Source: Candidatus Peribacter sp.
Lineage (GTDB): Bacteria > Patescibacteriota > Gracilibacteria > Peribacterales > Peribacteraceae
Assembly (NCBI GenBank): GCA_030647195.1
Contig: JAUSKD010000010.1
Span: 197 to 64,196 of the forward strand
Direction of reading: 5' to 3'
Length of the DNA stretch: 64,000 nt
Made by a program: the position numbers and the translations under genes. Within the stretch, counting starts at the first letter, position 1. Each line of letters begins with the position of its first letter. The notes below the pieces were generated by a model, which saw only the letters and a list, made by a program, of their open reading frames with translations, ran no database searches and was not told the DNA's origin. Below are positions 1 through 64,000 of this stretch, one piece after another.

Positions 1-205
1 CGATGTACCCGCGCCGGTCAAAGTGGAACATCTCGCTCAAGCGTTCGGGGAGGTTCTTTTCCGTTGTGGGGTACACATCCATCGAGGCATCCATCCCCTG
101 CTCGCGGAAGTGCGCATTCCACTCTTTCAGGATTTTGGATGCATCGGGAACAGAGCCGATCAGGCCATAGAGCTCGCGATTGGGGGAAGTACGTGGCTTG
201 GTCAT
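1..205 (-). CDS. shikimate dehydrogenase (AroE)-like protein, N-terminal fragment; gene runs off the left edge
   Basis: Open frame from ATG (complement 205-203) to the window edge. It is absent from the ORF track because there is no stop in the window. My translation is MTKPRTSPNRELYGLIGSVPDASKILKEWNAHFREQGMDASMDVYPTTEKNLPERLSEMFHFDRRGYI. It resembles the AroE N-terminus (LYGxIG..P.....N..F...G....Y), but the canonical SKSP residues are not conserved. Confidence 0.4.
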   Translation of the reverse strand, partial: MTKPRTSPNRELYGLIGSVPDASKILKEWNAHFREQGMDASMDVYPTTEKNLPERLSEMFHFDRRGYI

Positions 206-228
206 AGGAGCAGTATGCCATAGAGTGT

Positions 229-315
229 TGTCATCCTGAGCCCGTCAGTGTCATCCCGAGCTCTGTCGAGGGGCGACACTGTGAATATCATGGTTCGACA
301 GGGCTCACCATGACA
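229..315. repeat. REP-like intergenic palindromic element, copy A (first module duplicated)
   Basis: Sequence is tgtcatcctgagc..gtcatcccgagctctgtcgagggg..atcatggttcgacagggctcaccatgaca. Same modules as 13453-13517. The terminal module forms a hairpin (tcatggt/accatga). Confidence 0.7.
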
Positions 316-320
316 CTTGT

Positions 321-1418
321 ATGAACACAGCCTCGCAAATCATCGCTTGGACGAGTTTTGCCACTTTCGTGCTCACGGTGTTCCTGCACCTGCTTTCTCT
401 CAAGCTTTTCCCCCGTTGGGGCCTTTTGGACTTCCCCGTACGCTACGGACTCACGCGTTCGCCGATCCCCTATCCAACGGGGATCCTCGCGGTTTTCGTG
501 TTCCTCGCATTCTTCGTCACGTTTGAATCCACTCTCGCACTCAAGCCCTGGTCTCTGCAGGCATGCGGACTCATCGCCGGCATTGTGCTCCTCGCTCTGG
601 TCACGTTTCGCGACGACCGCCGTCCCCTCCCCTCCTGGGTGCGGCTGATCACGCAAATCACGATCGCGGTGCTGATCTACCTCACGGGAACGCGTATCTT
701 TACCCTCACCAACCCGCTGCCATGGTTAATCGATTGGGAAGAGATTCCCCTCTATTACCTGTCTCTGCCCATCGCCTTTCTGGACTATCCCTCGCTGCCG
801 GGTGCGCTCTTCACGGCGTTCTGGCTCGGTCTCACCATGAACGCCCTCAACTGGTTCGACGGCATCCGCGGGCAGACCAACGTCGTCTCGGTGCTGGGAT
901 TCGTAACGATCGGACTCCTCTCGCTCTCTGACCGCGTGGGTGATTTTTCACTCGGCCTGATTGCGTTCGCGCTCGCCGGTATCGCGCTGGCGTGTCTCCT
1001 GTTCGACCGGCCCGGCCCCCTGGCACTCATCGGCGACACGGGCGCCATGTTCTTCGGGCTGATGCTGGGCGTACTGACGATCTTTACGGGAGGCAAAGTG
1101 GCGACGGGATTCCTCGTGCTCGGTGTGCCGCTGATCGATTCGTTCATCGTGATCGTGCGTCGGATTCTCAAGGGGAAATCCGTTTTCAAAGGGGATGCCC
1201 AGAACGAGCATCTGCACCACCGGTTGCTCCGCAGGGGCTGGACCGAGTGGCAGATCATCGCGCTTACGTCGGCTCTCGGTGCGTCCTTTGGTATCACGGC
1301 GCTCTTCCTTTCGACGACTGAAAAATTCCTGGCGGCACTCGCGCTCTTTTTGATCATGCTCCTGCTTTCCATCTACTCTGCAGAGAAACCCCAGTTCCCC
1401 AGTTCCCGAGTTCCCTAA
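321..1418 (+). CDS. glycosyltransferase family 4 polyprenyl-phosphate sugar-1-phosphate transferase (WecA/MraY-type)
   Basis: 365-aa polytopic membrane ORF. Motifs NALNWFDGIRGQ (NxxNxxDGxDG), GDTGAMFFG and NEHLHHRLL are typical of WecA/TagO/MraY-family enzymes. Confidence 0.8.
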   Translation: MNTASQIIAWTSFATFVLTVFLHLLSLKLFPRWGLLDFPVRYGLTRSPIPYPTGILAVFVFLAFFVTFESTLALKPWSLQACGLIAGIVLLALVTFRDDRRPLPSWVRLITQITIAVLIYLTGTRIFTLTNPLPWLIDWEEIPLYYLSLPIAFLDYPSLPGALFTAFWLGLTMNALNWFDGIRGQTNVVSVLGFVTIGLLSLSDRVGDFSLGLIAFALAGIALACLLFDRPGPLALIGDTGAMFFGLMLGVLTIFTGGKVATGFLVLGVPLIDSFIVIVRRILKGKSVFKGDAQNEHLHHRLLRRGWTEWQIIALTSALGASFGITALFLSTTEKFLAALALFLIMLLLSIYSAEKPQFPSSRVP

Positions 1419-1422
1419 TCCC

Positions 1423-1752
1423 GTGCTCCACCACCTCATCGTCTACGTTCCCGTTGCAGCCGCACAGTCTGTGCGTGATGCGATGGCTGCATCTGGAGCG
1501 GGCAGGATCGGCAACTACGACAGCTGCTCCTTCTCGAGCACAGGGACGGGACGTTTTCGTCCGCTCAAGGGTGCCTCTCCGGCCATCGGAAGCATTGGAA
1601 CTCTGGAGGAGGTCGAAGAAGAGCGGATCGAAGCTGTCGTGAATGAGGAAGACCTGAAGAAGGTTCTGGAGGCGATCGTGAAGGTTCATCCGTACGAGGA
1701 ACCGGCGATTCACGTACTGCCTATGCAGGATTACAAAGACATTATGAAATAA
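1423..1752 (+). CDS. stand-alone NIF3/YqfO insert-domain (PII/CutA-like fold) protein
   Basis: GTG start 4 nt after the previous stop. The stretch VYVPVAAAQSVRDAMAASGAGRIGNYDSCSFSSTGTGRFRPLKGASPAIGSIG..EEERIEAVV..VHPYEEPAIHVLPM closely parallels the domain inserted into Bacillus YqfO, as I recall it. Confidence 0.65.
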   Translation: MLHHLIVYVPVAAAQSVRDAMAASGAGRIGNYDSCSFSSTGTGRFRPLKGASPAIGSIGTLEEVEEERIEAVVNEEDLKKVLEAIVKVHPYEEPAIHVLPMQDYKDIMK

Positions 1753-1860
1753 TTCGTCGCGAAGTTGTGGGTGGCTCCGACGGGCCCCACAACTGGAGCG
1801 ACACCACTGAAGGGAAAAGAGAGCTCGTGAGAGAGAAACCGTAGGTTTCTCTTTCGCGAA

Positions 1861-3342
1861 TTATTTCACGTATTTCATCGGCTGACTTTCCGAGCCAAAC
1901 GGCATGGCCTCGATGATCAGCGTGCGTCGCCCGTGCGGCAGCACGCTGACTTCGGCGCGCCCGTTCGAGAAGTCCAAAACCGAGAGGGTATCGGGCTGAA
2001 AGTCCGCGCTCCCGAAGGAAGCCCGAAGCACGATGTCGCGCGTGAGCATCGGGGACGTCACAACGTTTCCATTGGCATCCAGCAGGGTCAGGCGCACGCG
2101 CTCCCATCCCCGGTCGGAGTACGAGCCGTCGTGCGTGATTTCTACGGACGAGACAGGTGTGCCCACGGCCGGCGGCAGCGCTTCATCGCGGCTCACCACC
2201 ACTTCGCGCCGTTGCACCACTTCTCCCGTGGCAATGGGCAGCGAGGGTTCGGGTTCCTGCTCGGACGAAACACTACTTGAGGAGCTGGAGCTGGCCGCTT
2301 CGTGGAGGACCACGGTTGCCGTAGAAACCACCAGACGTGCTCTACGCTGCGCCACGCGGGACTGTACGCGTGAGAGCCAGGTCTGGCTGGCGATGCTGGA
2401 GGCGGCGGAAGACCGGGCGCTGATTGAACCGGCATCCACAACGGTGGTCACCGGTGCGTAACTGGCCTGCACATAGAGCAAGGGATTCACCGTGAAAGAT
2501 GTTCCACGGTCGGCATGGAATCCGCGGTTGATCGCAACGGCGGTAGAGTATCCGGCTGCCCGCAATTCCTCAGAAGTGAAGGGCCAGTAGGGATGCCAGG
2601 GGGCATCGGCGCGGTCGATCTGAAAGTGCAGGTGCGGGCCCGTGGCGTCACCGGTGACCCCAGAGAGCGCGATCTGCTCGCCCTTGTCCACGATGTCGCC
2701 GACATTCACGAATGTGACGCTCAAGTGGGCATAGTTGCTATAGAGCACGGTTGTCTCGGTGGGATGACTGGGATCCGGAATATTCGGATGACGGATCACA
2801 ACGGTCTTGCCGAATCCCGTTGCATCCTTCACTTCACTCACGACGCCGCTTGCAATGGAGCGCACTGGTGTGCCGATGGGCACGCGGATATCCACAGCCG
2901 GGTGACTGCCGGAGTTCTGCTCACCCGTCGTGTAGGAGCCCATGTAGCTGACGGAGTAGATCGCCTGGGCCTTTTCGTCATTGAGTGCCGACGTGTAGGG
3001 CGGCAGCGGAATGAGCATATCCTGCGGCACCTCGCGGAAGCTGTGTTCCTGCGGATTGCCGCCGTACCGGTACCAGCGCACATAATCGGGAACGAGGGCG
3101 ATGGGCGTGACTGTGCCGGTGTAGACGATCAGACTATCATTGTCGTGCCCCATCACGGATTTCCAGAACACCTGCCACCCATGCTGTCCGATCATGTTTC
3201 CGGTCACAAATGCCAGGAGCGAGAGGATCGCCACCCAGAAAGACGTGCGTTGCGCCAGGTAGTGGAACGCATGCGGTTCCACAGATTTGTGCAACGGAGC
3301 GGCATGAAAGCCGAGCTTTTTGCGGGAGACGAGATGGGTCAT
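1861..3342 (-). CDS. M23 family metallopeptidase with N-terminal membrane anchor
   Basis: Motifs HPAVDIRVPIGTPV and GDATGPHLHFQI (HxxxD ... HxH), a TM segment FWVAILSLLAFVTG, and a Ser-rich linker. I chose ATG at c3342 (MTHLVSRKK) rather than the track's TTG at c3432. A TTGACG-17-TATTAT promoter lies upstream, and the longer form would overlap tsaE. Confidence 0.85.
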   Translation of the reverse strand: MTHLVSRKKLGFHAAPLHKSVEPHAFHYLAQRTSFWVAILSLLAFVTGNMIGQHGWQVFWKSVMGHDNDSLIVYTGTVTPIALVPDYVRWYRYGGNPQEHSFREVPQDMLIPLPPYTSALNDEKAQAIYSVSYMGSYTTGEQNSGSHPAVDIRVPIGTPVRSIASGVVSEVKDATGFGKTVVIRHPNIPDPSHPTETTVLYSNYAHLSVTFVNVGDIVDKGEQIALSGVTGDATGPHLHFQIDRADAPWHPYWPFTSEELRAAGYSTAVAINRGFHADRGTSFTVNPLLYVQASYAPVTTVVDAGSISARSSAASSIASQTWLSRVQSRVAQRRARLVVSTATVVLHEAASSSSSSSVSSEQEPEPSLPIATGEVVQRREVVVSRDEALPPAVGTPVSSVEITHDGSYSDRGWERVRLTLLDANGNVVTSPMLTRDIVLRASFGSADFQPDTLSVLDFSNGRAEVSVLPHGRRTLIIEAMPFGSESQPMKYVK

Positions 3343-3381
3343 AGAGGTGTCTGTTTGTCTGTTAATATAATAACATTTTGC

Positions 3382-3394
3382 TATAATTTCGTCA
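3382..3394 (+). promoter_or_regulatory. -10 box (TATAAT) 7 nt upstream of the tsaE ATG; leaderless-type promoter
   Basis: The sequence reads gcTATAATttcgtcaATG, and the same layout recurs at many genes in the window. Confidence 0.55.
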
Positions 3395-4414
3395 ATGTCT
3401 GATTCCGTCACACTTTGGCTGAGGGATGCCAAAATGACCCTCTCCGCAGGGGCATCACTTGGCTCTACGCTCTATCGCGTTCCGGTGACGATTTCGCTGA
3501 CCGGAACACTGGGTGCAGGCAAGACGACATTCCTGCAGGGGCTCGGGTCTGCACTGGGCATCACGCAGCGGCTGACGAGCCCCACGTACGCTCTGGAGCA
3601 GCGTTACCCTCTCGAGCATTTCGGGGAGTTGCTGCACATCGATCTGTACAGACTGTCGGCCAAAGACGCACTGCACCTCATCCATTCCTCGGATCATCAC
3701 CACGGGATCCGCTGCATTGAGTGGGCGGACAGGCTGCCGGATGGAACGCCGGATGATGCATGCATCACCATTCACCTTTCGGAGCGGCAGGACGGAGCGG
3801 GCAGGGATCTTACAGTCACGTTTCAAGACATTGCCCTCCCCTCCCCTGAACAGGTACGCCGCTGGCGTGAGGAGGTCTGCCTTCCACACCTGATCGCCCG
3901 CCACTGCGATGCCGTTTCGGACGCGGCCGTTCGCCTCGGCGAGGAGCTGATACAGCGCGGACACATTGTCCGGCTCGGTGCGCTGAGGGCGGCGGCATCG
4001 GTGCACGATTTGCTGCGTTTCGTCGATTTTCACCGGGGGACAGGACATATCGAAAAAGAGATCAATCCCGACCATGAGCGCACGTGGGAGGAAGTAAAAG
4101 CCGGGTACCCAGGCCTGCATCACGAGGCAGCCGCAGCGAAGTTTCTCGTCGGAAAGGGATTCCCCGAGCTTGCCGAAATCGTGCGCGTGCACGGCCTGAC
4201 ACTGGCGGATTCCACGCGCATCACCACGGAACAGCGCCTGCTCTACTACGCCGACAAGCGTGTGAAGATCGACGAGGTCGTCAGTCTGGAGGAGCGGCTG
4301 CGCGATTTTACGGAACGGTACAGTCACCTTGGCCAGCTTCGGGAATCGGATGCCTGGTATGAAGAAGCGCGAAAAACGGAGCGCGAGCTCTTCCCTGATG
4401 GGCCGCCGTTCTGA
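3395..4414 (+). CDS. tsaE: tRNA t6A37 ATPase TsaE fused to a C-terminal HD-domain phosphohydrolase
   Basis: N-terminal half has the P-loop GTLGAGKTTFLQGL plus SPTYAL and HIDLYRL, the YjeE/TsaE signature. C-terminal half has H...HD (RHCDAV...SVHDLLRF), HHEAAAAKFL and YYADKRV, typical of HD superfamily proteins. Confidence 0.8.
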   Translation: MSDSVTLWLRDAKMTLSAGASLGSTLYRVPVTISLTGTLGAGKTTFLQGLGSALGITQRLTSPTYALEQRYPLEHFGELLHIDLYRLSAKDALHLIHSSDHHHGIRCIEWADRLPDGTPDDACITIHLSERQDGAGRDLTVTFQDIALPSPEQVRRWREEVCLPHLIARHCDAVSDAAVRLGEELIQRGHIVRLGALRAAASVHDLLRFVDFHRGTGHIEKEINPDHERTWEEVKAGYPGLHHEAAAAKFLVGKGFPELAEIVRVHGLTLADSTRITTEQRLLYYADKRVKIDEVVSLEERLRDFTERYSHLGQLRESDAWYEEARKTERELFPDGPPF

Positions 4415-4418
4415 CAGA

Positions 4419-5192
4419 ATGGCATGCATGCTCTCCTCCCCCACTCTCTTAAGCATCCTTAGCGTGTTCGTCGTGAGCGCGGTTTCGCTCATCGGGATGA
4501 CGACGTTCGTCCTGCGCGAACATCTGATCCGTCGCCTGCTCCTGACATTCATCGCCTTCTCAACGGGTGCGCTGCTCGGTGATGTCTTCATCCACATTCT
4601 GCCCGAGATGGCGATGCAGTCATCAGGGCTCGCCACGCAATTTCTTCTGGTCCTCGCAGGCATGTTGCTCTCTTTCATCATTGAGAAGGGCATTCACTGG
4701 CGCCACTGCCACTGCTCCGCACTGCCGGAGCGCAGCGGACATATCCACCCCGTCGGCATCATGAACCTGATCGGGGACGGACTGCACAACTTCATCGATG
4801 GCGCCCTCATCGCGGGCAGTTACCTCATCAGCCCGCAGATCGGCCTCGCCACCACGATTGCCGTCCTGCTGCACGAAATCCCGCAGGAGATCGGTGATTT
4901 TGCCATTCTGCTCTTCAGCGGATTCTCTACACGGCGCGCACTGCTGCTCAATCTTCTTACGGCCTGCATCGCCTTTCTGGGCGCGGCCATCATTCTCATG
5001 ACGGCCAAATCCGTGCCGCTGCTCGAGTGGGTGCTGCTGCCGGTCGCTGCCGGCAATTTCCTCTACCTCGCGGGGTCGGACTTGATCCCCGAGCTGCACA
5101 AAGAATCTCGTCCCTCGCATGCGGTTCTGCAGCTGATCACCATTCTCGCGGGCGTGGGGGTGATGCAATTGCTGAAGGTAGTGAGCATTTAG
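4419..5192 (+). CDS. ZIP family divalent metal (zinc) transporter
   Basis: Motifs GDGLHNFIDGALIAGSY and LLHEIPQEIGDFAILL in a multi-TM protein. Start moved to ATG 4419 (MACMLSSPTLLSIL), just after the tsaE stop. The track's 4329 start lies inside tsaE. Confidence 0.8.
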   Translation: MACMLSSPTLLSILSVFVVSAVSLIGMTTFVLREHLIRRLLLTFIAFSTGALLGDVFIHILPEMAMQSSGLATQFLLVLAGMLLSFIIEKGIHWRHCHCSALPERSGHIHPVGIMNLIGDGLHNFIDGALIAGSYLISPQIGLATTIAVLLHEIPQEIGDFAILLFSGFSTRRALLLNLLTACIAFLGAAIILMTAKSVPLLEWVLLPVAAGNFLYLAGSDLIPELHKESRPSHAVLQLITILAGVGVMQLLKVVSI

Positions 5193-5209
5193 CTGAGAGT
5201 ATTTGTTTC

Positions 5210-5249
5210 CTATCAGCTCAAAGCTAACAGCTCACAGCTAAAAGCTATC
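5210..5249. repeat. tandem 7-nt units (NNNAGCT)n between convergent genes
   Basis: Sequence ctatcagct caaagct aacagct cacagct aaaagct atc. It is related to the arms of the 42414-42483 hairpin. Confidence 0.7.
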
Positions 5250-5252
5250 TGC

Positions 5253-5846
5253 TTATATCCTCCACGGGATCATTTCGTGGGTAACGGTCGACAGAAATGC
5301 GCTGGTGGAAATGCCCAGAATGGCAGGGGCGGCGACAAAAAGAATGGTGGTCGCAATGAGCAGGAACACGAGTAATTGCTCCCCTGCAGCCAGTGACCTG
5401 CCCAGCCGTTCGTGCACCGTGCGCATGTGCCTTCCGATGTGCAGCAGGACACCCAGAAAACGCTCCAGGATCTCAAATTTCGGCAGGAAGATTCCGGTAA
5501 ACCTCGCCACGGTCAGATCCGCCCGCAGAACGCCGCTCATCGCCGCAATGCCAATCGTGTGATGCAGGTACACGGAGAAAGTGAGAGCCATGACCAGGAG
5601 GAAGACATCGACCAGGCTTTCGCGCACTGTGCCCTCGAACGTATGCATCCACGAGAGATGGTGCACCTCGCGGTACTTGACGAGATCGAGCGAGATATGG
5701 GCCGCGATGAGCACGGCAAAGGCGCCCAGATTCAGGATGGCCGCCGCGAGGATGGTCAGCACCAGGTATCCTGCATGAAACGCCGGCAACTCGTCGTGCT
5801 CGTGCGCGAAATGGCGAAGAGCCAGGAGAACAGTGTGGGAGTGCAT
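5253..5846 (-). CDS. hypothetical His-rich integral membrane protein
   Basis: 197-aa ORF with about 5 hydrophobic segments and its own consensus-like promoter. I recognise no family. Confidence 0.6.
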   Translation of the reverse strand: MHSHTVLLALRHFAHEHDELPAFHAGYLVLTILAAAILNLGAFAVLIAAHISLDLVKYREVHHLSWMHTFEGTVRESLVDVFLLVMALTFSVYLHHTIGIAAMSGVLRADLTVARFTGIFLPKFEILERFLGVLLHIGRHMRTVHERLGRSLAAGEQLLVFLLIATTILFVAAPAILGISTSAFLSTVTHEMIPWRI

Positions 5847-5855
5847 GTTTTTAAC

Positions 5856-5883
5856 ATTATATAATATATTTTATGAATTGTAA
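5856..5883 (-). promoter_or_regulatory. sigma70-like promoter TTACAA-16 nt-TATAAT, 9 nt upstream of ATG c5846
   Basis: The minus strand reads TTACAAttcataaaatatattaTATAATgttaaaaacATG. Confidence 0.6.
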
Positions 5884-5892
5884 ATCTTCCCC

Positions 5893-5920
5893 AAAAACCC
5901 CTCCTGAAGCCAGAAGGGGT
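5893..5920 (-). terminator. intrinsic terminator after the 1,225-aa envelope protein gene
   Basis: On the minus strand, an ACCCCTTC..GGAGGGGT hairpin is followed by TTTTT. Confidence 0.6.
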
Positions 5921-5945
5921 GTTGCAAGGCAATGATCGAAAGAGA

Positions 5946-8900
5946 CTACCCTCTGAAAACTGTTGAATTCACAGCGCTGTCGGGGGACTCCACCCACGTC
6001 CAGACTGAGGAGGAGGCGTTGTCACGATCCTTCCAGCGAAGGAAGCTCTTCGTCGGGAGGGACATGGGGCCGAAGTCCGTACGACGCGGGTCCGAGAAAT
6101 TATTGAGCGATACCTGCAGGATGCTTGATCCGCCGGACGACGCGGTCGTATTACTATTCGTAATGTTGCCGAGCAGTGCAAGGGTGATGGATCCCCCGGA
6201 GTCAATCGTCGAATTCACAGCACTGGTCGATGGCATGGAGCACTGGACGAGAAAGACACCCGTGACCGTTCCGGTGAGCGCCGTGCCCTGCAGGGAATAG
6301 GGCAGACACATCTCGCGCTGGCTCATGCTCGCCGCCTTGTTATAAATCCTGAAACCCGTGGCATCCAGTGCAACGTTGGTCGCGTTCACGGTGAAGATCA
6401 GGTCTGACAGCTCGGCCTGGTTTAAGCCATTCTTGGAATTGGCGTTCGGTGAAGCAGCGAAGGCAAATGACCCAATCTCTCGATCGGCTCCACTCGGAAC
6501 GGTACCGGTCGCCTGCCCGCCATTCGCAATGGACACGATCTTTGCGAGAACCGTTGTGTTAAAGTTTCCAACTACACGGACATTCATAGAAGCCGCAGTC
6601 GTTCTTCCAACGAAGATCTCGCCCTCTGCGATCATATCACCATTGTTTATGAGCAGTTCGTTCGACGAGATCAACCCACGGGCACGTACGGAAGTCGGCA
6701 GTGTCACAGAATCGATAAAGACGGCAATGGTGTCTCCACTCACGGCACCGTTTACGTCACTCTTCATCCGGGGTTTGACGAGCAGCTTGATGTCGCTTCC
6801 CTTCGGCACAACCAGTTGCTGGCTGTTCATACTGAAACAGAAGGTGCCGGCTGCGTACTCAGAGTCGCAATACCCGCTGGTGGCCAGAGACTGCGTTGCT
6901 CCTTCTTGCCAGAGTTCGAAAGAGTCCACGGAATTCGCCTGTCCTCCCGATGCAGTGAGCACGAGGGCCGTGACATCGATATCTTCATTCTCCGCATGGA
7001 GCTTGACGCGCAAAATGGGCTCATTGAGCGTACCGGCAAGCAGTTGGCGGGCGCCGATGGTCTGCGAGTCTAAGGTCACGTACAGATCACCCTGCCTGTG
7101 CAGCGAGAAGAGGGTGGAATTCACGGTGGTGAGAGACATCTCACAGCTCTGACTATTGGTGTTGCAGAAGCCATTCGTGCTCAAGCCCACGAGATCCCTA
7201 CCGGTGAGAGCGTCTTCACCCCCGATGGAATTGAACTGAAGTTGCAACTGGGGGCCCGTGAAGGAGCTAGCAATATCCGCATGCACCTCGAAGACGACAG
7301 ACGGAGCGGTATCGACAAACCCGTTGCCGCAACTGCCTGTGGGCAAACAGCGACAGTTCACACAGGTCATTCCGGTATCGCACCCAGAGCCGTCACACTC
7401 CTCTCCGGGATCCGGCAGACCATTGCCGCAGACTGGTCCTCCAGCACAATCTTTCAGACAACTGCATTTGTCTTCAGTACTGGCATCACACGTCCCGTCT
7501 CCGCAGGTCTTCCACCAGTTTTCTATACAGGTCCCGATGGAACCGTCGGACGTGGAGACGCACTCGTTTCCTGCCAGCACACTGTTCGGCTTGATGCCGG
7601 CATTTTTGCTGCAGCACTCCGTGGGGCCGAATACGGGGGATCCATAGACTCTCTTGCCATCCGGTGCGCAACGTTGTTCGGAAGAGACCGACGAGAAGGC
7701 AGAAGACGATGAAGACGGTCCGCACTGTGAAGGCTTGCAGAGGCAGGTGCCGAGTTCGCAAATTCTGCCGCCCGTACAGACGAATCCAACTTCGCACTCT
7801 TCAGGAGACTCAATGCGGCCATTACCGCAGACAACCGGTTCGGGCCTGCACGCTCCATCACTACAGCCATTGGGACACTTCACCACTTCGTTGGTGTGGT
7901 AGACCCCATCGCAGAAATGTTCGACGAGGTATCCCTTTTTCGCGTAGGGATTCGTGTCATCACCGCAAATATCGTCGCCTTCGTAGACTTCACCAGTAGC
8001 AGGACTGACGCCGACTGTGTGGCCCTTCACGCCGTAGATCTTGCCACCATCGGAATCCTTGCAGAAAGCTAAGGAAGAGGCGGAAGAATACGAGGAACTT
8101 GATCCTACACATCGCGCGCACTTGCCTCTGCACGCAGCAGTTCCGCAGGAGGTCGCGCTGTACTCGGGGGTTGATCCATCGCGGCAATCGATATGATCCG
8201 CATTAAAGCATCGGCCATTGGAACACATGGCAAGACAGGAATAGCCGGGAGGACACAGTTGCGTGGGCTGGCTGGTATCGCACTGATTACTGATGCTGCT
8301 GCTGCTCCTGAACCACGCCACGGAAGAACTGCTGCTCATTCGGGGCTGAACGCAGGTGCCGCTGCACACGTTCCGGCAGGCAACACCGGGCGGGCACGTA
8401 ATGTGGTTACAGACTCCGTACTTCGTGGAACAGACGAGCGAAGAGGGACAATCGCTGGGCGAAATACAGCGCGTTCCCTCCGCCTGTATCTGGCAGGTGT
8501 CGGAACAGCCATCACCCTTTACGAGGTTTCCGTCGTCACATTTCTCGTTGGTCTGCACGATGCCATCCCCGCACGCCGCGACGCGCTTCACGGTGACGAG
8601 CGTGCTGCAGCCGGTGCCATTCGAGCGGCAGAGTTTCACACGCTGGCCTTCGACAAGAGGAATGTCGGAAACACTTCGCGTAACCGACTCGTTCATGTTG
8701 CAGAAGAAGCTGCCGGTGTGCAGAGCCTGGCCCTGTTCGCTCATGAGCGTGGCGCATTCTGAGAATGACTTGGCGTACGAGACGCGCACATCTGACCGTT
8801 CCAGCACAACGGAACGGAGCAGGGCTTCGCGGCAGGCGCCATCCTCACAACCCAGCGCGCACGTAACCATGTTCGGGTAGGTCACCTGGCCGTAACTGAA

Positions 8901-9623
8901 GGGCGACGGGCAGTATCCCTCGAGCAGTTTCATGGGGTCCGCAGGAACCGAGGCAGGACGATTGGCCCAATCCTTGAGACAGGTATCCGTCCACGCGAGG
9001 AAGGTGCGCGCGCCCATACGGACGTTCGTGGTGATGCCTTTCACAGAGCCGTTCCTGCCCGCATCACTGTCGGTGCAGCGACTGCCAATATAGAGCGGAG
9101 TGACCAGTTGTCCTTTCAGGGACGTGCCCGGAGTGGTGCAGCGGCAGCCGGTGCACACCTGGCCATCACGGCAATTGGCATTGGTTTCGCATTCCTCGGC
9201 CCCGGGGAGCAGATAATCCATATCAAAGGTCACCGAATCGTTCGTGGGGGTGGCGGTCTTCAGAAGCGTATCGACCACGCGGTCACCGTCCGTGTCCACC
9301 CACAGAGAATAGGTTTGGGCATCGGTGGGCTTGCCCTGGGTGGTCGAGAAGGTTGCCCGGTTGAATCGAACGCCACTGGGTTGCTCCGCGCGCGCCTCGA
9401 AACGCAGCATCGTGACGTTCTTTTGGTTCGAGACGACCGTATCGGTGGTTGCGAGGGCTTTTTGCGAAACGGTCAGTTTCACCCCCGGCACATCGGTGAT
9501 GATCTGGGCAGTCGGTCGCAGCATCACGCGATTAAGTGCGAAGAGAACGATAACGGCGCACAGTAAAAAAAGCAGAAGGAGCGGGAGCTTGATCCTTCTG
9601 GGCGGAGTTGAAGAACGTGCCAT
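5946..9623 (-). CDS. large N-terminally anchored extracellular protein with Cys-rich central region and beta-rich flanks
   Basis: ATG c9623 (MARSSTPPRRIKLPLLLLFLLCAVIVLFAL is a signal-anchor). The central part has CGDGIVQTNEKCDDGNLVKGDGCSDTC, CGNGRIESPEECE and CGNGLPDPGEECDG, which are Myxococcus cysteine-rich repeat-type (TIGR02232-like), plus many other Cys knots. There is no C-terminal TM. Confidence 0.8.
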   Translation of the reverse strand: MARSSTPPRRIKLPLLLLFLLCAVIVLFALNRVMLRPTAQIITDVPGVKLTVSQKALATTDTVVSNQKNVTMLRFEARAEQPSGVRFNRATFSTTQGKPTDAQTYSLWVDTDGDRVVDTLLKTATPTNDSVTFDMDYLLPGAEECETNANCRDGQVCTGCRCTTPGTSLKGQLVTPLYIGSRCTDSDAGRNGSVKGITTNVRMGARTFLAWTDTCLKDWANRPASVPADPMKLLEGYCPSPFSYGQVTYPNMVTCALGCEDGACREALLRSVVLERSDVRVSYAKSFSECATLMSEQGQALHTGSFFCNMNESVTRSVSDIPLVEGQRVKLCRSNGTGCSTLVTVKRVAACGDGIVQTNEKCDDGNLVKGDGCSDTCQIQAEGTRCISPSDCPSSLVCSTKYGVCNHITCPPGVACRNVCSGTCVQPRMSSSSSVAWFRSSSSISNQCDTSQPTQLCPPGYSCLAMCSNGRCFNADHIDCRDGSTPEYSATSCGTAACRGKCARCVGSSSSYSSASSLAFCKDSDGGKIYGVKGHTVGVSPATGEVYEGDDICGDDTNPYAKKGYLVEHFCDGVYHTNEVVKCPNGCSDGACRPEPVVCGNGRIESPEECEVGFVCTGGRICELGTCLCKPSQCGPSSSSSAFSSVSSEQRCAPDGKRVYGSPVFGPTECCSKNAGIKPNSVLAGNECVSTSDGSIGTCIENWWKTCGDGTCDASTEDKCSCLKDCAGGPVCGNGLPDPGEECDGSGCDTGMTCVNCRCLPTGSCGNGFVDTAPSVVFEVHADIASSFTGPQLQLQFNSIGGEDALTGRDLVGLSTNGFCNTNSQSCEMSLTTVNSTLFSLHRQGDLYVTLDSQTIGARQLLAGTLNEPILRVKLHAENEDIDVTALVLTASGGQANSVDSFELWQEGATQSLATSGYCDSEYAAGTFCFSMNSQQLVVPKGSDIKLLVKPRMKSDVNGAVSGDTIAVFIDSVTLPTSVRARGLISSNELLINNGDMIAEGEIFVGRTTAASMNVRVVGNFNTTVLAKIVSIANGGQATGTVPSGADREIGSFAFAASPNANSKNGLNQAELSDLIFTVNATNVALDATGFRIYNKAASMSQREMCLPYSLQGTALTGTVTGVFLVQCSMPSTSAVNSTIDSGGSITLALLGNITNSNTTASSGGSSILQVSLNNFSDPRRTDFGPMSLPTKSFLRWKDRDNASSSVWTWVESPDSAVNSTVFRG

Positions 9624-9690
9624 GATGAAACAGGAACGAAATATTACATCGGATACTATCCTTCTCTCATCCATGCGCAACGTTGCAGTT

Positions 9691-10968
9691 TCAACGGCCG
9701 ATGATCTGACGCACGGACTGAAGCCTTGTCCTCACCTCCGATTCGAATCCCCGGTCCGTCGGTTCATAAAACGATTGCGGCGCCATCCCCATCGGAAAGT
9801 ACTCCTCCCGGACGACTCCCTGTACGTCGTTGTGCGGATACTGGTAGCCCTTGTGGTATCCCTGATCGGCCATCCCTTTGATGGGGGCATTGCGCAGATG
9901 CAGCGGAACTTCCAGCAGAGCAGAAGAGCGAATGGCCTCCCGCGCGCCGCCCATGGCACGGGTGATGGCATTCGATTTCGGAGCCTGACTCAGGTAGATG
10001 CAGGCATGCGCGAGAAAGAATTCCCCCTCAGGCAGCCCCACGAATTCAAAGGCCTGCCAGGCGGTGATCACGATCTGCAGCGCCCTAGGATCGGCATTGC
10101 CGACGTCTTCGCTCGCGAAGATCGCCATGCGCCGGAAGAGGAAGCGCGGCTCCTCCCCGCCCGCCAGCATCTTGAACATCCAGAGTAAGGCGGCATCGCA
10201 GTCGCTGCCGCGCATGCTTTTGATGAAGGCGGACACGGTATTGTAGTGCTCCTCGCCCGTCGCATCGTAGCGCTTGCCCCGCTCGCGGAAGAGCGCGTCG
10301 ATCTCCTTCATCGACAGTTTCTTTCCGGCGGTGAGCACGGCCATTTCGAGCAGGTTCAAAGCGATGCGTGCATCACCGTTTGCGAGAAGGGCGATCCGTT
10401 CCAGCGCTTTCTCCTCCACCTGCACGTTGCCGTTGAATCCCCGCTCATCCGTGAGGGCGCGCTCAAGAATGGTCATCAGATCTTCCTGTTCAAGCGGCCG
10501 GAGCATCGTCACCTGCGAGCGCGACACGAGGGCGGAGTTGACTTCAAAGTACGGATTCGCAGTGGTCGCGCCGATGAGGATGACGACGCCGCTTTCCACA
10601 TACGGAAGCAGGGCATCCTGCTGGCCCTTGTTAAAGCGGTGGATCTCGTCAATGAAGAGGACGGTGCGCTGCTTCAGGCCCGTAAAAATCCGCTCGGCCT
10701 CGGCGCATACTTCCCGCAGCTCCTTCACTCCGCTCAGGACCGCATTGATCTGGACAAAGTGCGCCTTCGTTCGCTCCGCGACGATCTTCGCAAGCGTCGT
10801 CTTGCCCGTGCCCGGAGGCCCCGAGAGGATGACGGATGAGAGCGCGTCCCCCTCGATTGCCGCGCGCAGGGTCGTCCCCTGCCCCATCACGTGTTCCTGC
10901 CCCACGAATTCCTCGAGGGTACGGGGGCGGAGGCGGTAGGCCAGCGGGGCGTCGTGCTTCTGAACCAT
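9691..10968 (-). CDS. rarA: replication-associated recombination protein A (AAA+ ATPase RarA/MgsA)
   Basis: RPRTLEEFVGQEH, Walker A GPPGTGKTTLAKIVA, LFIDEIHRFNK, and the C-terminal MgsA-type helical domain. Confidence 0.9.
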   Translation of the reverse strand: MVQKHDAPLAYRLRPRTLEEFVGQEHVMGQGTTLRAAIEGDALSSVILSGPPGTGKTTLAKIVAERTKAHFVQINAVLSGVKELREVCAEAERIFTGLKQRTVLFIDEIHRFNKGQQDALLPYVESGVVILIGATTANPYFEVNSALVSRSQVTMLRPLEQEDLMTILERALTDERGFNGNVQVEEKALERIALLANGDARIALNLLEMAVLTAGKKLSMKEIDALFRERGKRYDATGEEHYNTVSAFIKSMRGSDCDAALLWMFKMLAGGEEPRFLFRRMAIFASEDVGNADPRALQIVITAWQAFEFVGLPEGEFFLAHACIYLSQAPKSNAITRAMGGAREAIRSSALLEVPLHLRNAPIKGMADQGYHKGYQYPHNDVQGVVREEYFPMGMAPQSFYEPTDRGFESEVRTRLQSVRQIIGR

Positions 10969-11051
10969 GGAAGGCTATCGTAGCGTCGGTGCCGGTCGGT
11001 TGGTAGCTCGTAGCCGGAAAGGCCGGAACGTGATACAATGGCAGGAGTCCT

Positions 11052-11438
11052 ATGGCGGATTTCATCCAGACGATCGGCCAGCAGGTGGACCTCTCCGAGG
11101 CGGCCCAGGTGAAGGCGGGGCAATCAACGGCGAGCAAGATGGGCGATGCGCACGAGAGCTTTATGAAAGAGGTGCTGCGGCTGATCGATACCAAAGAGAT
11201 CGATGTCTCGAATGCCCAGTCCTTTCTGAAGATGGAGGTGTATAACCGACTCGATGAGATGTGGAAGAGCAAGGTCGATCTCGCGCTCGTGAATATCGCA
11301 GACCTGCTCAGGCACATCGTCGAATTCCGCCTGTCGAAGAAGACGCCGGACGAGGCACCGGAGTTGCAGTCGATGATCGAATACCTCTGGCAGATGAAGC
11401 AGCGCATTGAGGATACGCACGACGTTTTCAAATTCTGA
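11052..11438 (+). CDS. hypothetical protein
   Basis: 128-aa ORF with coding-like composition and AGGAG 4 nt upstream of the ATG. I recognise no family. Confidence 0.55.
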   Translation: MADFIQTIGQQVDLSEAAQVKAGQSTASKMGDAHESFMKEVLRLIDTKEIDVSNAQSFLKMEVYNRLDEMWKSKVDLALVNIADLLRHIVEFRLSKKTPDEAPELQSMIEYLWQMKQRIEDTHDVFKF

Positions 11439-11452
11439 TCCCCTCCTCTCTC

Positions 11453-11680
11453 ATGAAGCAGCCCATGAAAGTCCCCGAGCAGCCCAAAGAAAATTTCGAT
11501 CGTCCGACAGATGTTGCCCCCAAGACAGATATTCAGCCGCCCCGCACGGATGCTCCACGGGAGCGCGAAGTGATCGAGGCACGGGCCAATGTTATCGATG
11601 CCACGCGAAAGTCACTTGCAGATCTGGCGCGCAAGCTTCCCAAGTCCGAAGGAACGCGTCAGGAACGGTTCGCTGCCTGA
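11453..11680 (+). CDS. hypothetical small Pro/Lys/Arg-rich protein
   Basis: 75-aa ORF with GC3-rich codons, preceded by a CCCCTCCTCTCTC tract like other genes here. Its 3' end overlaps the miaA 3' end by 22 nt. Confidence 0.45.
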   Translation: MKQPMKVPEQPKENFDRPTDVAPKTDIQPPRTDAPREREVIEARANVIDATRKSLADLARKLPKSEGTRQERFAA

Positions 11681-12630
11681 GGTGTGAACCAACGGATGCG
11701 CGGATCGGGACGCCACCAGGTCATTTGCCTTTTGGCGTACTGACGTGAGGATGCGGCGATCCGCTCCTGCAGTTCCCAATCCGCTTTCACCACTTCAGGG
11801 GAATGATCCTGCAGAGCAGTGGCGATTTCGCGATACCCGTGGCTCAGCATGCCCGGATCATCCGCGCTGTATCCCTTCGCCAGGAGCGACTGTACTTCTT
11901 CCACCCAGCCTGCGGCGAACATCGCGTGCACGCGCTGCGTGATTCTGCGATGAAGCTCTTCGCGCGGAGGATCGATTCCGACAATGAGCAGGTCGTACGG
12001 CGACGGGTTTTTCTTCTTTGCTTTCTCAAGTCTCATACCTGTCGTCAGGCAGACCTCCAGCGCGCGAAGCAGGTACACCTCGTTTCGGGGATCAATCGAG
12101 AGCGCGCCCTCGGGATCCAGCTTCTGCAGCTCGGCATAGAGCACCGCCGCTCCCTCATCCTGCAGGCGTTTACTGAGCTTCGCGCGGAGCCCTGTGTCCG
12201 TCGTCGCGACAAACGCCAGATTATCGATGATCGCGCTCACATAGAGCATCGATCCGCCCACGAGAAACGGAATATTCCCCCGGGCATGGATCTCCGCAAT
12301 CATCCGCTCTGCTTCACGTTTGAACCAGGCTGCCGTCACCTCTTCCTTCGGATCGAGAACGTCGATCAGGTGATGCGGAACACCGCACATTTCCTCGTTT
12401 CGAATTTTTGCTGTGCCGATATCGAGGTGACGATAGAGCTGCCTGGAATCAGCATTGATGATTTCTATCCCCTTTCCCTTGATACTCCCCCCTTTTCCCT
12501 CATGCGCGATCAAGATCGCGCATGCCGTCTTGCCGCTGGCCGTCGGCCCCACGAGGACGAGGAGCGGCCTTTTGGCACCCGACAAAAATCCTGCAATGTC
12601 CGGAAGTCCTGACAGCTCCATCGGCTGCAT
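11659..12630 (-). CDS. miaA: tRNA dimethylallyltransferase
   Basis: P-loop GPTASGKT plus INADSRQLYRHLDIGTAK and HHLID. The true start may be the second ATG (c12621), which lies 7 nt downstream of TATCAT. Confidence 0.9.
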   Translation of the reverse strand: MQPMELSGLPDIAGFLSGAKRPLLVLVGPTASGKTACAILIAHEGKGGSIKGKGIEIINADSRQLYRHLDIGTAKIRNEEMCGVPHHLIDVLDPKEEVTAAWFKREAERMIAEIHARGNIPFLVGGSMLYVSAIIDNLAFVATTDTGLRAKLSKRLQDEGAAVLYAELQKLDPEGALSIDPRNEVYLLRALEVCLTTGMRLEKAKKKNPSPYDLLIVGIDPPREELHRRITQRVHAMFAAGWVEEVQSLLAKGYSADDPGMLSHGYREIATALQDHSPEVVKADWELQERIAASSRQYAKRQMTWWRPDPRIRWFTPQAANRS

Positions 12631-12800
12631 GATAGGCCGATGAGACGCATTTCACAGAATTGTTTTGTTTACTTTACATTCCTTCTCACCACATTCCCCC
12701 TGCCGCGCCAACTGCCGGGAAAACTCAAAAAGAAGTATAATTGCTGTGAGGTTTTCCGAATAAACCTACGCCCTACCCCCTATTCCTAACCCTCTCAAAC

Positions 12801-13448
12801 ATGCATCCCAAGCTCTCTTCGATCGCAGACAAGATCGCCCGCGGAAACCTGACGCCGCAGAACTTCCTCATCCCGACGGTGATCGAAAAGACGCAGTTCG
12901 GTGAACGCGTGTACGACATCTACAGTCGTCTTCTGGAGGACCGCGTGGTTTTCCTCGGCACGGCGATTAACGACGATGTGGCCAATTCCATCATCGCGCA
13001 GTTCCTGTTCCTGGAAAAAGAGAATGCCAAGAAGGACATCATCCTCTACGTCAATTCCCCGGGAGGTCAGGTGACCTCTACCATGGCGATGTACGACACT
13101 ATGCAGTACGTGCAGCCCGATATCTCGACGGTGTGTCTGGGCATGGCCGCCAGCGGAGGCGCCATCATCCTGATGGGCGGTGCCAAGGGTAAGCGCTTCG
13201 CGCTCGAGCACTCCGAAATCATGATTCACCAGCCGCTCGGGGGCACCGAAGGGCAAGCCACGGACATCGCGATTCATGCCGATCACATCATCCAGACGAA
13301 GAAGATCCTCAATACGATGATCGCGAAGCACACCGGTAAGTCTCTGGAGCAAGTAACTGCCGACACCGAACGAGACAAATTCCTCTCAGCAGAGGAGGCC
13401 CTGAAGTACGGCCTCGTTGACCGTATCCTGACGAAGAAGCCGGTTTAA
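12801..13448 (+). CDS. clpP: ATP-dependent Clp protease proteolytic subunit
   Basis: [27 protein letters not shown] (catalytic Ser) and MIHQPLGG (His). Confidence 0.95.
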
Positions 13449-13452
13449 GCAT

Positions 13453-13517
13453 TGTCATCCTGAGCTCTGTCGAAGGATGATTTGGAGTGTCATGGTTCGA
13501 CAGCGCTCACCATGACA
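13453..13517. repeat. REP-like intergenic palindromic element, copy B
   Basis: Sequence is tgtcatcctgagctctgtcgaagga...gtgtcatggttcgacagcgctcaccatgaca. It contains a 9-bp hairpin stem (tgtcatggt/accatgaca) and lies between convergent clpP and a membrane-protein gene. Confidence 0.7.
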
Positions 13518-13522
13518 CAACA

Positions 13523-13960
13523 CTACTTCTTGGCGGGTGTGCAGCAGCCGTTTTCGCAGCACGCGTCGGAAATCTTGGTGATCACGATGAGGGCGATCAG
13601 CCAGATGAGCGCGTTCACAGCGGGTTGCATGGTTTCCGAAAGCGGCAGACCCGACAGAACGGACTTGAGGAGCATGCCGGCCGGAATCGATCCGAGCGCG
13701 ATGCTCGAGGCCCAGAGGGCGATCTCGGTGAACATGTGGAGCACGAGCAGGGCACCGCCGACGATCATCAGTGCCGGCAGGATGTACGCCCAGAGCGTTC
13801 CGGGAAACGAGAGAAACGCGAGGTCCTCACTGACCATCCCCACGAAGGATTCGAATGTCATGTAGTGAATGAGTCCGACGAACACGAGCGAGGCGCCCAG
13901 ACTGATGCGTGCGACGGTTCCGACGATGCAGAGGGGGCACTGAGGCAACTTGAGTTGCAT
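13523..13960 (-). CDS. small 4-TM membrane protein with N-terminal CPLC and C-terminal CCENGCC motifs
   Basis: ATG c13960 (MQLKLPQCPLCIVG...), 145 aa with four hydrophobic segments. The track's longer 265-aa form runs into the divergent tgt promoter region. Family uncertain (DoxX/MauE-like is only a guess). Confidence 0.6.
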   Translation of the reverse strand: MQLKLPQCPLCIVGTVARISLGASLVFVGLIHYMTFESFVGMVSEDLAFLSFPGTLWAYILPALMIVGGALLVLHMFTEIALWASSIALGSIPAGMLLKSVLSGLPLSETMQPAVNALIWLIALIVITKISDACCENGCCTPAKK

Positions 13961-14086
13961 AGGGTGGGATGGAATGAAGTGATCTTGAGTATGGAGGGAG
14001 CCGTGAACTTGTACAATATATTTGTTCACAATGAACGAAATCCGCAAGACAAATCTGCGATACCGGACCGTCACCACCCTACAATC

Positions 14087-15184
14087 ATGCCGATGTTCAG
14101 TGTGAAAAAGGTTTCCCCTCTCGGCCGGCGCGGTACCGTTCAGACGAACCACGGGCCGATCGAAACCCCGTTCTTCTTCCCGGTTGCGACAGCCGGTGCC
14201 ATGCGCGGCATCACGCATGCCGACTTGAAGGATCTGCAGGCGCAGGCCCTGCTCTGCAATACCTACCACCTCCATCTGCATCCCGGGGAAGAGGTGATAG
14301 CGTCCGCGGGCGGACTGCATTCCTTCATCGGATGGAACCGGCCGATCCTGACGGACAGCGGCGGCTATCAGGTATTCTCATTGCGGGGACTGCGGCACAT
14401 TTCTGATCGTGGCGTCGAATTTCGCGCGCACACGGACGGCAGTTCACATTTTTTGGGACCGGTGGAGGCGACGCAGATCCAGTGGAAACTGGGCGCAGAC
14501 ATCATCATGTGCTTCGACGAGTGTCCGCCCTCAACCGCTTCGCGCAGGGAAATCGAGACGGCCGTGGACCGGACATTGCGTTGGGCAAAAGTGTGTAAGG
14601 AGACGCACGAAAAGCTCGGGAAATCGGGAACTGGGGAACTAGGGAATTTGAAAAGCAAGCCTCTGCTCTTCGGCATCGTGCAGGGAGGACTGCATGTGGA
14701 CCTACGCAGGAAGTGCGCTGAAGAGCTGCAGTCGATCGGCTTTGACGGATATGCACTGGGTGGCCTCGCTGTCGGTGAGAGTGAAGATGAGATGCTGGCT
14801 GTCCTGCGTGAGGTGACTCCCCTTCTCCCCGAGGACCAGCCCCGCTATCTGATGGGGGTTGGCGTCATCCATCAGCTGAAAGCCTGCGTGTCACTCGGCA
14901 TCGACATGTTCGATTGTGTCCTGCCCATGCGCATAGCCCGACACGGGACGATCCTGCTTTCGGATGGCACTGAAATCCGCATCACGAATGCGAAGTTCAA
15001 AGAGGATCACGCACCGATCGACCCTGCCTCCCCGTCCGACTTCAGCAGGACGCACACGCGCAGTTACCTTCATCACCTCTTTCACGTGAATGAGCGCCTG
15101 GCCGAAACCATTGCCTGCAAACAGAACCTGGGTGTGACACTGAAAATGATGCGCGATCTTCGCACGAAGATGGACAGTCTCTAA
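14087..15184 (+). CDS. tgt: queuine tRNA-ribosyltransferase
   Basis: TPFFFPVATAGA, LLCNTYHLHLHPG, LTDSGGYQVFS, FDECPP and GLAVGE. The track's 565-aa form has a non-homologous N-terminal extension. The start is ATG 14087 or, more likely, ATG 14093, which lies 7 nt after TACAAT. Confidence 0.9.
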   Translation: MPMFSVKKVSPLGRRGTVQTNHGPIETPFFFPVATAGAMRGITHADLKDLQAQALLCNTYHLHLHPGEEVIASAGGLHSFIGWNRPILTDSGGYQVFSLRGLRHISDRGVEFRAHTDGSSHFLGPVEATQIQWKLGADIIMCFDECPPSTASRREIETAVDRTLRWAKVCKETHEKLGKSGTGELGNLKSKPLLFGIVQGGLHVDLRRKCAEELQSIGFDGYALGGLAVGESEDEMLAVLREVTPLLPEDQPRYLMGVGVIHQLKACVSLGIDMFDCVLPMRIARHGTILLSDGTEIRITNAKFKEDHAPIDPASPSDFSRTHTRSYLHHLFHVNERLAETIACKQNLGVTLKMMRDLRTKMDSL

Positions 15185-15495
15185 GCGGAAATCTTCGTCA
15201 CCTCAATCTCCGTGAACCCCTGACGATGGCCGTGCAGGCGGCGGTAGCGCTTGCGCCGGCGCATCTTGTACACGCGGATCTTGTCGCCCTGACCGTGCGC
15301 GAGCACCTTGGCCTCGACGGAGGCCCCGGACAGGATCGGTGTGCCCACACTGACATCATCCTCGGTCTTTGCAGTCAGCAACACATCTTTGAACGTGACG
15401 ATGGCTCCCGGCTCGGCATCGAGTGTGGGAACCTTCAGTTTCATCCCCTCCTCCACTTTCTCCTGAAAGCCGGCGATCTTCACAACCGCAAACAT
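15181..15495 (-). CDS. rplU: 50S ribosomal protein L21
   Basis: MFAVVKIAGFQEKVEEG...KIRVYKMRRRKRYRRLHGHRQGFTEIEV. No rpmA follows it. Confidence 0.9.
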   Translation of the reverse strand: MFAVVKIAGFQEKVEEGMKLKVPTLDAEPGAIVTFKDVLLTAKTEDDVSVGTPILSGASVEAKVLAHGQGDKIRVYKMRRRKRYRRLHGHRQGFTEIEVTKISA

Positions 15496-15542
15496 GACCG
15501 CGGAAGTGTAGGGAACGCTTCTCGTGAGATCAAGGAGATTCC

Positions 15543-16247
15543 TCAGTCAGTTGTAATGAATCGCTCGTCCGCCTCTCGTTCTTGCCGGATTCTTCTATGA
15601 AACGAATGGAAATAATCAGCAATCTGCTCCACGGCTGCCTCGGGTGGGATGTTTTTGCGCACAAATGCCGCACCAACAGAAGAGGCTTTTTCGGAGAGCG
15701 AATCATCCGTCGAGAAGAGCACGGAAGGAACTCCTGTCCTCAGAAGATCGTAACGGAGATGATCGATCACACTGTGTCCCTTTTCTGTGTGACCGGCGTA
15801 CTCCATCGAGGGCAGCATCTCCAGATTCTCATCTGCAACAAGCAGATGCGGCTGCGGACAGAGACGAAGCCTCTGACGAATGTTTGTGGCGATTTCTGCC
15901 ACAGACTCGCCTTTGTAGGGAATCAATTCCACTCTCCTGCGCGTTGCAACGGTGAGGTGGGCCAGGAACTCGAAGTAGTACTGAGGTCCGTCATCGAGGT
16001 AAAGCACCTTCGCTCCATGGAGAGGTTCAACACCCCTAAGCTGACCGAGCATCGATGTGATGGTGCGCTGATTCGGATAGGGAATTTCCCTGAGTGAAAG
16101 GCCCACATGCCATGCGATGTTTTTTTTGTAGAGATCACGAAATTCCTGCAGTCGGCGTAGTAGTCTCTGTAGATCTTCCGGACTGACCTCACCGACATTC
16201 TCATTTCCCTCCGTGACCGGACGCCCCCGGTATGGGAGCTGATCCAT
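15543..16247 (-). CDS. hypothetical protein with possible CheY-like receiver domain
   Basis: 234 aa. The pattern VLYLDDG ... LLVADENL ... VLFSTDDS ... FVRKN resembles the receiver acidic pocket, phospho-Asp, Thr and Lys positions. I see no output domain. Confidence 0.5.
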   Translation of the reverse strand: MDQLPYRGRPVTEGNENVGEVSPEDLQRLLRRLQEFRDLYKKNIAWHVGLSLREIPYPNQRTITSMLGQLRGVEPLHGAKVLYLDDGPQYYFEFLAHLTVATRRRVELIPYKGESVAEIATNIRQRLRLCPQPHLLVADENLEMLPSMEYAGHTEKGHSVIDHLRYDLLRTGVPSVLFSTDDSLSEKASSVGAAFVRKNIPPEAAVEQIADYFHSFHRRIRQEREADERFITTD

Positions 16248-16475
16248 GATGCGGGGATTCTTCTCTTATCTTCACTATAGTCAAGAGAAATGCCAAATTC
16301 TCGAATGTGCACTGCTTACAAAGAACCAATAGTCGGCCGCGTAAAGGTCGTACCTCACTGCGTTCGCCACGTCCCACGCGGCTCACGTAAAATCGCTTCT
16401 CGAACGATAGTTCGAATGAATGATGCGGGGGTTGGCGGTGCCACGTGATCGCGAGCCACTGCGAGCGATTTTACG

Positions 16476-16550
<75 letters not shown>

Positions 16551-17012
16551 ACGAGGACGACAGTGTGAATGATAGCTGGCTGCCATACCACTTGCCTGCC
16601 CGTCCGACTTGTCCGGCGAAGCCCGAAGGGCGAAGTCGGAAGCTCGAAGCGAAGAGCGAAGGCGGGGCGACCCCCCAACGAATGGAACGGAAAACAGGCA
16701 GAAGATACCCTTCAACTGCATTTTGTCCAAATCAGTCAATATACTTGTAATTCCCAATGCATTCTTCTTTCCCCTCTTTTTCCCGTCACCGATCTTCCGT
16801 CGGAGCCATTGAGCAGTTCAGCCCAGTATATTCTGTTAAATACAGAATTTGACAAGTGTGTTAAATATTATTAACGGGACGTGAAATTTTGCCTAATCAA
16901 AAACAAGATCTCGATTGTTGACTACAGAGAGTTTCATTGACATTAAGAACCATTAACGTAGGATTCCATCCTTTATGGCAATTGTCCATCCTCCATCTTC
17001 CCCCATGCCGCT

Positions 17013-20000
17013 ATGGCAAAAATAGAAAACGCGAAGAAGCCCTTCGCCATTTTTGTTCTGTCGCTTCTTCTGCTCTCGCAACCGGGAGTCTCTGCGCTCT
17101 GGGCTCAGACTGCCGTGATCGCGCAAGAGACCGGTGCCGCGTCATCCGAAGCGGAATCATCTTCGGCCGCTTCGAACCCGCAGACTCCTTCGGTTTCAGA
17201 CATGAGAGCCATGACCAGCGCCATGGCGAGCACGACTGCGGGCGGAGGCAATTTTACGTGGCAGATTCTGTGTGGAGAGCCCGGGACGAACAGGAGCATC
17301 GCCTGCGATGACGCCTGTCGCCCGTGCATCAGTGATACTTACTTCTTCTGGAGAAAATTCGATCTGCAGAAAATCGGCTTCTACTACACGGACGGATCGG
17401 GACATCGCCAGCTCCTTCCGCCGTTTTCAACCGGAGGGAATATCTGCAGAGACGGCGTGTCAGCGATAAACGGGGGCGGAACGGTTCCCACAGGAATCAC
17501 CCCTCAGGGCCTGTATACCGAGTGGAATGCCTACGGTCATGTCTACACGTTGTACTCCGATACGCATGCTGCAATCGTGTGCCCGAGAGGCGGCGATCGC
17601 ACGGATTACTACTGGGACGACCAGGGGAATCCCGGCACGCACAATGACGGCCATGTGATCATCAACTACACGCCAGCACCCTCCAGTCAGTGCTCCGATG
17701 GCATCGATAACGACGGAGACGGCGCAGCGGATTTTCCGAATGATTACTCCTGCTCCACGACCACGGACAATGACGAAACGAATCCCAGGTCTCAGTGTCA
17801 GGATGGAGTGGATAATGACGGCAACGGATACACTGATTACCCTTCCGATGCAGGATGCAGCTCGCAGCAGGACAACACGGAGAGCGGGGGCCAGCAGCAG
17901 TACCAGTGTAACGACGGTATCGACAACGACGGGGACGGAGCCGCCGACTATCCGAACGATTTCTCCTGCTCGTCTGCCACGGACAATGATGAAACGAATC
18001 CCAGATCTCAGTGTCAGGACGGAGTGGATAATGACGGCGACGGCGTCACGGACGGACTGGATCCGGGTTGCAGCGGCAATCAGGACAACGACGAGCGCAA
18101 CATCTGCCCTGTGGGCACTTCTACGAGCACCTGCCGCTGTGCCACCAATGCCGATTGCACCGCGCCCAATACCTGCCAGAGCGGATACTGCCGGCCGGTC
18201 AGCAGCCAGTGCTCCGATGGCATCGATAATGATGGCGATGGCGCTACGGATTACCCGGCCGATTTCAGCTGTTCCTCAGCAACGGATACGGACGAGACCA
18301 ATCCCAGGGCCCAGTGCCAGGATGGATCGGATAACGATCACGACGGTCTCTCAGACTACCCCAATGATCCGGGCTGCAACTCAGCCCAGGACAATGACGA
18401 AACGAATGTGGGTACACCGTCCTGCACCCAGCCTGTCAGTGCATCCGTGTCCTTCAACTCCTTCAACGCTCCGTGGAATTACGGTACATCGTGCGCCCAA
18501 CCGCCCGTTGCCGTTGCGACGAACCTGCATGCCGGCGACGTTGTGCGACTCACAGGCACGACGGGTGGGGTCTGCGGACGCGAGTACCCGCGTGCGGGAT
18601 CCTGTGTCAGCGATACCTCCGGCTCCATTTTCGGAGACTGTGATGACGAGGGAACCCAGATGTACTCCTGCACGGACAATACCTATTCCAAGGCGGGATT
18701 CTACGATGCCTCACATAATCTCATTGCCGAGCACAACATCAGTGCGTTCAACGCGAGCGTCACGGTCCCTGCGGGAGCGACGGCGCTCTACGTATACTTC
18801 AAGGAATACAACCAGACCTACTACTACGACAACAACGGTGGATTCCGCTGCAATCTGAATTTCTCCATCACGGGCAACTGTCCTGCGCAGTGCAATGACG
18901 GCCTCGACAATGACGGTGATGGCGCCGCGGACTATCCCAATGACTTCAGTTGTTCCTCCGCAACGGATACCGACGAAACGAATCCCAAGGCCCAGTGCCA
19001 GGATGGCATCGACAACGACGGCGATGGCCGCATCGATGCCAATGATCTGGGGTGTACCGATTTTCAGGATAACGATGAATTCAATGCGTCCTCCTCTTCC
19101 TCATCATCCTCCTCCGTTCCGGGAACCGCACAGTGCAACGACGGCATCGATAATGACGGTGATGGCAAGATCGACGCTCTGGTCGAGCTGAGCCCCTCAA
19201 ACGGGCAATCGCGCGTGTGGTATGCCGATATGGTCGGTATTCGCACCTTCTACAACCAAATTGCTGCCCAACGTGGACTGCAACAGATTTCCACTGATTG
19301 GAACGGCCAGGGCATGGTCAGCAACGATGCGACGACAGCGGATAAGATCTGCGAGCTTGCCGGCTTCAACAACGTCGTCTCCCGTAACTGCTTCGAATAC
19401 GGCACAACCGGGCGCTGCAACTTCACGAGCTGCAGTAACAATACGATGGGTGTCTGGGGCGGATCCAACATGAATATTGTGAATGCATGCGGCTACACCT
19501 GGCTCGCCTCGCTCACCTGCCGCGATCGTCTGGCTGCCTGCAGTGATGGCATCGATAACGACGGAGACGGCAGAATCGACATGGCGGACACGGGCTGCGC
19601 AACGGTGAATGACAACAGTGAAATCATGCATGACCCGGACTGCACAGGACCGACGGATAACACCGAATCCTCCATTACGCAGTGCAACGACGGCATCGAC
19701 AATGACGGAGATGGAGCCGCCGACTACCCGAACGATTTCTCCTGCACCTCTCCCACGGATACGGACGAGACCAATCCCAAGTCCCAATGCCAGGACGGCA
19801 TCGACAACGATGGAGATGGTCTGTCCGATTACCCCTCCGATCCGGGATGCAGCTCGAGGCAGGATAATGACGAGCGCAATATCTGCCCCGCAGCGACGCA
19901 AACCTCCAACTGCCGTTGCGCAACCAATGCGGACTGTACGAACCCCGATACCTGCCAGAGCGGCATCTGCCGCCCGGTGTCGTACCAGTGCAACGACGGA

Positions 20001-23000
20001 ATTGATAACGATCAAGACGGTGCAACGGATTTCCCGAATGATTTCTCGTGCACGACTGCGACCGACAATGACGAAACCAATCCCAAGGCCCAGTGTCAGG
20101 ATGGCGTCGACAATGACGGCGATGGCCGCGTGGATTATCCGAATGATCTGGGATGTTCCAGCAGACAGGATAATACGGAGGCGGGTGAAGCCCAGTGTCA
20201 GGACGGCATCGACAACGACGGAGACGGCGCCGCCGACTACCCGAACGATTTTTCCTGCACCACTCCCACGGATACGGACGAGACCAATCCCAAGGCGCAG
20301 TGCCAGGACGGGATTGATAACGATGGAGATGGTCTGACGGACTATCCCAATGATCCGGGATGTTCCAGCCGTCAGGATAACGACGAACACAACATCTGCC
20401 CGGTGGCAACGCAGACAAGCACCTGCCGTTGTGCAACGAACGCAGACTGTACGAACCCGGATACCTGCCAGAGCGGCATCTGCCGTCCGGTGACGTACCA
20501 GTGCAACGACGGCATCGACAATGATGGAGATGGCGCCACGGACTACCCGGCGGACTTCTCGTGCTCCGGACCCACGGACAATGATGAAACGAATCCCAAG
20601 GCCCAGTGTCAGGACGGGATCGATAACGACGGAGACGGACGTGTGGATTATCAGAATGATCCGGGATGTTCCAGCAGACAGGACAACAATGAAGGAGACG
20701 AACCGCAGTGCCAGAACGGCATTGATGATGATCAGGACGGAGCCACGGACTACCCGGCGGACTTCTCGTGCTCCGGACCCACGGACAATGATGAAACGAA
20801 TCCCAGAGCGCAGTGCCAGGATGGAATCGACAACGACGGGGACAGTCTTGTGGACTATCCCGCAGATCCCGGCTGCTCCACTCGTCAGGATAACGACGAG
20901 CACAACATCTGCCCGGTGGCAACGCAGACGAGCACTTGCCACTGTTCCACGAATGCGGACTGCACCGTCCCCGATACCTGCCAGAGCGGCATCTGCCGCC
21001 CCCAGGGAGCCGATCTCTCCGTCTCAAAGACCGGACCCACCACGGTGGTCGCAGGCACGATCGTATCGTACACAGTGACAGCGACGAACGCCGGTCCGGC
21101 CACAGCCACGAACGTCGTGATCGCCGATGTCATTCCCTCGGGCCTGACCTTCAACGCCGGTCAGTCGACCGCAGGATGCGTGCTCAATGGAAATGGAACG
21201 AGTGTGCTGTGCAATAACTTCAGTCTGACAGCGGGCCAGAGCCGCACCTTCACGATTGTCTTCAATGTTCCTTCAACGCAAGCGTGCGGAGGGAACGCGG
21301 TGATCCAGAACGTGGCGACAGTCTCCAGTTCTTCACAGGATCCGAATACGGCGAACAATACGAGCCAGACGGTGACAACGGGGGTGTCGTGTCCGACACC
21401 GCAAGCCGATCTCTCGATTCAAAAATCAGGACCTTCCTCCGTGCTCCGCGGTGACGCTGTGACCTACACCATCACTGCAACGAACGCAGGCCCGAGTACC
21501 GCAACGAACGTCGTGGTGACCGATGTGATCCCGTCCGGTCTCACCTTTAACGCCGCCGGCTCTTCCGCGAGCTGCATCCTGAATGGCGCCGGAACGAGCG
21601 TGCTCTGCAACAACTTCAACCTGAACGCGGGCGAGAGCCGCACCTTCTCTCTCGTGTTCACCGCTTCCTCCTCGATGAGCTGCGGAGCAACCATCCGCAA
21701 TACCGCAGATGTCTCGAGTTCCTCGGTGGATCCCGTCAGTGCCAATAACCATAGTAATGAGGTGAGTACGTCCGTGACGTGCCCGCAGGCGGACGTGATG
21801 ATCGTGAAGAGCGGACCGCAGAGTGTCAATCGCGGCGGGAATATCCTCTACACGGTCACCGTCACGAACTTAGGTCCCCAGCGCTCCGATAACGTCGTCG
21901 TGGTGGACCGGCCGGAATCTATGGCAGGACTCACCTTTAGCGCGTCTCAGAGCGATACGGACTGTGTCCTGAACGGCACCGAAGTGCTCTGCAACAACAT
22001 CTCGCTGCAGGCCGGTCAATCCCGGACGTACAACATCGTCTTCACGGTTTCCCCCACCTTTACCTGCGGCAGTACGGTTGCCAATCGGGCGAATGCCAAT
22101 GTCTCGACCCCCGATCCTCACGGCGATAACAACTGGAGCGATCGCATTGTGACGACCATCAACTGTACGCAGTGCAATGACGGCATCGACAACGACCAGG
22201 ACGGCGCCACGGACTACCCGGCGGACTATAGCTGCAGTGATGCCAATGATAACGACGAAACGCTTCCCCGGGCCCAGTGCCAGGATGGCGTGGACAATGA
22301 CGGCGACCAGCTCGTCGACTACCCGAATGACCCGGGCTGCTCGAACAATCAGGACAATGACGAATCCAACATCGTTCTGAATCCGGATGCGTCCATTCAG
22401 AAATCAGGACCGACGACGGTCATCCGCGGCAACACAGTGAGCTACACGCTCACGGCAACCAACGTCGGCTCCGCGACGGCGCAGAACGTCGTGGTCTCCG
22501 ATAGCATTCCCTCCGGACTCACCTTCCAGGCAGGCGCCTCCTCACCCGAGTGCGTGCTGAATGGCGGCGGCACGAGCGTACTCTGCAATAACTTCTCGCT
22601 CGCTGTCGGCCAGACCAGAACCTTTACGGTGACCTTCACGGTGACCACGGCTGTTGCCTGCGGTGCCACCATTCAGAATACGGCGACGGTCTCGACCAGT
22701 AACGATGTCAATACTGCGAACAACTCGAGCCAGTGGAATACGGCCGTGCAGTGCGTTACGCCCCAGTGCTCCGATGGCATCGACAATGACGGCGATGGTG
22801 CGACGGATTATCCCAATGACTACAGCTGTGCCTCCCCCACGGATGATGATGAGTCCAATCCCCGGGCCCAGTGCCAGGACGGCATCGACAATGATCAGGA
22901 TGGCGCCATCGATTACCCCGCCGACATCGGCTGCACGTCCGCGCAGGACAATGACGAATCCAATCCCGCCACGCCCGATCTGTCGATCACCAAGACCGGT

Positions 23001-26000
23001 CCCCAAACCGTGAATCGCGGCGATACGGTGAGCTACACCGTGACCGTGACGAACATCGGAACGGCTACGGCCCTCAACGTCGTTGTGGCGGACGTGATTC
23101 CGGCAGGACTCACCTTCCACGGAGGCCTTTCCTCGACCGACTGTCTGCTCAACGGAGCCGGCACGAGCGTGCTCTGCAATAACTTCTCGCTCGCTGCAGG
23201 TCAGACGAAGACCTTCACCATTACCTTCAATGTCCCCACCACCACGGTCACCTGCGGTTCGACGATTCGCAATACCGCGACCGTCTCGACCAGTAACGAC
23301 CAGAACGGTTCCAATAATACGAGCCAGACGGTGAGCACCTCGGTGCAGTGTCCGGTGCAGAGCGCCGACCTTGGCATTAGTAAAACGTCCAATGTGTCTT
23401 CCGTGCTGTCCGGTGATCCGGTCACGTACACGCTGAACGTCACGAACAGCGGACCGCAATCCGCTGCAAACGTTGTCATCAGTGACTCCCTGCCTGCCGG
23501 AGTGTCCTTCGATGTCCTCTTCCTGCAGACAAACGGTTTCTCCTGCTATCGCCAGTCGAGCGACGCGAATCATCTGGTCTGCGTGCGACCTGCGATGGCA
23601 GTCGGCGAAACGGTGACCATCCGCTATCAGGTGCGCGTCCTCAATCAGGGAACCTGCACGCCACGCTCGCTCACCAATACGGCCGGCGTGACGGCTCTCT
23701 CGGGTACGGATCCGAACGCGGGCAATAACTACGCCCAGGCCACGGTGCAAATGACCTGTCCGAACCTTCAGTCAGACCTCTCGATTCAGAAATCAGTCAG
23801 TCCGTCCTCCGTCCTCCCGGGCCAGCCCCTGACGTACACGCTCTTCGTGCAGAACTTCGGGCCGGGCACCGCGCAGAATGTCATCGTGTCCGATTCGTTG
23901 CCTTCAGGACTTCCCATTACCGTCCAATTCCTGCAGTCCGACGGCTTCAGCTGCTGGAGACAGAATAGTGATCCGAATCACCTGGTCTGCACGCGTTCAT
24001 CCATGCCTGCAGGTGCAACCGCCACGATCCGCTTCACGGCGACCGTGAGCGGCAATAGCTGTACCCCACAAACCGTTCTCAATACGGCTGCCGTGAACGC
24101 ACTGAACAGCACAGATCCGAACGCAGGGAACAACGCCACACAAGTTACGGCCCAGCTGACGTGCCAGAACCCGGTCTTCACGATCTCGAAGACGGACAAT
24201 CGCGACACGACACACCCGGGCGATATCCTTACCTACAGCATTACGGTGACGAATACCTCTGACGTGAACGGCACGAACGTGACCGTGACCGACCTGCTCC
24301 CCGGCTCTGTGACCTTCCTCACCGCATCGGATTTCGGTTGGTCCTCCGGCGGCAGTGTCACCTGGCAGAATCTCTCGATCCCCGCGCATACGACGAAGAC
24401 GCTGACGGTGACCGTGCAGGTGCAGTACGGCACAGCGAACGGAACCGTGCTCACGAACAATGCGACAGTGGCGGGAATCACCGCGCAGGACCAGACAACG
24501 GTTCAGAGCGTCACCACCGCTGATCTCTCGATCATGAAGACCGGTCCGCAGCTTGCCCAGCGCGGTTCCACCATCTTCTACACCATCACGGTATTCAACG
24601 CCGGCCCCGGCTCTTCGCAGAATGCGACGGTGACCGACGTAGTACCGGGCGGCCTCGTCTTCCTGCCACAGCAGTCCACACCCCAGTGCGCGCTGAACGG
24701 CGGAACAGTGACCTGCAGCGGTATTTCACTCGCAGCCGGTCAGAGCCAGAGCCTGACGCTCGCCTTCGAAATCCCCTCCTCTGTCACCTGCGGCACGTTC
24801 CTGCTCAACGCGGCCGAAGTGCACGGCATCAATGATCCGAACTGCGTGAACGACCTGAGCCAGACCGTGACCACAGCGGTGCAATGCCTCAGCCCGACTT
24901 TCACGATGAGCAAGACGGACGGCCACACGACCGCGCAACCCGGCGACACGCTGACGTACACGGTCTCGGTGACGAACACCTCTACGGTGAACGCAACGAA
25001 CATCACGGTGACGGATACCCTGCCCTCCCTCGTCACGTTCCAGAGCGCCTCTGACGGCGGAACGCAGGCGGCAGGCGTGCTGACATGGTCCGGCCTCAGT
25101 ATTGCAGCCGGTGCGACCAAGCAGCTCACGGTGCAGGTGCAGGTGAGTCAGGCGGCCACAAACGGGGCGATCATCACGAACTATGCAAGTGTCGCGGGTG
25201 TCCTTGCGCAGGATTCCACGACCGTACAGGTGCCCCAGACCAATGCGGATGTCTCTGTGATGAAGACCGGCCCGCAGACGGCCCAGCAGGGCAGCATTGC
25301 GCTCTTCGCGGTCACCGTCTTCAATGCGGGACCGTCCGCAGCGACGAACGTCGTCATCGGTGACGTGATCCCGTCGGGATTCACCTTCAATCAGGCGCAG
25401 ACCTCGTCGGGATGCGTGCTGAACGGTGCCGGAACATCGGTGCTGTGCAACAACTTCTCGCTGACCAACGGACAGAGCCGCAGCTTCACGATTGCATTCA
25501 ATGTGACGCAGAACGCCACCTGCAACGGTGTCGTGCAGAATACGGCCACCGTTTCGACCAGCAATGACACGAATCCGGCAAACAATGTCAGCCAGCCGGT
25601 TTCCACCACGGTGCAATGCCCCTCCCCCACCTTCACGATCACGAAGACCGACAACCAGACGACCGTGCAGCCGGGCGGTGTGCTCACCTACGTGGTTTCG
25701 GTGACCAACACCTCGCAGATCGCCGCAACGAACGTCACAGTGACGGATACGCTCCCCTCCCTCGTCACGTTCCAGAGCGCCTCTGACGGCGGAACGCAGG
25801 CGGCGGGCGTGGTGACGTGGTCCGGCCTCAGTATTGCAGCCGGTGCGACCAAGACGCTGACGGTGCAGGTGCAGGTCAGCTCTGCGGCCAGCAACGGAAC
25901 GGTCCTCACCAATAACGCAGCCGTGTCGGGCGTGCTGACATCGGATACGACGACCGTGCAGACCCAGACTCCCACTTTCACTATCAGCAAGACTGATAAT

Positions 26001-28016
26001 CAGACCGTCGTGCTACCCGGTGCGACCCTGTCGTATACCATTTCCGTAACGAACACCTCTGCGGTGAACGCGACGAACGTGACGGTGACGGATGCACTGC
26101 CCGGACTCGTCACATTCCTGAGTGCCTCTGATGGGGGTACACAGGCGAGTGGCGTGGTGACGTGGAATGGCCTCAGCATTGCAGCCGGTGCGACGAAGGT
26201 ACTGACCGTCCAGGCGCAGGTGAGCTCATCTGCCACGAATGGCACTGTCCTGACCAACACGGCAACCGTTGCCGGTGTCTCGGCTCAGGATACGACCACC
26301 GTGCAAACGGGCGCGACCGGAGCGGATCTCTCTATCACCAAAACAGGGCCGAGTACCGTCCAGCAGGGCGGCGTGGTGCTGTACAACGTGACGGTCAGTA
26401 ACGCGGGACCGTCCGCAGCGACGAACGTCGTCATAGCGGATGTGCTACCCTCTGGCCTCACCTTCAATCAGGCTCAGACCTCCTCGGGATGCGTGCTGAA
26501 CGGCGGCGGCACATCGGTGCTGTGTAATAATTTCTCGCTTGCAGCCGGCCAAAATCGCAGCTTCACGATCGCGTTCACCGTGACGCAGACCGCAGCGTGC
26601 AACGCCTCGATCCAGAATACGGCAACGGTCTCGACCAGCAACGATCAAAACGGCCTCAACAACACCAGCCAAACCGTGAACACGACTGTGCTGTGCCCTG
26701 AAGCCACGTACACGATCAGCAAGACCGACAACCGCACGACGGTGCTGCCGGGTGAATCATTGACCTACCAGATCACTCTCACGAACACGTCGTCCTTTAC
26801 AGCGACGAACATCCAGGTCACGGACGCGCTGCCTTCGGGCGTCACGTACGTCACGTCTTCTGACGGGGGTACATTGAACGGCGCCACCGTACGCTGGACG
26901 CTCGGTAGTCTCGCCGCAGGCGCGAGCAGGACGCTCATCGTGATTGTCACCGTGCCCTCTACGGCTTCGAATGGAACCGTGCTGACGAATATCGCATTGG
27001 TCGGTGCAGCCACCGCTCAGGATGTGACCACGGTGAATACCGGCAGTTCGAGTTCCAGTTCCAGCACCAGCAGTTCCAGCAGTAGCAGCTCGAGCGAATG
27101 CAACCTGACGGTGACGCTGCGAGATTCCCAGGATCCCGTCGACTCGGATGAGTCCTTCACCTACACCATCGAAGTCCGCAACAACAACTCTACGACGGTG
27201 AATAACGTCGCACTCACGCAGACCCTGGATAGCAACGTCGACTTCCTCTCGACGACGGGAGGCGGCAACGATGACGCCGGCAACACGATCCGCTGGACCG
27301 GCCTCTCTATCGGCGGCAACTCCACCTCGACATTCACGACATCCGTGCGCGTGCGCGGCGACCGGGACGGCGCGACGATTCGCTCTAACGCCTTCGCCTG
27401 CAGTGCGCAGGATAGCGAGAACACCCAGGTGAGCGGCAACGATATTCCCCCTCCGCCTCCCCCTCCGCCCAACGGAGCCACGCTCACTGTTGATAAGCAG
27501 GCGGATCGCACGGAAGCCCAGGCCGGCAGCATCATCGCCTACACCATATCCGTGCGAAACCAGAGTAACGTCGCCGTGGGTCCCGTCACGATAGAAGACA
27601 CCTTCTCCGCAAGCGACATGACCGTGGAGTACGCCGATGGCGGCTCCGTAAACGGAGGCTCGATCCGGTGGGATCTGGGAACGCTGGGCGCCAACGCCAC
27701 GCGCCTGATCCACTACCGTGTGCGCCTGAGCCAGAGTCTGCAGCATGGCCAGACCGTCAGCAATACCGTGCAGGTGCTGGGCGGCAACGCCACCGATACC
27801 GCACAGGTGCAGATCATCCGCTACTTCCCCCAGACGGGTCTGCTCACCCGCTTCACACAGCTGGGAACAGATAAAGCGGCCTTCCTGCAACCGGTGAGCC
27901 CGAAGAAACGTAATGCGACGGATGCCAGCATCCCTGCCCTCACATGGATGATCCTCCTCTCGACCGGTCTCACGGGCGGTGGACTGCTCGGCAGAAAATT
28001 CCTCATTGGCTTCTAA
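17013..28016 (+). CDS. giant (3,667 aa) modular surface protein: acidic Cys-bounded Ca/metal-binding-like repeats plus DUF11-type repeats
   Basis: Single uninterrupted 11,004-nt ORF with signal-like N-terminus MAKIENAKKPFAIFVLSLLLLSQPGVSALWA. By my count it has 24 copies of C-x-[DN]-G-x-D-[ND]-D-x-D-G-x-x-D-[YF]-P-x-D-x-x-C (thrombospondin type-3 / MopE-like). It has 4 copies of ICPxxTxTSxCxCxTNADCTxPxTCQSGxCRP and 17 DUF11-like repeats (TxTNxGP..NVVVxDxIPxGLTF). It also has poly-Ser and P8 linkers, then FPQTG followed by a C-terminal TM and GRK. Confidence 0.9.
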   Translation: MAKIENAKKPFAIFVLSLLLLSQPGVSALWAQTAVIAQETGAASSEAESSSAASNPQTPSVSDMRAMTSAMASTTAGGGNFTWQILCGEPGTNRSIACDDACRPCISDTYFFWRKFDLQKIGFYYTDGSGHRQLLPPFSTGGNICRDGVSAINGGGTVPTGITPQGLYTEWNAYGHVYTLYSDTHAAIVCPRGGDRTDYYWDDQGNPGTHNDGHVIINYTPAPSSQCSDGIDNDGDGAADFPNDYSCSTTTDNDETNPRSQCQDGVDNDGNGYTDYPSDAGCSSQQDNTESGGQQQYQCNDGIDNDGDGAADYPNDFSCSSATDNDETNPRSQCQDGVDNDGDGVTDGLDPGCSGNQDNDERNICPVGTSTSTCRCATNADCTAPNTCQSGYCRPVSSQCSDGIDNDGDGATDYPADFSCSSATDTDETNPRAQCQDGSDNDHDGLSDYPNDPGCNSAQDNDETNVGTPSCTQPVSASVSFNSFNAPWNYGTSCAQPPVAVATNLHAGDVVRLTGTTGGVCGREYPRAGSCVSDTSGSIFGDCDDEGTQMYSCTDNTYSKAGFYDASHNLIAEHNISAFNASVTVPAGATALYVYFKEYNQTYYYDNNGGFRCNLNFSITGNCPAQCNDGLDNDGDGAADYPNDFSCSSATDTDETNPKAQCQDGIDNDGDGRIDANDLGCTDFQDNDEFNASSSSSSSSSVPGTAQCNDGIDNDGDGKIDALVELSPSNGQSRVWYADMVGIRTFYNQIAAQRGLQQISTDWNGQGMVSNDATTADKICELAGFNNVVSRNCFEYGTTGRCNFTSCSNNTMGVWGGSNMNIVNACGYTWLASLTCRDRLAACSDGIDNDGDGRIDMADTGCATVNDNSEIMHDPDCTGPTDNTESSITQCNDGIDNDGDGAADYPNDFSCTSPTDTDETNPKSQCQDGIDNDGDGLSDYPSDPGCSSRQDNDERNICPAATQTSNCRCATNADCTNPDTCQSGICRPVSYQCNDGIDNDQDGATDFPNDFSCTTATDNDETNPKAQCQDGVDNDGDGRVDYPNDLGCSSRQDNTEAGEAQCQDGIDNDGDGAADYPNDFSCTTPTDTDETNPKAQCQDGIDNDGDGLTDYPNDPGCSSRQDNDEHNICPVATQTSTCRCATNADCTNPDTCQSGICRPVTYQCNDGIDNDGDGATDYPADFSCSGPTDNDETNPKAQCQDGIDNDGDGRVDYQNDPGCSSRQDNNEGDEPQCQNGIDDDQDGATDYPADFSCSGPTDNDETNPRAQCQDGIDNDGDSLVDYPADPGCSTRQDNDEHNICPVATQTSTCHCSTNADCTVPDTCQSGICRPQGADLSVSKTGPTTVVAGTIVSYTVTATNAGPATATNVVIADVIPSGLTFNAGQSTAGCVLNGNGTSVLCNNFSLTAGQSRTFTIVFNVPSTQACGGNAVIQNVATVSSSSQDPNTANNTSQTVTTGVSCPTPQADLSIQKSGPSSVLRGDAVTYTITATNAGPSTATNVVVTDVIPSGLTFNAAGSSASCILNGAGTSVLCNNFNLNAGESRTFSLVFTASSSMSCGATIRNTADVSSSSVDPVSANNHSNEVSTSVTCPQADVMIVKSGPQSVNRGGNILYTVTVTNLGPQRSDNVVVVDRPESMAGLTFSASQSDTDCVLNGTEVLCNNISLQAGQSRTYNIVFTVSPTFTCGSTVANRANANVSTPDPHGDNNWSDRIVTTINCTQCNDGIDNDQDGATDYPADYSCSDANDNDETLPRAQCQDGVDNDGDQLVDYPNDPGCSNNQDNDESNIVLNPDASIQKSGPTTVIRGNTVSYTLTATNVGSATAQNVVVSDSIPSGLTFQAGASSPECVLNGGGTSVLCNNFSLAVGQTRTFTVTFTVTTAVACGATIQNTATVSTSNDVNTANNSSQWNTAVQCVTPQCSDGIDNDGDGATDYPNDYSCASPTDDDESNPRAQCQDGIDNDQDGAIDYPADIGCTSAQDNDESNPATPDLSITKTGPQTVNRGDTVSYTVTVTNIGTATALNVVVADVIPAGLTFHGGLSSTDCLLNGAGTSVLCNNFSLAAGQTKTFTITFNVPTTTVTCGSTIRNTATVSTSNDQNGSNNTSQTVSTSVQCPVQSADLGISKTSNVSSVLSGDPVTYTLNVTNSGPQSAANVVISDSLPAGVSFDVLFLQTNGFSCYRQSSDANHLVCVRPAMAVGETVTIRYQVRVLNQGTCTPRSLTNTAGVTALSGTDPNAGNNYAQATVQMTCPNLQSDLSIQKSVSPSSVLPGQPLTYTLFVQNFGPGTAQNVIVSDSLPSGLPITVQFLQSDGFSCWRQNSDPNHLVCTRSSMPAGATATIRFTATVSGNSCTPQTVLNTAAVNALNSTDPNAGNNATQVTAQLTCQNPVFTISKTDNRDTTHPGDILTYSITVTNTSDVNGTNVTVTDLLPGSVTFLTASDFGWSSGGSVTWQNLSIPAHTTKTLTVTVQVQYGTANGTVLTNNATVAGITAQDQTTVQSVTTADLSIMKTGPQLAQRGSTIFYTITVFNAGPGSSQNATVTDVVPGGLVFLPQQSTPQCALNGGTVTCSGISLAAGQSQSLTLAFEIPSSVTCGTFLLNAAEVHGINDPNCVNDLSQTVTTAVQCLSPTFTMSKTDGHTTAQPGDTLTYTVSVTNTSTVNATNITVTDTLPSLVTFQSASDGGTQAAGVLTWSGLSIAAGATKQLTVQVQVSQAATNGAIITNYASVAGVLAQDSTTVQVPQTNADVSVMKTGPQTAQQGSIALFAVTVFNAGPSAATNVVIGDVIPSGFTFNQAQTSSGCVLNGAGTSVLCNNFSLTNGQSRSFTIAFNVTQNATCNGVVQNTATVSTSNDTNPANNVSQPVSTTVQCPSPTFTITKTDNQTTVQPGGVLTYVVSVTNTSQIAATNVTVTDTLPSLVTFQSASDGGTQAAGVVTWSGLSIAAGATKTLTVQVQVSSAASNGTVLTNNAAVSGVLTSDTTTVQTQTPTFTISKTDNQTVVLPGATLSYTISVTNTSAVNATNVTVTDALPGLVTFLSASDGGTQASGVVTWNGLSIAAGATKVLTVQAQVSSSATNGTVLTNTATVAGVSAQDTTTVQTGATGADLSITKTGPSTVQQGGVVLYNVTVSNAGPSAATNVVIADVLPSGLTFNQAQTSSGCVLNGGGTSVLCNNFSLAAGQNRSFTIAFTVTQTAACNASIQNTATVSTSNDQNGLNNTSQTVNTTVLCPEATYTISKTDNRTTVLPGESLTYQITLTNTSSFTATNIQVTDALPSGVTYVTSSDGGTLNGATVRWTLGSLAAGASRTLIVIVTVPSTASNGTVLTNIALVGAATAQDVTTVNTGSSSSSSSTSSSSSSSSSECNLTVTLRDSQDPVDSDESFTYTIEVRNNNSTTVNNVALTQTLDSNVDFLSTTGGGNDDAGNTIRWTGLSIGGNSTSTFTTSVRVRGDRDGATIRSNAFACSAQDSENTQVSGNDIPPPPPPPPNGATLTVDKQADRTEAQAGSIIAYTISVRNQSNVAVGPVTIEDTFSASDMTVEYADGGSVNGGSIRWDLGTLGANATRLIHYRVRLSQSLQHGQTVSNTVQVLGGNATDTAQVQIIRYFPQTGLLTRFTQLGTDKAAFLQPVSPKKRNATDASIPALTWMILLSTGLTGGGLLGRKFLIGF

Positions 28017-28039
28017 GCAATCGTCCAAAGCAGCAGAAT

Positions 28040-28061
28040 CCCCGCCTCCGGCGGGGTTTTT
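28040..28061 (+). terminator. intrinsic terminator of the giant gene
   Basis: CCCCGCC-tcc-GGCGGGG followed by TTTTT, 24 nt after the stop. Confidence 0.8.
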
Positions 28062-28074
28062 GCAGGGGCGATCT

Positions 28075-28103
28075 TTTGCAGCCGGGGTTCATGAACCCCG
28101 GCT
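28075..28103. repeat. 29-nt palindromic element, copy 1 (tttGCAGCCGGGGTTCATGAACCCCGGCT)
   Basis: Identical to 47145-47173. It lies at a convergent gene junction and abuts the pth stop codon. Confidence 0.85.
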
Positions 28104-28657
28104 TAAGAGGCGGATCCCAGCACGTGTTCTTTCACCGTGCGCGTCAAATCCTCTTTCAGTGCCCGCTCAAGTTGATCGCGCTCTGCCGCCTGCGGCACGC
28201 TCAACACCCACTGGGCCAGATCCGTGCCTGCAGGAGCGTTCCCCAGTCCGATGCGAATGCGGGGGAACATCTCACCGACATGTTCCACGACAGACTTGAG
28301 TCCGTTGTGCGTTCCGGGTCCTCCTTCGTTGCGAAAGCGGATCTCGCCGAGCTTGAGGTCGCAGTCATCGCTGAGGACAAGCAGCTGAAACGAGGGGTCG
28401 GCTTTGTAGAAATTCAGGAGCTTCGAGACGGCCTCGCCCGAGCGGTTCATAAAGGTCGTCGGTTTTGCGAGAAGAACAGGCACCTCTCCGATGGCGATCT
28501 CCGAGACAACCGAAAGCACTTTGGCCTTCTCTTTCCACTCGCCTCCTCCGAATGACGCATGGAGTGCGTCGAGCGCGCGGAACCCCGCATTGTGGCGCGT
28601 ATGCTCATAGGAGGAGCCGGGGTTTCCCAGGCCCACGATGATCAGCGTCGGTTTCAT
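28103..28657 (-). CDS. pth: peptidyl-tRNA hydrolase
   Basis: MKPTLIIVGLGNPGSSYEHTRHNAGF, then NRSG and THNGLKS. ATG c28657 lies 7 nt downstream of TACAAT. The track's longer form adds a non-homologous N-terminus. Confidence 0.9.
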   Translation of the reverse strand: MKPTLIIVGLGNPGSSYEHTRHNAGFRALDALHASFGGGEWKEKAKVLSVVSEIAIGEVPVLLAKPTTFMNRSGEAVSKLLNFYKADPSFQLLVLSDDCDLKLGEIRFRNEGGPGTHNGLKSVVEHVGEMFPRIRIGLGNAPAGTDLAQWVLSVPQAAERDQLERALKEDLTRTVKEHVLGSAS

Positions 28658-28673
28658 GCGTGCGATTGTAGCA

Positions 28674-29066
28674 TCAGGAAAGGAACTGGTGGACGATCTG
28701 CGCGAATGCCTGCAGGGCCCGGTCGCTCTGCGCGGCAGAGACACGGATATTCATTTCGTGGGCGATGCGGTTACGGAGCCGGTGGGCATTCCAGATGTCA
28801 TCGATGTTCTTCAGCCGCGGGCCCGCCTGCTGCAGTTTTTCCGCGAACGTACCGGTGTAGTCCAGCGCTTTGAGCACGGCATCACAGACCTTCTCCGCCT
28901 CGATCACGCGCCGGGAGTGATCGTTGATTTCAATCACGGCATTCCACGCTTCACGAAAGTGGGCCTTGCGGAGTGCGGGGATTTTCGTGCGCCTGCGCAG
29001 AGACATCCAGATCACAAAACCGAGACTCAGGAGTGCAAACCCGATGAGAAGAAAAAACCAAAGCAT
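28674..29066 (-). CDS. hypothetical membrane-anchored protein (DUF4145-like HxxRNxxxH motif)
   Basis: N-terminal TM segment MLWFFLLIGFALLSLGFVIW, and a C-terminal AHRLRNRIAHE motif. Confidence 0.55.
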   Translation of the reverse strand: MLWFFLLIGFALLSLGFVIWMSLRRRTKIPALRKAHFREAWNAVIEINDHSRRVIEAEKVCDAVLKALDYTGTFAEKLQQAGPRLKNIDDIWNAHRLRNRIAHEMNIRVSAAQSDRALQAFAQIVHQFLS

Positions 29067-29073
29067 GGGAGCA

Positions 29074-29694
29074 TCAGGATTTCACGATGATCTTCTTCGC
29101 TTTCAGTTCCCCGAGCGAGAGCTCGCGGCTGACCACCCCCGAGAGCAGCTCCTGAATGCGCTTGGCGTCCTTGAGGTTCTTGCCGTGCAGGTACAGTTCC
29201 ATGTTCTGCAGGATGGCACCGGCCACCTCGCGCGGATGGGGAACATTATCGAGGGAGATCGTGCCTCCGGTGGAGACTTTCTCCACCGAAATGGTGCCGT
29301 AGCGAAAAAGTGTTCCCGAGATACCCTTGATCTCGTAACTCACGCCCTGGATATCGCTGAACAGCACTTTGGTCGCCGTCCGATGGAACCAGCCGTGCCA
29401 CTTCACATCGATGAGCGCCTGATTCGTGACAAGCCAGGCGTCGAGGAAGTAGTCGAAAAAATTGCGCACCCACCAGACCAGCGAGAGCACGCTCGCGAGT
29501 GCGACGAAGTAGAAGATGATGAGAAAGGGGGCGATGGCGAGGAACACCCACGAAACGATGAATGCGGCCGTGGGCCAGAACAGGCGCACGAGGCCCAGTC
29601 GCCAGTGCGTGTGCAGGTAGAGCCGCACTTCTTCGTCGTCCTCCAGGTGTTTCTTGAAGAACCAGCGGTTGAGGGAGTCTAGGAGCGAACGCAC
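29074..29694 (-). CDS. membrane protein with bacterial PH (YdbS/YdbT-like) domain
   Basis: GTG start. Two TM segments followed by a DAWLVTNQALIDVKW...GTISVE beta-rich domain. It is a paralogue of 53496-54071. Confidence 0.6.
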   Translation of the reverse strand: MRSLLDSLNRWFFKKHLEDDEEVRLYLHTHWRLGLVRLFWPTAAFIVSWVFLAIAPFLIIFYFVALASVLSLVWWVRNFFDYFLDAWLVTNQALIDVKWHGWFHRTATKVLFSDIQGVSYEIKGISGTLFRYGTISVEKVSTGGTISLDNVPHPREVAGAILQNMELYLHGKNLKDAKRIQELLSGVVSRELSLGELKAKKIIVKS

Positions 29695-29700
29695 GCGAGC

Positions 29701-29745
29701 AGTGTAGCAGAAACCCTACACAACATCGCCCTCATCCTCTATACT
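29701..29745. promoter_or_regulatory. back-to-back leaderless-type -10 boxes for the bPH gene (minus strand) and lepB (plus strand)
   Basis: TACACT (c29706-29701) lies 6 nt before GTG c29694. TATACT (29740-29745) lies 7 nt before ATG 29753. Confidence 0.5.
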
Positions 29746-29752
29746 GGACCAG

Positions 29753-30373
29753 ATGCAGAAGAAGCCCGTCACTCTGTGGTTCCATTTCTTCGACGTCCTG
29801 CTGAACATCGTCATCATCGTGGCGGTGGTGGCGGGCATCCGGACATTCCTCGTTTCGCCGTTTCAGGTGGAAGGCAATTCCATGATCGACACACTCGAGA
29901 ACCGTCAGTACATCATCATCAATAAACTTTCGTACTTTCTTCATGCGCCCGAGCGCGGTGACATCGTCGTCTTTCGCCCGCCGAACACGGATCACAGCAA
30001 ATTCTACGTGAAGCGCATCATCGGCCTGCCCGGTGACGAAATCATCATCCGTGATGGCGACGTCTTCGTGCAGAGCGAAGGCTCGGGCAAGGAACTCAGG
30101 CTGAACGAGACATACTTAAACGAGCGCAATACAGACCACACCTACGTCGGTGCCGCGGGAAGCGGCGAAGAGAAGCGCTATGCTGTTCCCGAAGACCACT
30201 TCTTCCTGCTCGGCGATAACCGTCTGGGCAGCCTGGATTCGCGCTCCTTCCGCAATGCCGAGAACGAACCAACGCCCTTCGTGCCGCAGAACGACATCAA
30301 GGGCCGCGTCTGGTTCGTGGCGTTACCCTTCAGCAAAGCGCATGCCATGGAGGCACCGGCGTACGGATTCTAG
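29753..30373 (+). CDS. lepB: signal peptidase I
   Basis: FQVEGNSMIDTL (catalytic Ser), GDIVVFRPP, YVKRIIGLPGD (Lys) and FLLGDNRLGSLDSR. Confidence 0.9.
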   Translation: MQKKPVTLWFHFFDVLLNIVIIVAVVAGIRTFLVSPFQVEGNSMIDTLENRQYIIINKLSYFLHAPERGDIVVFRPPNTDHSKFYVKRIIGLPGDEIIIRDGDVFVQSEGSGKELRLNETYLNERNTDHTYVGAAGSGEEKRYAVPEDHFFLLGDNRLGSLDSRSFRNAENEPTPFVPQNDIKGRVWFVALPFSKAHAMEAPAYGF

Positions 30374-30455
30374 GGAACTGGGGATAAGGGAACTAGGGAA
30401 CTCGGTTGATGAACCGATTCCGGTTTCCCTACTTCCCAAGTTCCCTATTTCCCTT
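30372..30455 (+). terminator. long imperfect hairpin built from (GGGAACTN)n units after lepB
   Basis: Left arm agggaactggggataagggaactagggaactcgg. Right arm ccggtttccctacttcccaagttccctatttccct. Confidence 0.5.
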
Positions 30456-30536
30456 CGCTAAACCACTTGCATCAGCCCAAAACCACTGTAAAATGAAGGT
30501 ATCTGCCCCTGCGGGCTTTTTTCTTCTAAGAAAGCA

Positions 30537-30728
30537 ATGTTTAAGAAGACCTCCGATTTCCTTCGCGGCGCTGTCGAAGAGCTGCACCACGTTCGCTGGC
30601 CCACCCGTCAGCAGGCTGTGCGCCTGTCACTCATTGTGGTCGCATTCGTCTTTGGTTCGGCTGTCATCTTCGGGGTCGTGGACTTCGTCCTCTCGCGCCT
30701 CGTGACCCTCCTTCTCTCCTTTACCTGA
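30537..30728 (+). CDS. secE: preprotein translocase subunit SecE
   Basis: 63 aa with ELHHVRWPTRQQ followed by a single TM. It lies immediately upstream of nusG, the conserved gene order. Confidence 0.85.
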   Translation: MFKKTSDFLRGAVEELHHVRWPTRQQAVRLSLIVVAFVFGSAVIFGVVDFVLSRLVTLLLSFT

Positions 30729-30736
30729 AACATCCT

Positions 30737-31282
30737 ATGGGCAAACAGGATCCGAATGCAGGTCGCAACTGGTACGTCGTGCACACCTACGCGGGGTATG
30801 AAGATGCCGTTCGTCAGGCCATTCTGCAGCGCGTGGAATCTTTCGGCATGCAGGATTACGTGCTGGATGTGCGCGTTCCCAAAGAGAAGCAACTCACCTT
30901 CAAGAAGGGCGAGCCCGTTGAGGAAGAACGCAAGCTCTTTCCCGGTTACGTGCTGGTGGACATGATCGTCACGGACGAGAGCTGGTACCTGGTACGCAAC
31001 ACGCCCAACGTTACGGGGTTCGTGGGCTCGGGCAATATTCCGGTGCCCGTCACGCCCGAAGAATTCGGCGTCATCGAGCGGCGGGTCGGCGAGCAGGAGG
31101 CGAAGTACAAGTCCGACTTCCAGATCGGCGACCTCGTTGTCATCATCGACGGTCCGTTCAAGAACTACGAAGCAACCGTCTCGGCCGTGGACGTGAACAA
31201 GGGCAAGCTGACCGTGATGGTGCTGATCTTCGACCGCGAAACTCCTGTCGAACTGGACTTCACGCAGGTCAAAAAGAAGTAA
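30737..31282 (+). CDS. nusG: transcription termination/antitermination protein NusG
   Basis: WYVVHTYAGYEDAV (NGN domain), FPGYVLV, and a C-terminal KOW region (GDLVVIIDGPFKNYEATV). Confidence 0.9.
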   Translation: MGKQDPNAGRNWYVVHTYAGYEDAVRQAILQRVESFGMQDYVLDVRVPKEKQLTFKKGEPVEEERKLFPGYVLVDMIVTDESWYLVRNTPNVTGFVGSGNIPVPVTPEEFGVIERRVGEQEAKYKSDFQIGDLVVIIDGPFKNYEATVSAVDVNKGKLTVMVLIFDRETPVELDFTQVKKK

Positions 31283-31293
31283 GTGTGCGTCCT

Positions 31294-31683
31294 TCAGGAA
31301 GGATTGCCGAAATCCGTCGGGAGCAGAATGAGAACCCCGTTTACCGATTCCGGGTCGATTTGCTGCTCGGCGCCATTGGCGTCGATATAACTGATCTGGT
31401 GGAACTGCTCAGCATCTGTAGCCATAAGGACGAGCGCCCGGTTCCCGACGTCTTTGCGTGTTATTGCACGTGATTCCTCGTACACCTCACGGACGAGTCT
31501 GTATCCAAAATCTTCGCGGTCAATTTCACCTGCCTCTCTGCTCATCTGCAATTTTTGCCAGAGAGGGTGTGCTTTGCATGTCTCAAGAATTTTTGCTCGC
31601 ATCGCCGCACCAATCTCCCCCAATGCCGGCTTGGGAGCATCGGTTAGGTGCTCGGGATTTGGAGTGTTTTGCTTCTCAGGCAT
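31294..31683 (-). CDS. hypothetical protein
   Basis: The ORF has coding-like composition. I chose ATG c31683 (MPEKQNTPNPE...) because TATAAT lies 6 nt upstream. The track starts at GTG c31728. Confidence 0.5.
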   Translation of the reverse strand: MPEKQNTPNPEHLTDAPKPALGEIGAAMRAKILETCKAHPLWQKLQMSREAGEIDREDFGYRLVREVYEESRAITRKDVGNRALVLMATDAEQFHQISYIDANGAEQQIDPESVNGVLILLPTDFGNPS

Positions 31684-31772
31684 ATTGTGATTATACATTA
31701 AATTATTCATTTCATCAACTTCACCCACTCCATACTCCCTTCTCCATACTGCATACTGCGTTTCAAGTACAC

Positions 31773-32051
31773 ATGCCCGCCCGTCACCTTCTAATCACCG
31801 GCTTAGTCCAGGGAGTCAATTTCCGCCACGAAGCAAAAGCCAAAGCCGACGCCCTCCATCTCACCGGCTGGGTACGCAACAATGATGCCGACGGCTCACT
31901 CGAGATGCACATCGAAGGCAGACCGGATGCCCTGAAAGAATTTGAGCAGTGGTGCCAAAATGGCCCACAGCCGGCACGTGTGGAAAATGTGCAGGCGAAG
32001 GACGATCCCGAGGATTACGGCAAGAGCTTTGTCGTCCAGATGTCGAGTTAG
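31773..32051 (+). CDS. acyP: acylphosphatase
   Basis: 92 aa with ITGLVQGVNFRHEAKAKADALHLTGWVRNNDADGSLEM, matching the acylphosphatase signature (V.G.VQGVGFR ... GWV.N...G.V). Confidence 0.85.
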   Translation: MPARHLLITGLVQGVNFRHEAKAKADALHLTGWVRNNDADGSLEMHIEGRPDALKEFEQWCQNGPQPARVENVQAKDDPEDYGKSFVVQMSS

Positions 32052-32067
32052 TAAGACAGTGTGAACA

Positions 32068-33366
32068 CTACCGGGCCGGCTTGTGTGGCAGCAACAGAGC
32101 CAGGCCCGCCATTTGGATGACGTGTCCGATGGTGTAGCCGAGGGGGAGGCTCAGGATCCCGATCGCAGGTGCGAACCACCAGGCGATCGCAACTGCCACG
32201 ACCGCATTCAACACGTTGAAGATGGCCGGCCGGGTCGTGTCCTTCAGGGCGAAGTAGGCACGGGAGAACAGGTGGTTCAGGCTCTCGAAGGGAATAGAGA
32301 AGGCATAGAGCGTGAGGCAGAGTGTGAAGAGTGCTGTCTGCCTCTGCAGGTGCACCAGCCAGATGGCGACTGGCGTGAGGAGTACGAGCGCGATTGCGCC
32401 CGGAACGGTGAGAACAAGCAGGTACAAAATCCCCTTGCGCAGATACACGCCGTAGCGGTGCCACTCCCCTTTTGCGGCGGACTGACTCAAGAGCGAGAAA
32501 ATGGAGAGCGCCAGTGCGATGCCCGAGACGCCGATAATAACGGATTGGAAGTTACGGGTGTACGCGTTCACGGTCACCGAACCTGCCGGCATGCCCGAAG
32601 CTAGCCCATCAAAAATAAGGAGCTCCACGTAGAGCATGGCGAGCGCGATCATCCGCGGAAGCATCAGCAGCCCCAGCTCACCGATATCCGGGTGCCACAG
32701 GGTGATGCGGGGGCGGTAGCCGCGCGAGAGCAGTGCAGAAAGACGCACGAGTGTACAGAGAACGGCGCCGAGCACCGTCCCGAGCATGGGCCCCAATTGG
32801 CCGTACACGGGCGTCAGCCACACCGTGCCCGCGATCGTACCCAACGTGTAGAGAATGGGCGCAATGCCGTACACCCAGAATCGCTGCACCGTGAGCAGAT
32901 ACTGCCCGTAGGCGTTGGCGAAGACAAAGAGGAGGTTCGTGAGCAGCGCCAGACGCGCAAACTGGATGTAGAGCGCGAGATCCGCCCCCGTAAATTGCGT
33001 CAGGTGCGGTGCGAGCCAAGGCAGCAGCGCTGTGAGCACAAGGGCGATCACGCCGAAGCCGATGGAAGAGACAAAAATCACGCCGTTGAGCAGCTTTTCC
33101 ATCTCGCGCTCGTCGCGTTCAACGTGATAGCGCGCGAGCAGAGGGACCAGCGCAACCGAGAACCCCGCCATGATGAAAATCTGGAACAGGAGATCAGAGG
33201 GCCGAAACGAGGCGATGTAGACATCGACCGTGCTCAGGCCCGGGAACGTCTGAGCAAGAAGACGGTCACGCATGAGGCCGACCACCGATGCACCGAACTG
33301 GGTGACGGCCAGCACGGCCGCACCGCCGAGGATGCGATGCTGAAAACGGAGAGCGCTGAAGCGCAT
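32068..33366 (-). CDS. murJ: lipid II flippase MurJ (MviN family)
   Basis: About 14 TM segments with N-terminal GASVVGLMRDRLLAQTFG-like motif. ATG c33366 lies 6 nt after TATTCT. Confidence 0.8.
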   Translation of the reverse strand: MRFSALRFQHRILGGAAVLAVTQFGASVVGLMRDRLLAQTFPGLSTVDVYIASFRPSDLLFQIFIMAGFSVALVPLLARYHVERDEREMEKLLNGVIFVSSIGFGVIALVLTALLPWLAPHLTQFTGADLALYIQFARLALLTNLLFVFANAYGQYLLTVQRFWVYGIAPILYTLGTIAGTVWLTPVYGQLGPMLGTVLGAVLCTLVRLSALLSRGYRPRITLWHPDIGELGLLMLPRMIALAMLYVELLIFDGLASGMPAGSVTVNAYTRNFQSVIIGVSGIALALSIFSLLSQSAAKGEWHRYGVYLRKGILYLLVLTVPGAIALVLLTPVAIWLVHLQRQTALFTLCLTLYAFSIPFESLNHLFSRAYFALKDTTRPAIFNVLNAVVAVAIAWWFAPAIGILSLPLGYTIGHVIQMAGLALLLPHKPAR

Positions 33367-33422
33367 GAAGCAAGAATAGCAAGAGTGAGCGCAAAAAGCA
33401 GCCTGATTCATTCGGCAAAGGC

Positions 33423-34214
33423 CTACCGAGACACATCATCCAACACCGCCTGCATGTACTGGAGCGTATTCAGTCCCTCGACGATGCGCATCGCATTGGT
33501 TTCGCGATTCAGGAAGATGAAGGAAGGCGCAACGTAGATCTGCGAATCCGTTTCTGCTGCGGCTTTGTCATCGATCACGAGATCATAGAGCTCTTTCTGC
33601 TCGATACAGGTCTGGAGTTTTGCCGTGTCTGCACCGACCGTCGAGGCCGTCGAAAGCAGGATGTTCAACGGAAGGGGGCTTCCGGTTTGCTTCATCAAAA
33701 GGTCAAGATATGCCCAGAAGGCATCATTCCCCAGTTGCGCGGCAACGCACTCCGTCGCCATACCGGACCGGTAGTCATTCTCATTGTTCGAGGCCGGATA
33801 ATGGCGGAAAACCCAGTGGATGCGATCCTTGTTCTTCTCGAAAAACTCATGCATCTTCGGGTGAACGAGTTGTGTGTAGAGACTGGTCAGAGCGGCATAC
33901 TCCACCACGATGATCTTGGTTCCGGGGTCGCCCAGAATATGCTCGTCCGCCTCAATATCCGTCAGAAAAACGTACGGGCTGGGTTCTGCCGGCAGCGGTT
34001 TGTCGCCGGTGTACTGGGCGACATCCTCGAATTTCTCCAGCGTAGGCTGGGCCGCAGGGGCGATCAGGGGCGCGGGTGGCTGTTCCGGGGAAGCGCCATG
34101 AAACGTCGGTTGACCGCCGATGAGCCAGTTCGCAAAAAAGTACCCGCCGATGAGCACGAGCAGACAGAGCGCGACGACAAACCAGACCTTCGTACGATCC
34201 TGTGATTCCATCAT
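33423..34214 (-). CDS. DsbA-family thioredoxin-fold protein lacking the CXXC active site, membrane anchored
   Basis: N-terminal TM segment. The stretch GDPGTKIIVVEYAALTSLYTQLVHPKM...FRHYP...ATECVAAQLGNDAFWAY matches the DsbA/Thioredoxin_4 layout, but the F-x-C-P-x-C position reads A-L-T-S-L-Y. Confidence 0.7.
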   Translation of the reverse strand: MMESQDRTKVWFVVALCLLVLIGGYFFANWLIGGQPTFHGASPEQPPAPLIAPAAQPTLEKFEDVAQYTGDKPLPAEPSPYVFLTDIEADEHILGDPGTKIIVVEYAALTSLYTQLVHPKMHEFFEKNKDRIHWVFRHYPASNNENDYRSGMATECVAAQLGNDAFWAYLDLLMKQTGSPLPLNILLSTASTVGADTAKLQTCIEQKELYDLVIDDKAAAETDSQIYVAPSFIFLNRETNAMRIVEGLNTLQYMQAVLDDVSR

Positions 34215-34401
34215 GAAGCGAAGAGTACGAGAAGAAAATGTTCCCGCCTAGACTCCATGACTTGACTCGAAATATTCCTATTCACAAATAGCACTTTGAT
34301 CGAACGAGGACACAAGAAAATGAATACGCAATCGATTGACCTCAATGCAAGGAAAGTCATGTGCATCTATAAGGAGTGCACTGCTACTCTTGCGTATAAT
34401 T

Positions 34402-37400
34402 ATGCGAAAACTGCTCGGTCGCATCACCGTTTCGATCGCGCTCGTTATCGTGATGGTTCTCGTCCTGCAACAGAATGTGACGCCGAAAAAGGGGAAATAT
34501 GAGCTTGCAGCAGAGCTGATTGGAGCGAGCATCTGCCCCACGGGAACCCACGACTTTAACTGTAAGTGTGATCGGGCCAAAATCGCGTCCACAGAACAGA
34601 TTTCGGAATCAGAGGCGGGCGGCGTGAGCGTGTATTGCTGCGCGGAAAAAGAACTGGGTTTCCTCACGCGCATGAAGGATACGACCAATCCCACGGATGC
34701 CGATAACGCGTATCAGGAGCTCGTGACTTTTCTGGATGCCTACAACGGAATGAAAGACGAAGGGCCGGACCTGCTGGAAAATTGGTTGCAGAACAACTGC
34801 GATAAGGCCACCTGTGATCAGTGTGACAAATTTATCGATCTCGTTGGCGGAAGCGCCGGGAGCAATCCTTCATCGAATAATAACTCTTCGGACAACAATT
34901 CCTCGGCCAACAACTCTTCGGAGGGCGGAGGCTCTTCTCGGGGAGGCACCTCGTCGAAAGGTGGCGGCAAGTCGAGCGCCGCAGGCGGAAGTTCCAGTGC
35001 AGGGGGGAGCAGCTCGAGTGAGGCCGCATCCAGTTCCAGCGCAGAGGCGAGCTCCAGCAGCGGTCAATCCTCCTCCGGAAAGAATTCCAGCACTTCTGTC
35101 GGCAGCTCGAGCGAAGCGAACAGCTCTTCATCCGGCGACTCCAGTTCCAGCGAAGAAAGCTCCAGCAGCGAAGACTCCTCTTCCTCCGCCTCAGAAGAGA
35201 GTTCGAGCAGCGAAGAATCCTCCTCCTCTGAAGAGAGCTCCAGCAGCGAAGGTTCTTCTTCATCCGAAGGGAGCTCAGAATCCTCCTCTTCCTCCGCGAA
35301 TACGTACTACGTCATCTGCGACAAGCCGGATCCCAAGGGCTACTGCTGCAAAGCCAGTGACAAAACATCGGGGAAAAAATGCGATGCGCTGGGGAGTGCG
35401 GATACCTGCTACGACAAAGGAGCGACTCCTGCGGCTGGTGACAACAAGCCCGGCAACTGGTACCTCGCTCAGCTGAACAAAGAGGAAAAGCAGGGAGTGC
35501 AGAATAAATGTATGAAAGAGGGAGGCGGCACGGGTACCGGCGGTGCTCCCGAAGAGTGCAAGGGGACATGTGGCGACGGACGCGTCGACAAGGAGGGCGA
35601 CGCCCCTGAAGAATGTGATGAAGGAGAGGCCAACACAACCGATCCCAATACAGAAGCAGAATCCATTACCGAATCCGACAAGGCCGTCGAGAGCCGGGAC
35701 GGCACCGTGAATATCCCCAAGGGAATATCCAATGCCCGTGAATCACTGACAGGGCCGATACCCTGGAGCAAGGCCTGGGGGGATCAGTTGAAAAAAAGTA
35801 ATTGCGACGACACATGCAAATTCACCAAATGCGTCGGGGTCAATCCATCGGCCGATACTTCGGCCTGTCTTGCCATTCATACCGGTGACAACAAGGAGCC
35901 GCTCTGTCAGCCGGTCACCCATCAATTCGTGAATGGAATGGGTCCCTACCTCAAGCCGAAAGGAGGCGTGACTGACGGAATGCAGTTGACCCTCGATGAT
36001 GTCGAAACGAATTTCGGCGCGTGTTCCAATCTGCCCGGCCGCAGTACGACCGGAAAGCTGTTCGCTCTCGGCGGCGGGCAGGATGTCGGCAATCCCGCCG
36101 AGATCGACGGAGGAGTGGAGGACGATATTGAATACGCGCAGCAAATCTCCACGACGGACCTGATGGCGACTGTACTGGTTGCCGGAAAATTACTGGCACT
36201 GGATCCCGCCAATAAGTGCGATGACGGGGCGGGCAATAATGTGCCTCCGGAGGATACGGATGTGGCTGAGGGGGCAGATTGTGGAAGATACTGCTGGGTA
36301 GAGAAAGAAGGAGGAGCTCGATGCACCTTCGGAGGAGAATGTCCGAGTGGTACTTGTTACTACTTTGATGTGAATGGCAGAAAAAAACATTGTCGTGGAA
36401 GAGCGGACGGAGTGGACCTGCTCCCCGACAATAATTGTCGTGCCGATAATGGTTTTTGCGCCTCACTCGTCACCTATCACAACATGGCCACGTGCGGCTC
36501 GCGCGAAGACGCCACTGGCGGAATGATGTGGTGCATTAATCACAGCTGCAAGAAACTGGCAGTGAAGGAGCGCCGACGTTCCGACCGGCAGGACAATACT
36601 CCGGCTCCGCCTCCGGGACAGGGTGGCATGCCTCCCGGCGGCGGTGGAGGCGGAGGCGGGTATCCGAGAGGATCTTCAGGAGGCTCCACTGGAGGTGGCT
36701 CGACCGGGAGTACAGGCAGTGGCGGCAGTGGCGGCAGTGGCGGCAGCCCCGGCCCCGGAAGCAGCCGCGGGAGCAGCGTTGCCTCGAGCAGGCCCAGCAG
36801 TGCTGGTTCTAGCGGGAGTGGTGGGAGCAGCAAAGCTTCTTCCAAGTCTTCTTCCAAGAGTAGTAGTAGCAGCAAGAGCGGAAGCAATGATTCAGGTGGC
36901 GGCGTAGGGAGCAAATCTTCATCTAAATCGTCGTCCAAATCTTCTTTAAAGAGCAGCAGCTCAAGCGGCCCGAGCAGCGCAAGCACTGGAAGCGATGATG
37001 GTGGTGGAAACAGCAGAAGGAGCAGTAACGGGAGTCAGGGCTCCGGGGGCAGTGGCGGCAGTGATGGTTCAGGAGGAAGCAGTGGAAGGAGCAGCAATGC
37101 AAGTAATAGCTCTGGAGTCAGTGGCGGCAGTGCCACCAGCAGTCGCAGCAGCAGTATGCAGGACTGCTGTCGTTATTCCGCTCCGACAATCAACGGAGAG
37201 ACCGGCGAGGTGTTCTGCCGTGACGGCACCCTGCAGCCGGATGGCCGGTGCCGCAACTGCGCGGGCTGCTACAGCAGTAGTAGCAGTAGTAAGAGCAGCA
37301 GCGTTGCCGAGTGTTGTAAGTACCAAAGCCCCATTTACAATGCAGAAACGGGGGTCTGGTATTGCCAGAAGGGAGAGCTGCAGGAAGATGGCCGATGCCG

Positions 37401-40032
37401 CGACTGCGGAGGCTGCTACAGCAGCACTTCCTCGGGCAGGTCCTCCTCCGGAGGAAGCGGCGGCTCTGACAGCAGCGGAGGTGGAGGAAGCAGTAGGAGT
37501 TCTTCGTGCGGTTCCCAGTGCTCCCGCAGCTCCGCCTCTTCGCGGTCCGCGAGCTGCGGCAACGGACGGATCGATCTGGGTGAAGACTGTGACAACGGAG
37601 GGATGTGCAAGAACGGCCCGAAGCAGTTCCAGACCTGCTTCTCCAATGCAGATTGCTTCAATGCACAGGGGCAATGCGTGAATGGCTGGTGCAGTGACGG
37701 CCTCCCCTGCTTCGGCGACTGGGATTGCGTGGATTTGTTCCAGTGCGTCTACAACACCTTGTCTGACCCGTCCTGCACCGCACAGTGCAAGCAAACGAGT
37801 TCGCGTTCCTCCTCTTCATCCAGCAATGACTCATCCGGGAGTGGCGCTTCGGGCTCCCGCACCAGTGCGAGTGCTTCCAGTGCCACCTCCGGCCAAAGCT
37901 CCCAATCCAGCAAGAGTGCGAGCATTCAGGAGTGCTGCAAGTATGCCAATCCTATTTTCAATGCACAGACCGGAGAGTGGTTCTGTCAGAAAGGCGAACT
38001 GCTGAACGGAGTCTGCCGTGACTGCTCCTCCTGCTTCAGCAGCAGCAGTTGCTCCCGCAGCTCAAGCATGCAGGATTGCTGCAGATACACCAATTCCGTG
38101 ATCAACGGTGAAACGGGGCAGATCTTCTGTCCTGATGGAGAGTTGCAGCCGGATGGTCGCTGCCGCAACTGCAGTGCCTGCTATAGCAGCTCTTCCCGCT
38201 CGTCCTCCCGTTCCTCCTCGGCCAGCCACTCCCGCGCCTGCGGCAACGGGCTGATCGAGATCGGAGAGGATTGCGACAACGGCAGCATCTGCGGAGCCGG
38301 TGAAGTGGCCGGTCGCCGCTGTGCAAACAACAGCGGCTGTTCCGTCTATCGCGGACCCTGCACAGGAGGGGTCTGCAGCCTGAAAACAGCCGTGTCCTGC
38401 GGGGGTGACGGGGATTGCGTCGAGGAGTACCCGTGCGTCTTCGACACTGCCTCGGATCTCACCTGCTCTGCGCAGTGCAAGCGCACCTCGAGCTCGTCAC
38501 GGTCCTCCAGCTCAAGCTCCAGCTCCCGTTCCTCCTCGTCATCCTCGGGATACGGTTACAGCAGCACGCCCCCGCCCTTCTGCGGGAATGGCGTTGTCAA
38601 TTCCGGTGAGCAGTGTGACGACGGAAACCTGAGTGAAGGCGACGGATGCGACCGGCTCTGCCGCATTGAGGTACCGCACATCTGTGGAAATGGGAGAGTG
38701 GAAGCACCCGAAGAATGTGACGACGGAAACCGGCAGGCGGGTGACGGCTGTTCTCCTTCCTGCATCCGGGAACAGGTTAATGCTCTCTGCGGTAACGGCA
38801 TTATCGAATCGCCCGAAGAGTGCGACGATCGCAACCTGCAGGATGGCGACGGATGCAGCAGAAGCTGCAGCATTGAGCGTCCCTGGGGGAGCAGCTCCAG
38901 CATCTTCATTCCGGGGACATTCGTCTGCGGCAATAACATTCTCGAGCCCGGTGAGGAGTGTGACGACGGAAACCAGATGATCGGCGACGGATGCAATGCC
39001 TCGTGTCGCAAGGAAGCGATTCATGGGCAGCCGGTCTGCGGCAACGGCGTGAAGGAAACCTACGAGCAGTGCGACGATGGCAACCGGCAGGCGGGCGACG
39101 GCTGCGATGCAAGCTGCCGCATCGAATCCACCATCATCACCGGCACGAAAGACTGCGGCAACAGCAAACTGGAGCCCGGCGAAGAGTGTGATGACGGCAA
39201 CCGCCGCGATTTCGACGGCTGCTCCGCAACCTGCTTCCTCGAGAAGGGTTCCTGCGGCGATGGCATCATTCAGCAAGCCCTCGGCGAACAGTGCGAGCCC
39301 TCTCTTCCGCGTCCCCCCGGGACGTCCGTGCCGTACGGGTGCGGCCAGAATTGCCGGTACACGCTGAACTTCTGCGGCAACGGTCTTTTGGATCCGGGCG
39401 AGCAGTGTGACGCCGGCAGCAGGCTGAACAGTAACCAGCCCGATTCGCTCTGCCGCTTAGACTGTTCCCTCCCCCGTTGCGGAGACAGGATCGCCGACAG
39501 CGGAGAGCAGTGCGATGATGGCAATGCCAAGAGCGGCGACGGCTGTGACCGGTTCTGCCTGCGCGAAGGAGGTGCGCCGACAAGCAGTATCTGCGGCAAC
39601 GGACGTCTGGAGATCGGCGAGGAGTGTGATGACGGCAACCGCATCATCGGTGACGGCTGCAATAGTTCCTGCCGTAAGGAGCCCGCGTGCGAGCCGGCGA
39701 ATATGATCTGCGGAGACGGCATCCGGGGCTGTCTGGAGGCATGCGATGACGGAAACCGAGTGAGCGGGGACGGTTGCTCGGCAGATTGCCGCATTGAAGG
39801 GCCTGCGACGATGATTGCAGCAAGCAGCAGCCCGCAGGGACAGCAACAAGGAACCTCGTCCGCCGGTGGAACGTTCAGTAAAGGCCCTGCGTTCGCCACC
39901 CTCCGCGCGTACACGCTCGCAACCTCGCGCACTCAATCCATTCCGGGACAAACCGGCCCTGCCGCGGTTGCGGTCATGGCCGCCGGCGCCGCCGCAGGAT
40001 TCTCCTGGATGCGTCGACGTCGGAGTCGGTGA
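34402..40032 (+). CDS. large (about 1,876 aa) Ser-rich, Cys-repeat envelope protein with C-terminal sorting-like signal
   Basis: Signal-anchor MRKLLGRITVSIALVIVMVLVL (ATG 34402; the track's TTG 34336 is less likely). It has a Ser/Gly/Glu low-complexity region of about 150 aa and 4 copies of a 6-Cys CC[KR]Y module. It also has about 11 CGNGxxExGEECDDGNxxxGDGCxxxC (TIGR02232-type) repeats. The tail reads IPGQTGPAAVAVMAAGAAAGFSWMRRRRSR. Confidence 0.85.
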   Translation: MRKLLGRITVSIALVIVMVLVLQQNVTPKKGKYELAAELIGASICPTGTHDFNCKCDRAKIASTEQISESEAGGVSVYCCAEKELGFLTRMKDTTNPTDADNAYQELVTFLDAYNGMKDEGPDLLENWLQNNCDKATCDQCDKFIDLVGGSAGSNPSSNNNSSDNNSSANNSSEGGGSSRGGTSSKGGGKSSAAGGSSSAGGSSSSEAASSSSAEASSSSGQSSSGKNSSTSVGSSSEANSSSSGDSSSSEESSSSEDSSSSASEESSSSEESSSSEESSSSEGSSSSEGSSESSSSSANTYYVICDKPDPKGYCCKASDKTSGKKCDALGSADTCYDKGATPAAGDNKPGNWYLAQLNKEEKQGVQNKCMKEGGGTGTGGAPEECKGTCGDGRVDKEGDAPEECDEGEANTTDPNTEAESITESDKAVESRDGTVNIPKGISNARESLTGPIPWSKAWGDQLKKSNCDDTCKFTKCVGVNPSADTSACLAIHTGDNKEPLCQPVTHQFVNGMGPYLKPKGGVTDGMQLTLDDVETNFGACSNLPGRSTTGKLFALGGGQDVGNPAEIDGGVEDDIEYAQQISTTDLMATVLVAGKLLALDPANKCDDGAGNNVPPEDTDVAEGADCGRYCWVEKEGGARCTFGGECPSGTCYYFDVNGRKKHCRGRADGVDLLPDNNCRADNGFCASLVTYHNMATCGSREDATGGMMWCINHSCKKLAVKERRRSDRQDNTPAPPPGQGGMPPGGGGGGGGYPRGSSGGSTGGGSTGSTGSGGSGGSGGSPGPGSSRGSSVASSRPSSAGSSGSGGSSKASSKSSSKSSSSSKSGSNDSGGGVGSKSSSKSSSKSSLKSSSSSGPSSASTGSDDGGGNSRRSSNGSQGSGGSGGSDGSGGSSGRSSNASNSSGVSGGSATSSRSSSMQDCCRYSAPTINGETGEVFCRDGTLQPDGRCRNCAGCYSSSSSSKSSSVAECCKYQSPIYNAETGVWYCQKGELQEDGRCRDCGGCYSSTSSGRSSSGGSGGSDSSGGGGSSRSSSCGSQCSRSSASSRSASCGNGRIDLGEDCDNGGMCKNGPKQFQTCFSNADCFNAQGQCVNGWCSDGLPCFGDWDCVDLFQCVYNTLSDPSCTAQCKQTSSRSSSSSSNDSSGSGASGSRTSASASSATSGQSSQSSKSASIQECCKYANPIFNAQTGEWFCQKGELLNGVCRDCSSCFSSSSCSRSSSMQDCCRYTNSVINGETGQIFCPDGELQPDGRCRNCSACYSSSSRSSSRSSSASHSRACGNGLIEIGEDCDNGSICGAGEVAGRRCANNSGCSVYRGPCTGGVCSLKTAVSCGGDGDCVEEYPCVFDTASDLTCSAQCKRTSSSSRSSSSSSSSRSSSSSSGYGYSSTPPPFCGNGVVNSGEQCDDGNLSEGDGCDRLCRIEVPHICGNGRVEAPEECDDGNRQAGDGCSPSCIREQVNALCGNGIIESPEECDDRNLQDGDGCSRSCSIERPWGSSSSIFIPGTFVCGNNILEPGEECDDGNQMIGDGCNASCRKEAIHGQPVCGNGVKETYEQCDDGNRQAGDGCDASCRIESTIITGTKDCGNSKLEPGEECDDGNRRDFDGCSATCFLEKGSCGDGIIQQALGEQCEPSLPRPPGTSVPYGCGQNCRYTLNFCGNGLLDPGEQCDAGSRLNSNQPDSLCRLDCSLPRCGDRIADSGEQCDDGNAKSGDGCDRFCLREGGAPTSSICGNGRLEIGEECDDGNRIIGDGCNSSCRKEPACEPANMICGDGIRGCLEACDDGNRVSGDGCSADCRIEGPATMIAASSSPQGQQQGTSSAGGTFSKGPAFATLRAYTLATSRTQSIPGQTGPAAVAVMAAGAAAGFSWMRRRRSR

Positions 40033-40063
40033 ACCCAAGGGGTTCCTCCTGTTCTCATTTTGC

Positions 40064-42400
40064 ATGACGACCCAAACGATCCTCCGGCGCTTTCTCCTCC
40101 CGACGATTCTGCTGGGGGCCGTCGTCGCCGTGCTCTCGTGGGAGCCATCGCATGTGTCACCCGGTTGGAAGGCTCAAGTGACGACCAGCTCGTCCTCCGC
40201 AGTCTGCGGCAATGGTGTACGCGATGGTACTGAAGAATGTGATTGTTACGGTGAGCAAAACCAATGGACCTGTAACAGTACGACACGATACTGCGATTGC
40301 CCTTCGCCCATCGGCAATGGAACCTGCACGTGTGTGAATGTTTCGTCGAGCTCCTCCTCCGCGGCATCCGTAGATTGTGCTCCGTGTACGAATGGCGGAT
40401 GTCAGACGTGCGCCGCCAACGCTCAGGATCCCCTGTGCGGAATTCCTCTGGCCAATGGTGGTACCTATGAATGTTTGGCAGCTCCCAATGCCAATTATAC
40501 GGTCTGTACCTGTCCGGCAGCCTCTTCTGCGACATCGTCCTCGCCATCAACCCAGAGTTCCGCAGCCAGTCAGGCATCTTCCGCTGCAGCAACTTCGCAG
40601 TCTTCCTCGGCTGTTGTATCTTCCCAGACTTCATCTGCCGCAGTGTCCTCTCAGGCCTCTTCCGTTCTCCCGCCTCAGAGTTCCTTCAGCTCGGCAGGTT
40701 CGGCGCCCAACGGCTCCGTCATCGGGATCGAAGCCGGGCTCTGCGCGCAGGTGAAGGCGGATCCCGTCACCGGCCAGAAGCTGGTGTACTGCTGTCTCGA
40801 TGAGGGTTTCATCTACCAGCGCGAAGCCAGCCAACAGGAATTCGAGCAGTTTGTGTCCCTGCTGAAACGTCTCGAAAGCATGTCGGCCAAAGATGCCAAA
40901 CCCATTTTCGATGTCCCCTATGACGGCAGCATTCACAGGAAGTACGGTTGGACCTCCCTCTGCGGAAAACAGATCCCCTGCGATGTGTGCTCCCAGGATC
41001 ACATCTGCGGCAACGGAGTGGTGGAAGCCACCGAGAAATGCGACGACGGCCCGCGCAATTCCGCCGAGACGCCGGACGTGTGCCGCATTGACTGCACGCT
41101 GCCCAAATGCGGAGACAGCGTGATTGACCGTCAGGCGGGCGAGGAATGCGACGACGGCAGGTTCAACGGCGATCAGCCCAATCGCTGCAGAACAGACTGC
41201 GTCCTTCCCCGGTGCGGCGACGCCATCATCGATTCCCTCAGCGGTGAAACCTGTGATACGGGAAGAGGCAATTCGGATACGCTGGCCAACAGCTGCAGAA
41301 GCAACTGTCAGTCCCCCCGCTGCGGCGACGGAGTGCAAGACTCGCACGAAGATTGCGATGACGGCAATCGGGCAGACAGTGACGGGTGCTCCTTCTACTG
41401 TGAATTGGAAAGAAGACAGACCTCCTCTGCTGCTGTCACCGTCCTCCCGACGCTGCGCTGCGGGAACGGAATCACGGAACCCGGGGAGGAGTGCGACACC
41501 GGTTCGAATAACGCAAACGTCCCCAACAACTGCAGGCAGAATTGCATCCTGCCACGCTGCGGAGACCGCATTCAGGACACCGGCGAGGAGTGCGACGACG
41601 GCAATAACGCAAACGGAGACGGCTGCACTGCCCTCTGTATGCGGGAACTCGTCCTCTCGCTGACAAATGTCTGCGGGAATCAGATCATCGACCCCGGGGA
41701 GGAATGTGATGCCGGCAGCGGTAACGCCAACATTCCCGACCACTGCCGCTTCGACTGTCGCTTCCCCACCTGCGGCGATGGCATCAAGGATACGAACGAA
41801 CAGTGCGACGACCGCAACCACCTGGATGGTGACGGATGTACGAAAGACTGCTTCAGCGAATTCTGCGGCGACGGCTTCAAAGAAATGGGCGAAGAGTGCG
41901 ACGATGGCAACCTGATCAGCGGGGATGGCTGCAGCCGCTTATGTCAAAAAGATACAGGGACGCCCGTTTCCGCCCTCATCATCGAGACGGGTTCCCTGGC
42001 CATGCGCTCTTCCAGGCCGCCGCTTCGCGGCGCAGCCTCCAGCAAGGCGTCGACCGCCGCATCTTCCAAGGTCTCCACAGCACAGCAGAAATCCTCTGCA
42101 CGGATGGTGAATCCGGTCGCCACTGTCTCGTCTTCGTCCTCCGCCTCGAGCGTGTTCTCCGTCACGGGCCAGGCGTTCTCGATAGCCTCATCCGCCCCGC
42201 AAATGGCTTCCACCACCCTGAACGCGCAGGTGATTCCCTTCCCCGCCGCAGCCACCGTTCCCGTATCCGCGTACTACTATCCGCAGCAACCGGTCTTCAC
42301 TACGACCACCCTGAATGACACCGGTCCTGCCGCCTTGAGCATCGTCGCCATGGGGGCGGCCGCGGGCCTCGCGTGGGCAAGACGGAAACGAAGGATGTAA
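40064..42400 (+). CDS. Cys-repeat envelope protein (778 aa) with the same C-terminal sorting-like signal
   Basis: ATG 40064 (MTTQTILRRFLLPTILLGAVVAVL), 31 nt after the previous stop. It has Ser/Ala-rich linkers and about 10 TIGR02232-type repeats. The tail reads LNDTGPAALSIVAMGAAAGLAWARRKRRM. Confidence 0.85.
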   Translation: MTTQTILRRFLLPTILLGAVVAVLSWEPSHVSPGWKAQVTTSSSSAVCGNGVRDGTEECDCYGEQNQWTCNSTTRYCDCPSPIGNGTCTCVNVSSSSSSAASVDCAPCTNGGCQTCAANAQDPLCGIPLANGGTYECLAAPNANYTVCTCPAASSATSSSPSTQSSAASQASSAAATSQSSSAVVSSQTSSAAVSSQASSVLPPQSSFSSAGSAPNGSVIGIEAGLCAQVKADPVTGQKLVYCCLDEGFIYQREASQQEFEQFVSLLKRLESMSAKDAKPIFDVPYDGSIHRKYGWTSLCGKQIPCDVCSQDHICGNGVVEATEKCDDGPRNSAETPDVCRIDCTLPKCGDSVIDRQAGEECDDGRFNGDQPNRCRTDCVLPRCGDAIIDSLSGETCDTGRGNSDTLANSCRSNCQSPRCGDGVQDSHEDCDDGNRADSDGCSFYCELERRQTSSAAVTVLPTLRCGNGITEPGEECDTGSNNANVPNNCRQNCILPRCGDRIQDTGEECDDGNNANGDGCTALCMRELVLSLTNVCGNQIIDPGEECDAGSGNANIPDHCRFDCRFPTCGDGIKDTNEQCDDRNHLDGDGCTKDCFSEFCGDGFKEMGEECDDGNLISGDGCSRLCQKDTGTPVSALIIETGSLAMRSSRPPLRGAASSKASTAASSKVSTAQQKSSARMVNPVATVSSSSSASSVFSVTGQAFSIASSAPQMASTTLNAQVIPFPAAATVPVSAYYYPQQPVFTTTTLNDTGPAALSIVAMGAAAGLAWARRKRRM

Positions 42401-42413
42401 CGAGGGAGCTTGA

Positions 42414-42483
42414 AGCTGTTAGCTGTTAGCTGATAGTACGAATTTTTGTTGTTCTAAAAGCTATCAGCTCACAGCTAACAGCT
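42414..42483. terminator. bidirectional hairpin built from (AGCTNNN)n units between convergent genes
   Basis: Arms agctgttagctgttagctgatag and ctatcagctcacagctaacagct pair at 22 of 23 positions, with a 24-nt AT-rich loop. Confidence 0.65.
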
Positions 42484-42485
42484 CG

Positions 42486-43385
42486 TTACCATTTGCCTCC
42501 CGCCCCACCACCCCCAAAGGATCCTCCTCCAAACCCTCCGAATCCCCCTCCCGATGAACTTCCGCCGGAACCGAATCCCCCGCCCCCCATCATTCCACCC
42601 CATCCGCCACGCCCTCCGCGACGACCGGGGCGGCCCGGTCGATAGGTCTTGGACGCGATGAAATCGATCAGCAAACCGACAATAAGCAAGAGAGGAATGG
42701 TCAACCACCAGCCAAAGACGACCGCAAGCCCGATGCCGCACACGCCTCCGAGCACGCCGCCCAACCACCACGACTTGGTGCGGCCCAGAAAGACCACTGC
42801 CCATTGAAGGAGGATGATGACAAAGAAGAAGAGGAAGGGAACGAATCCGCCAGAGCTGCCTTCGGATGACGTCGCATAGCGGTCCGCCGTATATTCGCCG
42901 CCGATGTGCTTCTGAAGCGCCGTGATGCCCGCCTTGATGCCCCCTGCGTAATCCCCATCCCGGAATTTTGGCGAGATCTCCTGCTCGATGATGCCTTTCG
43001 CCACGATATCCGGCACGGCCCCCTCGAGCCCGTAGCCCGTTGCGAGAAAGATCTCGCGATCGGAGTACGCAACGAGAATGAGGATGCCGTTATTATTTTC
43101 CTTCGTGCCGACCCCCCACTTGCGCCCCACCTGCACCGCGACATCGGCAATGGGCTCGCCGTTCAGCGTATTCACAATCAGCACGGCGATCTGGTTGCTC
43201 GTTTCCTTCTGGTAGGCGGTGAGTGTTTCGGAAATCTGTGTCTTTTCCTCCGCAGAAAGCACATTGGCCGTGTCCGTCACAAAGCCGTCATTCGGCGGGA
43301 CGTCGAAGGCCAGCGCGGTCACTGCACCTCCGAGGAGCACGAGGACGCCCGTCACGCCGACGAGAGCGACCTTGAGGCGCATCAT
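42486..43385 (-). CDS. TPM-domain (YgcG-like) membrane protein with Gly-rich tail
   Basis: Signal peptide, then FVTDTANVLSAEEKTQISETL..ETSNQIAVLIV..GILILVAYSDREIFLATGYGLEG, TM segments, and a GGGFGSGG... tail. Its start overlaps the lemA stop (ATGA). Confidence 0.8.
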   Translation of the reverse strand: MMRLKVALVGVTGVLVLLGGAVTALAFDVPPNDGFVTDTANVLSAEEKTQISETLTAYQKETSNQIAVLIVNTLNGEPIADVAVQVGRKWGVGTKENNNGILILVAYSDREIFLATGYGLEGAVPDIVAKGIIEQEISPKFRDGDYAGGIKAGITALQKHIGGEYTADRYATSSEGSSGGFVPFLFFFVIILLQWAVVFLGRTKSWWLGGVLGGVCGIGLAVVFGWWLTIPLLLIVGLLIDFIASKTYRPGRPGRRGGRGGWGGMMGGGGFGSGGSSSGGGFGGFGGGSFGGGGAGGKW

Positions 43386-43948
43386 TGGTCGAAATCAACG
43401 ACGGGAGCCTTGTCAGCGCCGGGAGCGGCCTCGAAGGGCTTCTCCTGAGCAAAACCGAAGATCCCGGCCAGTAGATTGGACGGGAAGCGCCGGATAGCCA
43501 CGTTGTAGGTCTTCACGGCATCGTTGTAGTCCTTGCGGGCCACGGAGATGCGGTTCTCGGTGCCTTCCAGCTGCGTCATGAGGTCACGGAATGCCTCTGT
43601 CGCCTTCAACTGCGGGTAGGCCTCGACCGTGACGAGCAGGCGACCCAAGGCGCCTTCCATGTTCTGGGCGGCTGCAAGCTTGTCCTGTCTCGTTCCGGCA
43701 CCCATCCACTGCGTACGGGCCTCCGTAACCGCCGTGAGCGTGGATTGCTCGAAATTTGCCGCGCCTTTAACGGTATTCACCAGATTCGGCACCAGATCGA
43801 TACGCCGTTGATAGACAGTCTCCACCTGCGCCCATGCGTTCTTCACGTTCTCCTGCTGGGCAACGAAGCCGTTGAAGCCGCTCCACAGCCACCCGCCAAG
43901 GACGACAAGGACCAGAATGAGTACGATGACCCAAGGTTTCTTGATCAT
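43382..43948 (-). CDS. lemA: LemA family protein
   Basis: N-terminal TM segment, then QQENVKNAWAQVETVYQRRIDLVPNLV...TEARTQ...YPQLKA..F..L..QLEGTENRISVAR..YN, the LemA signature. This is the classical LemA-TPM gene pair. ATG c43948 chosen. Confidence 0.85.
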   Translation of the reverse strand: MIKKPWVIVLILVLVVLGGWLWSGFNGFVAQQENVKNAWAQVETVYQRRIDLVPNLVNTVKGAANFEQSTLTAVTEARTQWMGAGTRQDKLAAAQNMEGALGRLLVTVEAYPQLKATEAFRDLMTQLEGTENRISVARKDYNDAVKTYNVAIRRFPSNLLAGIFGFAQEKPFEAAPGADKAPVVDFDQ

Positions 43949-44115
43949 GGAAAAAGGGGAAAAGCTTCCGCAGTATAGCATAGGCTTTCGCTCACGATCC
44001 AAACGTCCCGATCAATTCCGCTTCAGCCACACTATGCCCCTGCATGGCCGAATGGAGGGAGGACCCTCTGCACCTCTGCCAGTGCAGACAGCCAACCCTC
44101 CCCCGGCCCATCGCA

Positions 44116-44319
44116 TTACACAGCTTTCAGAGTCTCACCGTCGTCGAAGATGCCCGGCATGATTTCGCGGTAGCCCGCCTGCATGAAACGCTGCCGCTGC
44201 AGAAGCGGATCGACTGCACTGCGGTGACCGTTCGGGAAATTCTCGGGATCAGTGTGCGGCTTCACCGCTTCGGGTTCCAGCGGGCCATCGCGGCCCGCAT
44301 CTTCGAGCGTACGAATCAT
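44116..44319 (-). CDS. hypothetical small protein (67 aa)
   Basis: MIRTLEDAGRDGPLEPEAVKPHTDPENFPNGHRSAVDPLLQRQRFMQAGYREIMPGIFDDGETLKAV. Codons are GC3-rich, and the gene is preceded by the CU-rich tract (cttcttcccccttttcc) seen at other starts. The track's longer 138-aa form looks non-coding upstream. Confidence 0.45.
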   Translation of the reverse strand: MIRTLEDAGRDGPLEPEAVKPHTDPENFPNGHRSAVDPLLQRQRFMQAGYREIMPGIFDDGETLKAV

Positions 44320-44605
44320 TGTGGAAAAGGGGGAAGAAGTAGTACCGCCAGTCTCACAACATCTGAACGCACAGGAAATCGATTGGATGAGCGAAAGATT
44401 CCACTCCCCTCCTCTGCCTTTCCATAAAACAAAAATGCATAGAGGGAGTGGATCGGACACCCAGTTGCTGGCATTGGAAAACGGGCTGGGGAATGGCCCC
44501 ACACAACTCGCTTCGCTCGTATGCGGGGCCAAGGATCTTGCGACTCGCTGCGCCTGCCTGCCGGCAGGCAGGTCGTTTCACTCCTTGCTCGTCAGCAATT
44601 CACCT

Positions 44606-44682
44606 TGGTCGGGGTGGTGCGACTTGAACGCACGGCCTCCTGCTCCCAAAGCAGGCGCTCTAGCCAACTGAGCTACACCCCG
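44606..44682 (-). tRNA. tRNA-Pro (anticodon UGG), CCA encoded
   Basis: Reverse complement is CGGGGUGUAGCUCAGUUGGCUAGAGCGCCUGCUUUGGGAGCAGGAGGCCGUGCGUUCAAGUCGCACCACCCCGACCA, with anticodon loop UUUGGGA. Confidence 0.9.
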
Positions 44683-44766
44683 GACTGACGTAGGATACAT
44701 CAAAACAAGCAGTCATGGGCTAGAGCGCTGTATTGTTTATTGCTCGCATCGCAAGCGATGCTCTTG

Positions 44767-44806
44767 AGCCAACTGAGCTACACCCCGGATGCACAGAGAG
44801 GATACA
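44767..44806 (-). pseudogene. truncated duplicate of the tRNA-Pro 5' leader plus 5' half
   Basis: On the minus strand, TGTATCCT-N10-CCGGGGTGTAGCTCAGTTGGCT repeats the leader and first 21 nt of tRNA-Pro (copy at 44662-44699). The downstream sequence does not fold into a cloverleaf. Confidence 0.7.
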
Positions 44807-44841
44807 CTAGACACGCATGGGCTGCATTATCCCCATGAAGC

Positions 44842-45396
44842 ATGCCAACAGTATTTCTCTTCCACGGCGTCGGAGGTCACTCGCAGGAAAACTGGCTTCC
44901 CTGGCTTCAGGGTGAACTGGAGCGGCAAAGCTACGCTGTCATCGTTCCCGACTTTCCGAACGCGGATCATCCCGTGCTCGCGGAATGGTCCGCTGACTTC
45001 CGGAAGTACGACACACTGATTGATGAACACACAATGTTCGTCGGGCACAGTCTCGGGGGCGCATTTGCCTTGAGGCTGCTCGAGCGGATGAGCAAATCCA
45101 TTCGCGCCTGCTTCCTCGTCGCATCCGTCTGGGGCGTGATGGAAAACCAATTTGATCCGGTCATGAGTACCTTCACCGAACCTCCCTACGATTGGAAAAG
45201 GATTCGAAGGAACGCAAAACACTATTCGGTCATTCATTCCGACAATGATCCCTACATCAAACTGTCGCAGGCTGAGGAACTCGCAAAGAATCTCGGTACG
45301 AACGTGACGCTCGTCCGTGGCGGCGGGCATTTCAATGTGAGCGCCGGATATAGGGAATTTCCGTTCCTGCTCGAACGCATCACCGCTGCATCGTAA
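44842..45396 (+). CDS. alpha/beta serine hydrolase of the YdeN/RBBP9 family
   Basis: 184 aa with VFLFHGVGGHSQENWLPWL, a nucleophile elbow FVGHSLGG, and HSDNDPYI plus GGGHF. Confidence 0.75.
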   Translation: MPTVFLFHGVGGHSQENWLPWLQGELERQSYAVIVPDFPNADHPVLAEWSADFRKYDTLIDEHTMFVGHSLGGAFALRLLERMSKSIRACFLVASVWGVMENQFDPVMSTFTEPPYDWKRIRRNAKHYSVIHSDNDPYIKLSQAEELAKNLGTNVTLVRGGGHFNVSAGYREFPFLLERITAAS

Positions 45397-45742
45397 ACCT
45401 CCGCTCATAATCCGCCTTCTGGTACGCCGTGCCGGATTGAAGCTTCTCTTTCTCCGCCTTCTGGATCTGTCCTTCTTTGTCCCACTGCGCCTTCTTCACG
45501 CACCAGTTGCCGAATCGAAGCGCGGTGAAAGTGGTCTTGCCCTTGCTCAGGCACCAGTCAATGCAGCGGTCCACCTCGGCGGTCATTCCCTGCACACGGC
45601 CGTAATAGCGATGCACCGTCAGATAGAAATGTTTCGGCTCGCATTTCTCACACTTCAGCCCCACGAGCGCGCAGGCATCTTTGGCATGCTGCGAAAGCTG
45701 CTCAGCAAGGCTCAACTCTGTGCTCGAAAGTTCGATGGGCAT
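45380..45742 (-). CDS. hypothetical Cys-containing protein
   Basis: 120-aa ORF with coding-like composition. I recognise no family. Its 3' end overlaps the hydrolase 3' end by 17 nt. Confidence 0.5.
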   Translation of the reverse strand: MPIELSSTELSLAEQLSQHAKDACALVGLKCEKCEPKHFYLTVHRYYGRVQGMTAEVDRCIDWCLSKGKTTFTALRFGNWCVKKAQWDKEGQIQKAEKEKLQSGTAYQKADYERRFTMQR

Positions 45743-45917
45743 AGTGCCGATTCATACTATGGCAAAGCACTCGTGTGAAACAAGCTTCTCAGCGCGATTG
45801 GAATGATTGGCACACTGAAGCCAATGTCCAGTACTCCGCTCTGTTTCGAGGCGTAGAACAAGTGACATTGTGCCGCGGGACTGTACAATCCCTGATTAAT
45901 ACGTTCCCCCATCTCTC

Positions 45918-47135
45918 ATGAAGCGTCTGCTCTCCTCCTTCTTCCTCACTGCCCTTCTGTCTACGCTCACCTTGCCCGCCCTTGCGGCGACGCTCAAGGC
46001 TGGCGAGACCGTCAAAGTGACGACACCCATCAGTGACAATGCGTATGTCATCGGCGGGCAGGTCACGGTGGATCAGCCGGTTTTGAAGGATCTGGTGGTC
46101 GCAGGCGGAAACGTCCTCGTCAAATCGAACGTGAAAGAGGATGTCCTCGCGGCGGGCGGAACGGTGTTCGTGCAGGGGAACATCGGGGGCGACGTGCGCA
46201 TCGCGGGAGGCAACCTGGTGATCGGAGGGACGATCGGCGGTGATCTGGTTGCCGCAGGCGGCTCGGTCACGCTTCTGGACGGCTCGTCGGTCTTGGGCGA
46301 CCTCTGGATGGGCGGGGGTGACCTCAACCTTGGCGGAACGGTGGGGGGCGACCTGCAGGTGCGCGGCGGAGTTATCCGCATGGGGAGCATCGTGAAGGGC
46401 GATGTCGACATTCAGGGAGAAGACATCAGCATCTCCGGATCCGTGGATGGTTCCGCAGTGCTGGCAGCGAAGACCATCACGCTGGATCCCCGGGCCAAGC
46501 TGATGCGCGACGTGCGCTACTGGAGCGCGCTTGGTGAGAAACAGTTTGCTGCGACAAAATCACAGATCCGCGGGACGGTGACGTATGATCCGACCTTGCT
46601 GCCGCTTCAGGGAAAGCAATTCGAAAAGGCAGGCAAGATGACGGGCGCGGGCATCATTGTGGCGATCATCGGCGTGGGCGGCTTCCTCCTCCTCTCCGCA
46701 ACGCTGATCATCCTGCTCGTGGTGCTCCTGACGAAGACCTTCTTCGCCGACTCGGCCAAATTCCTGTCGAAGAAGACCTGGACGAGCTTCCTGTACGGAT
46801 TCCTCTTCTTCGCTGCGACCCCCGTGGCGGCCTTCCTCTTTCTCATTTCCATCATCGGGATCCCGATCGCGCTCTTCATCGGATTCCTGTATGTCTTTGC
46901 CATCTTGTTCGCCAATCCCATCACGGCGATCGTGCTGGCCCGCACGCTGGAGATGAGACGCGGCGCCAAGTGGGGCAAACCCATGATCATCCTCGTGAGC
47001 GTGCTCTTCTACCTCGCGCTGAAGATTGTCCACTTGATCCCGATCGTTGGCTGGATGGTCTGCTTCGTGACGGTGCTCTTCGCCTACGGCGCGGTGATGG
47101 CCACCAAGTGGTCAAAGTGGACGAAGGTGCGGTAA
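45918..47135 (+). CDS. membrane protein with extracytoplasmic bactofilin-like beta-helix repeats
   Basis: Signal peptide, then repeated GG(N/D)(V/L)xVxGxIGGD(L/V) units (VVAGGNVLV, AAGGTVFVQGNIGGDV, IAGGNLVIGGTIGGDL and others). The C-terminal half has about 5 TM segments. Confidence 0.65.
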   Translation: MKRLLSSFFLTALLSTLTLPALAATLKAGETVKVTTPISDNAYVIGGQVTVDQPVLKDLVVAGGNVLVKSNVKEDVLAAGGTVFVQGNIGGDVRIAGGNLVIGGTIGGDLVAAGGSVTLLDGSSVLGDLWMGGGDLNLGGTVGGDLQVRGGVIRMGSIVKGDVDIQGEDISISGSVDGSAVLAAKTITLDPRAKLMRDVRYWSALGEKQFAATKSQIRGTVTYDPTLLPLQGKQFEKAGKMTGAGIIVAIIGVGGFLLLSATLIILLVVLLTKTFFADSAKFLSKKTWTSFLYGFLFFAATPVAAFLFLISIIGIPIALFIGFLYVFAILFANPITAIVLARTLEMRRGAKWGKPMIILVSVLFYLALKIVHLIPIVGWMVCFVTVLFAYGAVMATKWSKWTKVR

Positions 47136-47144
47136 TAATGAATG

Positions 47145-47173
47145 TTTGCAGCCGGGGTTCATGAACCCCGGCT
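47145..47173. repeat. 29-nt palindromic element, copy 2
   Basis: Identical to 28075-28103. The stop codon and last codons (..SRGS*) of the methyltransferase gene lie inside it. Confidence 0.85.
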
Positions 47174-47620
47174 GCGGATGTGGTGCAGCGCGATCCCGGC
47201 TGCCACCGCAACGTTGAGCGACTCCTTCTTGCCGTGCATCGGGATGTGCACGACTGCATCACACAGCTTGAGGAGCTCTTTCGGAACGCCCAATACTTCG
47301 TGACCGAGGATCAGGCATGCTTTTGACGGCGGCACGTATGCCTGAAGATCGACTGCTCCCCTCGCCTGCTCCAGTGCGACAATCGTGAACCCCTGCTTCT
47401 TGAGCTTCGCGATGACCTTCACCGGATCTTCCGCTTTCTCCCACGAAACGAATTCTTCGGCTCCAAGAGCCGTCTTGCTGATTTCGCGTCGCGAAGGTGC
47501 GGCCGTGTATCCGGTGAGAAACATCTTCTCAATATTGAAGGAATCGGACGTTCGGAAGAGCGAACCCACGTTCCAGAGAGAACGGATATTGTGAGCCAAA
47601 ACGACAATGCGGCGCTGCAT
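47159..47620 (-). CDS. SpoU/TrmH-family RNA 2'-O-methyltransferase
   Basis: 153 aa with NIRSLWNVGSLFRTSD, LILGHEVLGV, and IPMHGKKESLNVAVAAGIALH (the SPOUT knot motifs). Confidence 0.8.
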   Translation of the reverse strand: MQRRIVVLAHNIRSLWNVGSLFRTSDSFNIEKMFLTGYTAAPSRREISKTALGAEEFVSWEKAEDPVKVIAKLKKQGFTIVALEQARGAVDLQAYVPPSKACLILGHEVLGVPKELLKLCDAVVHIPMHGKKESLNVAVAAGIALHHIRSRGS

Positions 47621-47712
47621 ACGATTACTTTATACCATTTCAGAGTGCCCTCTAGAGCATTGACGGGGAAAGGCCGTTCCTGTAAAGAAATTGATCCTTT
47701 CTCCCTCTTTTT

Positions 47713-48591
47713 ATGCCCAGTCCACGCAAATTCCAAAAGCAGCAGAAGACGATGGAATCATTCGCGCGCGTCGCGAAGGCTGTCTCTCTCCTGGCGGCAA
47801 CGGGCATGAGCAGGACAAAAGGTCCACTGGAGGCAGCGAAGGCCTATACCGACAGGATGGCACAGATGATGCGCACGCTTCTTTCGGAGGAAGGGCTCGC
47901 CTCGCAGATAGCGTCTCTTCGGCAGGAGCAACGATCGGCACTGGTGCTCGTGCTTGGCGCTGACAAGGGGCTCTGCGGCGGCTATCACGCAAATCTGACG
48001 AAAGTGGCGGGCCCGCACATTCAGACGCTGCGTCAGCAGGTGCCCGATGTGCACGTCGAAGTCTTCGGTAAACGGACAGGACGCCTGATGCGAGCGCAAC
48101 AGATGGAGCCTGAGATCGTGCGGGAACGTGGCACCAAAACGCCGACGCTGAACGACGTGCTTCCGGATGCCGATCGGTACTGGGCCGCTTTCCAGGGAGG
48201 AAAAGTGGATCGTGTTGACGTCGCCTACACGCACTACGGCAATGCCACAACGATCAAACCGGTCGTGGAAACGCTGCTCCCCATCCAACCTGTCTTTGAT
48301 CAGGAAGACATGCAGGATGATCAATCGGACAGAATGGATTTCTACCCATCGCGCGAGGATCTGCTCTCAAGCATGCTCCTTCCCTACTATCAGGCGCGCT
48401 TCTACACGCTGTTTCTCGAAGCCACACTCTGCGAGCAGAAGGCGCGCATGGAACGCATGAGTGCGGCAAAATCCAGTGCGGAAAAGCGCGGCAAGAAATA
48501 TGGCCAACAGTACCGCAGGGCACGGCAGGGCAAAATCACGAACGAGCTGCTGGAGCTCACGAGTGGCGCCGATGCGGTGAGCGAGCAATGA
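47713..48591 (+). CDS. atpG: F-type ATP synthase gamma subunit (isolated from other atp genes)
   Basis: N-terminal FQKQQKTMESFARVAKAVSLLAATGMSR, GADKGLCGG, and C-terminal EQKARMERMSAAKSSAEK...YRRARQGKITNELLELTSGADAV. These parallel E. coli AtpG (DRGLCGG ... SEQAARMVAM ... RQASITQELTEIVSGAAAV). Confidence 0.8.
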   Translation: MPSPRKFQKQQKTMESFARVAKAVSLLAATGMSRTKGPLEAAKAYTDRMAQMMRTLLSEEGLASQIASLRQEQRSALVLVLGADKGLCGGYHANLTKVAGPHIQTLRQQVPDVHVEVFGKRTGRLMRAQQMEPEIVRERGTKTPTLNDVLPDADRYWAAFQGGKVDRVDVAYTHYGNATTIKPVVETLLPIQPVFDQEDMQDDQSDRMDFYPSREDLLSSMLLPYYQARFYTLFLEATLCEQKARMERMSAAKSSAEKRGKKYGQQYRRARQGKITNELLELTSGADAVSEQ

Positions 48592-48596
48592 GGGAA

Positions 48597-49838
48597 TCAG
48601 GACATCCGTTCCAACGTGCTCGCATGGGGATTGGCAAAGACCTCCAGCACTTCGCGCCGAAGGATCTCCTGCTCTTTGACTCCACGGCAGATGTAGCAGA
48701 CGCCTGTTTCACTCCCCTTCCCCAGTGTGGCCGCGCCCGTATCCGGCTCGTCCCGCCGAAGAAGCGTCACCGCTTCTGTCAGAGGGGACTTCTGTGCAGG
48801 AACCAGTTTCTTCTCGTTGATCTCCCACCGATAAAATGTCCCGCCCTGTCGCACGAGTGCCGTCTCTTTGTTGGGATTAAAGAACGACAAACGTGAAAGA
48901 AGCTCCTCCGGCTTCGTCTTGCCCGGCGACAGGTACTTGAGTTGCGTGAGCCTGAGTCCCGGAACAAGCCGGTGCGCCGCCTGCTCCACCGTCCGCTCCT
49001 CGTTATTGGTGATGATCGTACCGACGAAGATCTCGACCGGGCGTGGTGGTCTGGAACCAACCTCCCATTGTTCCGACGTTTCTTTCTTTCCTGCCATTTC
49101 TTTCTTTCCTGCCTTCCGTCCCTCAATCCACCGTTTCATCGACTCGAAATACGGCAACCCGTTCTCCGTGCGCTCCGGATGCGGCATAAGGGCTACGACA
49201 TTCCCGGCAGGATTGCAGATCCCCGCAATGGCGAATGCGGAACCGTTCGGGGTCACGACAGGATCCTCCGAGACTTTTCCCGCGGCAGAGCAGTACGAGA
49301 ACACCATCTGATCATTCTTCTTGAGCTCCTCCCACACATCCTTGTCCTTGGTCGTGAAACGTCCTTCGCCGTGCGCAATCGGCAGGTGCATGGCTCCCGT
49401 CCAGTCGGAAGTCGCGCAACGATCGCGCTTGCAGGTCGGCGTGATCCACACCCACTCGTTGATGAAGCCCACGGCCTGATCGTTGAGGGCATTGCGCGCC
49501 AGGCTCATCTTGAGTCCTTGATTGAGCGGAATGAGCCCGCTCTCCACCAGAATCTGCGCGCCGTTGCAGTTGCCAATGATCACTTTGCCACGCTCATTCT
49601 CCTCGTGGAGAAACGTGAGCAAGGGATCGCGCGCCGCCACCATGCCCGACCGGCCGCGGTCCTCGTAGCTGAAACCGCCGGGGACGAAGTACCCGTCAAT
49701 GTCTTTGAGCTTCTCTTGGGAATCGTTCCACTTGAAGAACACCGCTTCCATGCCTGCCTGCTTCACTGCCCGAAGCGATTCCACTTCGCAGTTGTTGCCG
49801 GGAAAGGAAAGGACGGCGATACGAGGATATGTTGCCAC
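48597..49838 (-). CDS. purQ: phosphoribosylformylglycinamidine synthase glutaminase subunit PurQ with about 150-aa C-terminal PurS-like extension
   Basis: RIAVLSFPGNNCE, GGFSYED, GNCNGAQIL (nucleophile Cys), and MPHPER (His). The C-terminal part ends ..EVLEVFANPHASTLE, resembling PurS ..LLANPVIE... I chose GTG c49838 (MATYPRIAVL) because TACAAT lies 6 nt upstream. The track starts at TTG c49871. Confidence 0.75.
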   Translation of the reverse strand: MATYPRIAVLSFPGNNCEVESLRAVKQAGMEAVFFKWNDSQEKLKDIDGYFVPGGFSYEDRGRSGMVAARDPLLTFLHEENERGKVIIGNCNGAQILVESGLIPLNQGLKMSLARNALNDQAVGFINEWVWITPTCKRDRCATSDWTGAMHLPIAHGEGRFTTKDKDVWEELKKNDQMVFSYCSAAGKVSEDPVVTPNGSAFAIAGICNPAGNVVALMPHPERTENGLPYFESMKRWIEGRKAGKKEMAGKKETSEQWEVGSRPPRPVEIFVGTIITNNEERTVEQAAHRLVPGLRLTQLKYLSPGKTKPEELLSRLSFFNPNKETALVRQGGTFYRWEINEKKLVPAQKSPLTEAVTLLRRDEPDTGAATLGKGSETGVCYICRGVKEQEILRREVLEVFANPHASTLERMS

Positions 49839-49970
49839 ATACGCATTGTAACAGCTTGTCTCAAACTTCAATAATCATCGCGAAGGCAAGCTCCGCTTGC
49901 CTGGAGCGATACCTTGAAGGGAAAGAGGGTCCGTGGGAGGAAACCGACAAGGTTTCCTTCCACGCAATCG

Positions 49971-50046
49971 TGGTACCCCCGGCAGGACTCGAACCTGCGG
50001 CCAACAGGTTAGAAACCTGCTGCTCTATCCACTGAGCTACGGGGGC
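49971..50046 (-). tRNA. tRNA-Arg (anticodon UCU), CCA encoded
   Basis: Reverse complement is GCCCCCGUAGCUCAGUGGAUAGAGCAGCAGGUUUCUAACCUGUUGGCCGCAGGUUCGAGUCCUGCCGGGGGUACCA, with anticodon loop UUUCUAA. Confidence 0.9.
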
Positions 50047-50127
50047 ACGCGGACAGTTGTTAGTAGAAATTATAGCAGAGAATTCCTCTTCCTTCAGCCC
50101 CACCTCACCCGCTATACTTTCGTACCG

Positions 50128-50835
50128 ATGAAGTACAAAAGAATCATGCTCAAGATCTCGGGCGAAGCGCTCGCAGGAGATCGTGGTTTTGGCATAGAGC
50201 ACAAGACCCTGCAAAAGATCGCCAAGCGCATTGCCGAGGTCGCCAAGAAGGATATCGAGATGGCAGTCGTCATCGGCGGCGGCAACATCTGGCGCTACCG
50301 CGACACAATGGAAAGCGGCATCGAACGGACATCGAGTGACGCCATGGGCATGCTGGCCACCGTGATGAACGCCGTTGCTTTGCAGTCCGCACTCGAAACA
50401 CAGGGCTGCTACACCCGCGTCCTCTCCGCCGTGGATATTCCGCAGCTCGCCGAGCCCTACATCCGCCGCCGCGCCGTGCGCCACTTGGAAAAGAGCCGCA
50501 TTGTCATCTGCGCGGGCGGCACCGGCAACCCCTACTTCACGACCGATTCCGCGGCGGCTCTGCGTGCGCTGGAACTGGGCTGTGACATCCTGCTCAAGGC
50601 CACGAACGTGGCAGGCGTGTACGACAAGGACCCGAAGAAGAGCCGCAGCGCCAAACTCTACGATGAGCTCACCTACCAGCAGGCCATCGAGCAGCACCTG
50701 AATGTCATGGATCAGGCCGCCTTCTCGCTCTGCGCAGACTCGAACCTGCCCATCCGCGTCTTCGACTTCAACAAAGAAGGCAACTTGCTCAAAGCGGCAA
50801 CGGGTGAGAAGATCGGCACCCTCGTGCACAGCTGA
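50128..50835 (+). CDS. pyrH: UMP kinase
   Basis: YKRIMLKISGEALAG, VVIGGGNIWRY, ICAGGTGNPYFTTDSAAALRA, and the conserved pyrH-frr gene order. ATG 50128 lies 9 nt after TATACT. Confidence 0.9.
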   Translation: MKYKRIMLKISGEALAGDRGFGIEHKTLQKIAKRIAEVAKKDIEMAVVIGGGNIWRYRDTMESGIERTSSDAMGMLATVMNAVALQSALETQGCYTRVLSAVDIPQLAEPYIRRRAVRHLEKSRIVICAGGTGNPYFTTDSAAALRALELGCDILLKATNVAGVYDKDPKKSRSAKLYDELTYQQAIEQHLNVMDQAAFSLCADSNLPIRVFDFNKEGNLLKAATGEKIGTLVHS

Positions 50836-50865
50836 ACCTCTCCCCCACTCTTCCCCCCTTATCGC

Positions 50866-51411
50866 ATGCCTACTCCACGCGTCGCGGCTTTTGGTACCGA
50901 ATCCGACAAAGTCCTCAAGTTCCTGCAGACGGAATTCAGCAAACTGCAGACCGGCCGGGCCTCGTCCGCACTCGTCGATCATCTGGAAGTGGAGGCCTAC
51001 GGGCACCGTCAGCAGCTCAAAACCCTCGCGGGCGTCACGGTGCAGGATGCGCGCAGTCTCGTCATCCAGCCGTGGGACAGATCCATCCTCGCCAATGTGG
51101 AGAAGGCGCTGCAGTTGGCGAACCTCGGCACCTCACCCGTAAATGACGGACAGGTGCTGCGCATCAACCTGCCCCCCATGAATGAGGAGCGGCGCAAGGA
51201 ACTCACCAAGGTGGTGCAGAAGCTTGCGGAGGAAGCCAAGATCACCCTGCGTCAGCATCGGCAGGCCGTGCTCGACAAGATCAAGACGGAGGAGAAAGAC
51301 GAAGACGCCCGCTTTACGCAGCAGGATGAAATCCAGAAGCTGGTGGACAAGGCAAATCTGCAGATCGAGGAACTGCGCAAGAAGAAAGAACAGGAGGTGA
51401 TGACGGTTTAA
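50866..51411 (+). CDS. frr: ribosome recycling factor
   Basis: 181 aa with LQTGRASSALVDHLEVEAYG, LGTSPVNDGQVLRINLPPMNEERRKEL, and a coiled-coil C-terminus. Confidence 0.9.
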   Translation: MPTPRVAAFGTESDKVLKFLQTEFSKLQTGRASSALVDHLEVEAYGHRQQLKTLAGVTVQDARSLVIQPWDRSILANVEKALQLANLGTSPVNDGQVLRINLPPMNEERRKELTKVVQKLAEEAKITLRQHRQAVLDKIKTEEKDEDARFTQQDEIQKLVDKANLQIEELRKKKEQEVMTV

Positions 51412-51446
51412 AAAAACCGCTCGTCGACACAAAGGAGGACGAGCAG
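51410..51446. terminator. bidirectional intrinsic terminator between frr and the RTX-like gene
   Basis: AAAAAAA-CCGCTCGTC-loop-GACGAGC(AG). On the minus strand the hairpin is followed by TTTTTTT. Confidence 0.65.
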
Positions 51447-51484
51447 TTTAACAGTCATTCGCGCGAATGGCTCTCAGAAAGGCG

Positions 51485-52981
51485 TTAGCAGTTCAGGGGA
51501 TCGACCCCGCCGCCGCCAGCGACCACGATCACTTCGATCTGGAACCCTGCACTGAGCAGGGCATTCCGGGTCAAGGTGTCAATCGTGAACGCAGACAACG
51601 AGGGCACCTCGACGCGCAAACTGGACGCGAAGAAGTGCAGTCCCCGGGCTTCGCCGGCGATGTCGACATAGGCCGGAACGCGGCCCAGAGGATCGACATA
51701 CGTCGATGAGGTGACGGTCACAGTGGTTCCACGGAGGAGCCACCATTGACCCCACGGGTCGTACTGCTGATCGACGGTGCTGATCGACGACCCGTCACCC
51801 TCGAGAAAATCCCCAGGGTTCTTGTCGTTGAAGCGGTCACCGAAGACGCCATCGAGGTGATACACGAAGTCGTTCTCCGTGCCTCCCCAGACCTGGTCCA
51901 ACCCGTCCCCTCCGGTGATCTGGTCACTGCCCGGCCCTCCGTAGAGCCAGTCATTGCCGTCATTGCCGAAGATGACATCGTTGGCATGGCCACCCTTCAA
52001 CGTGTCGTTCCCGCCCGCACCGTGCAACTCCGTGGTCCCTGCGAAGAGGGTCATATCCACGCAATCGTCGTATTGCGAGCCGTAGAACACGAAACGGGAG
52101 ACCCCCTCAACCGTCCACGTGGATCCGCTCCACGTAATGTTGACGGTCGTGGGACCAGTGGCAGTGATGCAAGCACCAGCACCCTGCTGGCTCCAGTCCA
52201 CCGTCAGCGTGCCAGACTGGATCGTCCACGGCGGGGTGACGCGGGTGGGATCAGGCGTGATCAAGATGTCAGGGGTCCGCCAGTCGTTATCAAGGCTCAG
52301 GGTATCCTCACCCGGCTGGTAGTAGTACCAATCCGAGACGTGACACCCGCCCACGTACCGGTCGTATCCCCATCCACCGTACAAGGCATCGGCTCCGCCG
52401 TCGCCGTTGAGGTAATCGTTCCCGCTCATGCCCTTGAGGGTATCGTTGCCATTACCCCCGTACAGGTAGTCATTGTTGGATCCTCCAACAATGAAATCGT
52501 TCCCATTATCCCCGTAAGCGTACAACTGTCCGGACCCAAACTGCTGGATCACGTCGTTGCCATCGCCTCCGCGGACGATGAGTTTGCCTGAGCCGTAGGC
52601 GGTGATGGTATCGTTCCCGCGATCGCCCTTCACCGTAACGGGAATGTTGACACCCGCTCCGATGACGATCGTGTCATTGCCTTTGTAGGCTTTGACCACG
52701 ATCGCGTTGATGGTCTTAGACGCCGGCGTTTGCCAGTGCGTCCCGTTGACGTTGAAGTCGATTGCGTTGGACGGCAATTTCTGGACGCTGATCGGGACGT
52801 TACTCGTGTACGTCTCCGTCAACGTTGCCGTCGTCCCGCTAATCTTCAGGGTGACTCCAGCGGACAACAAGTCCAGCTGTTCGAGGTTTTCAAACCTCGC
52901 GATTCGGGTCCGTGAGGACCCCGTCGAGCGCGAATCTTTGCGCTTCCGCTGAAACAACTTCAGCCTTTTCTCGCACACCAT
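51485..52981 (-). CDS. secreted protein with hemolysin-type (RTX) calcium-binding repeats
   Basis: It has GGDGNDVIQ, GDNGNDFIVGGSNNDYLYGGNGNDTLKGMSGNDYLNGDGGADALYGG, and GAGGNDTLKGGHANDVIFGNDGNDWLYGGPGSDQITGG. ATG c52981 is preceded by GAAGGAG with a 6-nt spacer. The N-terminus has a basic stretch followed by RFENLEQLDLLSA. Confidence 0.8.
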   Translation of the reverse strand: MVCEKRLKLFQRKRKDSRSTGSSRTRIARFENLEQLDLLSAGVTLKISGTTATLTETYTSNVPISVQKLPSNAIDFNVNGTHWQTPASKTINAIVVKAYKGNDTIVIGAGVNIPVTVKGDRGNDTITAYGSGKLIVRGGDGNDVIQQFGSGQLYAYGDNGNDFIVGGSNNDYLYGGNGNDTLKGMSGNDYLNGDGGADALYGGWGYDRYVGGCHVSDWYYYQPGEDTLSLDNDWRTPDILITPDPTRVTPPWTIQSGTLTVDWSQQGAGACITATGPTTVNITWSGSTWTVEGVSRFVFYGSQYDDCVDMTLFAGTTELHGAGGNDTLKGGHANDVIFGNDGNDWLYGGPGSDQITGGDGLDQVWGGTENDFVYHLDGVFGDRFNDKNPGDFLEGDGSSISTVDQQYDPWGQWWLLRGTTVTVTSSTYVDPLGRVPAYVDIAGEARGLHFFASSLRVEVPSLSAFTIDTLTRNALLSAGFQIEVIVVAGGGGVDPLNC

Positions 52982-53274
52982 AACGCACTCCTTCACACTT
53001 GTTTCCCATCGAACATAGACACCATTCCACCCCCCGGCTACATCCTCCTTTCTTTCTTTGAGAGCCGTTGTTTCGAATGACCGAGTGAACCGCTCACCCG
53101 TTCCAAAATCTCCTTTTATCATCGAAACAGGAGCGGAAAGGTAATCCTATGCTCTAAATCACCGATTTGCAATATTTTACTTAATGTTGTGTGGAGAACA
53201 ACAGGTCATCAAATTCTGAGGGCAATCCACAAATGGAGAGTGAATTTGAAGACATGCTAGAATGAAGGATCACC

Positions 53275-53499
53275 ATGGATCCGCTGCTCCCCTCTATCGC
53301 CTGGTCGGCAGTAATACTCCTCCTCGAGGGAATATTGTGGGCGCTCTTTCAACGACGCTTCTCGCAGATCGGCCTGCCGCCATCTGATCGCACGTTCTTC
53401 CACCTCTTCACGATCGGACGGATGCGCCTGTTCATCCTCTTCCACGCCATCGTGCTCTGCTCCCTTGCCTTCGTGACGCACTTCCTCCTCTGGGCATGA
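53275..53499 (+). CDS. hypothetical small 2-TM membrane protein
   Basis: 74 aa. AAGGA lies 5 nt upstream of the ATG. Its stop overlaps the next start (ATGA), which suggests translational coupling. Confidence 0.5.
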   Translation: MDPLLPSIAWSAVILLLEGILWALFQRRFSQIGLPPSDRTFFHLFTIGRMRLFILFHAIVLCSLAFVTHFLLWA

Positions 53500-54071
53500 G
53501 CACTGCGCCCTCGACCGCCGGCTTCACCTTTCAGGGCAAGGACCAGGACGAGGAGTTTCAGTTCTACTTCCACCAGCATTGGATCCGGCTGCTCTGGCCC
53601 ATCACGCGGCTCATCATCTTAAACCTCTTCATGGTCGGCATTGGGGTGGTGATCCTCTTCTCAACGCAGTTCGCCGACCCTATCAGCCGCCGGACGATCC
53701 TGACCATTCTCACCGTGTTCGCTCTCATCCTGCACTTCGAGTTTCTCGTGCGCTTCTACTGCTACCTCCTCTACATCATCATCGTCACGGACAAGCGCGT
53801 GCACCGGATCAAGAAGACGCTCATCACCACCGACGATCACGAATCCACCGATCTGTGGGTGCTGCAGGACATTCACAAGAGGCAGCGCGGGCTTGTCCAG
53901 AATCTGTTCGGATACGGCAGCCTGATCCTGCAGGCACAGGAAACAGAGATACGCATACACTTCACACCCGCAATCAACAGACGCTACGAGGCACTGACCC
54001 GTTTGCGTGAACAGGCCCGGTCGTACATCAATCGTCAGGGAGAGGGAAGGTGGAAATCAGCATCACAGTAA
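53496..54071 (+). CDS. membrane protein with bacterial PH (YdbS/YdbT-like) domain
   Basis: FYFHQHWIRLLWP, two TM segments, then VTDKRVHRIKK...GYGSLILQAQETEIRIHF. It is a paralogue of 29074-29694. Confidence 0.6.
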   Translation: MSTAPSTAGFTFQGKDQDEEFQFYFHQHWIRLLWPITRLIILNLFMVGIGVVILFSTQFADPISRRTILTILTVFALILHFEFLVRFYCYLLYIIIVTDKRVHRIKKTLITTDDHESTDLWVLQDIHKRQRGLVQNLFGYGSLILQAQETEIRIHFTPAINRRYEALTRLREQARSYINRQGEGRWKSASQ

Positions 54072-54155
54072 TTTGCCCATCAGAACACAACCGAAAGTTT
54101 CGTCAGTGCATCTTCCTTCACAGAGAGGGAACGCGGGTGGTACAAATCCGTTCCT

Positions 54156-54671
54156 TTGAGAAAGATGCTCGTCCTCCTCGGCCTCTGCAGTCTCTGCATA
54201 AGCGGCACGGTGCTCGCGGCACAGAACTGCAGTGAGGTGCAGCAGAAGAGCGGCGGTGCCGCCTTTCAGAAGTGCGTGTACGACGAGCAGGAATCTCGCA
54301 TCAAAGACCAGCTCACCGCGTACAAGAACATGATCGACCGCAACAAGGAATCGGTGAAGGCGCGGTACGATTCCCAGATCAATCAGGAGGACTTTTCGTG
54401 GAAGGATGTGGACCTGAAGATGCAGCTCGAAGAGGCCAGCCGCAAGCTGCGTGTCTCGCAATTGGGCACGACCAAGGAGAATGCGGAGCAGGTGCAGATC
54501 GAGAAGAACCTTCTCACGCGACTGCAGAAAATCCGTTCCCTCACGTCCTCGGTGCACAGCAAAAAAGTGAGCCGCCTGCAGAAGCGCCGCGAGGCGGAAT
54601 TGGCCGATTACGACAATGCCGTCTCGGAATACGAGCTGCAGCTGCGCAGGAAGCAAATGCCGGGGCTCTGA
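54156..54671 (+). CDS. hypothetical secreted coiled-coil protein
   Basis: Signal peptide MRKMLVLLGLCSLCISGTVLAA followed by charged heptad-like sequence. The start is TTG 54156 (9 nt after TACAAA) or ATG 54165. Confidence 0.55.
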   Translation: MRKMLVLLGLCSLCISGTVLAAQNCSEVQQKSGGAAFQKCVYDEQESRIKDQLTAYKNMIDRNKESVKARYDSQINQEDFSWKDVDLKMQLEEASRKLRVSQLGTTKENAEQVQIEKNLLTRLQKIRSLTSSVHSKKVSRLQKRREAELADYDNAVSEYELQLRRKQMPGL

Positions 54672-54774
54672 GGGGCAAATGATTAGGACACACCATTTTC
54701 TCAAGTCCACCAGTGCACCTTGACTGTATCCCGCACGTGGATGACCATATCCCTCCTCCCTTCACCTCTCCCCC

Positions 54775-55188
54775 ATGAAGAAACTCCTCTTTGCAGCCCT
54801 CGGCCTCCTCCCGCTCCTGCTGCTCGCTCCGGCGGCGCATGCACAGAGCTACACCTACGATTGTCTCTGTCTCTACTCCGACCCCAATGGCACCTGCCGG
54901 GAATACACCTGCGATGCCTTTCAAAACAGCCGCCGTTCCTACTACGACAACGATCGTTCCTGCGGCAGCCGGTACGACAACTGCGATTACTATCCAACAA
55001 CCGGTACCGTCTATCGCCAGCGTTACTGGAATTCTTCGAGTCAGTACTACAACAATTACTCGAACCAGCAGTACTACAACAACAGTAACGATTACAACTG
55101 GTACTACAATCGCTATAACACTCAACCGAGCTACTACAACCTTCCGAACTACAACACGTACGGCAACAACTATCCGTATTACTACTGA
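54775..55188 (+). CDS. small secreted protein with 6-Cys head and extreme Asn/Tyr-rich tail
   Basis: Signal peptide MKKLLFAALGLLPLLLLAPAAHA. The tail reads YWNSSSQYYNNYSNQQYYNNSNDYNWYYNRYNTQPSYYNLPNYNTYGNNYPYYY. A clean terminator follows. Confidence 0.65.
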   Translation: MKKLLFAALGLLPLLLLAPAAHAQSYTYDCLCLYSDPNGTCREYTCDAFQNSRRSYYDNDRSCGSRYDNCDYYPTTGTVYRQRYWNSSSQYYNNYSNQQYYNNSNDYNWYYNRYNTQPSYYNLPNYNTYGNNYPYYY

Positions 55189-55213
55189 AGAAGATCTTCA
55201 GGAGGAACGTTTA

Positions 55214-55248
55214 CCCAGCACTCTTGCACAGCAAAAGTGCTGGGTTTT
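55214..55248 (+). terminator. intrinsic terminator
   Basis: CCCAGCACT-13 nt-AGTGCTGGG followed by TTTT. Confidence 0.75.
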
Positions 55249-55254
55249 CGGTAT

Positions 55255-55283
55255 TTGATTAAATCATCATTAAATGTTATAAT
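55255..55283 (+). promoter_or_regulatory. sigma70-like promoter TTGATT-17 nt-TATAAT upstream of pyk
   Basis: TTGATTaaatcatcattaaatgtTATAAT, about 45 nt upstream of ATG 55329. Confidence 0.55.
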
Positions 55284-55328
55284 TACATATTCTTCATTTA
55301 TCCGAAAGATTGCTACCATGCACCTCTG

Positions 55329-56759
55329 ATGACGGAAGAGACACAGAACCCCCGGCTGACGAAAATCGTCTGTACCCTCGGTCCCTCCAGCAGAACAGCG
55401 GAGCAACTGGAGGCACTTGCAAAGGCGGGCATGAACGTCGCGCGCATCAATCTGTCGCACGGCTCGCAAGAGGAACATGGAACAGCCATCGGCATGATTC
55501 AGGCGCTCAATGCCAAAGGTTTCTGCATCGCCACCATGATGGATACGCGCGGAGCGGAAATCCGCACAGGCATCGTGATACAACCCATTCCCATTGCCCT
55601 GGGTCAGGAAATCGTCTTCTCCTCTGATCCACAGCATGTGGATCCCCAGGGCCGCACGGTGATTGAGGTCAACTATGACGGATTCAGCAACGATGTGCGT
55701 GAGACCAACACGATCCTGATCGACAATGGCTCCATCTCGTGCACGATTGTGTCTCTCGAACCGGACGGCAGCGTCGTTGCCCGGGCAAAGGATGCCGGCG
55801 AAATCGGTTCCCGCCGACACATCAACCTGCCGGGGGCGGATATCGACCTGCCTTCGCTCACCAAGAAAGACTGGGATGACATCGCATTCGGCGCAGAACT
55901 GGGTGTCGACTACGTGGCGCTCTCCTTCATCCGAAACGCGGAGGAAATCACGGAGGTACGGACGTTCCTGAAGAAGAAGGGCAGCGACATGAAGATCATC
56001 ACAAAGATCGAAACAAAGCGGGCCGCCGAAGAGAACCTGGCGGAGATTATCGCCGTATCCGACGGGATCATGGTGGCACGCGGCGATCTGGGCACCGATA
56101 TTCCCATCGAGGAGCTCCCCGCCATTCAGGATGAAATCGTCGTGCGCTGCCGCGATGCCGGCAAACCCGTGATCGTCGCCACACACATGCTCGAGAGCAT
56201 GAGCGCCTATCCCCTCCCCACCCGTGCCGAAGTGACCGATGTCGCCCACGCCGCCGTAACGCGGACCGACGCAACGATGCTCTCGGGAGAAACAGCATCG
56301 GGCAAACACCCCGTGAAATGCGTGGAGATGATGGATCGTATCCTCCGGGCCACCGAAGGACACGAAGCGCGGCTGCAGGAACGTCCTGAAGGGGCCGTGC
56401 ACAACGAGCGTGAGGCCCGCGCGGAAGCGGCGGTGACGCTCGCCCATTCCACGGAGGCCAGTGCCATCATCGCCATTACACGATCCGGCCAGACCGCGCG
56501 CGAGATCGCCAAGTTCCGCCCGTGGGTTCCCGTGATAGCCTTTGCGGCCACCCCCTTAGTCCAGCGCAAGCTCAGCCTCAACTTCGGCATCTTCCCGGTG
56601 CTAGCAACGTTCACGGATCCTGACGCAACCATTGAAACCGGCATTGCTGCGGCAAAGAAGGCCGGCCTGCTGAAGAAAGGCATGCGGGTAGTCCTGCTCT
56701 CGGATGCCCCCGCCAAGGGCGGCAACGTCAGCACCGTGCAGATGCGCACGATTGCGTAG
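55329..56759 (+). CDS. pyk: pyruvate kinase
   Basis: TKIVCTLGPSS, GMNVARINLSHG, IITKIETKRA, MVARGDLG, and a C-terminal allosteric domain. Confidence 0.95.
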   Translation: MTEETQNPRLTKIVCTLGPSSRTAEQLEALAKAGMNVARINLSHGSQEEHGTAIGMIQALNAKGFCIATMMDTRGAEIRTGIVIQPIPIALGQEIVFSSDPQHVDPQGRTVIEVNYDGFSNDVRETNTILIDNGSISCTIVSLEPDGSVVARAKDAGEIGSRRHINLPGADIDLPSLTKKDWDDIAFGAELGVDYVALSFIRNAEEITEVRTFLKKKGSDMKIITKIETKRAAEENLAEIIAVSDGIMVARGDLGTDIPIEELPAIQDEIVVRCRDAGKPVIVATHMLESMSAYPLPTRAEVTDVAHAAVTRTDATMLSGETASGKHPVKCVEMMDRILRATEGHEARLQERPEGAVHNEREARAEAAVTLAHSTEASAIIAITRSGQTAREIAKFRPWVPVIAFAATPLVQRKLSLNFGIFPVLATFTDPDATIETGIAAAKKAGLLKKGMRVVLLSDAPAKGGNVSTVQMRTIA

Positions 56760-56820
56760 GAAATAGGATGAGGGTTGAGGTTAGGGATCAGCACTGATCC
56801 TAGCCCTATCCCTATAGCCT
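56758..56820. terminator. imperfect hairpin of GGGAT/AGGG-type short units between convergent pyk and Cys-repeat gene
   Basis: The core ggttagggatcag-c-actgatcctagcc is flanked by ataggatgaggg / ccctatccctat. Confidence 0.4.
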
Positions 56821-56821
56821 G

Positions 56822-58810
56822 TTACTTCCACTTGTGCCACGGCATTTCTAATTCGTCCAGAGGAATATCGTCCAGCGACACCCCGGGACCGGACACCTGC
56901 TTCGAGAAAGAGAAGAGCGACCGCAGATGGCGGCGGAACAGAATGCCAGCCGCAATGATGATCAGAAGCAACGCTGCTCCGACGGCGGAAAGCGCAGTGG
57001 AATACTGCTCGAAGAGAGCAACGGACGTGCACTCGTTCGTGCAACCGCTGCCTCCGTCACACTGTTCGGCAGAATCAACGACATGATCGCCGCAGATCGG
57101 TTTGCTGCACGCAAGTCTGCAGGCATTGGGGAGCGTATCGGAATTCGACAGGCCATCATCACACTCCTCTCCCGGCTGCAGGACGCCATCCCCGCATTTC
57201 TCCAGGCGGCAGGCTGCGCTGCAGCCATCTCCGTCTGCGGCATTGCCGTCATCGCATTGCTCCCCGGCCTCCAGAACATTGTTCCCGCAGGTCGGCAGTC
57301 TGCAGGTGTTCGGACAACTATCGTCATTCACCTGGTTGCCATCGTCACACTGTTCCTTGCCTTCCACCACTCCGTCGCCGCAGGAGGGAAGCTTGCAGCT
57401 GTTGGGACACTCGTCGAACGAATTGCGGTTGCCGTCGTCACATTCCTCGCCCGGCTGCATCACCCCGTCGCCGCAACGGGCCTTCTGACAGGAATTGTTG
57501 CATTGGTCATCCGGGATGCGATTGCCATCGTCGCACTCTTCGCCTGCCTGCGTAACCGCATCCCCGCAGCGGGATTTCTGACAGCCGTTCGTACAGGTGT
57601 CATCGTTGACCTGGTTGCCGTCGTCGCACTCTTCGCCCCGTTGCATCACGCCATCACCGCACTGCGGCAGCGTGCAGCTGTTCGAACAGGTATCGGTGTC
57701 GTTCCGGTTTCCGTCGTCACACTCCTCCGTTCCCTCGCGGATGCCATTGTCACACACCGGCAACCTGCAGTTGTTCGGACAGGGATCCCAGTTGTTGAAA
57801 TTTCCGTCGTCACACTGCTCACGGCCCTCCATGACGCTGTCGCCGCACACCGAGAGCGCGCAGTCATTCGGACAATCATCAAGGTTATTGCGATTTCCGT
57901 CGTCGCACTCTTCGCCGGTCTGCACGACATTATCGCCGCAGCGGGATGCCTTGCATAGATTGCTGCAAGCATCGTCGTTCACGCGATTGCCGTCATCGCA
58001 CTCTTCATTCTGCTGCACGAATCCATCGCCGCACCGTGGACGTGTGCACTGATTCGTGCAGCTGTCCTCCACCACCTGATTGCCGTCATCACACTCCTCC
58101 CCAGTTTCAACCCTGCCATTGCCGCAGAGCGGAGCCGAAGAAGACGATGCCGCATCGGCGGGATGCAGGGCGGCGGAAGACGACGAGGCAGCCGCGCTGC
58201 TCGTGGACTCGCTGGCACTCACACTCTGAATGGAACTGGCGGTCGCCGAAGAGGATGCTTCAATCGAAGATACCTGTGAGGAAGCTGAAGAAGAGACGCT
58301 GGATGAAGACGGGCAGGCCGCTTTGAATTTCCACTGGCATCCGCCTTCGCACAGCCCCTCTGCATCGCAACTGGGCGCTGCGCACGTGCGACCGCACGTA
58401 CTCTCCACATACTGCACTTTCGTCGTGAGCAGATTGGTCTTTGGATCCAGGATATAGACCTCCTGAACGGACGGCTCGCACTCCTCACCCAGATACGGTG
58501 TGATCGTGGCATCGCCGCAGAAGAGCGCCATGCAGGTCATGGAACACGAACTCAAACCGTTGAACCGGCCCAGATCGCACTGTTCGCCCTCCGCCTCCTG
58601 CAGAATACTGTCTCCGCAATGCGGGGGCTTGCTGCGCGCAGAGGAAGACGAACCCGGCCGCACGGGGCATCCCGGCGATCCGTAGGGCAATCCGACGCAT
58701 TCCGATGGCGCGGCATCCTGTGCGCTGCCGGTCGTCCGCAGAGAAAACCCGAGAGAGACCAGTCCCACGAGACACAGCACGACAGCCGGGAGATGTTGTT
58801 TTCTTTGCAT
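56822..58810 (-). CDS. type I membrane protein with about 12 tandem Myxococcus-type cysteine-rich repeats
   Basis: ATG c58810 (MQRKQHLPAVVLCLVGLVSLGFSL is a signal peptide). It has about 12 repeats of about 31 aa each, CGDxVxQxGEECDDGNxxNxDxCxNxCxxxR. It then has one TM segment (ALSAVGAALLLIIIAAGILF) and a cytoplasmic tail of about 45 aa. Confidence 0.85.
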   Translation of the reverse strand: MQRKQHLPAVVLCLVGLVSLGFSLRTTGSAQDAAPSECVGLPYGSPGCPVRPGSSSSARSKPPHCGDSILQEAEGEQCDLGRFNGLSSCSMTCMALFCGDATITPYLGEECEPSVQEVYILDPKTNLLTTKVQYVESTCGRTCAAPSCDAEGLCEGGCQWKFKAACPSSSSVSSSASSQVSSIEASSSATASSIQSVSASESTSSAAASSSSAALHPADAASSSSAPLCGNGRVETGEECDDGNQVVEDSCTNQCTRPRCGDGFVQQNEECDDGNRVNDDACSNLCKASRCGDNVVQTGEECDDGNRNNLDDCPNDCALSVCGDSVMEGREQCDDGNFNNWDPCPNNCRLPVCDNGIREGTEECDDGNRNDTDTCSNSCTLPQCGDGVMQRGEECDDGNQVNDDTCTNGCQKSRCGDAVTQAGEECDDGNRIPDDQCNNSCQKARCGDGVMQPGEECDDGNRNSFDECPNSCKLPSCGDGVVEGKEQCDDGNQVNDDSCPNTCRLPTCGNNVLEAGEQCDDGNAADGDGCSAACRLEKCGDGVLQPGEECDDGLSNSDTLPNACRLACSKPICGDHVVDSAEQCDGGSGCTNECTSVALFEQYSTALSAVGAALLLIIIAAGILFRRHLRSLFSFSKQVSGPGVSLDDIPLDELEMPWHKWK

Positions 58811-58891
58811 GTTTCTAAGTATTCTATCACATTTCGCCCTCCCGCTCACGCCTCAAAAATTGCATAAACATGTAAGATGTTTCCTAATATG

Positions 58892-59194
58892 CTATTTGGT
58901 TTCCTGCTGGTTGGAGGCCACCGTTGTGTCCTCCTGAATGTAGCGGGGGTTCTTGAGCGCCACCATCGCCTGCACAACGGAATCTTCAGACAGCTGATGG
59001 AGGGCCTGGGCCTCGGCCACCTGCATGTTGAGTATTTCCTCCTCCAACAGCAGCTGGGACCGTTCCCGTTCCAGATTCCTGAGCTGGTAGCCCTTCGTGG
59101 CGGTTGCGTTCTGATGAAACAGGATGAAGAGCGCGAGAAGAAAAATGAGCGAACCGATACACACCATCAGCAAAATGGTGCTCTGATTCACCAT
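58892..59194 (-). CDS. ftsL: FtsL-like cell division protein
   Basis: It lies directly downstream of rsmH. It has a single TM segment (ILLMVCIGSLIFLLALFILF) followed by coiled-coil LRNLERERSQLLLEEEILNMQV. The start is uncertain: I chose ATG c59194, while the track's c59365 would overlap rsmH by 80 nt. Confidence 0.6.
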   Translation of the reverse strand: MVNQSTILLMVCIGSLIFLLALFILFHQNATATKGYQLRNLERERSQLLLEEEILNMQVAEAQALHQLSEDSVVQAMVALKNPRYIQEDTTVASNQQETK

Positions 59195-59285
59195 GCGACC
59201 GAGACTTGCGCGGGAGGTGGGGGCCGAGAGGGTTGCGATCGGATCGGGCACGCTGACGAGGGAGTGTAACAGAGAGAGGGAAGAA

Positions 59286-60197
59286 TCACGATAGCGCAGA
59301 GTTTCTTCGCATGATGACACGCAACTTCGCGCTGCGGGAACGGGGATTTCTGTGCTGCTCCTCATCGGAGGGAACCACGGCTTTGCGTGTGAGCAGGCTG
59401 AAGTCCGCAGGATGGAGATCCTGGCCGGTGGCAGAATCTTTCGGGGCGGTGCTCAGCACGCGAAAGACCTGCTTCACCCGCCGATCCTCGAGGGAATGGT
59501 AACTGATCACGCCCATGCGCCCGCCGGGATTGAGCAGCGCGGGACCGGCAGACAGCAGGGCGTCGAGGGCACCCAGTTCGTCATTCACCGCGATGCGCAG
59601 TGCCTGGAACACCTGTGGCATCACCGAGGGGGCCTTCCATCCGAACACCTCTTCAACGGCGTGAACGACGGAGAACGTCGTTGGCATCTCCCCCTCCTTG
59701 AGCTTCTGTGCGAGACGGTGCGCACCCTGCATCTCGCCAAACGCTCTCAGAGCATGCGTGAGATCATGCAGGGAAATCCGCCGGAGCCACTCCGACGCCG
59801 GCAGTCCCTGTGAGCGATCGAACCGCAGATCGAGCGGCACATCCACCCGGAAGGTGAATCCCCTTTCGGGCTCATCCACGTGCGGCGAACTCAGGCCCAG
59901 ATCCGCGAACAGGATGTCCACCTTCGGCAAATCGAGTTGTGCAAGATCACGAAAATTCGCATGCCTGCAATCCGCGTTCCCCGGAAGGGCACGCAACCGT
60001 TCCTGCGCCTGAGCGAGATTTTTCTCATCCGCATCGAGCCCGATGAGGCGGCCATGGGCACCGATCCGCTCCCGAAATTTCATCGCATGTCCCCCGAGTC
60101 CGAGCGTGACATCCAGCACGGTCTCGCCCTCTTTTGAATCGAGGAGAGTGACGACTTCATCGAGCAGAACCGGCGAGTGTTTCGAGGACGCATCCAC
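59286..60197 (-). CDS. rsmH: 16S rRNA (cytosine1402-N4)-methyltransferase
   Basis: HSPVLLDEV, DVTLGLGGHA, DLGLSSPHVD, and ISYHSLEDRRVK. GTG c60197 lies 6 nt after TACACT. No mraZ lies upstream. Confidence 0.9.
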   Translation of the reverse strand: MDASSKHSPVLLDEVVTLLDSKEGETVLDVTLGLGGHAMKFRERIGAHGRLIGLDADEKNLAQAQERLRALPGNADCRHANFRDLAQLDLPKVDILFADLGLSSPHVDEPERGFTFRVDVPLDLRFDRSQGLPASEWLRRISLHDLTHALRAFGEMQGAHRLAQKLKEGEMPTTFSVVHAVEEVFGWKAPSVMPQVFQALRIAVNDELGALDALLSAGPALLNPGGRMGVISYHSLEDRRVKQVFRVLSTAPKDSATGQDLHPADFSLLTRKAVVPSDEEQHRNPRSRSAKLRVIMRRNSALS

Positions 60198-60350
60198 AAG
60201 CGAAGTGTAGTGTTGGCGGTCACTGTTTCAATGGTTTCACCTTGCGTCCTTCGGTGAGAGTTTCAATGTATACAAAATTTATACGTAATTAGACATTTCG
60301 TGATGATAGGCAACGACTGAAACGGCTATTAAACGCTCTATAGTGGTGCA

Positions 60351-60378
60351 TTGACATAACTTAAGAAGTAACTATAAT
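60351..60378 (+). promoter_or_regulatory. consensus sigma70 promoter TTGACA-16 nt-TATAAT
   Basis: TTGACAtaacttaagaagtaacTATAAT, with TTG start 60387 only 8 nt downstream. Confidence 0.7.
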
Positions 60379-60386
60379 ACTTCGCT

Positions 60387-60941
60387 TTGATCCCACTTAT
60401 TCCGATTGCGTTGGGTGTCTCTCTCGCCATGAGCCCGACGTTCCCGGCCCTCGTTCCCTCCTCCATTCCCCAAGCGGAATGGCAGGCGCAACCGGGCGAC
60501 CGGATCGTGGTCGACACGAAGGCAAACGAAGGCTATCTCATCCACCAAGACGGGCGCGCTCTCTCTTTCCCCGTGGCAACGGGCCAGCGCCGATACGTCT
60601 GCTACATCGGCCGCTGCTACAACGCGACGACGCCGGAACGCACTTGGCAGATCCAGAAGAAAGACATCAAGGGCGATCACATCACCTTCGGCCCGAGCGG
60701 AAGGTTTCTGCGCCTGTTCTACAAAGACGAGAGCACGGCCTACGGATTTCACGAGTACGGATTTGAAGACCGGATGTTCGATGATCAACCGCGCTTCAAG
60801 AGCATGGGATGTATCATCGTGAAGAAGGACATGATGGATATCCTCGACAAGACCTTTGCCGTGAACGAGGGGAATGTGAACGTGGTAACGAAGTTCGGGG
60901 TGAGTGAGCCGGATAATCTTGCACTGAAGACAAGCTCTTAA
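60387..60941 (+). CDS. L,D-transpeptidase (YkuD domain)
   Basis: Signal-like N-terminus IPLIPIALGVSLAM. The catalytic region is FHEYGF...FKSMGCIIV (H ... S-x-G-C). The start is TTG 60387, or alternatively ATG 60429. Confidence 0.75.
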   Translation: MIPLIPIALGVSLAMSPTFPALVPSSIPQAEWQAQPGDRIVVDTKANEGYLIHQDGRALSFPVATGQRRYVCYIGRCYNATTPERTWQIQKKDIKGDHITFGPSGRFLRLFYKDESTAYGFHEYGFEDRMFDDQPRFKSMGCIIVKKDMMDILDKTFAVNEGNVNVVTKFGVSEPDNLALKTSS

Positions 60942-60944
60942 GCT

Positions 60945-61036
60945 GGCGGAGAGGGAGGGATTCGAACCCTCGATACGGTTTTACCCGTATACCACATTAG
61001 CAGTGTGGTGCTTTCGGCCGCTCAGCCACCTCTCCA
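60945..61036 (-). tRNA. tRNA-Ser (anticodon GCU), long variable arm, CCA encoded
   Basis: Reverse complement is GGAGAGGUGGCUGAGCGGCCGAAAGCACCACACUGCUAAUGUGGUAUACGGGUAAAACCGUAUCGAGGGUUCGAAUCCCUCCCUCUCCGCCA, with anticodon loop CUGCUAA. Confidence 0.9.
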
Positions 61037-61131
61037 CGCAGCCGCAGTATACGAGGTCACCAGAGGAGATGCCACACATTCGGCTGAGGATTGGACGTGC
61101 TATCATGCGTCCTCTTCCCCCCCCTCCTCCC

Positions 61132-61524
61132 ATGAAAGGCTTTGTCACCAATATCGAAGAAGCTGCCAAACAAAATAACAACTTTCGCAAAGTACTCTAC
61201 ACGGCCCGCCACAGTCAGCTGGTCGTGATGAGCATTCCACCGGGAGAGGACATCGGCATGGAAGTCCATACACTGGACCAGTTCATCCGCGTCGAACAGG
61301 GTTCGGGCAAGGCCATTCTGGATGGCGTGGAACATGCGATCGAGACGGAATTTGCCGTGGTCGTTCCCGCCGGCGCGAACCACAACATCATCAATACCGG
61401 CAAGACGGATATGAAACTCTACACGCTCTACTCCCCTCCCGAGCACCGTGACGGCGTCGTGCGACGCACGAAGGCCGAAGCGGAAGCCGAGGAGGAACAC
61501 TTCGATGGCAAGACGACAGAATGA
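61132..61524 (+). CDS. cupin domain protein
   Basis: GEDIGMEVHTLDQFIRVEQGSGKAILDG...VVVPAGANHNIINTG matches the two cupin motifs. ATG 61132 chosen because the track's upstream extension overlaps tRNA-Ser. Confidence 0.75.
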   Translation: MKGFVTNIEEAAKQNNNFRKVLYTARHSQLVVMSIPPGEDIGMEVHTLDQFIRVEQGSGKAILDGVEHAIETEFAVVVPAGANHNIINTGKTDMKLYTLYSPPEHRDGVVRRTKAEAEAEEEHFDGKTTE

Positions 61525-61567
61525 GGGGTTCTGATCATTTTGCTCTGCTGTGCTACAGTGCCGGTGT

Positions 61568-62440
61568 ATGCCAACCGTGCTCGGAATCGATCTCGGCGGA
61601 ACAAAACTGGCCATTGCACGCTTCGCATCGGCAACCTGGAAGAAACAGGGCGAGCGCGTTCTTCCGACTGCGGGAAAAACCTTTCCGGTGATCGTCGAAG
61701 AAATGCTCTCCCTCATTCAAGAATTCCGCACGGATGACACCACGGCGATCGGCATCGGCATACCTGGCCTGATTGAGAAAGACAGCGGAGAGATCCGTGC
61801 GGTTCCCAACATCCCCGAGGGGAACGGCTTCCCTCTGCTCGCCACTCTCAAGAACGCAACGAAGCTCCCCGTGTTCCTCGAGAATGATTCCGCCTGCTTC
61901 GCGCTTGCCGAGGCGCTGCAGGGAGCGGGAAAAGGCCAGAACGTCGTCGTCGGCATCACCATGGGTACGGGCGTGGGTGGAGGCATAGTGGTGGACGGAA
62001 CAATCTTTCGGGGACAACACGGGTGCGCTGCGGAGTTCGGACACATGCTCTTGAAACCCGGCGAGTCGCCCACCAGCGAGGGAGCCGGAAGGGGGGAAAT
62101 TGAGGAATACCTTTCGGGCACTGCCCTTCTCAGGCGCTGCCCCGCCGCAAAGCGCCCGGAAGACCTTCTCTCGGGACCAGCATGCACGCACCTGCACGCA
62201 TTCTTCATCCGGGAGGTCGCATGGGCATGCTGCAGCCTTGCGCATTGCATCGATCCCGGCATCATCGTCTTCGGCGGCGGCGCAGGACATGCACTCAAGC
62301 CTCACCTGCCGGCGATCGAAAAAGAATTGAAGCGCTGGATGCTGCCAGAGAGCCCCCTTCCGAAACTCGCCATCGGGACATTGGAGCACGCGGGAACGCT
62401 GGGTGCGGCGTTATTAACGAGGGATATGGGATCAGTATGA
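61568..62440 (+). CDS. glk: ROK family glucokinase
   Basis: VLGIDLGGTKLAIARF, GIGIPGLI, ENDSACFALAE, GITMGTGVGGGIV, and GCAAEFGH. ATG 61568 lies 8 nt after TACAGT. Confidence 0.8.
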   Translation: MPTVLGIDLGGTKLAIARFASATWKKQGERVLPTAGKTFPVIVEEMLSLIQEFRTDDTTAIGIGIPGLIEKDSGEIRAVPNIPEGNGFPLLATLKNATKLPVFLENDSACFALAEALQGAGKGQNVVVGITMGTGVGGGIVVDGTIFRGQHGCAAEFGHMLLKPGESPTSEGAGRGEIEEYLSGTALLRRCPAAKRPEDLLSGPACTHLHAFFIREVAWACCSLAHCIDPGIIVFGGGAGHALKPHLPAIEKELKRWMLPESPLPKLAIGTLEHAGTLGAALLTRDMGSV

Positions 62441-62500
62441 AGGGATATGGGAACCAATTTCCCTGATCCCATACTACTTTCCCCTTACCCCATATTTCTC
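62421..62500. terminator. imperfect hairpin of GGGATATG-type units between convergent glk and tal
   Basis: Sequence is gggatatgggatcag...gggatatgggaaccaatttccctgatcccata...ccccatat. It overlaps both stop codons. Confidence 0.4.
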
Positions 62501-63124
62501 CCAGTCATCCATAAACTTCTTCAGTCCCGCATCCGTCAGCGGATGGAGCGGGAGCTCTTTGAAGACCGCGTACGGAATCGTGGCAATGTGCGCGCCGAGG
62601 ACCGCTGAACGGAGGATGTGTTCCGGCTTTCTGGTAGAAGCCACTAATACTTCTGTCGGGAACCGGTAGTGTTCCCAGGCCTTCATGATGTCCGCGATGA
62701 GCAGCATGCCATCACCGCCGGCATCATCAATGCGCCCGACGAAGGGACTGATGATCGACGCCCCGGCCTTGGCAGCCAGCACCGCCTGTGGAACGGAGAA
62801 GACTAAGGTGCAATTGGTCCTGATCCCCTTCTCTTTGCAGAATCGCAGTGCCTTGAGTCCCTCCACCGTCATCGGAACCTTCACAACGACATGCTTGTGC
62901 CACTTGCTGTATTCCACCGCCTGTTTCTTCATCCCTTCCGCATCGGTGGCCGTAACTTGCGCAGAGACGCATGGAACGAGCGCGCACATCGCCATCACCG
63001 TCTCTTTGAAGTCTTTGCCCTCTTTGGCGACAAGCGACGGATTGGTGGTGACGCCATCGAGGACGCCCCAAGAGGCAATCTCGGCAACCTGATCAACGTT
63101 CGCGGTATCGAGGAAGAGCTTCAT
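62474..63124 (-). CDS. tal: small transaldolase / fructose-6-phosphate aldolase family enzyme
   Basis: MKLFLDTANVDQV, GVTTNPSL, VVVKVPMT (Schiff-base Lys), and ISPFVGRIDD. Confidence 0.9.
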   Translation of the reverse strand: MKLFLDTANVDQVAEIASWGVLDGVTTNPSLVAKEGKDFKETVMAMCALVPCVSAQVTATDAEGMKKQAVEYSKWHKHVVVKVPMTVEGLKALRFCKEKGIRTNCTLVFSVPQAVLAAKAGASIISPFVGRIDDAGGDGMLLIADIMKAWEHYRFPTEVLVASTRKPEHILRSAVLGAHIATIPYAVFKELPLHPLTDAGLKKFMDDWEKYGVRGK

Positions 63125-63159
63125 GACGACACTATACGCGATCAGACACGCGGAGGGAA

Positions 63160-63435
63160 TTACTCGCGGGAGTCCTTCAGGCCTTCCATGACGGCAGCCA
63201 GACGCCCCTGGAATCCATCAGTCCCGGCGTCAACTTCGATGTCACCCAGCTCGCCGTATGGAAGCCCCGAATCCCGGTCATCCGGCGAGGGTTGCCCGTC
63301 GACATTGTGCCACTGACGCGCTTCTTCATTCTCCCCCGCATCGGTCATGACCACATCGATCACCGATGATCCGGCTTGGCCTGTTTCTTGCTGTGCAAGG
63401 AGCTGATTCCAGTCTTCAGGTGATCCGCAAGGCAT
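63160..63435 (-). CDS. hypothetical acidic protein (91 aa)
   Basis: ATG c63435 is preceded by a CU-rich tract (cccatttctttcccccattcct). Composition is coding-like. I recognise no family. Confidence 0.4.
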   Translation of the reverse strand: MPCGSPEDWNQLLAQQETGQAGSSVIDVVMTDAGENEEARQWHNVDGQPSPDDRDSGLPYGELGDIEVDAGTDGFQGRLAAVMEGLKDSRE

Positions 63436-63493
63436 AGGAATGGGGGAAAGAAATGGGTGACAAGCTAATCCCCTGCCCTGCACAATGCAAGTG

Positions 63494-64000
63494 ATGAAAC
63501 GACTCCCAATTCTGCTGGCTCTTTGCCTCCTCACGGCCTGTTCTGCACAGCCCGAAAGATCCGCAACTTCCTCTGCATCCTCGGATTCTTCTGTTTCCTT
63601 TCATTCCTCTATTTCTTCTGATTCTTCTTATTCCTTTATTTCTTCTTCATCCTCTCCATCCTTTCCATCTTCCCCTCTCCCCTACACCGTCCGTCTCTCC
63701 GTCCCCTTCTCGCCCCAGGCTCCCTCTGCCAACTGGGATGCTCTCCACGAAGAGACCTGTGAAGAAATGAGCCTGCTCCTCGTCCACCACTATCTGGCAG
63801 GAACCGACATCAATCCTGAGCAGGCGGAATCCGAGCTCCTCGCACTCACGTCATGGGAAACGGAGCACCGCTTCTCGCAGGATGTGACGGTTCAGGAGCT
63901 GGGAAAGATCGCAGAGGAGTACTTCGGCTACCGTTTCCGCATGATAGAAGATCCGACGGTAGATGGTCTGAAGCGCCTGCTTGCAGACGGCCACCCCGTG
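63494..64000 (+). CDS. lipoprotein with peptidase C39-like domain, N-terminal part; gene runs off the right edge
   Basis: Absent from the ORF track because there is no stop in the window. My translation is MKRLPILLALCLLTAC|SAQ (lipobox), then a Ser-rich linker. It continues VPFSPQAPSANWDALHEETCEEMSLLLVHHY, which resembles the Peptidase_C39_2 / YvpB-like N-terminus. Confidence 0.65.
   Translation, partial: MKRLPILLALCLLTACSAQPERSATSSASSDSSVSFHSSISSDSSYSFISSSSSPSFPSSPLPYTVRLSVPFSPQAPSANWDALHEETCEEMSLLLVHHYLAGTDINPEQAESELLALTSWETEHRFSQDVTVQELGKIAEEYFGYRFRMIEDPTVDGLKRLLADGHPV

What the first reader, a model, noticed from the sequence alone, without database searches (positions are those of the whole stretch)
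39940..40032. Conserved C-terminal tripartite sorting-like signal shared by two tandem giant proteins
The tail of the 34402 gene is IPGQTGPAAVAVMAAGAAAGFSWMRRRRSR (39940-40029). The tail of the 40064 gene is LNDTGPAALSIVAMGAAAGLAWARRKRRM (42311-42397). Both have a short polar motif ending in TGPAA, then an Ala/Gly-rich hydrophobic helix with GAAAG-x2-W, then an Arg cluster at the extreme C-terminus. This is the architecture of sortase (LPXTG), exosortase (PEP-CTERM) and related protein-sorting signals. LNDTG fits L-x-x-T-G, and the giant protein carries FPQTG (27825-27839), although about 32 aa ahead of its TM. No sortase or exosortase gene lies in the window.
Basis: partly seen in the sequence, partly recalled or inferred. 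Interest (0 to 1): 0.65.

Follow-up and report, generated by a model that had tools for sequence, protein, structure and literature searches.

The report
Peregrinibacteria C-terminal surface-protein sorting tail
Two neighbouring cysteine-rich surface proteins of a Peribacter-like ultra-small bacterium end in the same 30-residue tail, which recurs at the very end of over a hundred large proteins across this phylum and most likely marks them for cell-surface attachment, probably by a sortase.

Summary
Both tails are at the stated coordinates. From the Thr on they share 15 of 26 residues, but only 6 codons; the 60 residues upstream share 8.

The window comes from a relative of Candidatus Peribacter riflensis (Peregrinibacteria, CPR). 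A degenerate DNA pattern for the tail, scanned over 185,579 species genomes, gave 123 matches. Of these, 121 lie in frame 24-34 residues before the stop of a large ORF, almost all in Peregrinibacteria. One MAG has 11 such loci.

The consensus is P-[VAIL]-G-x-T-G-P, a fixed-length Ala/Gly-rich helix with GxxxG and Trp, then an Arg/Lys cluster. No tail contains Cys. No NCBIfam sorting-signal model fits specifically.

Carriers are mostly DUF4215 cysteine-rich repeat proteins (54 of 61). Myxococcota homologues carry MYXO-CTERM at the same position.

No sorting enzyme lies in the window. The near-identical complete genome encodes three sortase homologues, one about 13 kb beyond the window's right end by synteny.

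Best reading: a lineage-specific variant of the LPXTG-type signal, cleaved at T|G by a sortase (confidence 0.5). Rivals are an uncleaved GxxxG anchor and an unknown intramembrane enzyme. Gene neighbourhood gives no support for any enzyme. I rate it a new variant of a known kind, of moderate interest.

The parts
34402..40032 (+). Gene for the 1876-aa DUF4215 / myxo_disulf_rpt cysteine-rich, Ser-rich surface protein ('protein 1'). The start may instead be TTG 34336. It is the orthologue of P. riflensis gene _482.
   Evidence: ORF list and translation. TIGR02232 E=1.7e-96 and PF13948 E=2.1e-33. Syntenic orthologues in L001-L006 keep the tail. Table S4 of PMC4736985 lists _482.
34402..34470 (+). 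N-terminal signal peptide or signal anchor of protein 1 (MRKLLGR + ITVSIALVIVMVLVL).
   Evidence: Read from the translation. 50 of 55 untruncated tail-bearing ORFs elsewhere have such a segment. No cleavage-site prediction was made.
39940..40029 (+). Tail 1: IPGQTGPAAVAVMAAGAAAGFSWMRRRRSR (stop at 40030-40032).
39943..39960 (+). Signature motif of tail 1: P-G-Q-T-G-P. The T|G pair at 39952-39957 is the proposed cleavage site.
   Evidence: T, G and P are invariant in 18 homology-collected tails. Logo of 116 tails.
39961..40008 (+). Ala/Gly-rich hydrophobic helix of tail 1 (AAVAVMAAGAAAGFSW), with GxxxG (G+11, G+15) and Trp+18.
   Evidence: mean Kyte-Doolittle 1.55 across 116 tails
40012..40029 (+). 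Basic cluster of tail 1 (RRRRSR).
40064..42400 (+). Gene for the 778-aa DUF4215 protein ('protein 2'), tandem to protein 1.
   Evidence: Orthologues P0001-P0013 keep LNDTGPAALSIVAMGAAAGLAWARRKRR.
40064..40141 (+). N-terminal signal peptide-like segment of protein 2 (MTTQTILRRFLLPTILLGAVVAVLSW).
   Evidence: Read from the translation.
42311..42397 (+). Tail 2: LNDTGPAALSIVAMGAAAGLAWARRKRRM (stop at 42398-42400). Motif LNDTGP 42311-42328, helix 42329-42376, basic cluster 42380-42394.
33423..34214 (-). Context: a DsbA-like thioredoxin gene divergently upstream of protein 1, syntenic in all relatives. It is a plausible oxidative-folding helper for the disulfide-rich passengers.
   Evidence: PF13462 E=3.6e-9. 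Same position in L001-L006.

Best explanation
The tail is a lineage-specific tripartite C-terminal sorting signal of Peregrinibacteria (CPR). Its parts are the motif P-[VAIL]-G-x-T-G-P, a fixed-length Ala/Gly-rich transmembrane helix with GxxxG and Trp, and an Arg/Lys cluster at the extreme C-terminus.

Proposed mechanism:
1. The N-terminal signal sequence exports the cysteine-rich DUF4215 passenger (inferred from sequence).
2. The helix and the basic cluster stop transfer and hold the protein in the membrane, with the motif at the outer face (inferred from the positive-inside rule).
3. A membrane-anchored sortase with conserved His/Cys/Arg (IAGHSS, LITC, R) cleaves between T and G. It then transfers the protein to a peptidoglycan precursor, displaying it on this monoderm-like, peptidoglycan-making cell (inferred by analogy with LPXTG).

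Shown: the signal exists, is under selection, is C-terminal, is multi-copy and is lineage-restricted; sortases are encoded in the same genome. Not shown: cleavage, the enzyme and the acceptor.
For: - Position: the motif is 24-34 residues from the stop in 121 of 123 genome-wide matches, and almost all are in Peregrinibacteria.
- Invariance: in tails collected by homology, not by pattern, T, G, P and Gly+15 are invariant and there are no indels.
- Motif shape: at positions the pattern did not constrain, P-4 is 69%, [VALI]-3 is 78% and G-2 is 75%. That gives [hydrophobic]-x-x-T-G, as in LPXTG or LAXTG.
- Selection: the two window copies differ at synonymous sites while their upstream linkers are unalignable.
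- Haft's criteria for such signals: 1-6 and 8 are met. In particular, 50 of 55 carriers have an N-terminal hydrophobic segment, and Myxococcota DUF4215 homologues carry the experimentally cleaved MYXO-CTERM at the same position (PMC11980579).
- Enzyme present: sortase PF04203 (E=1.9e-17) passes the generic NCBIfam sortase model. Its orthologue P0147 lies on CP013064.1 at 567,684-568,478, on the same replicon as the orthologues of both proteins. The paper's gene table lists three K07284 sortase hits: _264, _350 and _517. The same paper reports full peptidoglycan synthesis.
- Other enzymes absent: neither term 'exosortase' nor 'CAAX' occurs in that genome's annotation table, and the only rhomboid hit is weak, E=0.0011.
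- Weak helix: the low hydrophobicity (mean KD 1.55) suits a transient anchor better than a permanent one for proteins of up to 2,600 aa.
Against: - Pro at position 2 of LPXTG occurs in only 3% of tails; Gly is usual.
- The helix is strongly conserved (GxxxG, Trp, fixed length) and the motif abuts it. That is typical of signals read by polytopic enzymes (PEP-CTERM, GlyGly-CTERM, MYXO-CTERM), not of sortase signals.
- Canonical LPVTG tails exist in the same lineage on DUF11 proteins. Those are the more obvious sortase substrates.
- Sortase genes are not enriched near tail genes. 2 of 116 tail loci contain one, against about 0.8 expected. About 3 of 45 sortase loci carry a tail gene.
- 54 of 61 carriers share one passenger family.
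- The LPXTG_anchor HMM scores only 11-17.4 bits on isolated tails against a cutoff of 15.9. On the two full-length window proteins it did not hit at all.
Confidence: 0.5

Rival explanations
1. The tail is an uncleaved membrane anchor. It is a permanent C-terminal transmembrane helix, and its GxxxG face and Trp mediate dimerisation or docking to a membrane partner. On this view it is a family-specific domain of the expanded DUF4215 paralogue family, not a portable signal.
For: - G+11 and G+15 form a GxxxG motif; together with Trp+18 and the fixed length they are conserved.
- 54 of 61 carriers are DUF4215 proteins, and 1645 of 1830 passenger pairs are similar.
- No enzyme gene is recurrently adjacent.
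- Another DUF4215 protein in the window (56822-58849, minus strand) uses a plain TM plus a cytoplasmic tail.
Against: - An invariant T-G-P and a conserved P-x-G on the outer side of the helix have no role in simple anchoring.
- The helix is short and only marginally hydrophobic (KD 1.55).
- A few carriers have unrelated passengers: L034, L057 and L047.
- Homologues in Myxococcota carry a cleaved sorting signal at the same position.
Confidence: 0.27
2. The tail is a new sorting system with a non-sortase enzyme. An unidentified, probably polytopic intramembrane enzyme recognises TGP plus the GxxxG helix, as exosortase, rhombosortase and myxosortase recognise their signals. It would then cleave or re-anchor the protein, possibly to a lipid.
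For: - The motif directly abuts a sequence-conserved helix, which is the pattern of PEP-CTERM, GlyGly-CTERM and MYXO-CTERM.
- No curated model fits; isolated tails score equally weakly on LPXTG, PEP-CTERM and GC_trans_RRR.
- Canonical LPXTG tails coexist in the lineage and could be the sortases' true substrates.
Against: - No candidate enzyme was seen. The recurrent neighbours are housekeeping genes (TPM, LemA, FtsH, adenylosuccinate lyase, RpoC, LCP).
- There is no exosortase, CPBP or convincing rhomboid in the P. riflensis annotation.
- The invariant T-G is the scissile pair of sortases.
Confidence: 0.2
3. The tail is a member of an already defined signal family, either PEP-CTERM/exosortase (as NCBI names one fragment) or MYXO-CTERM/GC_trans_RRR.
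For: - P0129 is named 'PEP-CTERM sorting domain-containing protein'.
- Some isolated tails reach 16.4-17.7 bits on PEP_CTERM (cutoff 16) and 16.0-16.7 bits on GC_trans_RRR (cutoff 15.85).
Against: - There is no P-E-P motif.
- No Cys occurs in any of 116 tails.
- The same tails score equally on mutually exclusive models, so these hits reflect the shared architecture only.
- No exosortase is annotated in the genome.
Confidence: 0.03

Closest known systems
LPXTG cell-wall sorting signal and sortase (TIGR01167; variants LAXTG for class E and NPXTG in Ruminococcus, NF033846)
   Same: Both have a tripartite layout: an invariant T-G preceded by a hydrophobic residue at -3, then a hydrophobic segment, then a basic C-terminus. 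Both occur on large N-terminally signalled surface proteins. Sortase genes are present in the genome, and the host makes peptidoglycan.
   Different: Gly, not Pro or Ala, is usual at position 2. There is an extra conserved Pro at -4 and an invariant Pro right after T-G. The helix is sequence-conserved (GxxxG, Trp) and of fixed length. Carriers are nearly restricted to one passenger family. The sortase fits no defined class: class D and class C models give 45-51 bits against cutoffs of 140-165. The best solved relative is 4d70, E=3.6e-7.
MYXO-CTERM / GC_trans_RRR and myxosortase (TIGR03901, TIGR03382)
   Same: It sits on the same passenger family (DUF4215 / TIGR02232 repeats), at the same position and with the same tripartite design. 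Homologues P0078 and P0086 are named MYXO-CTERM proteins.
   Different: MYXO-CTERM needs an invariant Cys and a CPBP-family protease, and it works in diderm cells. The Peregrinibacteria tails have no Cys (0 of 116), and no CPBP protease was found.
PEP-CTERM/exosortase and GlyGly-CTERM/rhombosortase
   Same: The signature motif directly abuts a conserved helix, which is followed by an Arg cluster. Each genome holds many copies.
   Different: There is no PEP or GlyGly motif, no exosortase or rhombosortase was detected, and the host lacks an outer membrane.
GVDTG_CTERM (NF058571)
   Same: It is the best-scoring NCBIfam model for tail 1, and both contain a D-T-G-like core.
   Different: The score is 16.8 bits against a cutoff of 29. 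The typical motif here is P-V-G-D-T-G-P. I found no literature on that model.

Membership tests
Generic tripartite C-terminal sorting signal (Haft criteria, bioRxiv 10.1101/2023.06.07.544157) | 1. [quoted passage not shown] | tested here: met
   T-to-stop distance is 24-34 aa in 121 of 123 matches, most often 25-26.
Generic tripartite C-terminal sorting signal (Haft criteria) | 2. [quoted passage not shown] | tested here: met
   11 loci in MAG JABIBA01 and 3-4 in several others. In the window's own genome only the 2 copies could be seen.
Generic tripartite C-terminal sorting signal (Haft criteria) | 3. [quoted passage not shown] | tested here: met
   T, G and P are invariant in 18 homology-collected tails. 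P-4 is 69% and G-2 is 75%.
Generic tripartite C-terminal sorting signal (Haft criteria) | 4-5. Hydrophobic helix, then a basic cluster | tested here: met
   16-residue Ala/Gly-rich segment with mean KD 1.55. R/K is 84-100% at each of +20 to +24 (R+K = 99, 98, 99, 86 and 82-84% by position).
Generic tripartite C-terminal sorting signal (Haft criteria) | 6. N-terminal signal peptide in most carriers | tested here: met
   50 of 55 untruncated ORFs have an N-terminal hydrophobic 14-mer. This is a heuristic, not SignalP.
Generic tripartite C-terminal sorting signal (Haft criteria) | 7. Numerous carrier pairs with no similarity outside the signal | tested here: inconclusive
   Only 185 of 1830 pairs lack passenger similarity, and 54 of 61 carry DUF4215. 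The search pattern was narrow and may miss other carriers.
Generic tripartite C-terminal sorting signal (Haft criteria) | 8. Homologues elsewhere lack the signal or carry a different one | tested here: met
   Myxococcota homologues carry MYXO-CTERM. A window paralogue, 56822-58849 on the minus strand, has a different C-terminus.
LPXTG/sortase signal | Canonical L-P-x-T-G pentapeptide (Pro at position 2) | tested here: not met
   Position -2 is G 75%, S 6%, N 6% and P 3%. The T-G pair and a hydrophobic -3 residue are kept.
LPXTG/sortase signal | Score above the TIGR01167 cutoff | tested here: inconclusive
   Isolated tails score 11-17.4 bits against 15.9. There is no hit on the full-length window proteins, and scores on rival models are equal.
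LPXTG/sortase signal | Sortase encoded in the same genome | tested here: met
   P0147 lies on CP013064.1 together with the orthologues of both proteins. The gene table lists three K07284 hits. This was not seen inside the window.
LPXTG/sortase signal | Cleavage between T and G and linkage to peptidoglycan | not testable with these tools
   Needs proteomics or enzymology.
MYXO-CTERM / GC_trans_RRR | [quoted passage not shown] | tested here: not met
   0 of 116 unique tails contain Cys in the last 35 aa.
PEP-CTERM / exosortase | P-E-P motif and an exosortase gene | tested here: not met
   No PEP motif in any tail. The term 'exosortase' does not occur in the P. riflensis gene table, and none is in the window.

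The most novel reading that the evidence does not exclude
The 'PxGxTGP' tail is a distinct, so far unmodelled protein-sorting system of CPR Peregrinibacteria, and its processing enzyme is not a classical wall-anchoring sortase. One option is an unknown polytopic intramembrane enzyme that reads the GxxxG helix. Another is the phylum-wide conserved sortase-Lgt gene pair acting together to re-anchor the cysteine-rich adhesins to a membrane lipid. Either would be the main surface-display route of these episymbiont-like cells.
Probability: 0.2. Interest if true: 0.75.

Novelty: new variant of a known kind. Interest (0 to 1): 0.5.

Why it matters
CPR bacteria are thought to live attached to other cells, yet how they display their huge, fast-evolving surface proteins is unknown. 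This tail marks a whole set of cysteine-rich candidate adhesins in Peregrinibacteria. It gives a simple sequence handle for listing them in any genome.

Annotation pipelines label it inconsistently. NCBI names one tail fragment PEP-CTERM. Isolated tails also scrape over the LPXTG_anchor and GC_trans_RRR cutoffs, so other labels are possible. A dedicated model would fix that.

It also gives a concrete test: does one of the three unclassified Peribacter sortases cleave P-V-G-D-T|G-P? A positive result would extend sortase specificity to a Gly-at-position-2 motif in an uncultured phylum. A negative result would point to a new sorting enzyme.

Tried and rejected
- Exact look-ups of protein 2 and of the ATP synthase gamma subunit in public assemblies found nothing. 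NusG did match and identified the source lineage.
- A profile of 18 tails searched against 5.8 billion proteins returned only 10 short fragments. Long carriers, including those used to build the profile, were lost, probably to HMMER's composition filter. For that reason I ran no further search on the tail.
- A regex search for TLxTC sortase motifs gave 78 false leads. All six that I checked had no Pfam hit.
- Neighbourhood clustering of 116 tail loci found no recurrent enzyme. The top clusters are syntenic housekeeping genes.
- Sortase-centred loci from metagenomes (68 loci) showed tail genes next to the sortase in only a few cases, namely L126 and L185, plus L021 from the genome scan. That is not above chance.
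- PEP-CTERM, MYXO-CTERM, GlyGly-CTERM and GVDTG_CTERM membership were rejected, on missing defining residues or sub-threshold scores.
- Recent gene conversion between the two tandem genes was rejected by the synonymous differences.
- Literature searches for Peregrinibacteria with LPXTG, CPR with sortase and sorting signal, GVDTG, and DUF4215 found nothing relevant.
Full report
**Observation**

Translating the stated coordinates gives exactly the two tails:
- IPGQTGPAAVAVMAAGAAAGFSWMRRRRSR (39940-40029)
- LNDTGPAALSIVAMGAAAGLAWARRKRRM (42311-42397)

They end two tandem genes: 34402-40032 (1876 aa) and 40064-42400 (778 aa). Both proteins start with a hydrophobic signal-like segment. Both are built from Ser-rich low-complexity stretches and many copies of the cysteine-rich acidic repeat: TIGR02232 at E=1.7e-96 and 1.7e-44, and Pfam DUF4215.

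From the Thr on, 15 of 26 residues are identical. Only 6 codons are identical, 9 identical residues use synonymous codons, and nucleotide identity is 58%. The 60 residues upstream share 8 of 60. The similarity is therefore kept at the peptide level and is not a recent gene conversion.

A degenerate DNA pattern for the tail matches the window twice and never in 100 shuffles. No other ORF in the window carries such a tail.

**Source organism**

The window's NusG is identical to that of Candidatus Peribacter riflensis CP013064.1 (Peregrinibacteria, CPR). The same gene order is found there: giant protein, Pth, signal peptidase, SecE, NusG, MurJ, DsbA-like thioredoxin, a 1751-aa protein and a 694-aa protein. 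The orthologues of protein 1 keep the tail IPGQTGPAAVAVMAAGAAAGFSWMRRRRKR.

The gene table of Anantharaman et al. 2016 (PMC4736985) uses the same coordinates (NusG at 521,057-521,602). It lists the protein 1 orthologue as gene _482, one of 20 cysteine-rich, mostly exported large proteins.

**How widespread the tail is**

A homology search with protein 2 found three groups:
- Orthologues (P0001-P0013) with the same tail.
- More distant DUF4215 proteins of Peregrinibacteria with variant tails.
- Myxococcota DUF4215 proteins that end instead in Cys-containing MYXO-CTERM tails.

Eighteen tails collected in this way align without a single gap. T, G, P and a Gly 15 residues after the Thr are invariant.

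I then scanned one genome from each of 185,579 species with degenerate DNA for TGPA-x7-GAA[AG]G-xx-W-x-[basic-like codons]x3. This gave 123 matches in 116 loci.
- 121 matches lie in frame 24-34 residues before the stop of a large ORF.
- The two that do not are in a Promineofilum MAG and a Pseudomonadota MAG, and look like chance.
- Nearly all the rest are Peribacteria or Peregrinibacteria MAGs. A few are labelled Gracilibacteria, Absconditabacterales, Patescibacteria or unnamed 'bacterium', and two carry probably mis-binned labels (Dehalococcoidia, Planctomycetaceae).
- One MAG (JABIBA01) has 11 loci and several others have 3-4. Some are tandem arrays.

**Anatomy**

Across 116 unique tails, the positions that the pattern did not constrain give this consensus:
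- Position -4: P, 69%
- Position -3: V/A/L/I, 78%
- Position -2: G, 75%
- Position -1: D/Q/K/E
- Then T-G-P-A-A-V-A-V-M-A-A-G-A-A-A-G-[WLFY]-[ASG]-W-[MVI]-R-R-[KR]-R-[KR]

No tail contains Cys. The helix is only marginally hydrophobic (mean Kyte-Doolittle 1.55) and contains a GxxxG motif. 50 of 55 untruncated carriers have an N-terminal hydrophobic segment.

54 of 61 sampled carriers contain DUF4215. Only L034, L057 and L047 have largely unrelated passengers, and 185 of 1830 passenger pairs lack similarity.

**Comparison with known signals**

Against NCBIfam release 20 (June 2026), no sorting-signal model fits specifically. Scores for isolated tails, with the cutoff after the slash:

| Model | Score / cutoff (bits) |
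|---|---|
| GVDTG_CTERM | 16.8 / 29 |
| Rumino_NPXTG | 17.6 / 23.5 |
| LPXTG_anchor | 11-17.4 / 15.9 |
| PEP_CTERM | 13-17.7 / 16 |
| GC_trans_RRR | 11-16.7 / 15.85 |

The full-length window proteins hit none of these. Equal weak scores on mutually exclusive models reflect the shared tripartite layout only. NCBI has named one tail fragment 'PEP-CTERM'.

Judged by Haft's eight criteria for such signals, 1-6 and 8 are met. Criterion 7, unrelated carriers, is only weakly met.

**The enzyme question**

No sortase, exosortase, rhomboid or CPBP protease lies in the window.

One tail locus, L021, contains a 257-aa sortase (PF04203, E=1.9e-17). It passes the generic NCBIfam sortase model but none of the class models. 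Its best solved relative is 4d70, at E=3.6e-7. All named homologues are from Peribacteria or Peregrinibacteria.

The P. riflensis orthologue, P0147 (gene _517), lies at 567,684-568,478 of CP013064.1. That is 46.6 kb from NusG, or about 13 kb beyond the window's right end by synteny with L127, which shows ROK, transaldolase and the 23S-IVP gene 8-10 kb from the sortase. The gene table lists two more K07284 sortase hits, _264 and _350.

In L021 and L126, a tail-bearing DUF4215 gene sits directly beside the sortase-Lgt pair. This adjacency is not above chance:
- 2 of 116 tail loci contain the sortase, against about 0.8 expected.
- About 3 of 45 longer sortase loci carry a tail gene.
- The recurrent neighbours of tail genes are housekeeping genes.

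Canonical LPVTG tails also exist in the lineage, on DUF11 proteins.

**Interpretation**

The feature is a real, selected, C-terminal, multi-copy and lineage-restricted sorting-type domain.

The invariant T-G preceded by a hydrophobic residue, the presence of sortases and peptidoglycan, the absence of other known sorting enzymes, and the replacement of MYXO-CTERM at the same position in homologues all favour a sortase-dependent variant of the LPXTG signal (0.5).

The sequence-conserved GxxxG helix abutting the motif, the near-restriction to one passenger family and the lack of neighbourhood support keep two rivals alive:
- an uncleaved anchor with a helix-packing function (0.27)
- an unidentified intramembrane enzyme (0.2)

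Membership in PEP-CTERM or MYXO-CTERM is rejected because the defining residues are absent.

**Verdict**

This is a new variant of a known kind, of moderate interest (0.5).

Noticed in passing
window 56822-58849 (-): A third DUF4215 protein (675 aa, PF13948 E=1.3e-65) ends in a different conserved C-terminus: a TM helix followed by a cytoplasmic tail, ...DDIPLDELEMPWHKWK. P0044 from another assembly ends almost identically (DDIPLDQIEMPWHKW). This looks like a second, uncharacterised anchor type for the same passenger family.
   Followed up: partly
L123-L195 (sortase loci); CP013064.1 566,757-568,478: The Peregrinibacteria sortase is followed on the same strand by an Lgt (PF01790) gene in most of the ~50 longer sortase loci (about 41 of 52). 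The Lgt is directly adjacent in roughly a dozen Peribacter-like loci and 1-4 kb downstream in most others. P. riflensis has several Lgt copies. The meaning of a conserved sortase-Lgt pair is unknown.
   Followed up: partly
window 17013-28016 (+), FPQTG at 27825-27839; L126:802-2007 (-); L131:451-1677 (-): The 3667-aa protein combines DUF11 repeats, acidic double-disulfide repeats and isopeptide (RrgB-like) domains. Its FPQTG plus about 32 aa plus TM ending is conserved in P. riflensis. Smaller DUF11/CLIPPER proteins in related MAGs end in a textbook LPVTG-TM-basic signal. So at least two sortase-like signal types coexist in this lineage.
   Followed up: partly
window 33423-34214 (-): A DsbA-like thioredoxin gene lies divergently upstream of protein 1 in every syntenic relative (L001-L006). 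It is a plausible disulfide-forming helper for the cysteine-rich proteins.
   Followed up: no
P0129; isolated tails: NCBI annotation names a tail fragment 'PEP-CTERM sorting domain-containing protein'. Isolated tails scrape over the permissive cutoffs of LPXTG_anchor, PEP_CTERM and GC_trans_RRR alike, so public annotations of these proteins are likely to be inconsistent.
   Followed up: yes
JAQVMB010000012.1 (L090, L100, L122); CAYGDT010000002.1 (L107, L037, L089): Tandem arrays of three or more tail-bearing paralogues lie on consecutive 8-kb blocks, some with identical tails. This fits rapid local expansion of the family.
   Followed up: no
window 5946-9680 (-) and 51485-53122 (-): A 1244-aa protein has a single DUF4215 repeat and no C-terminal anchor. 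A 545-aa RTX (HemolysinCabind) repeat protein is also present. These are further secreted or surface candidates in the same window.
   Followed up: no
one search hits P0027, P0037, P0048, P0085, P0100: Eukaryotic transcriptome proteins (EukProt) combine DUF4215 repeats with a PF00194 domain. The only paper that mentions DUF4215 concerns diatom adhesive-trail proteins acquired from bacteria.
   Followed up: no
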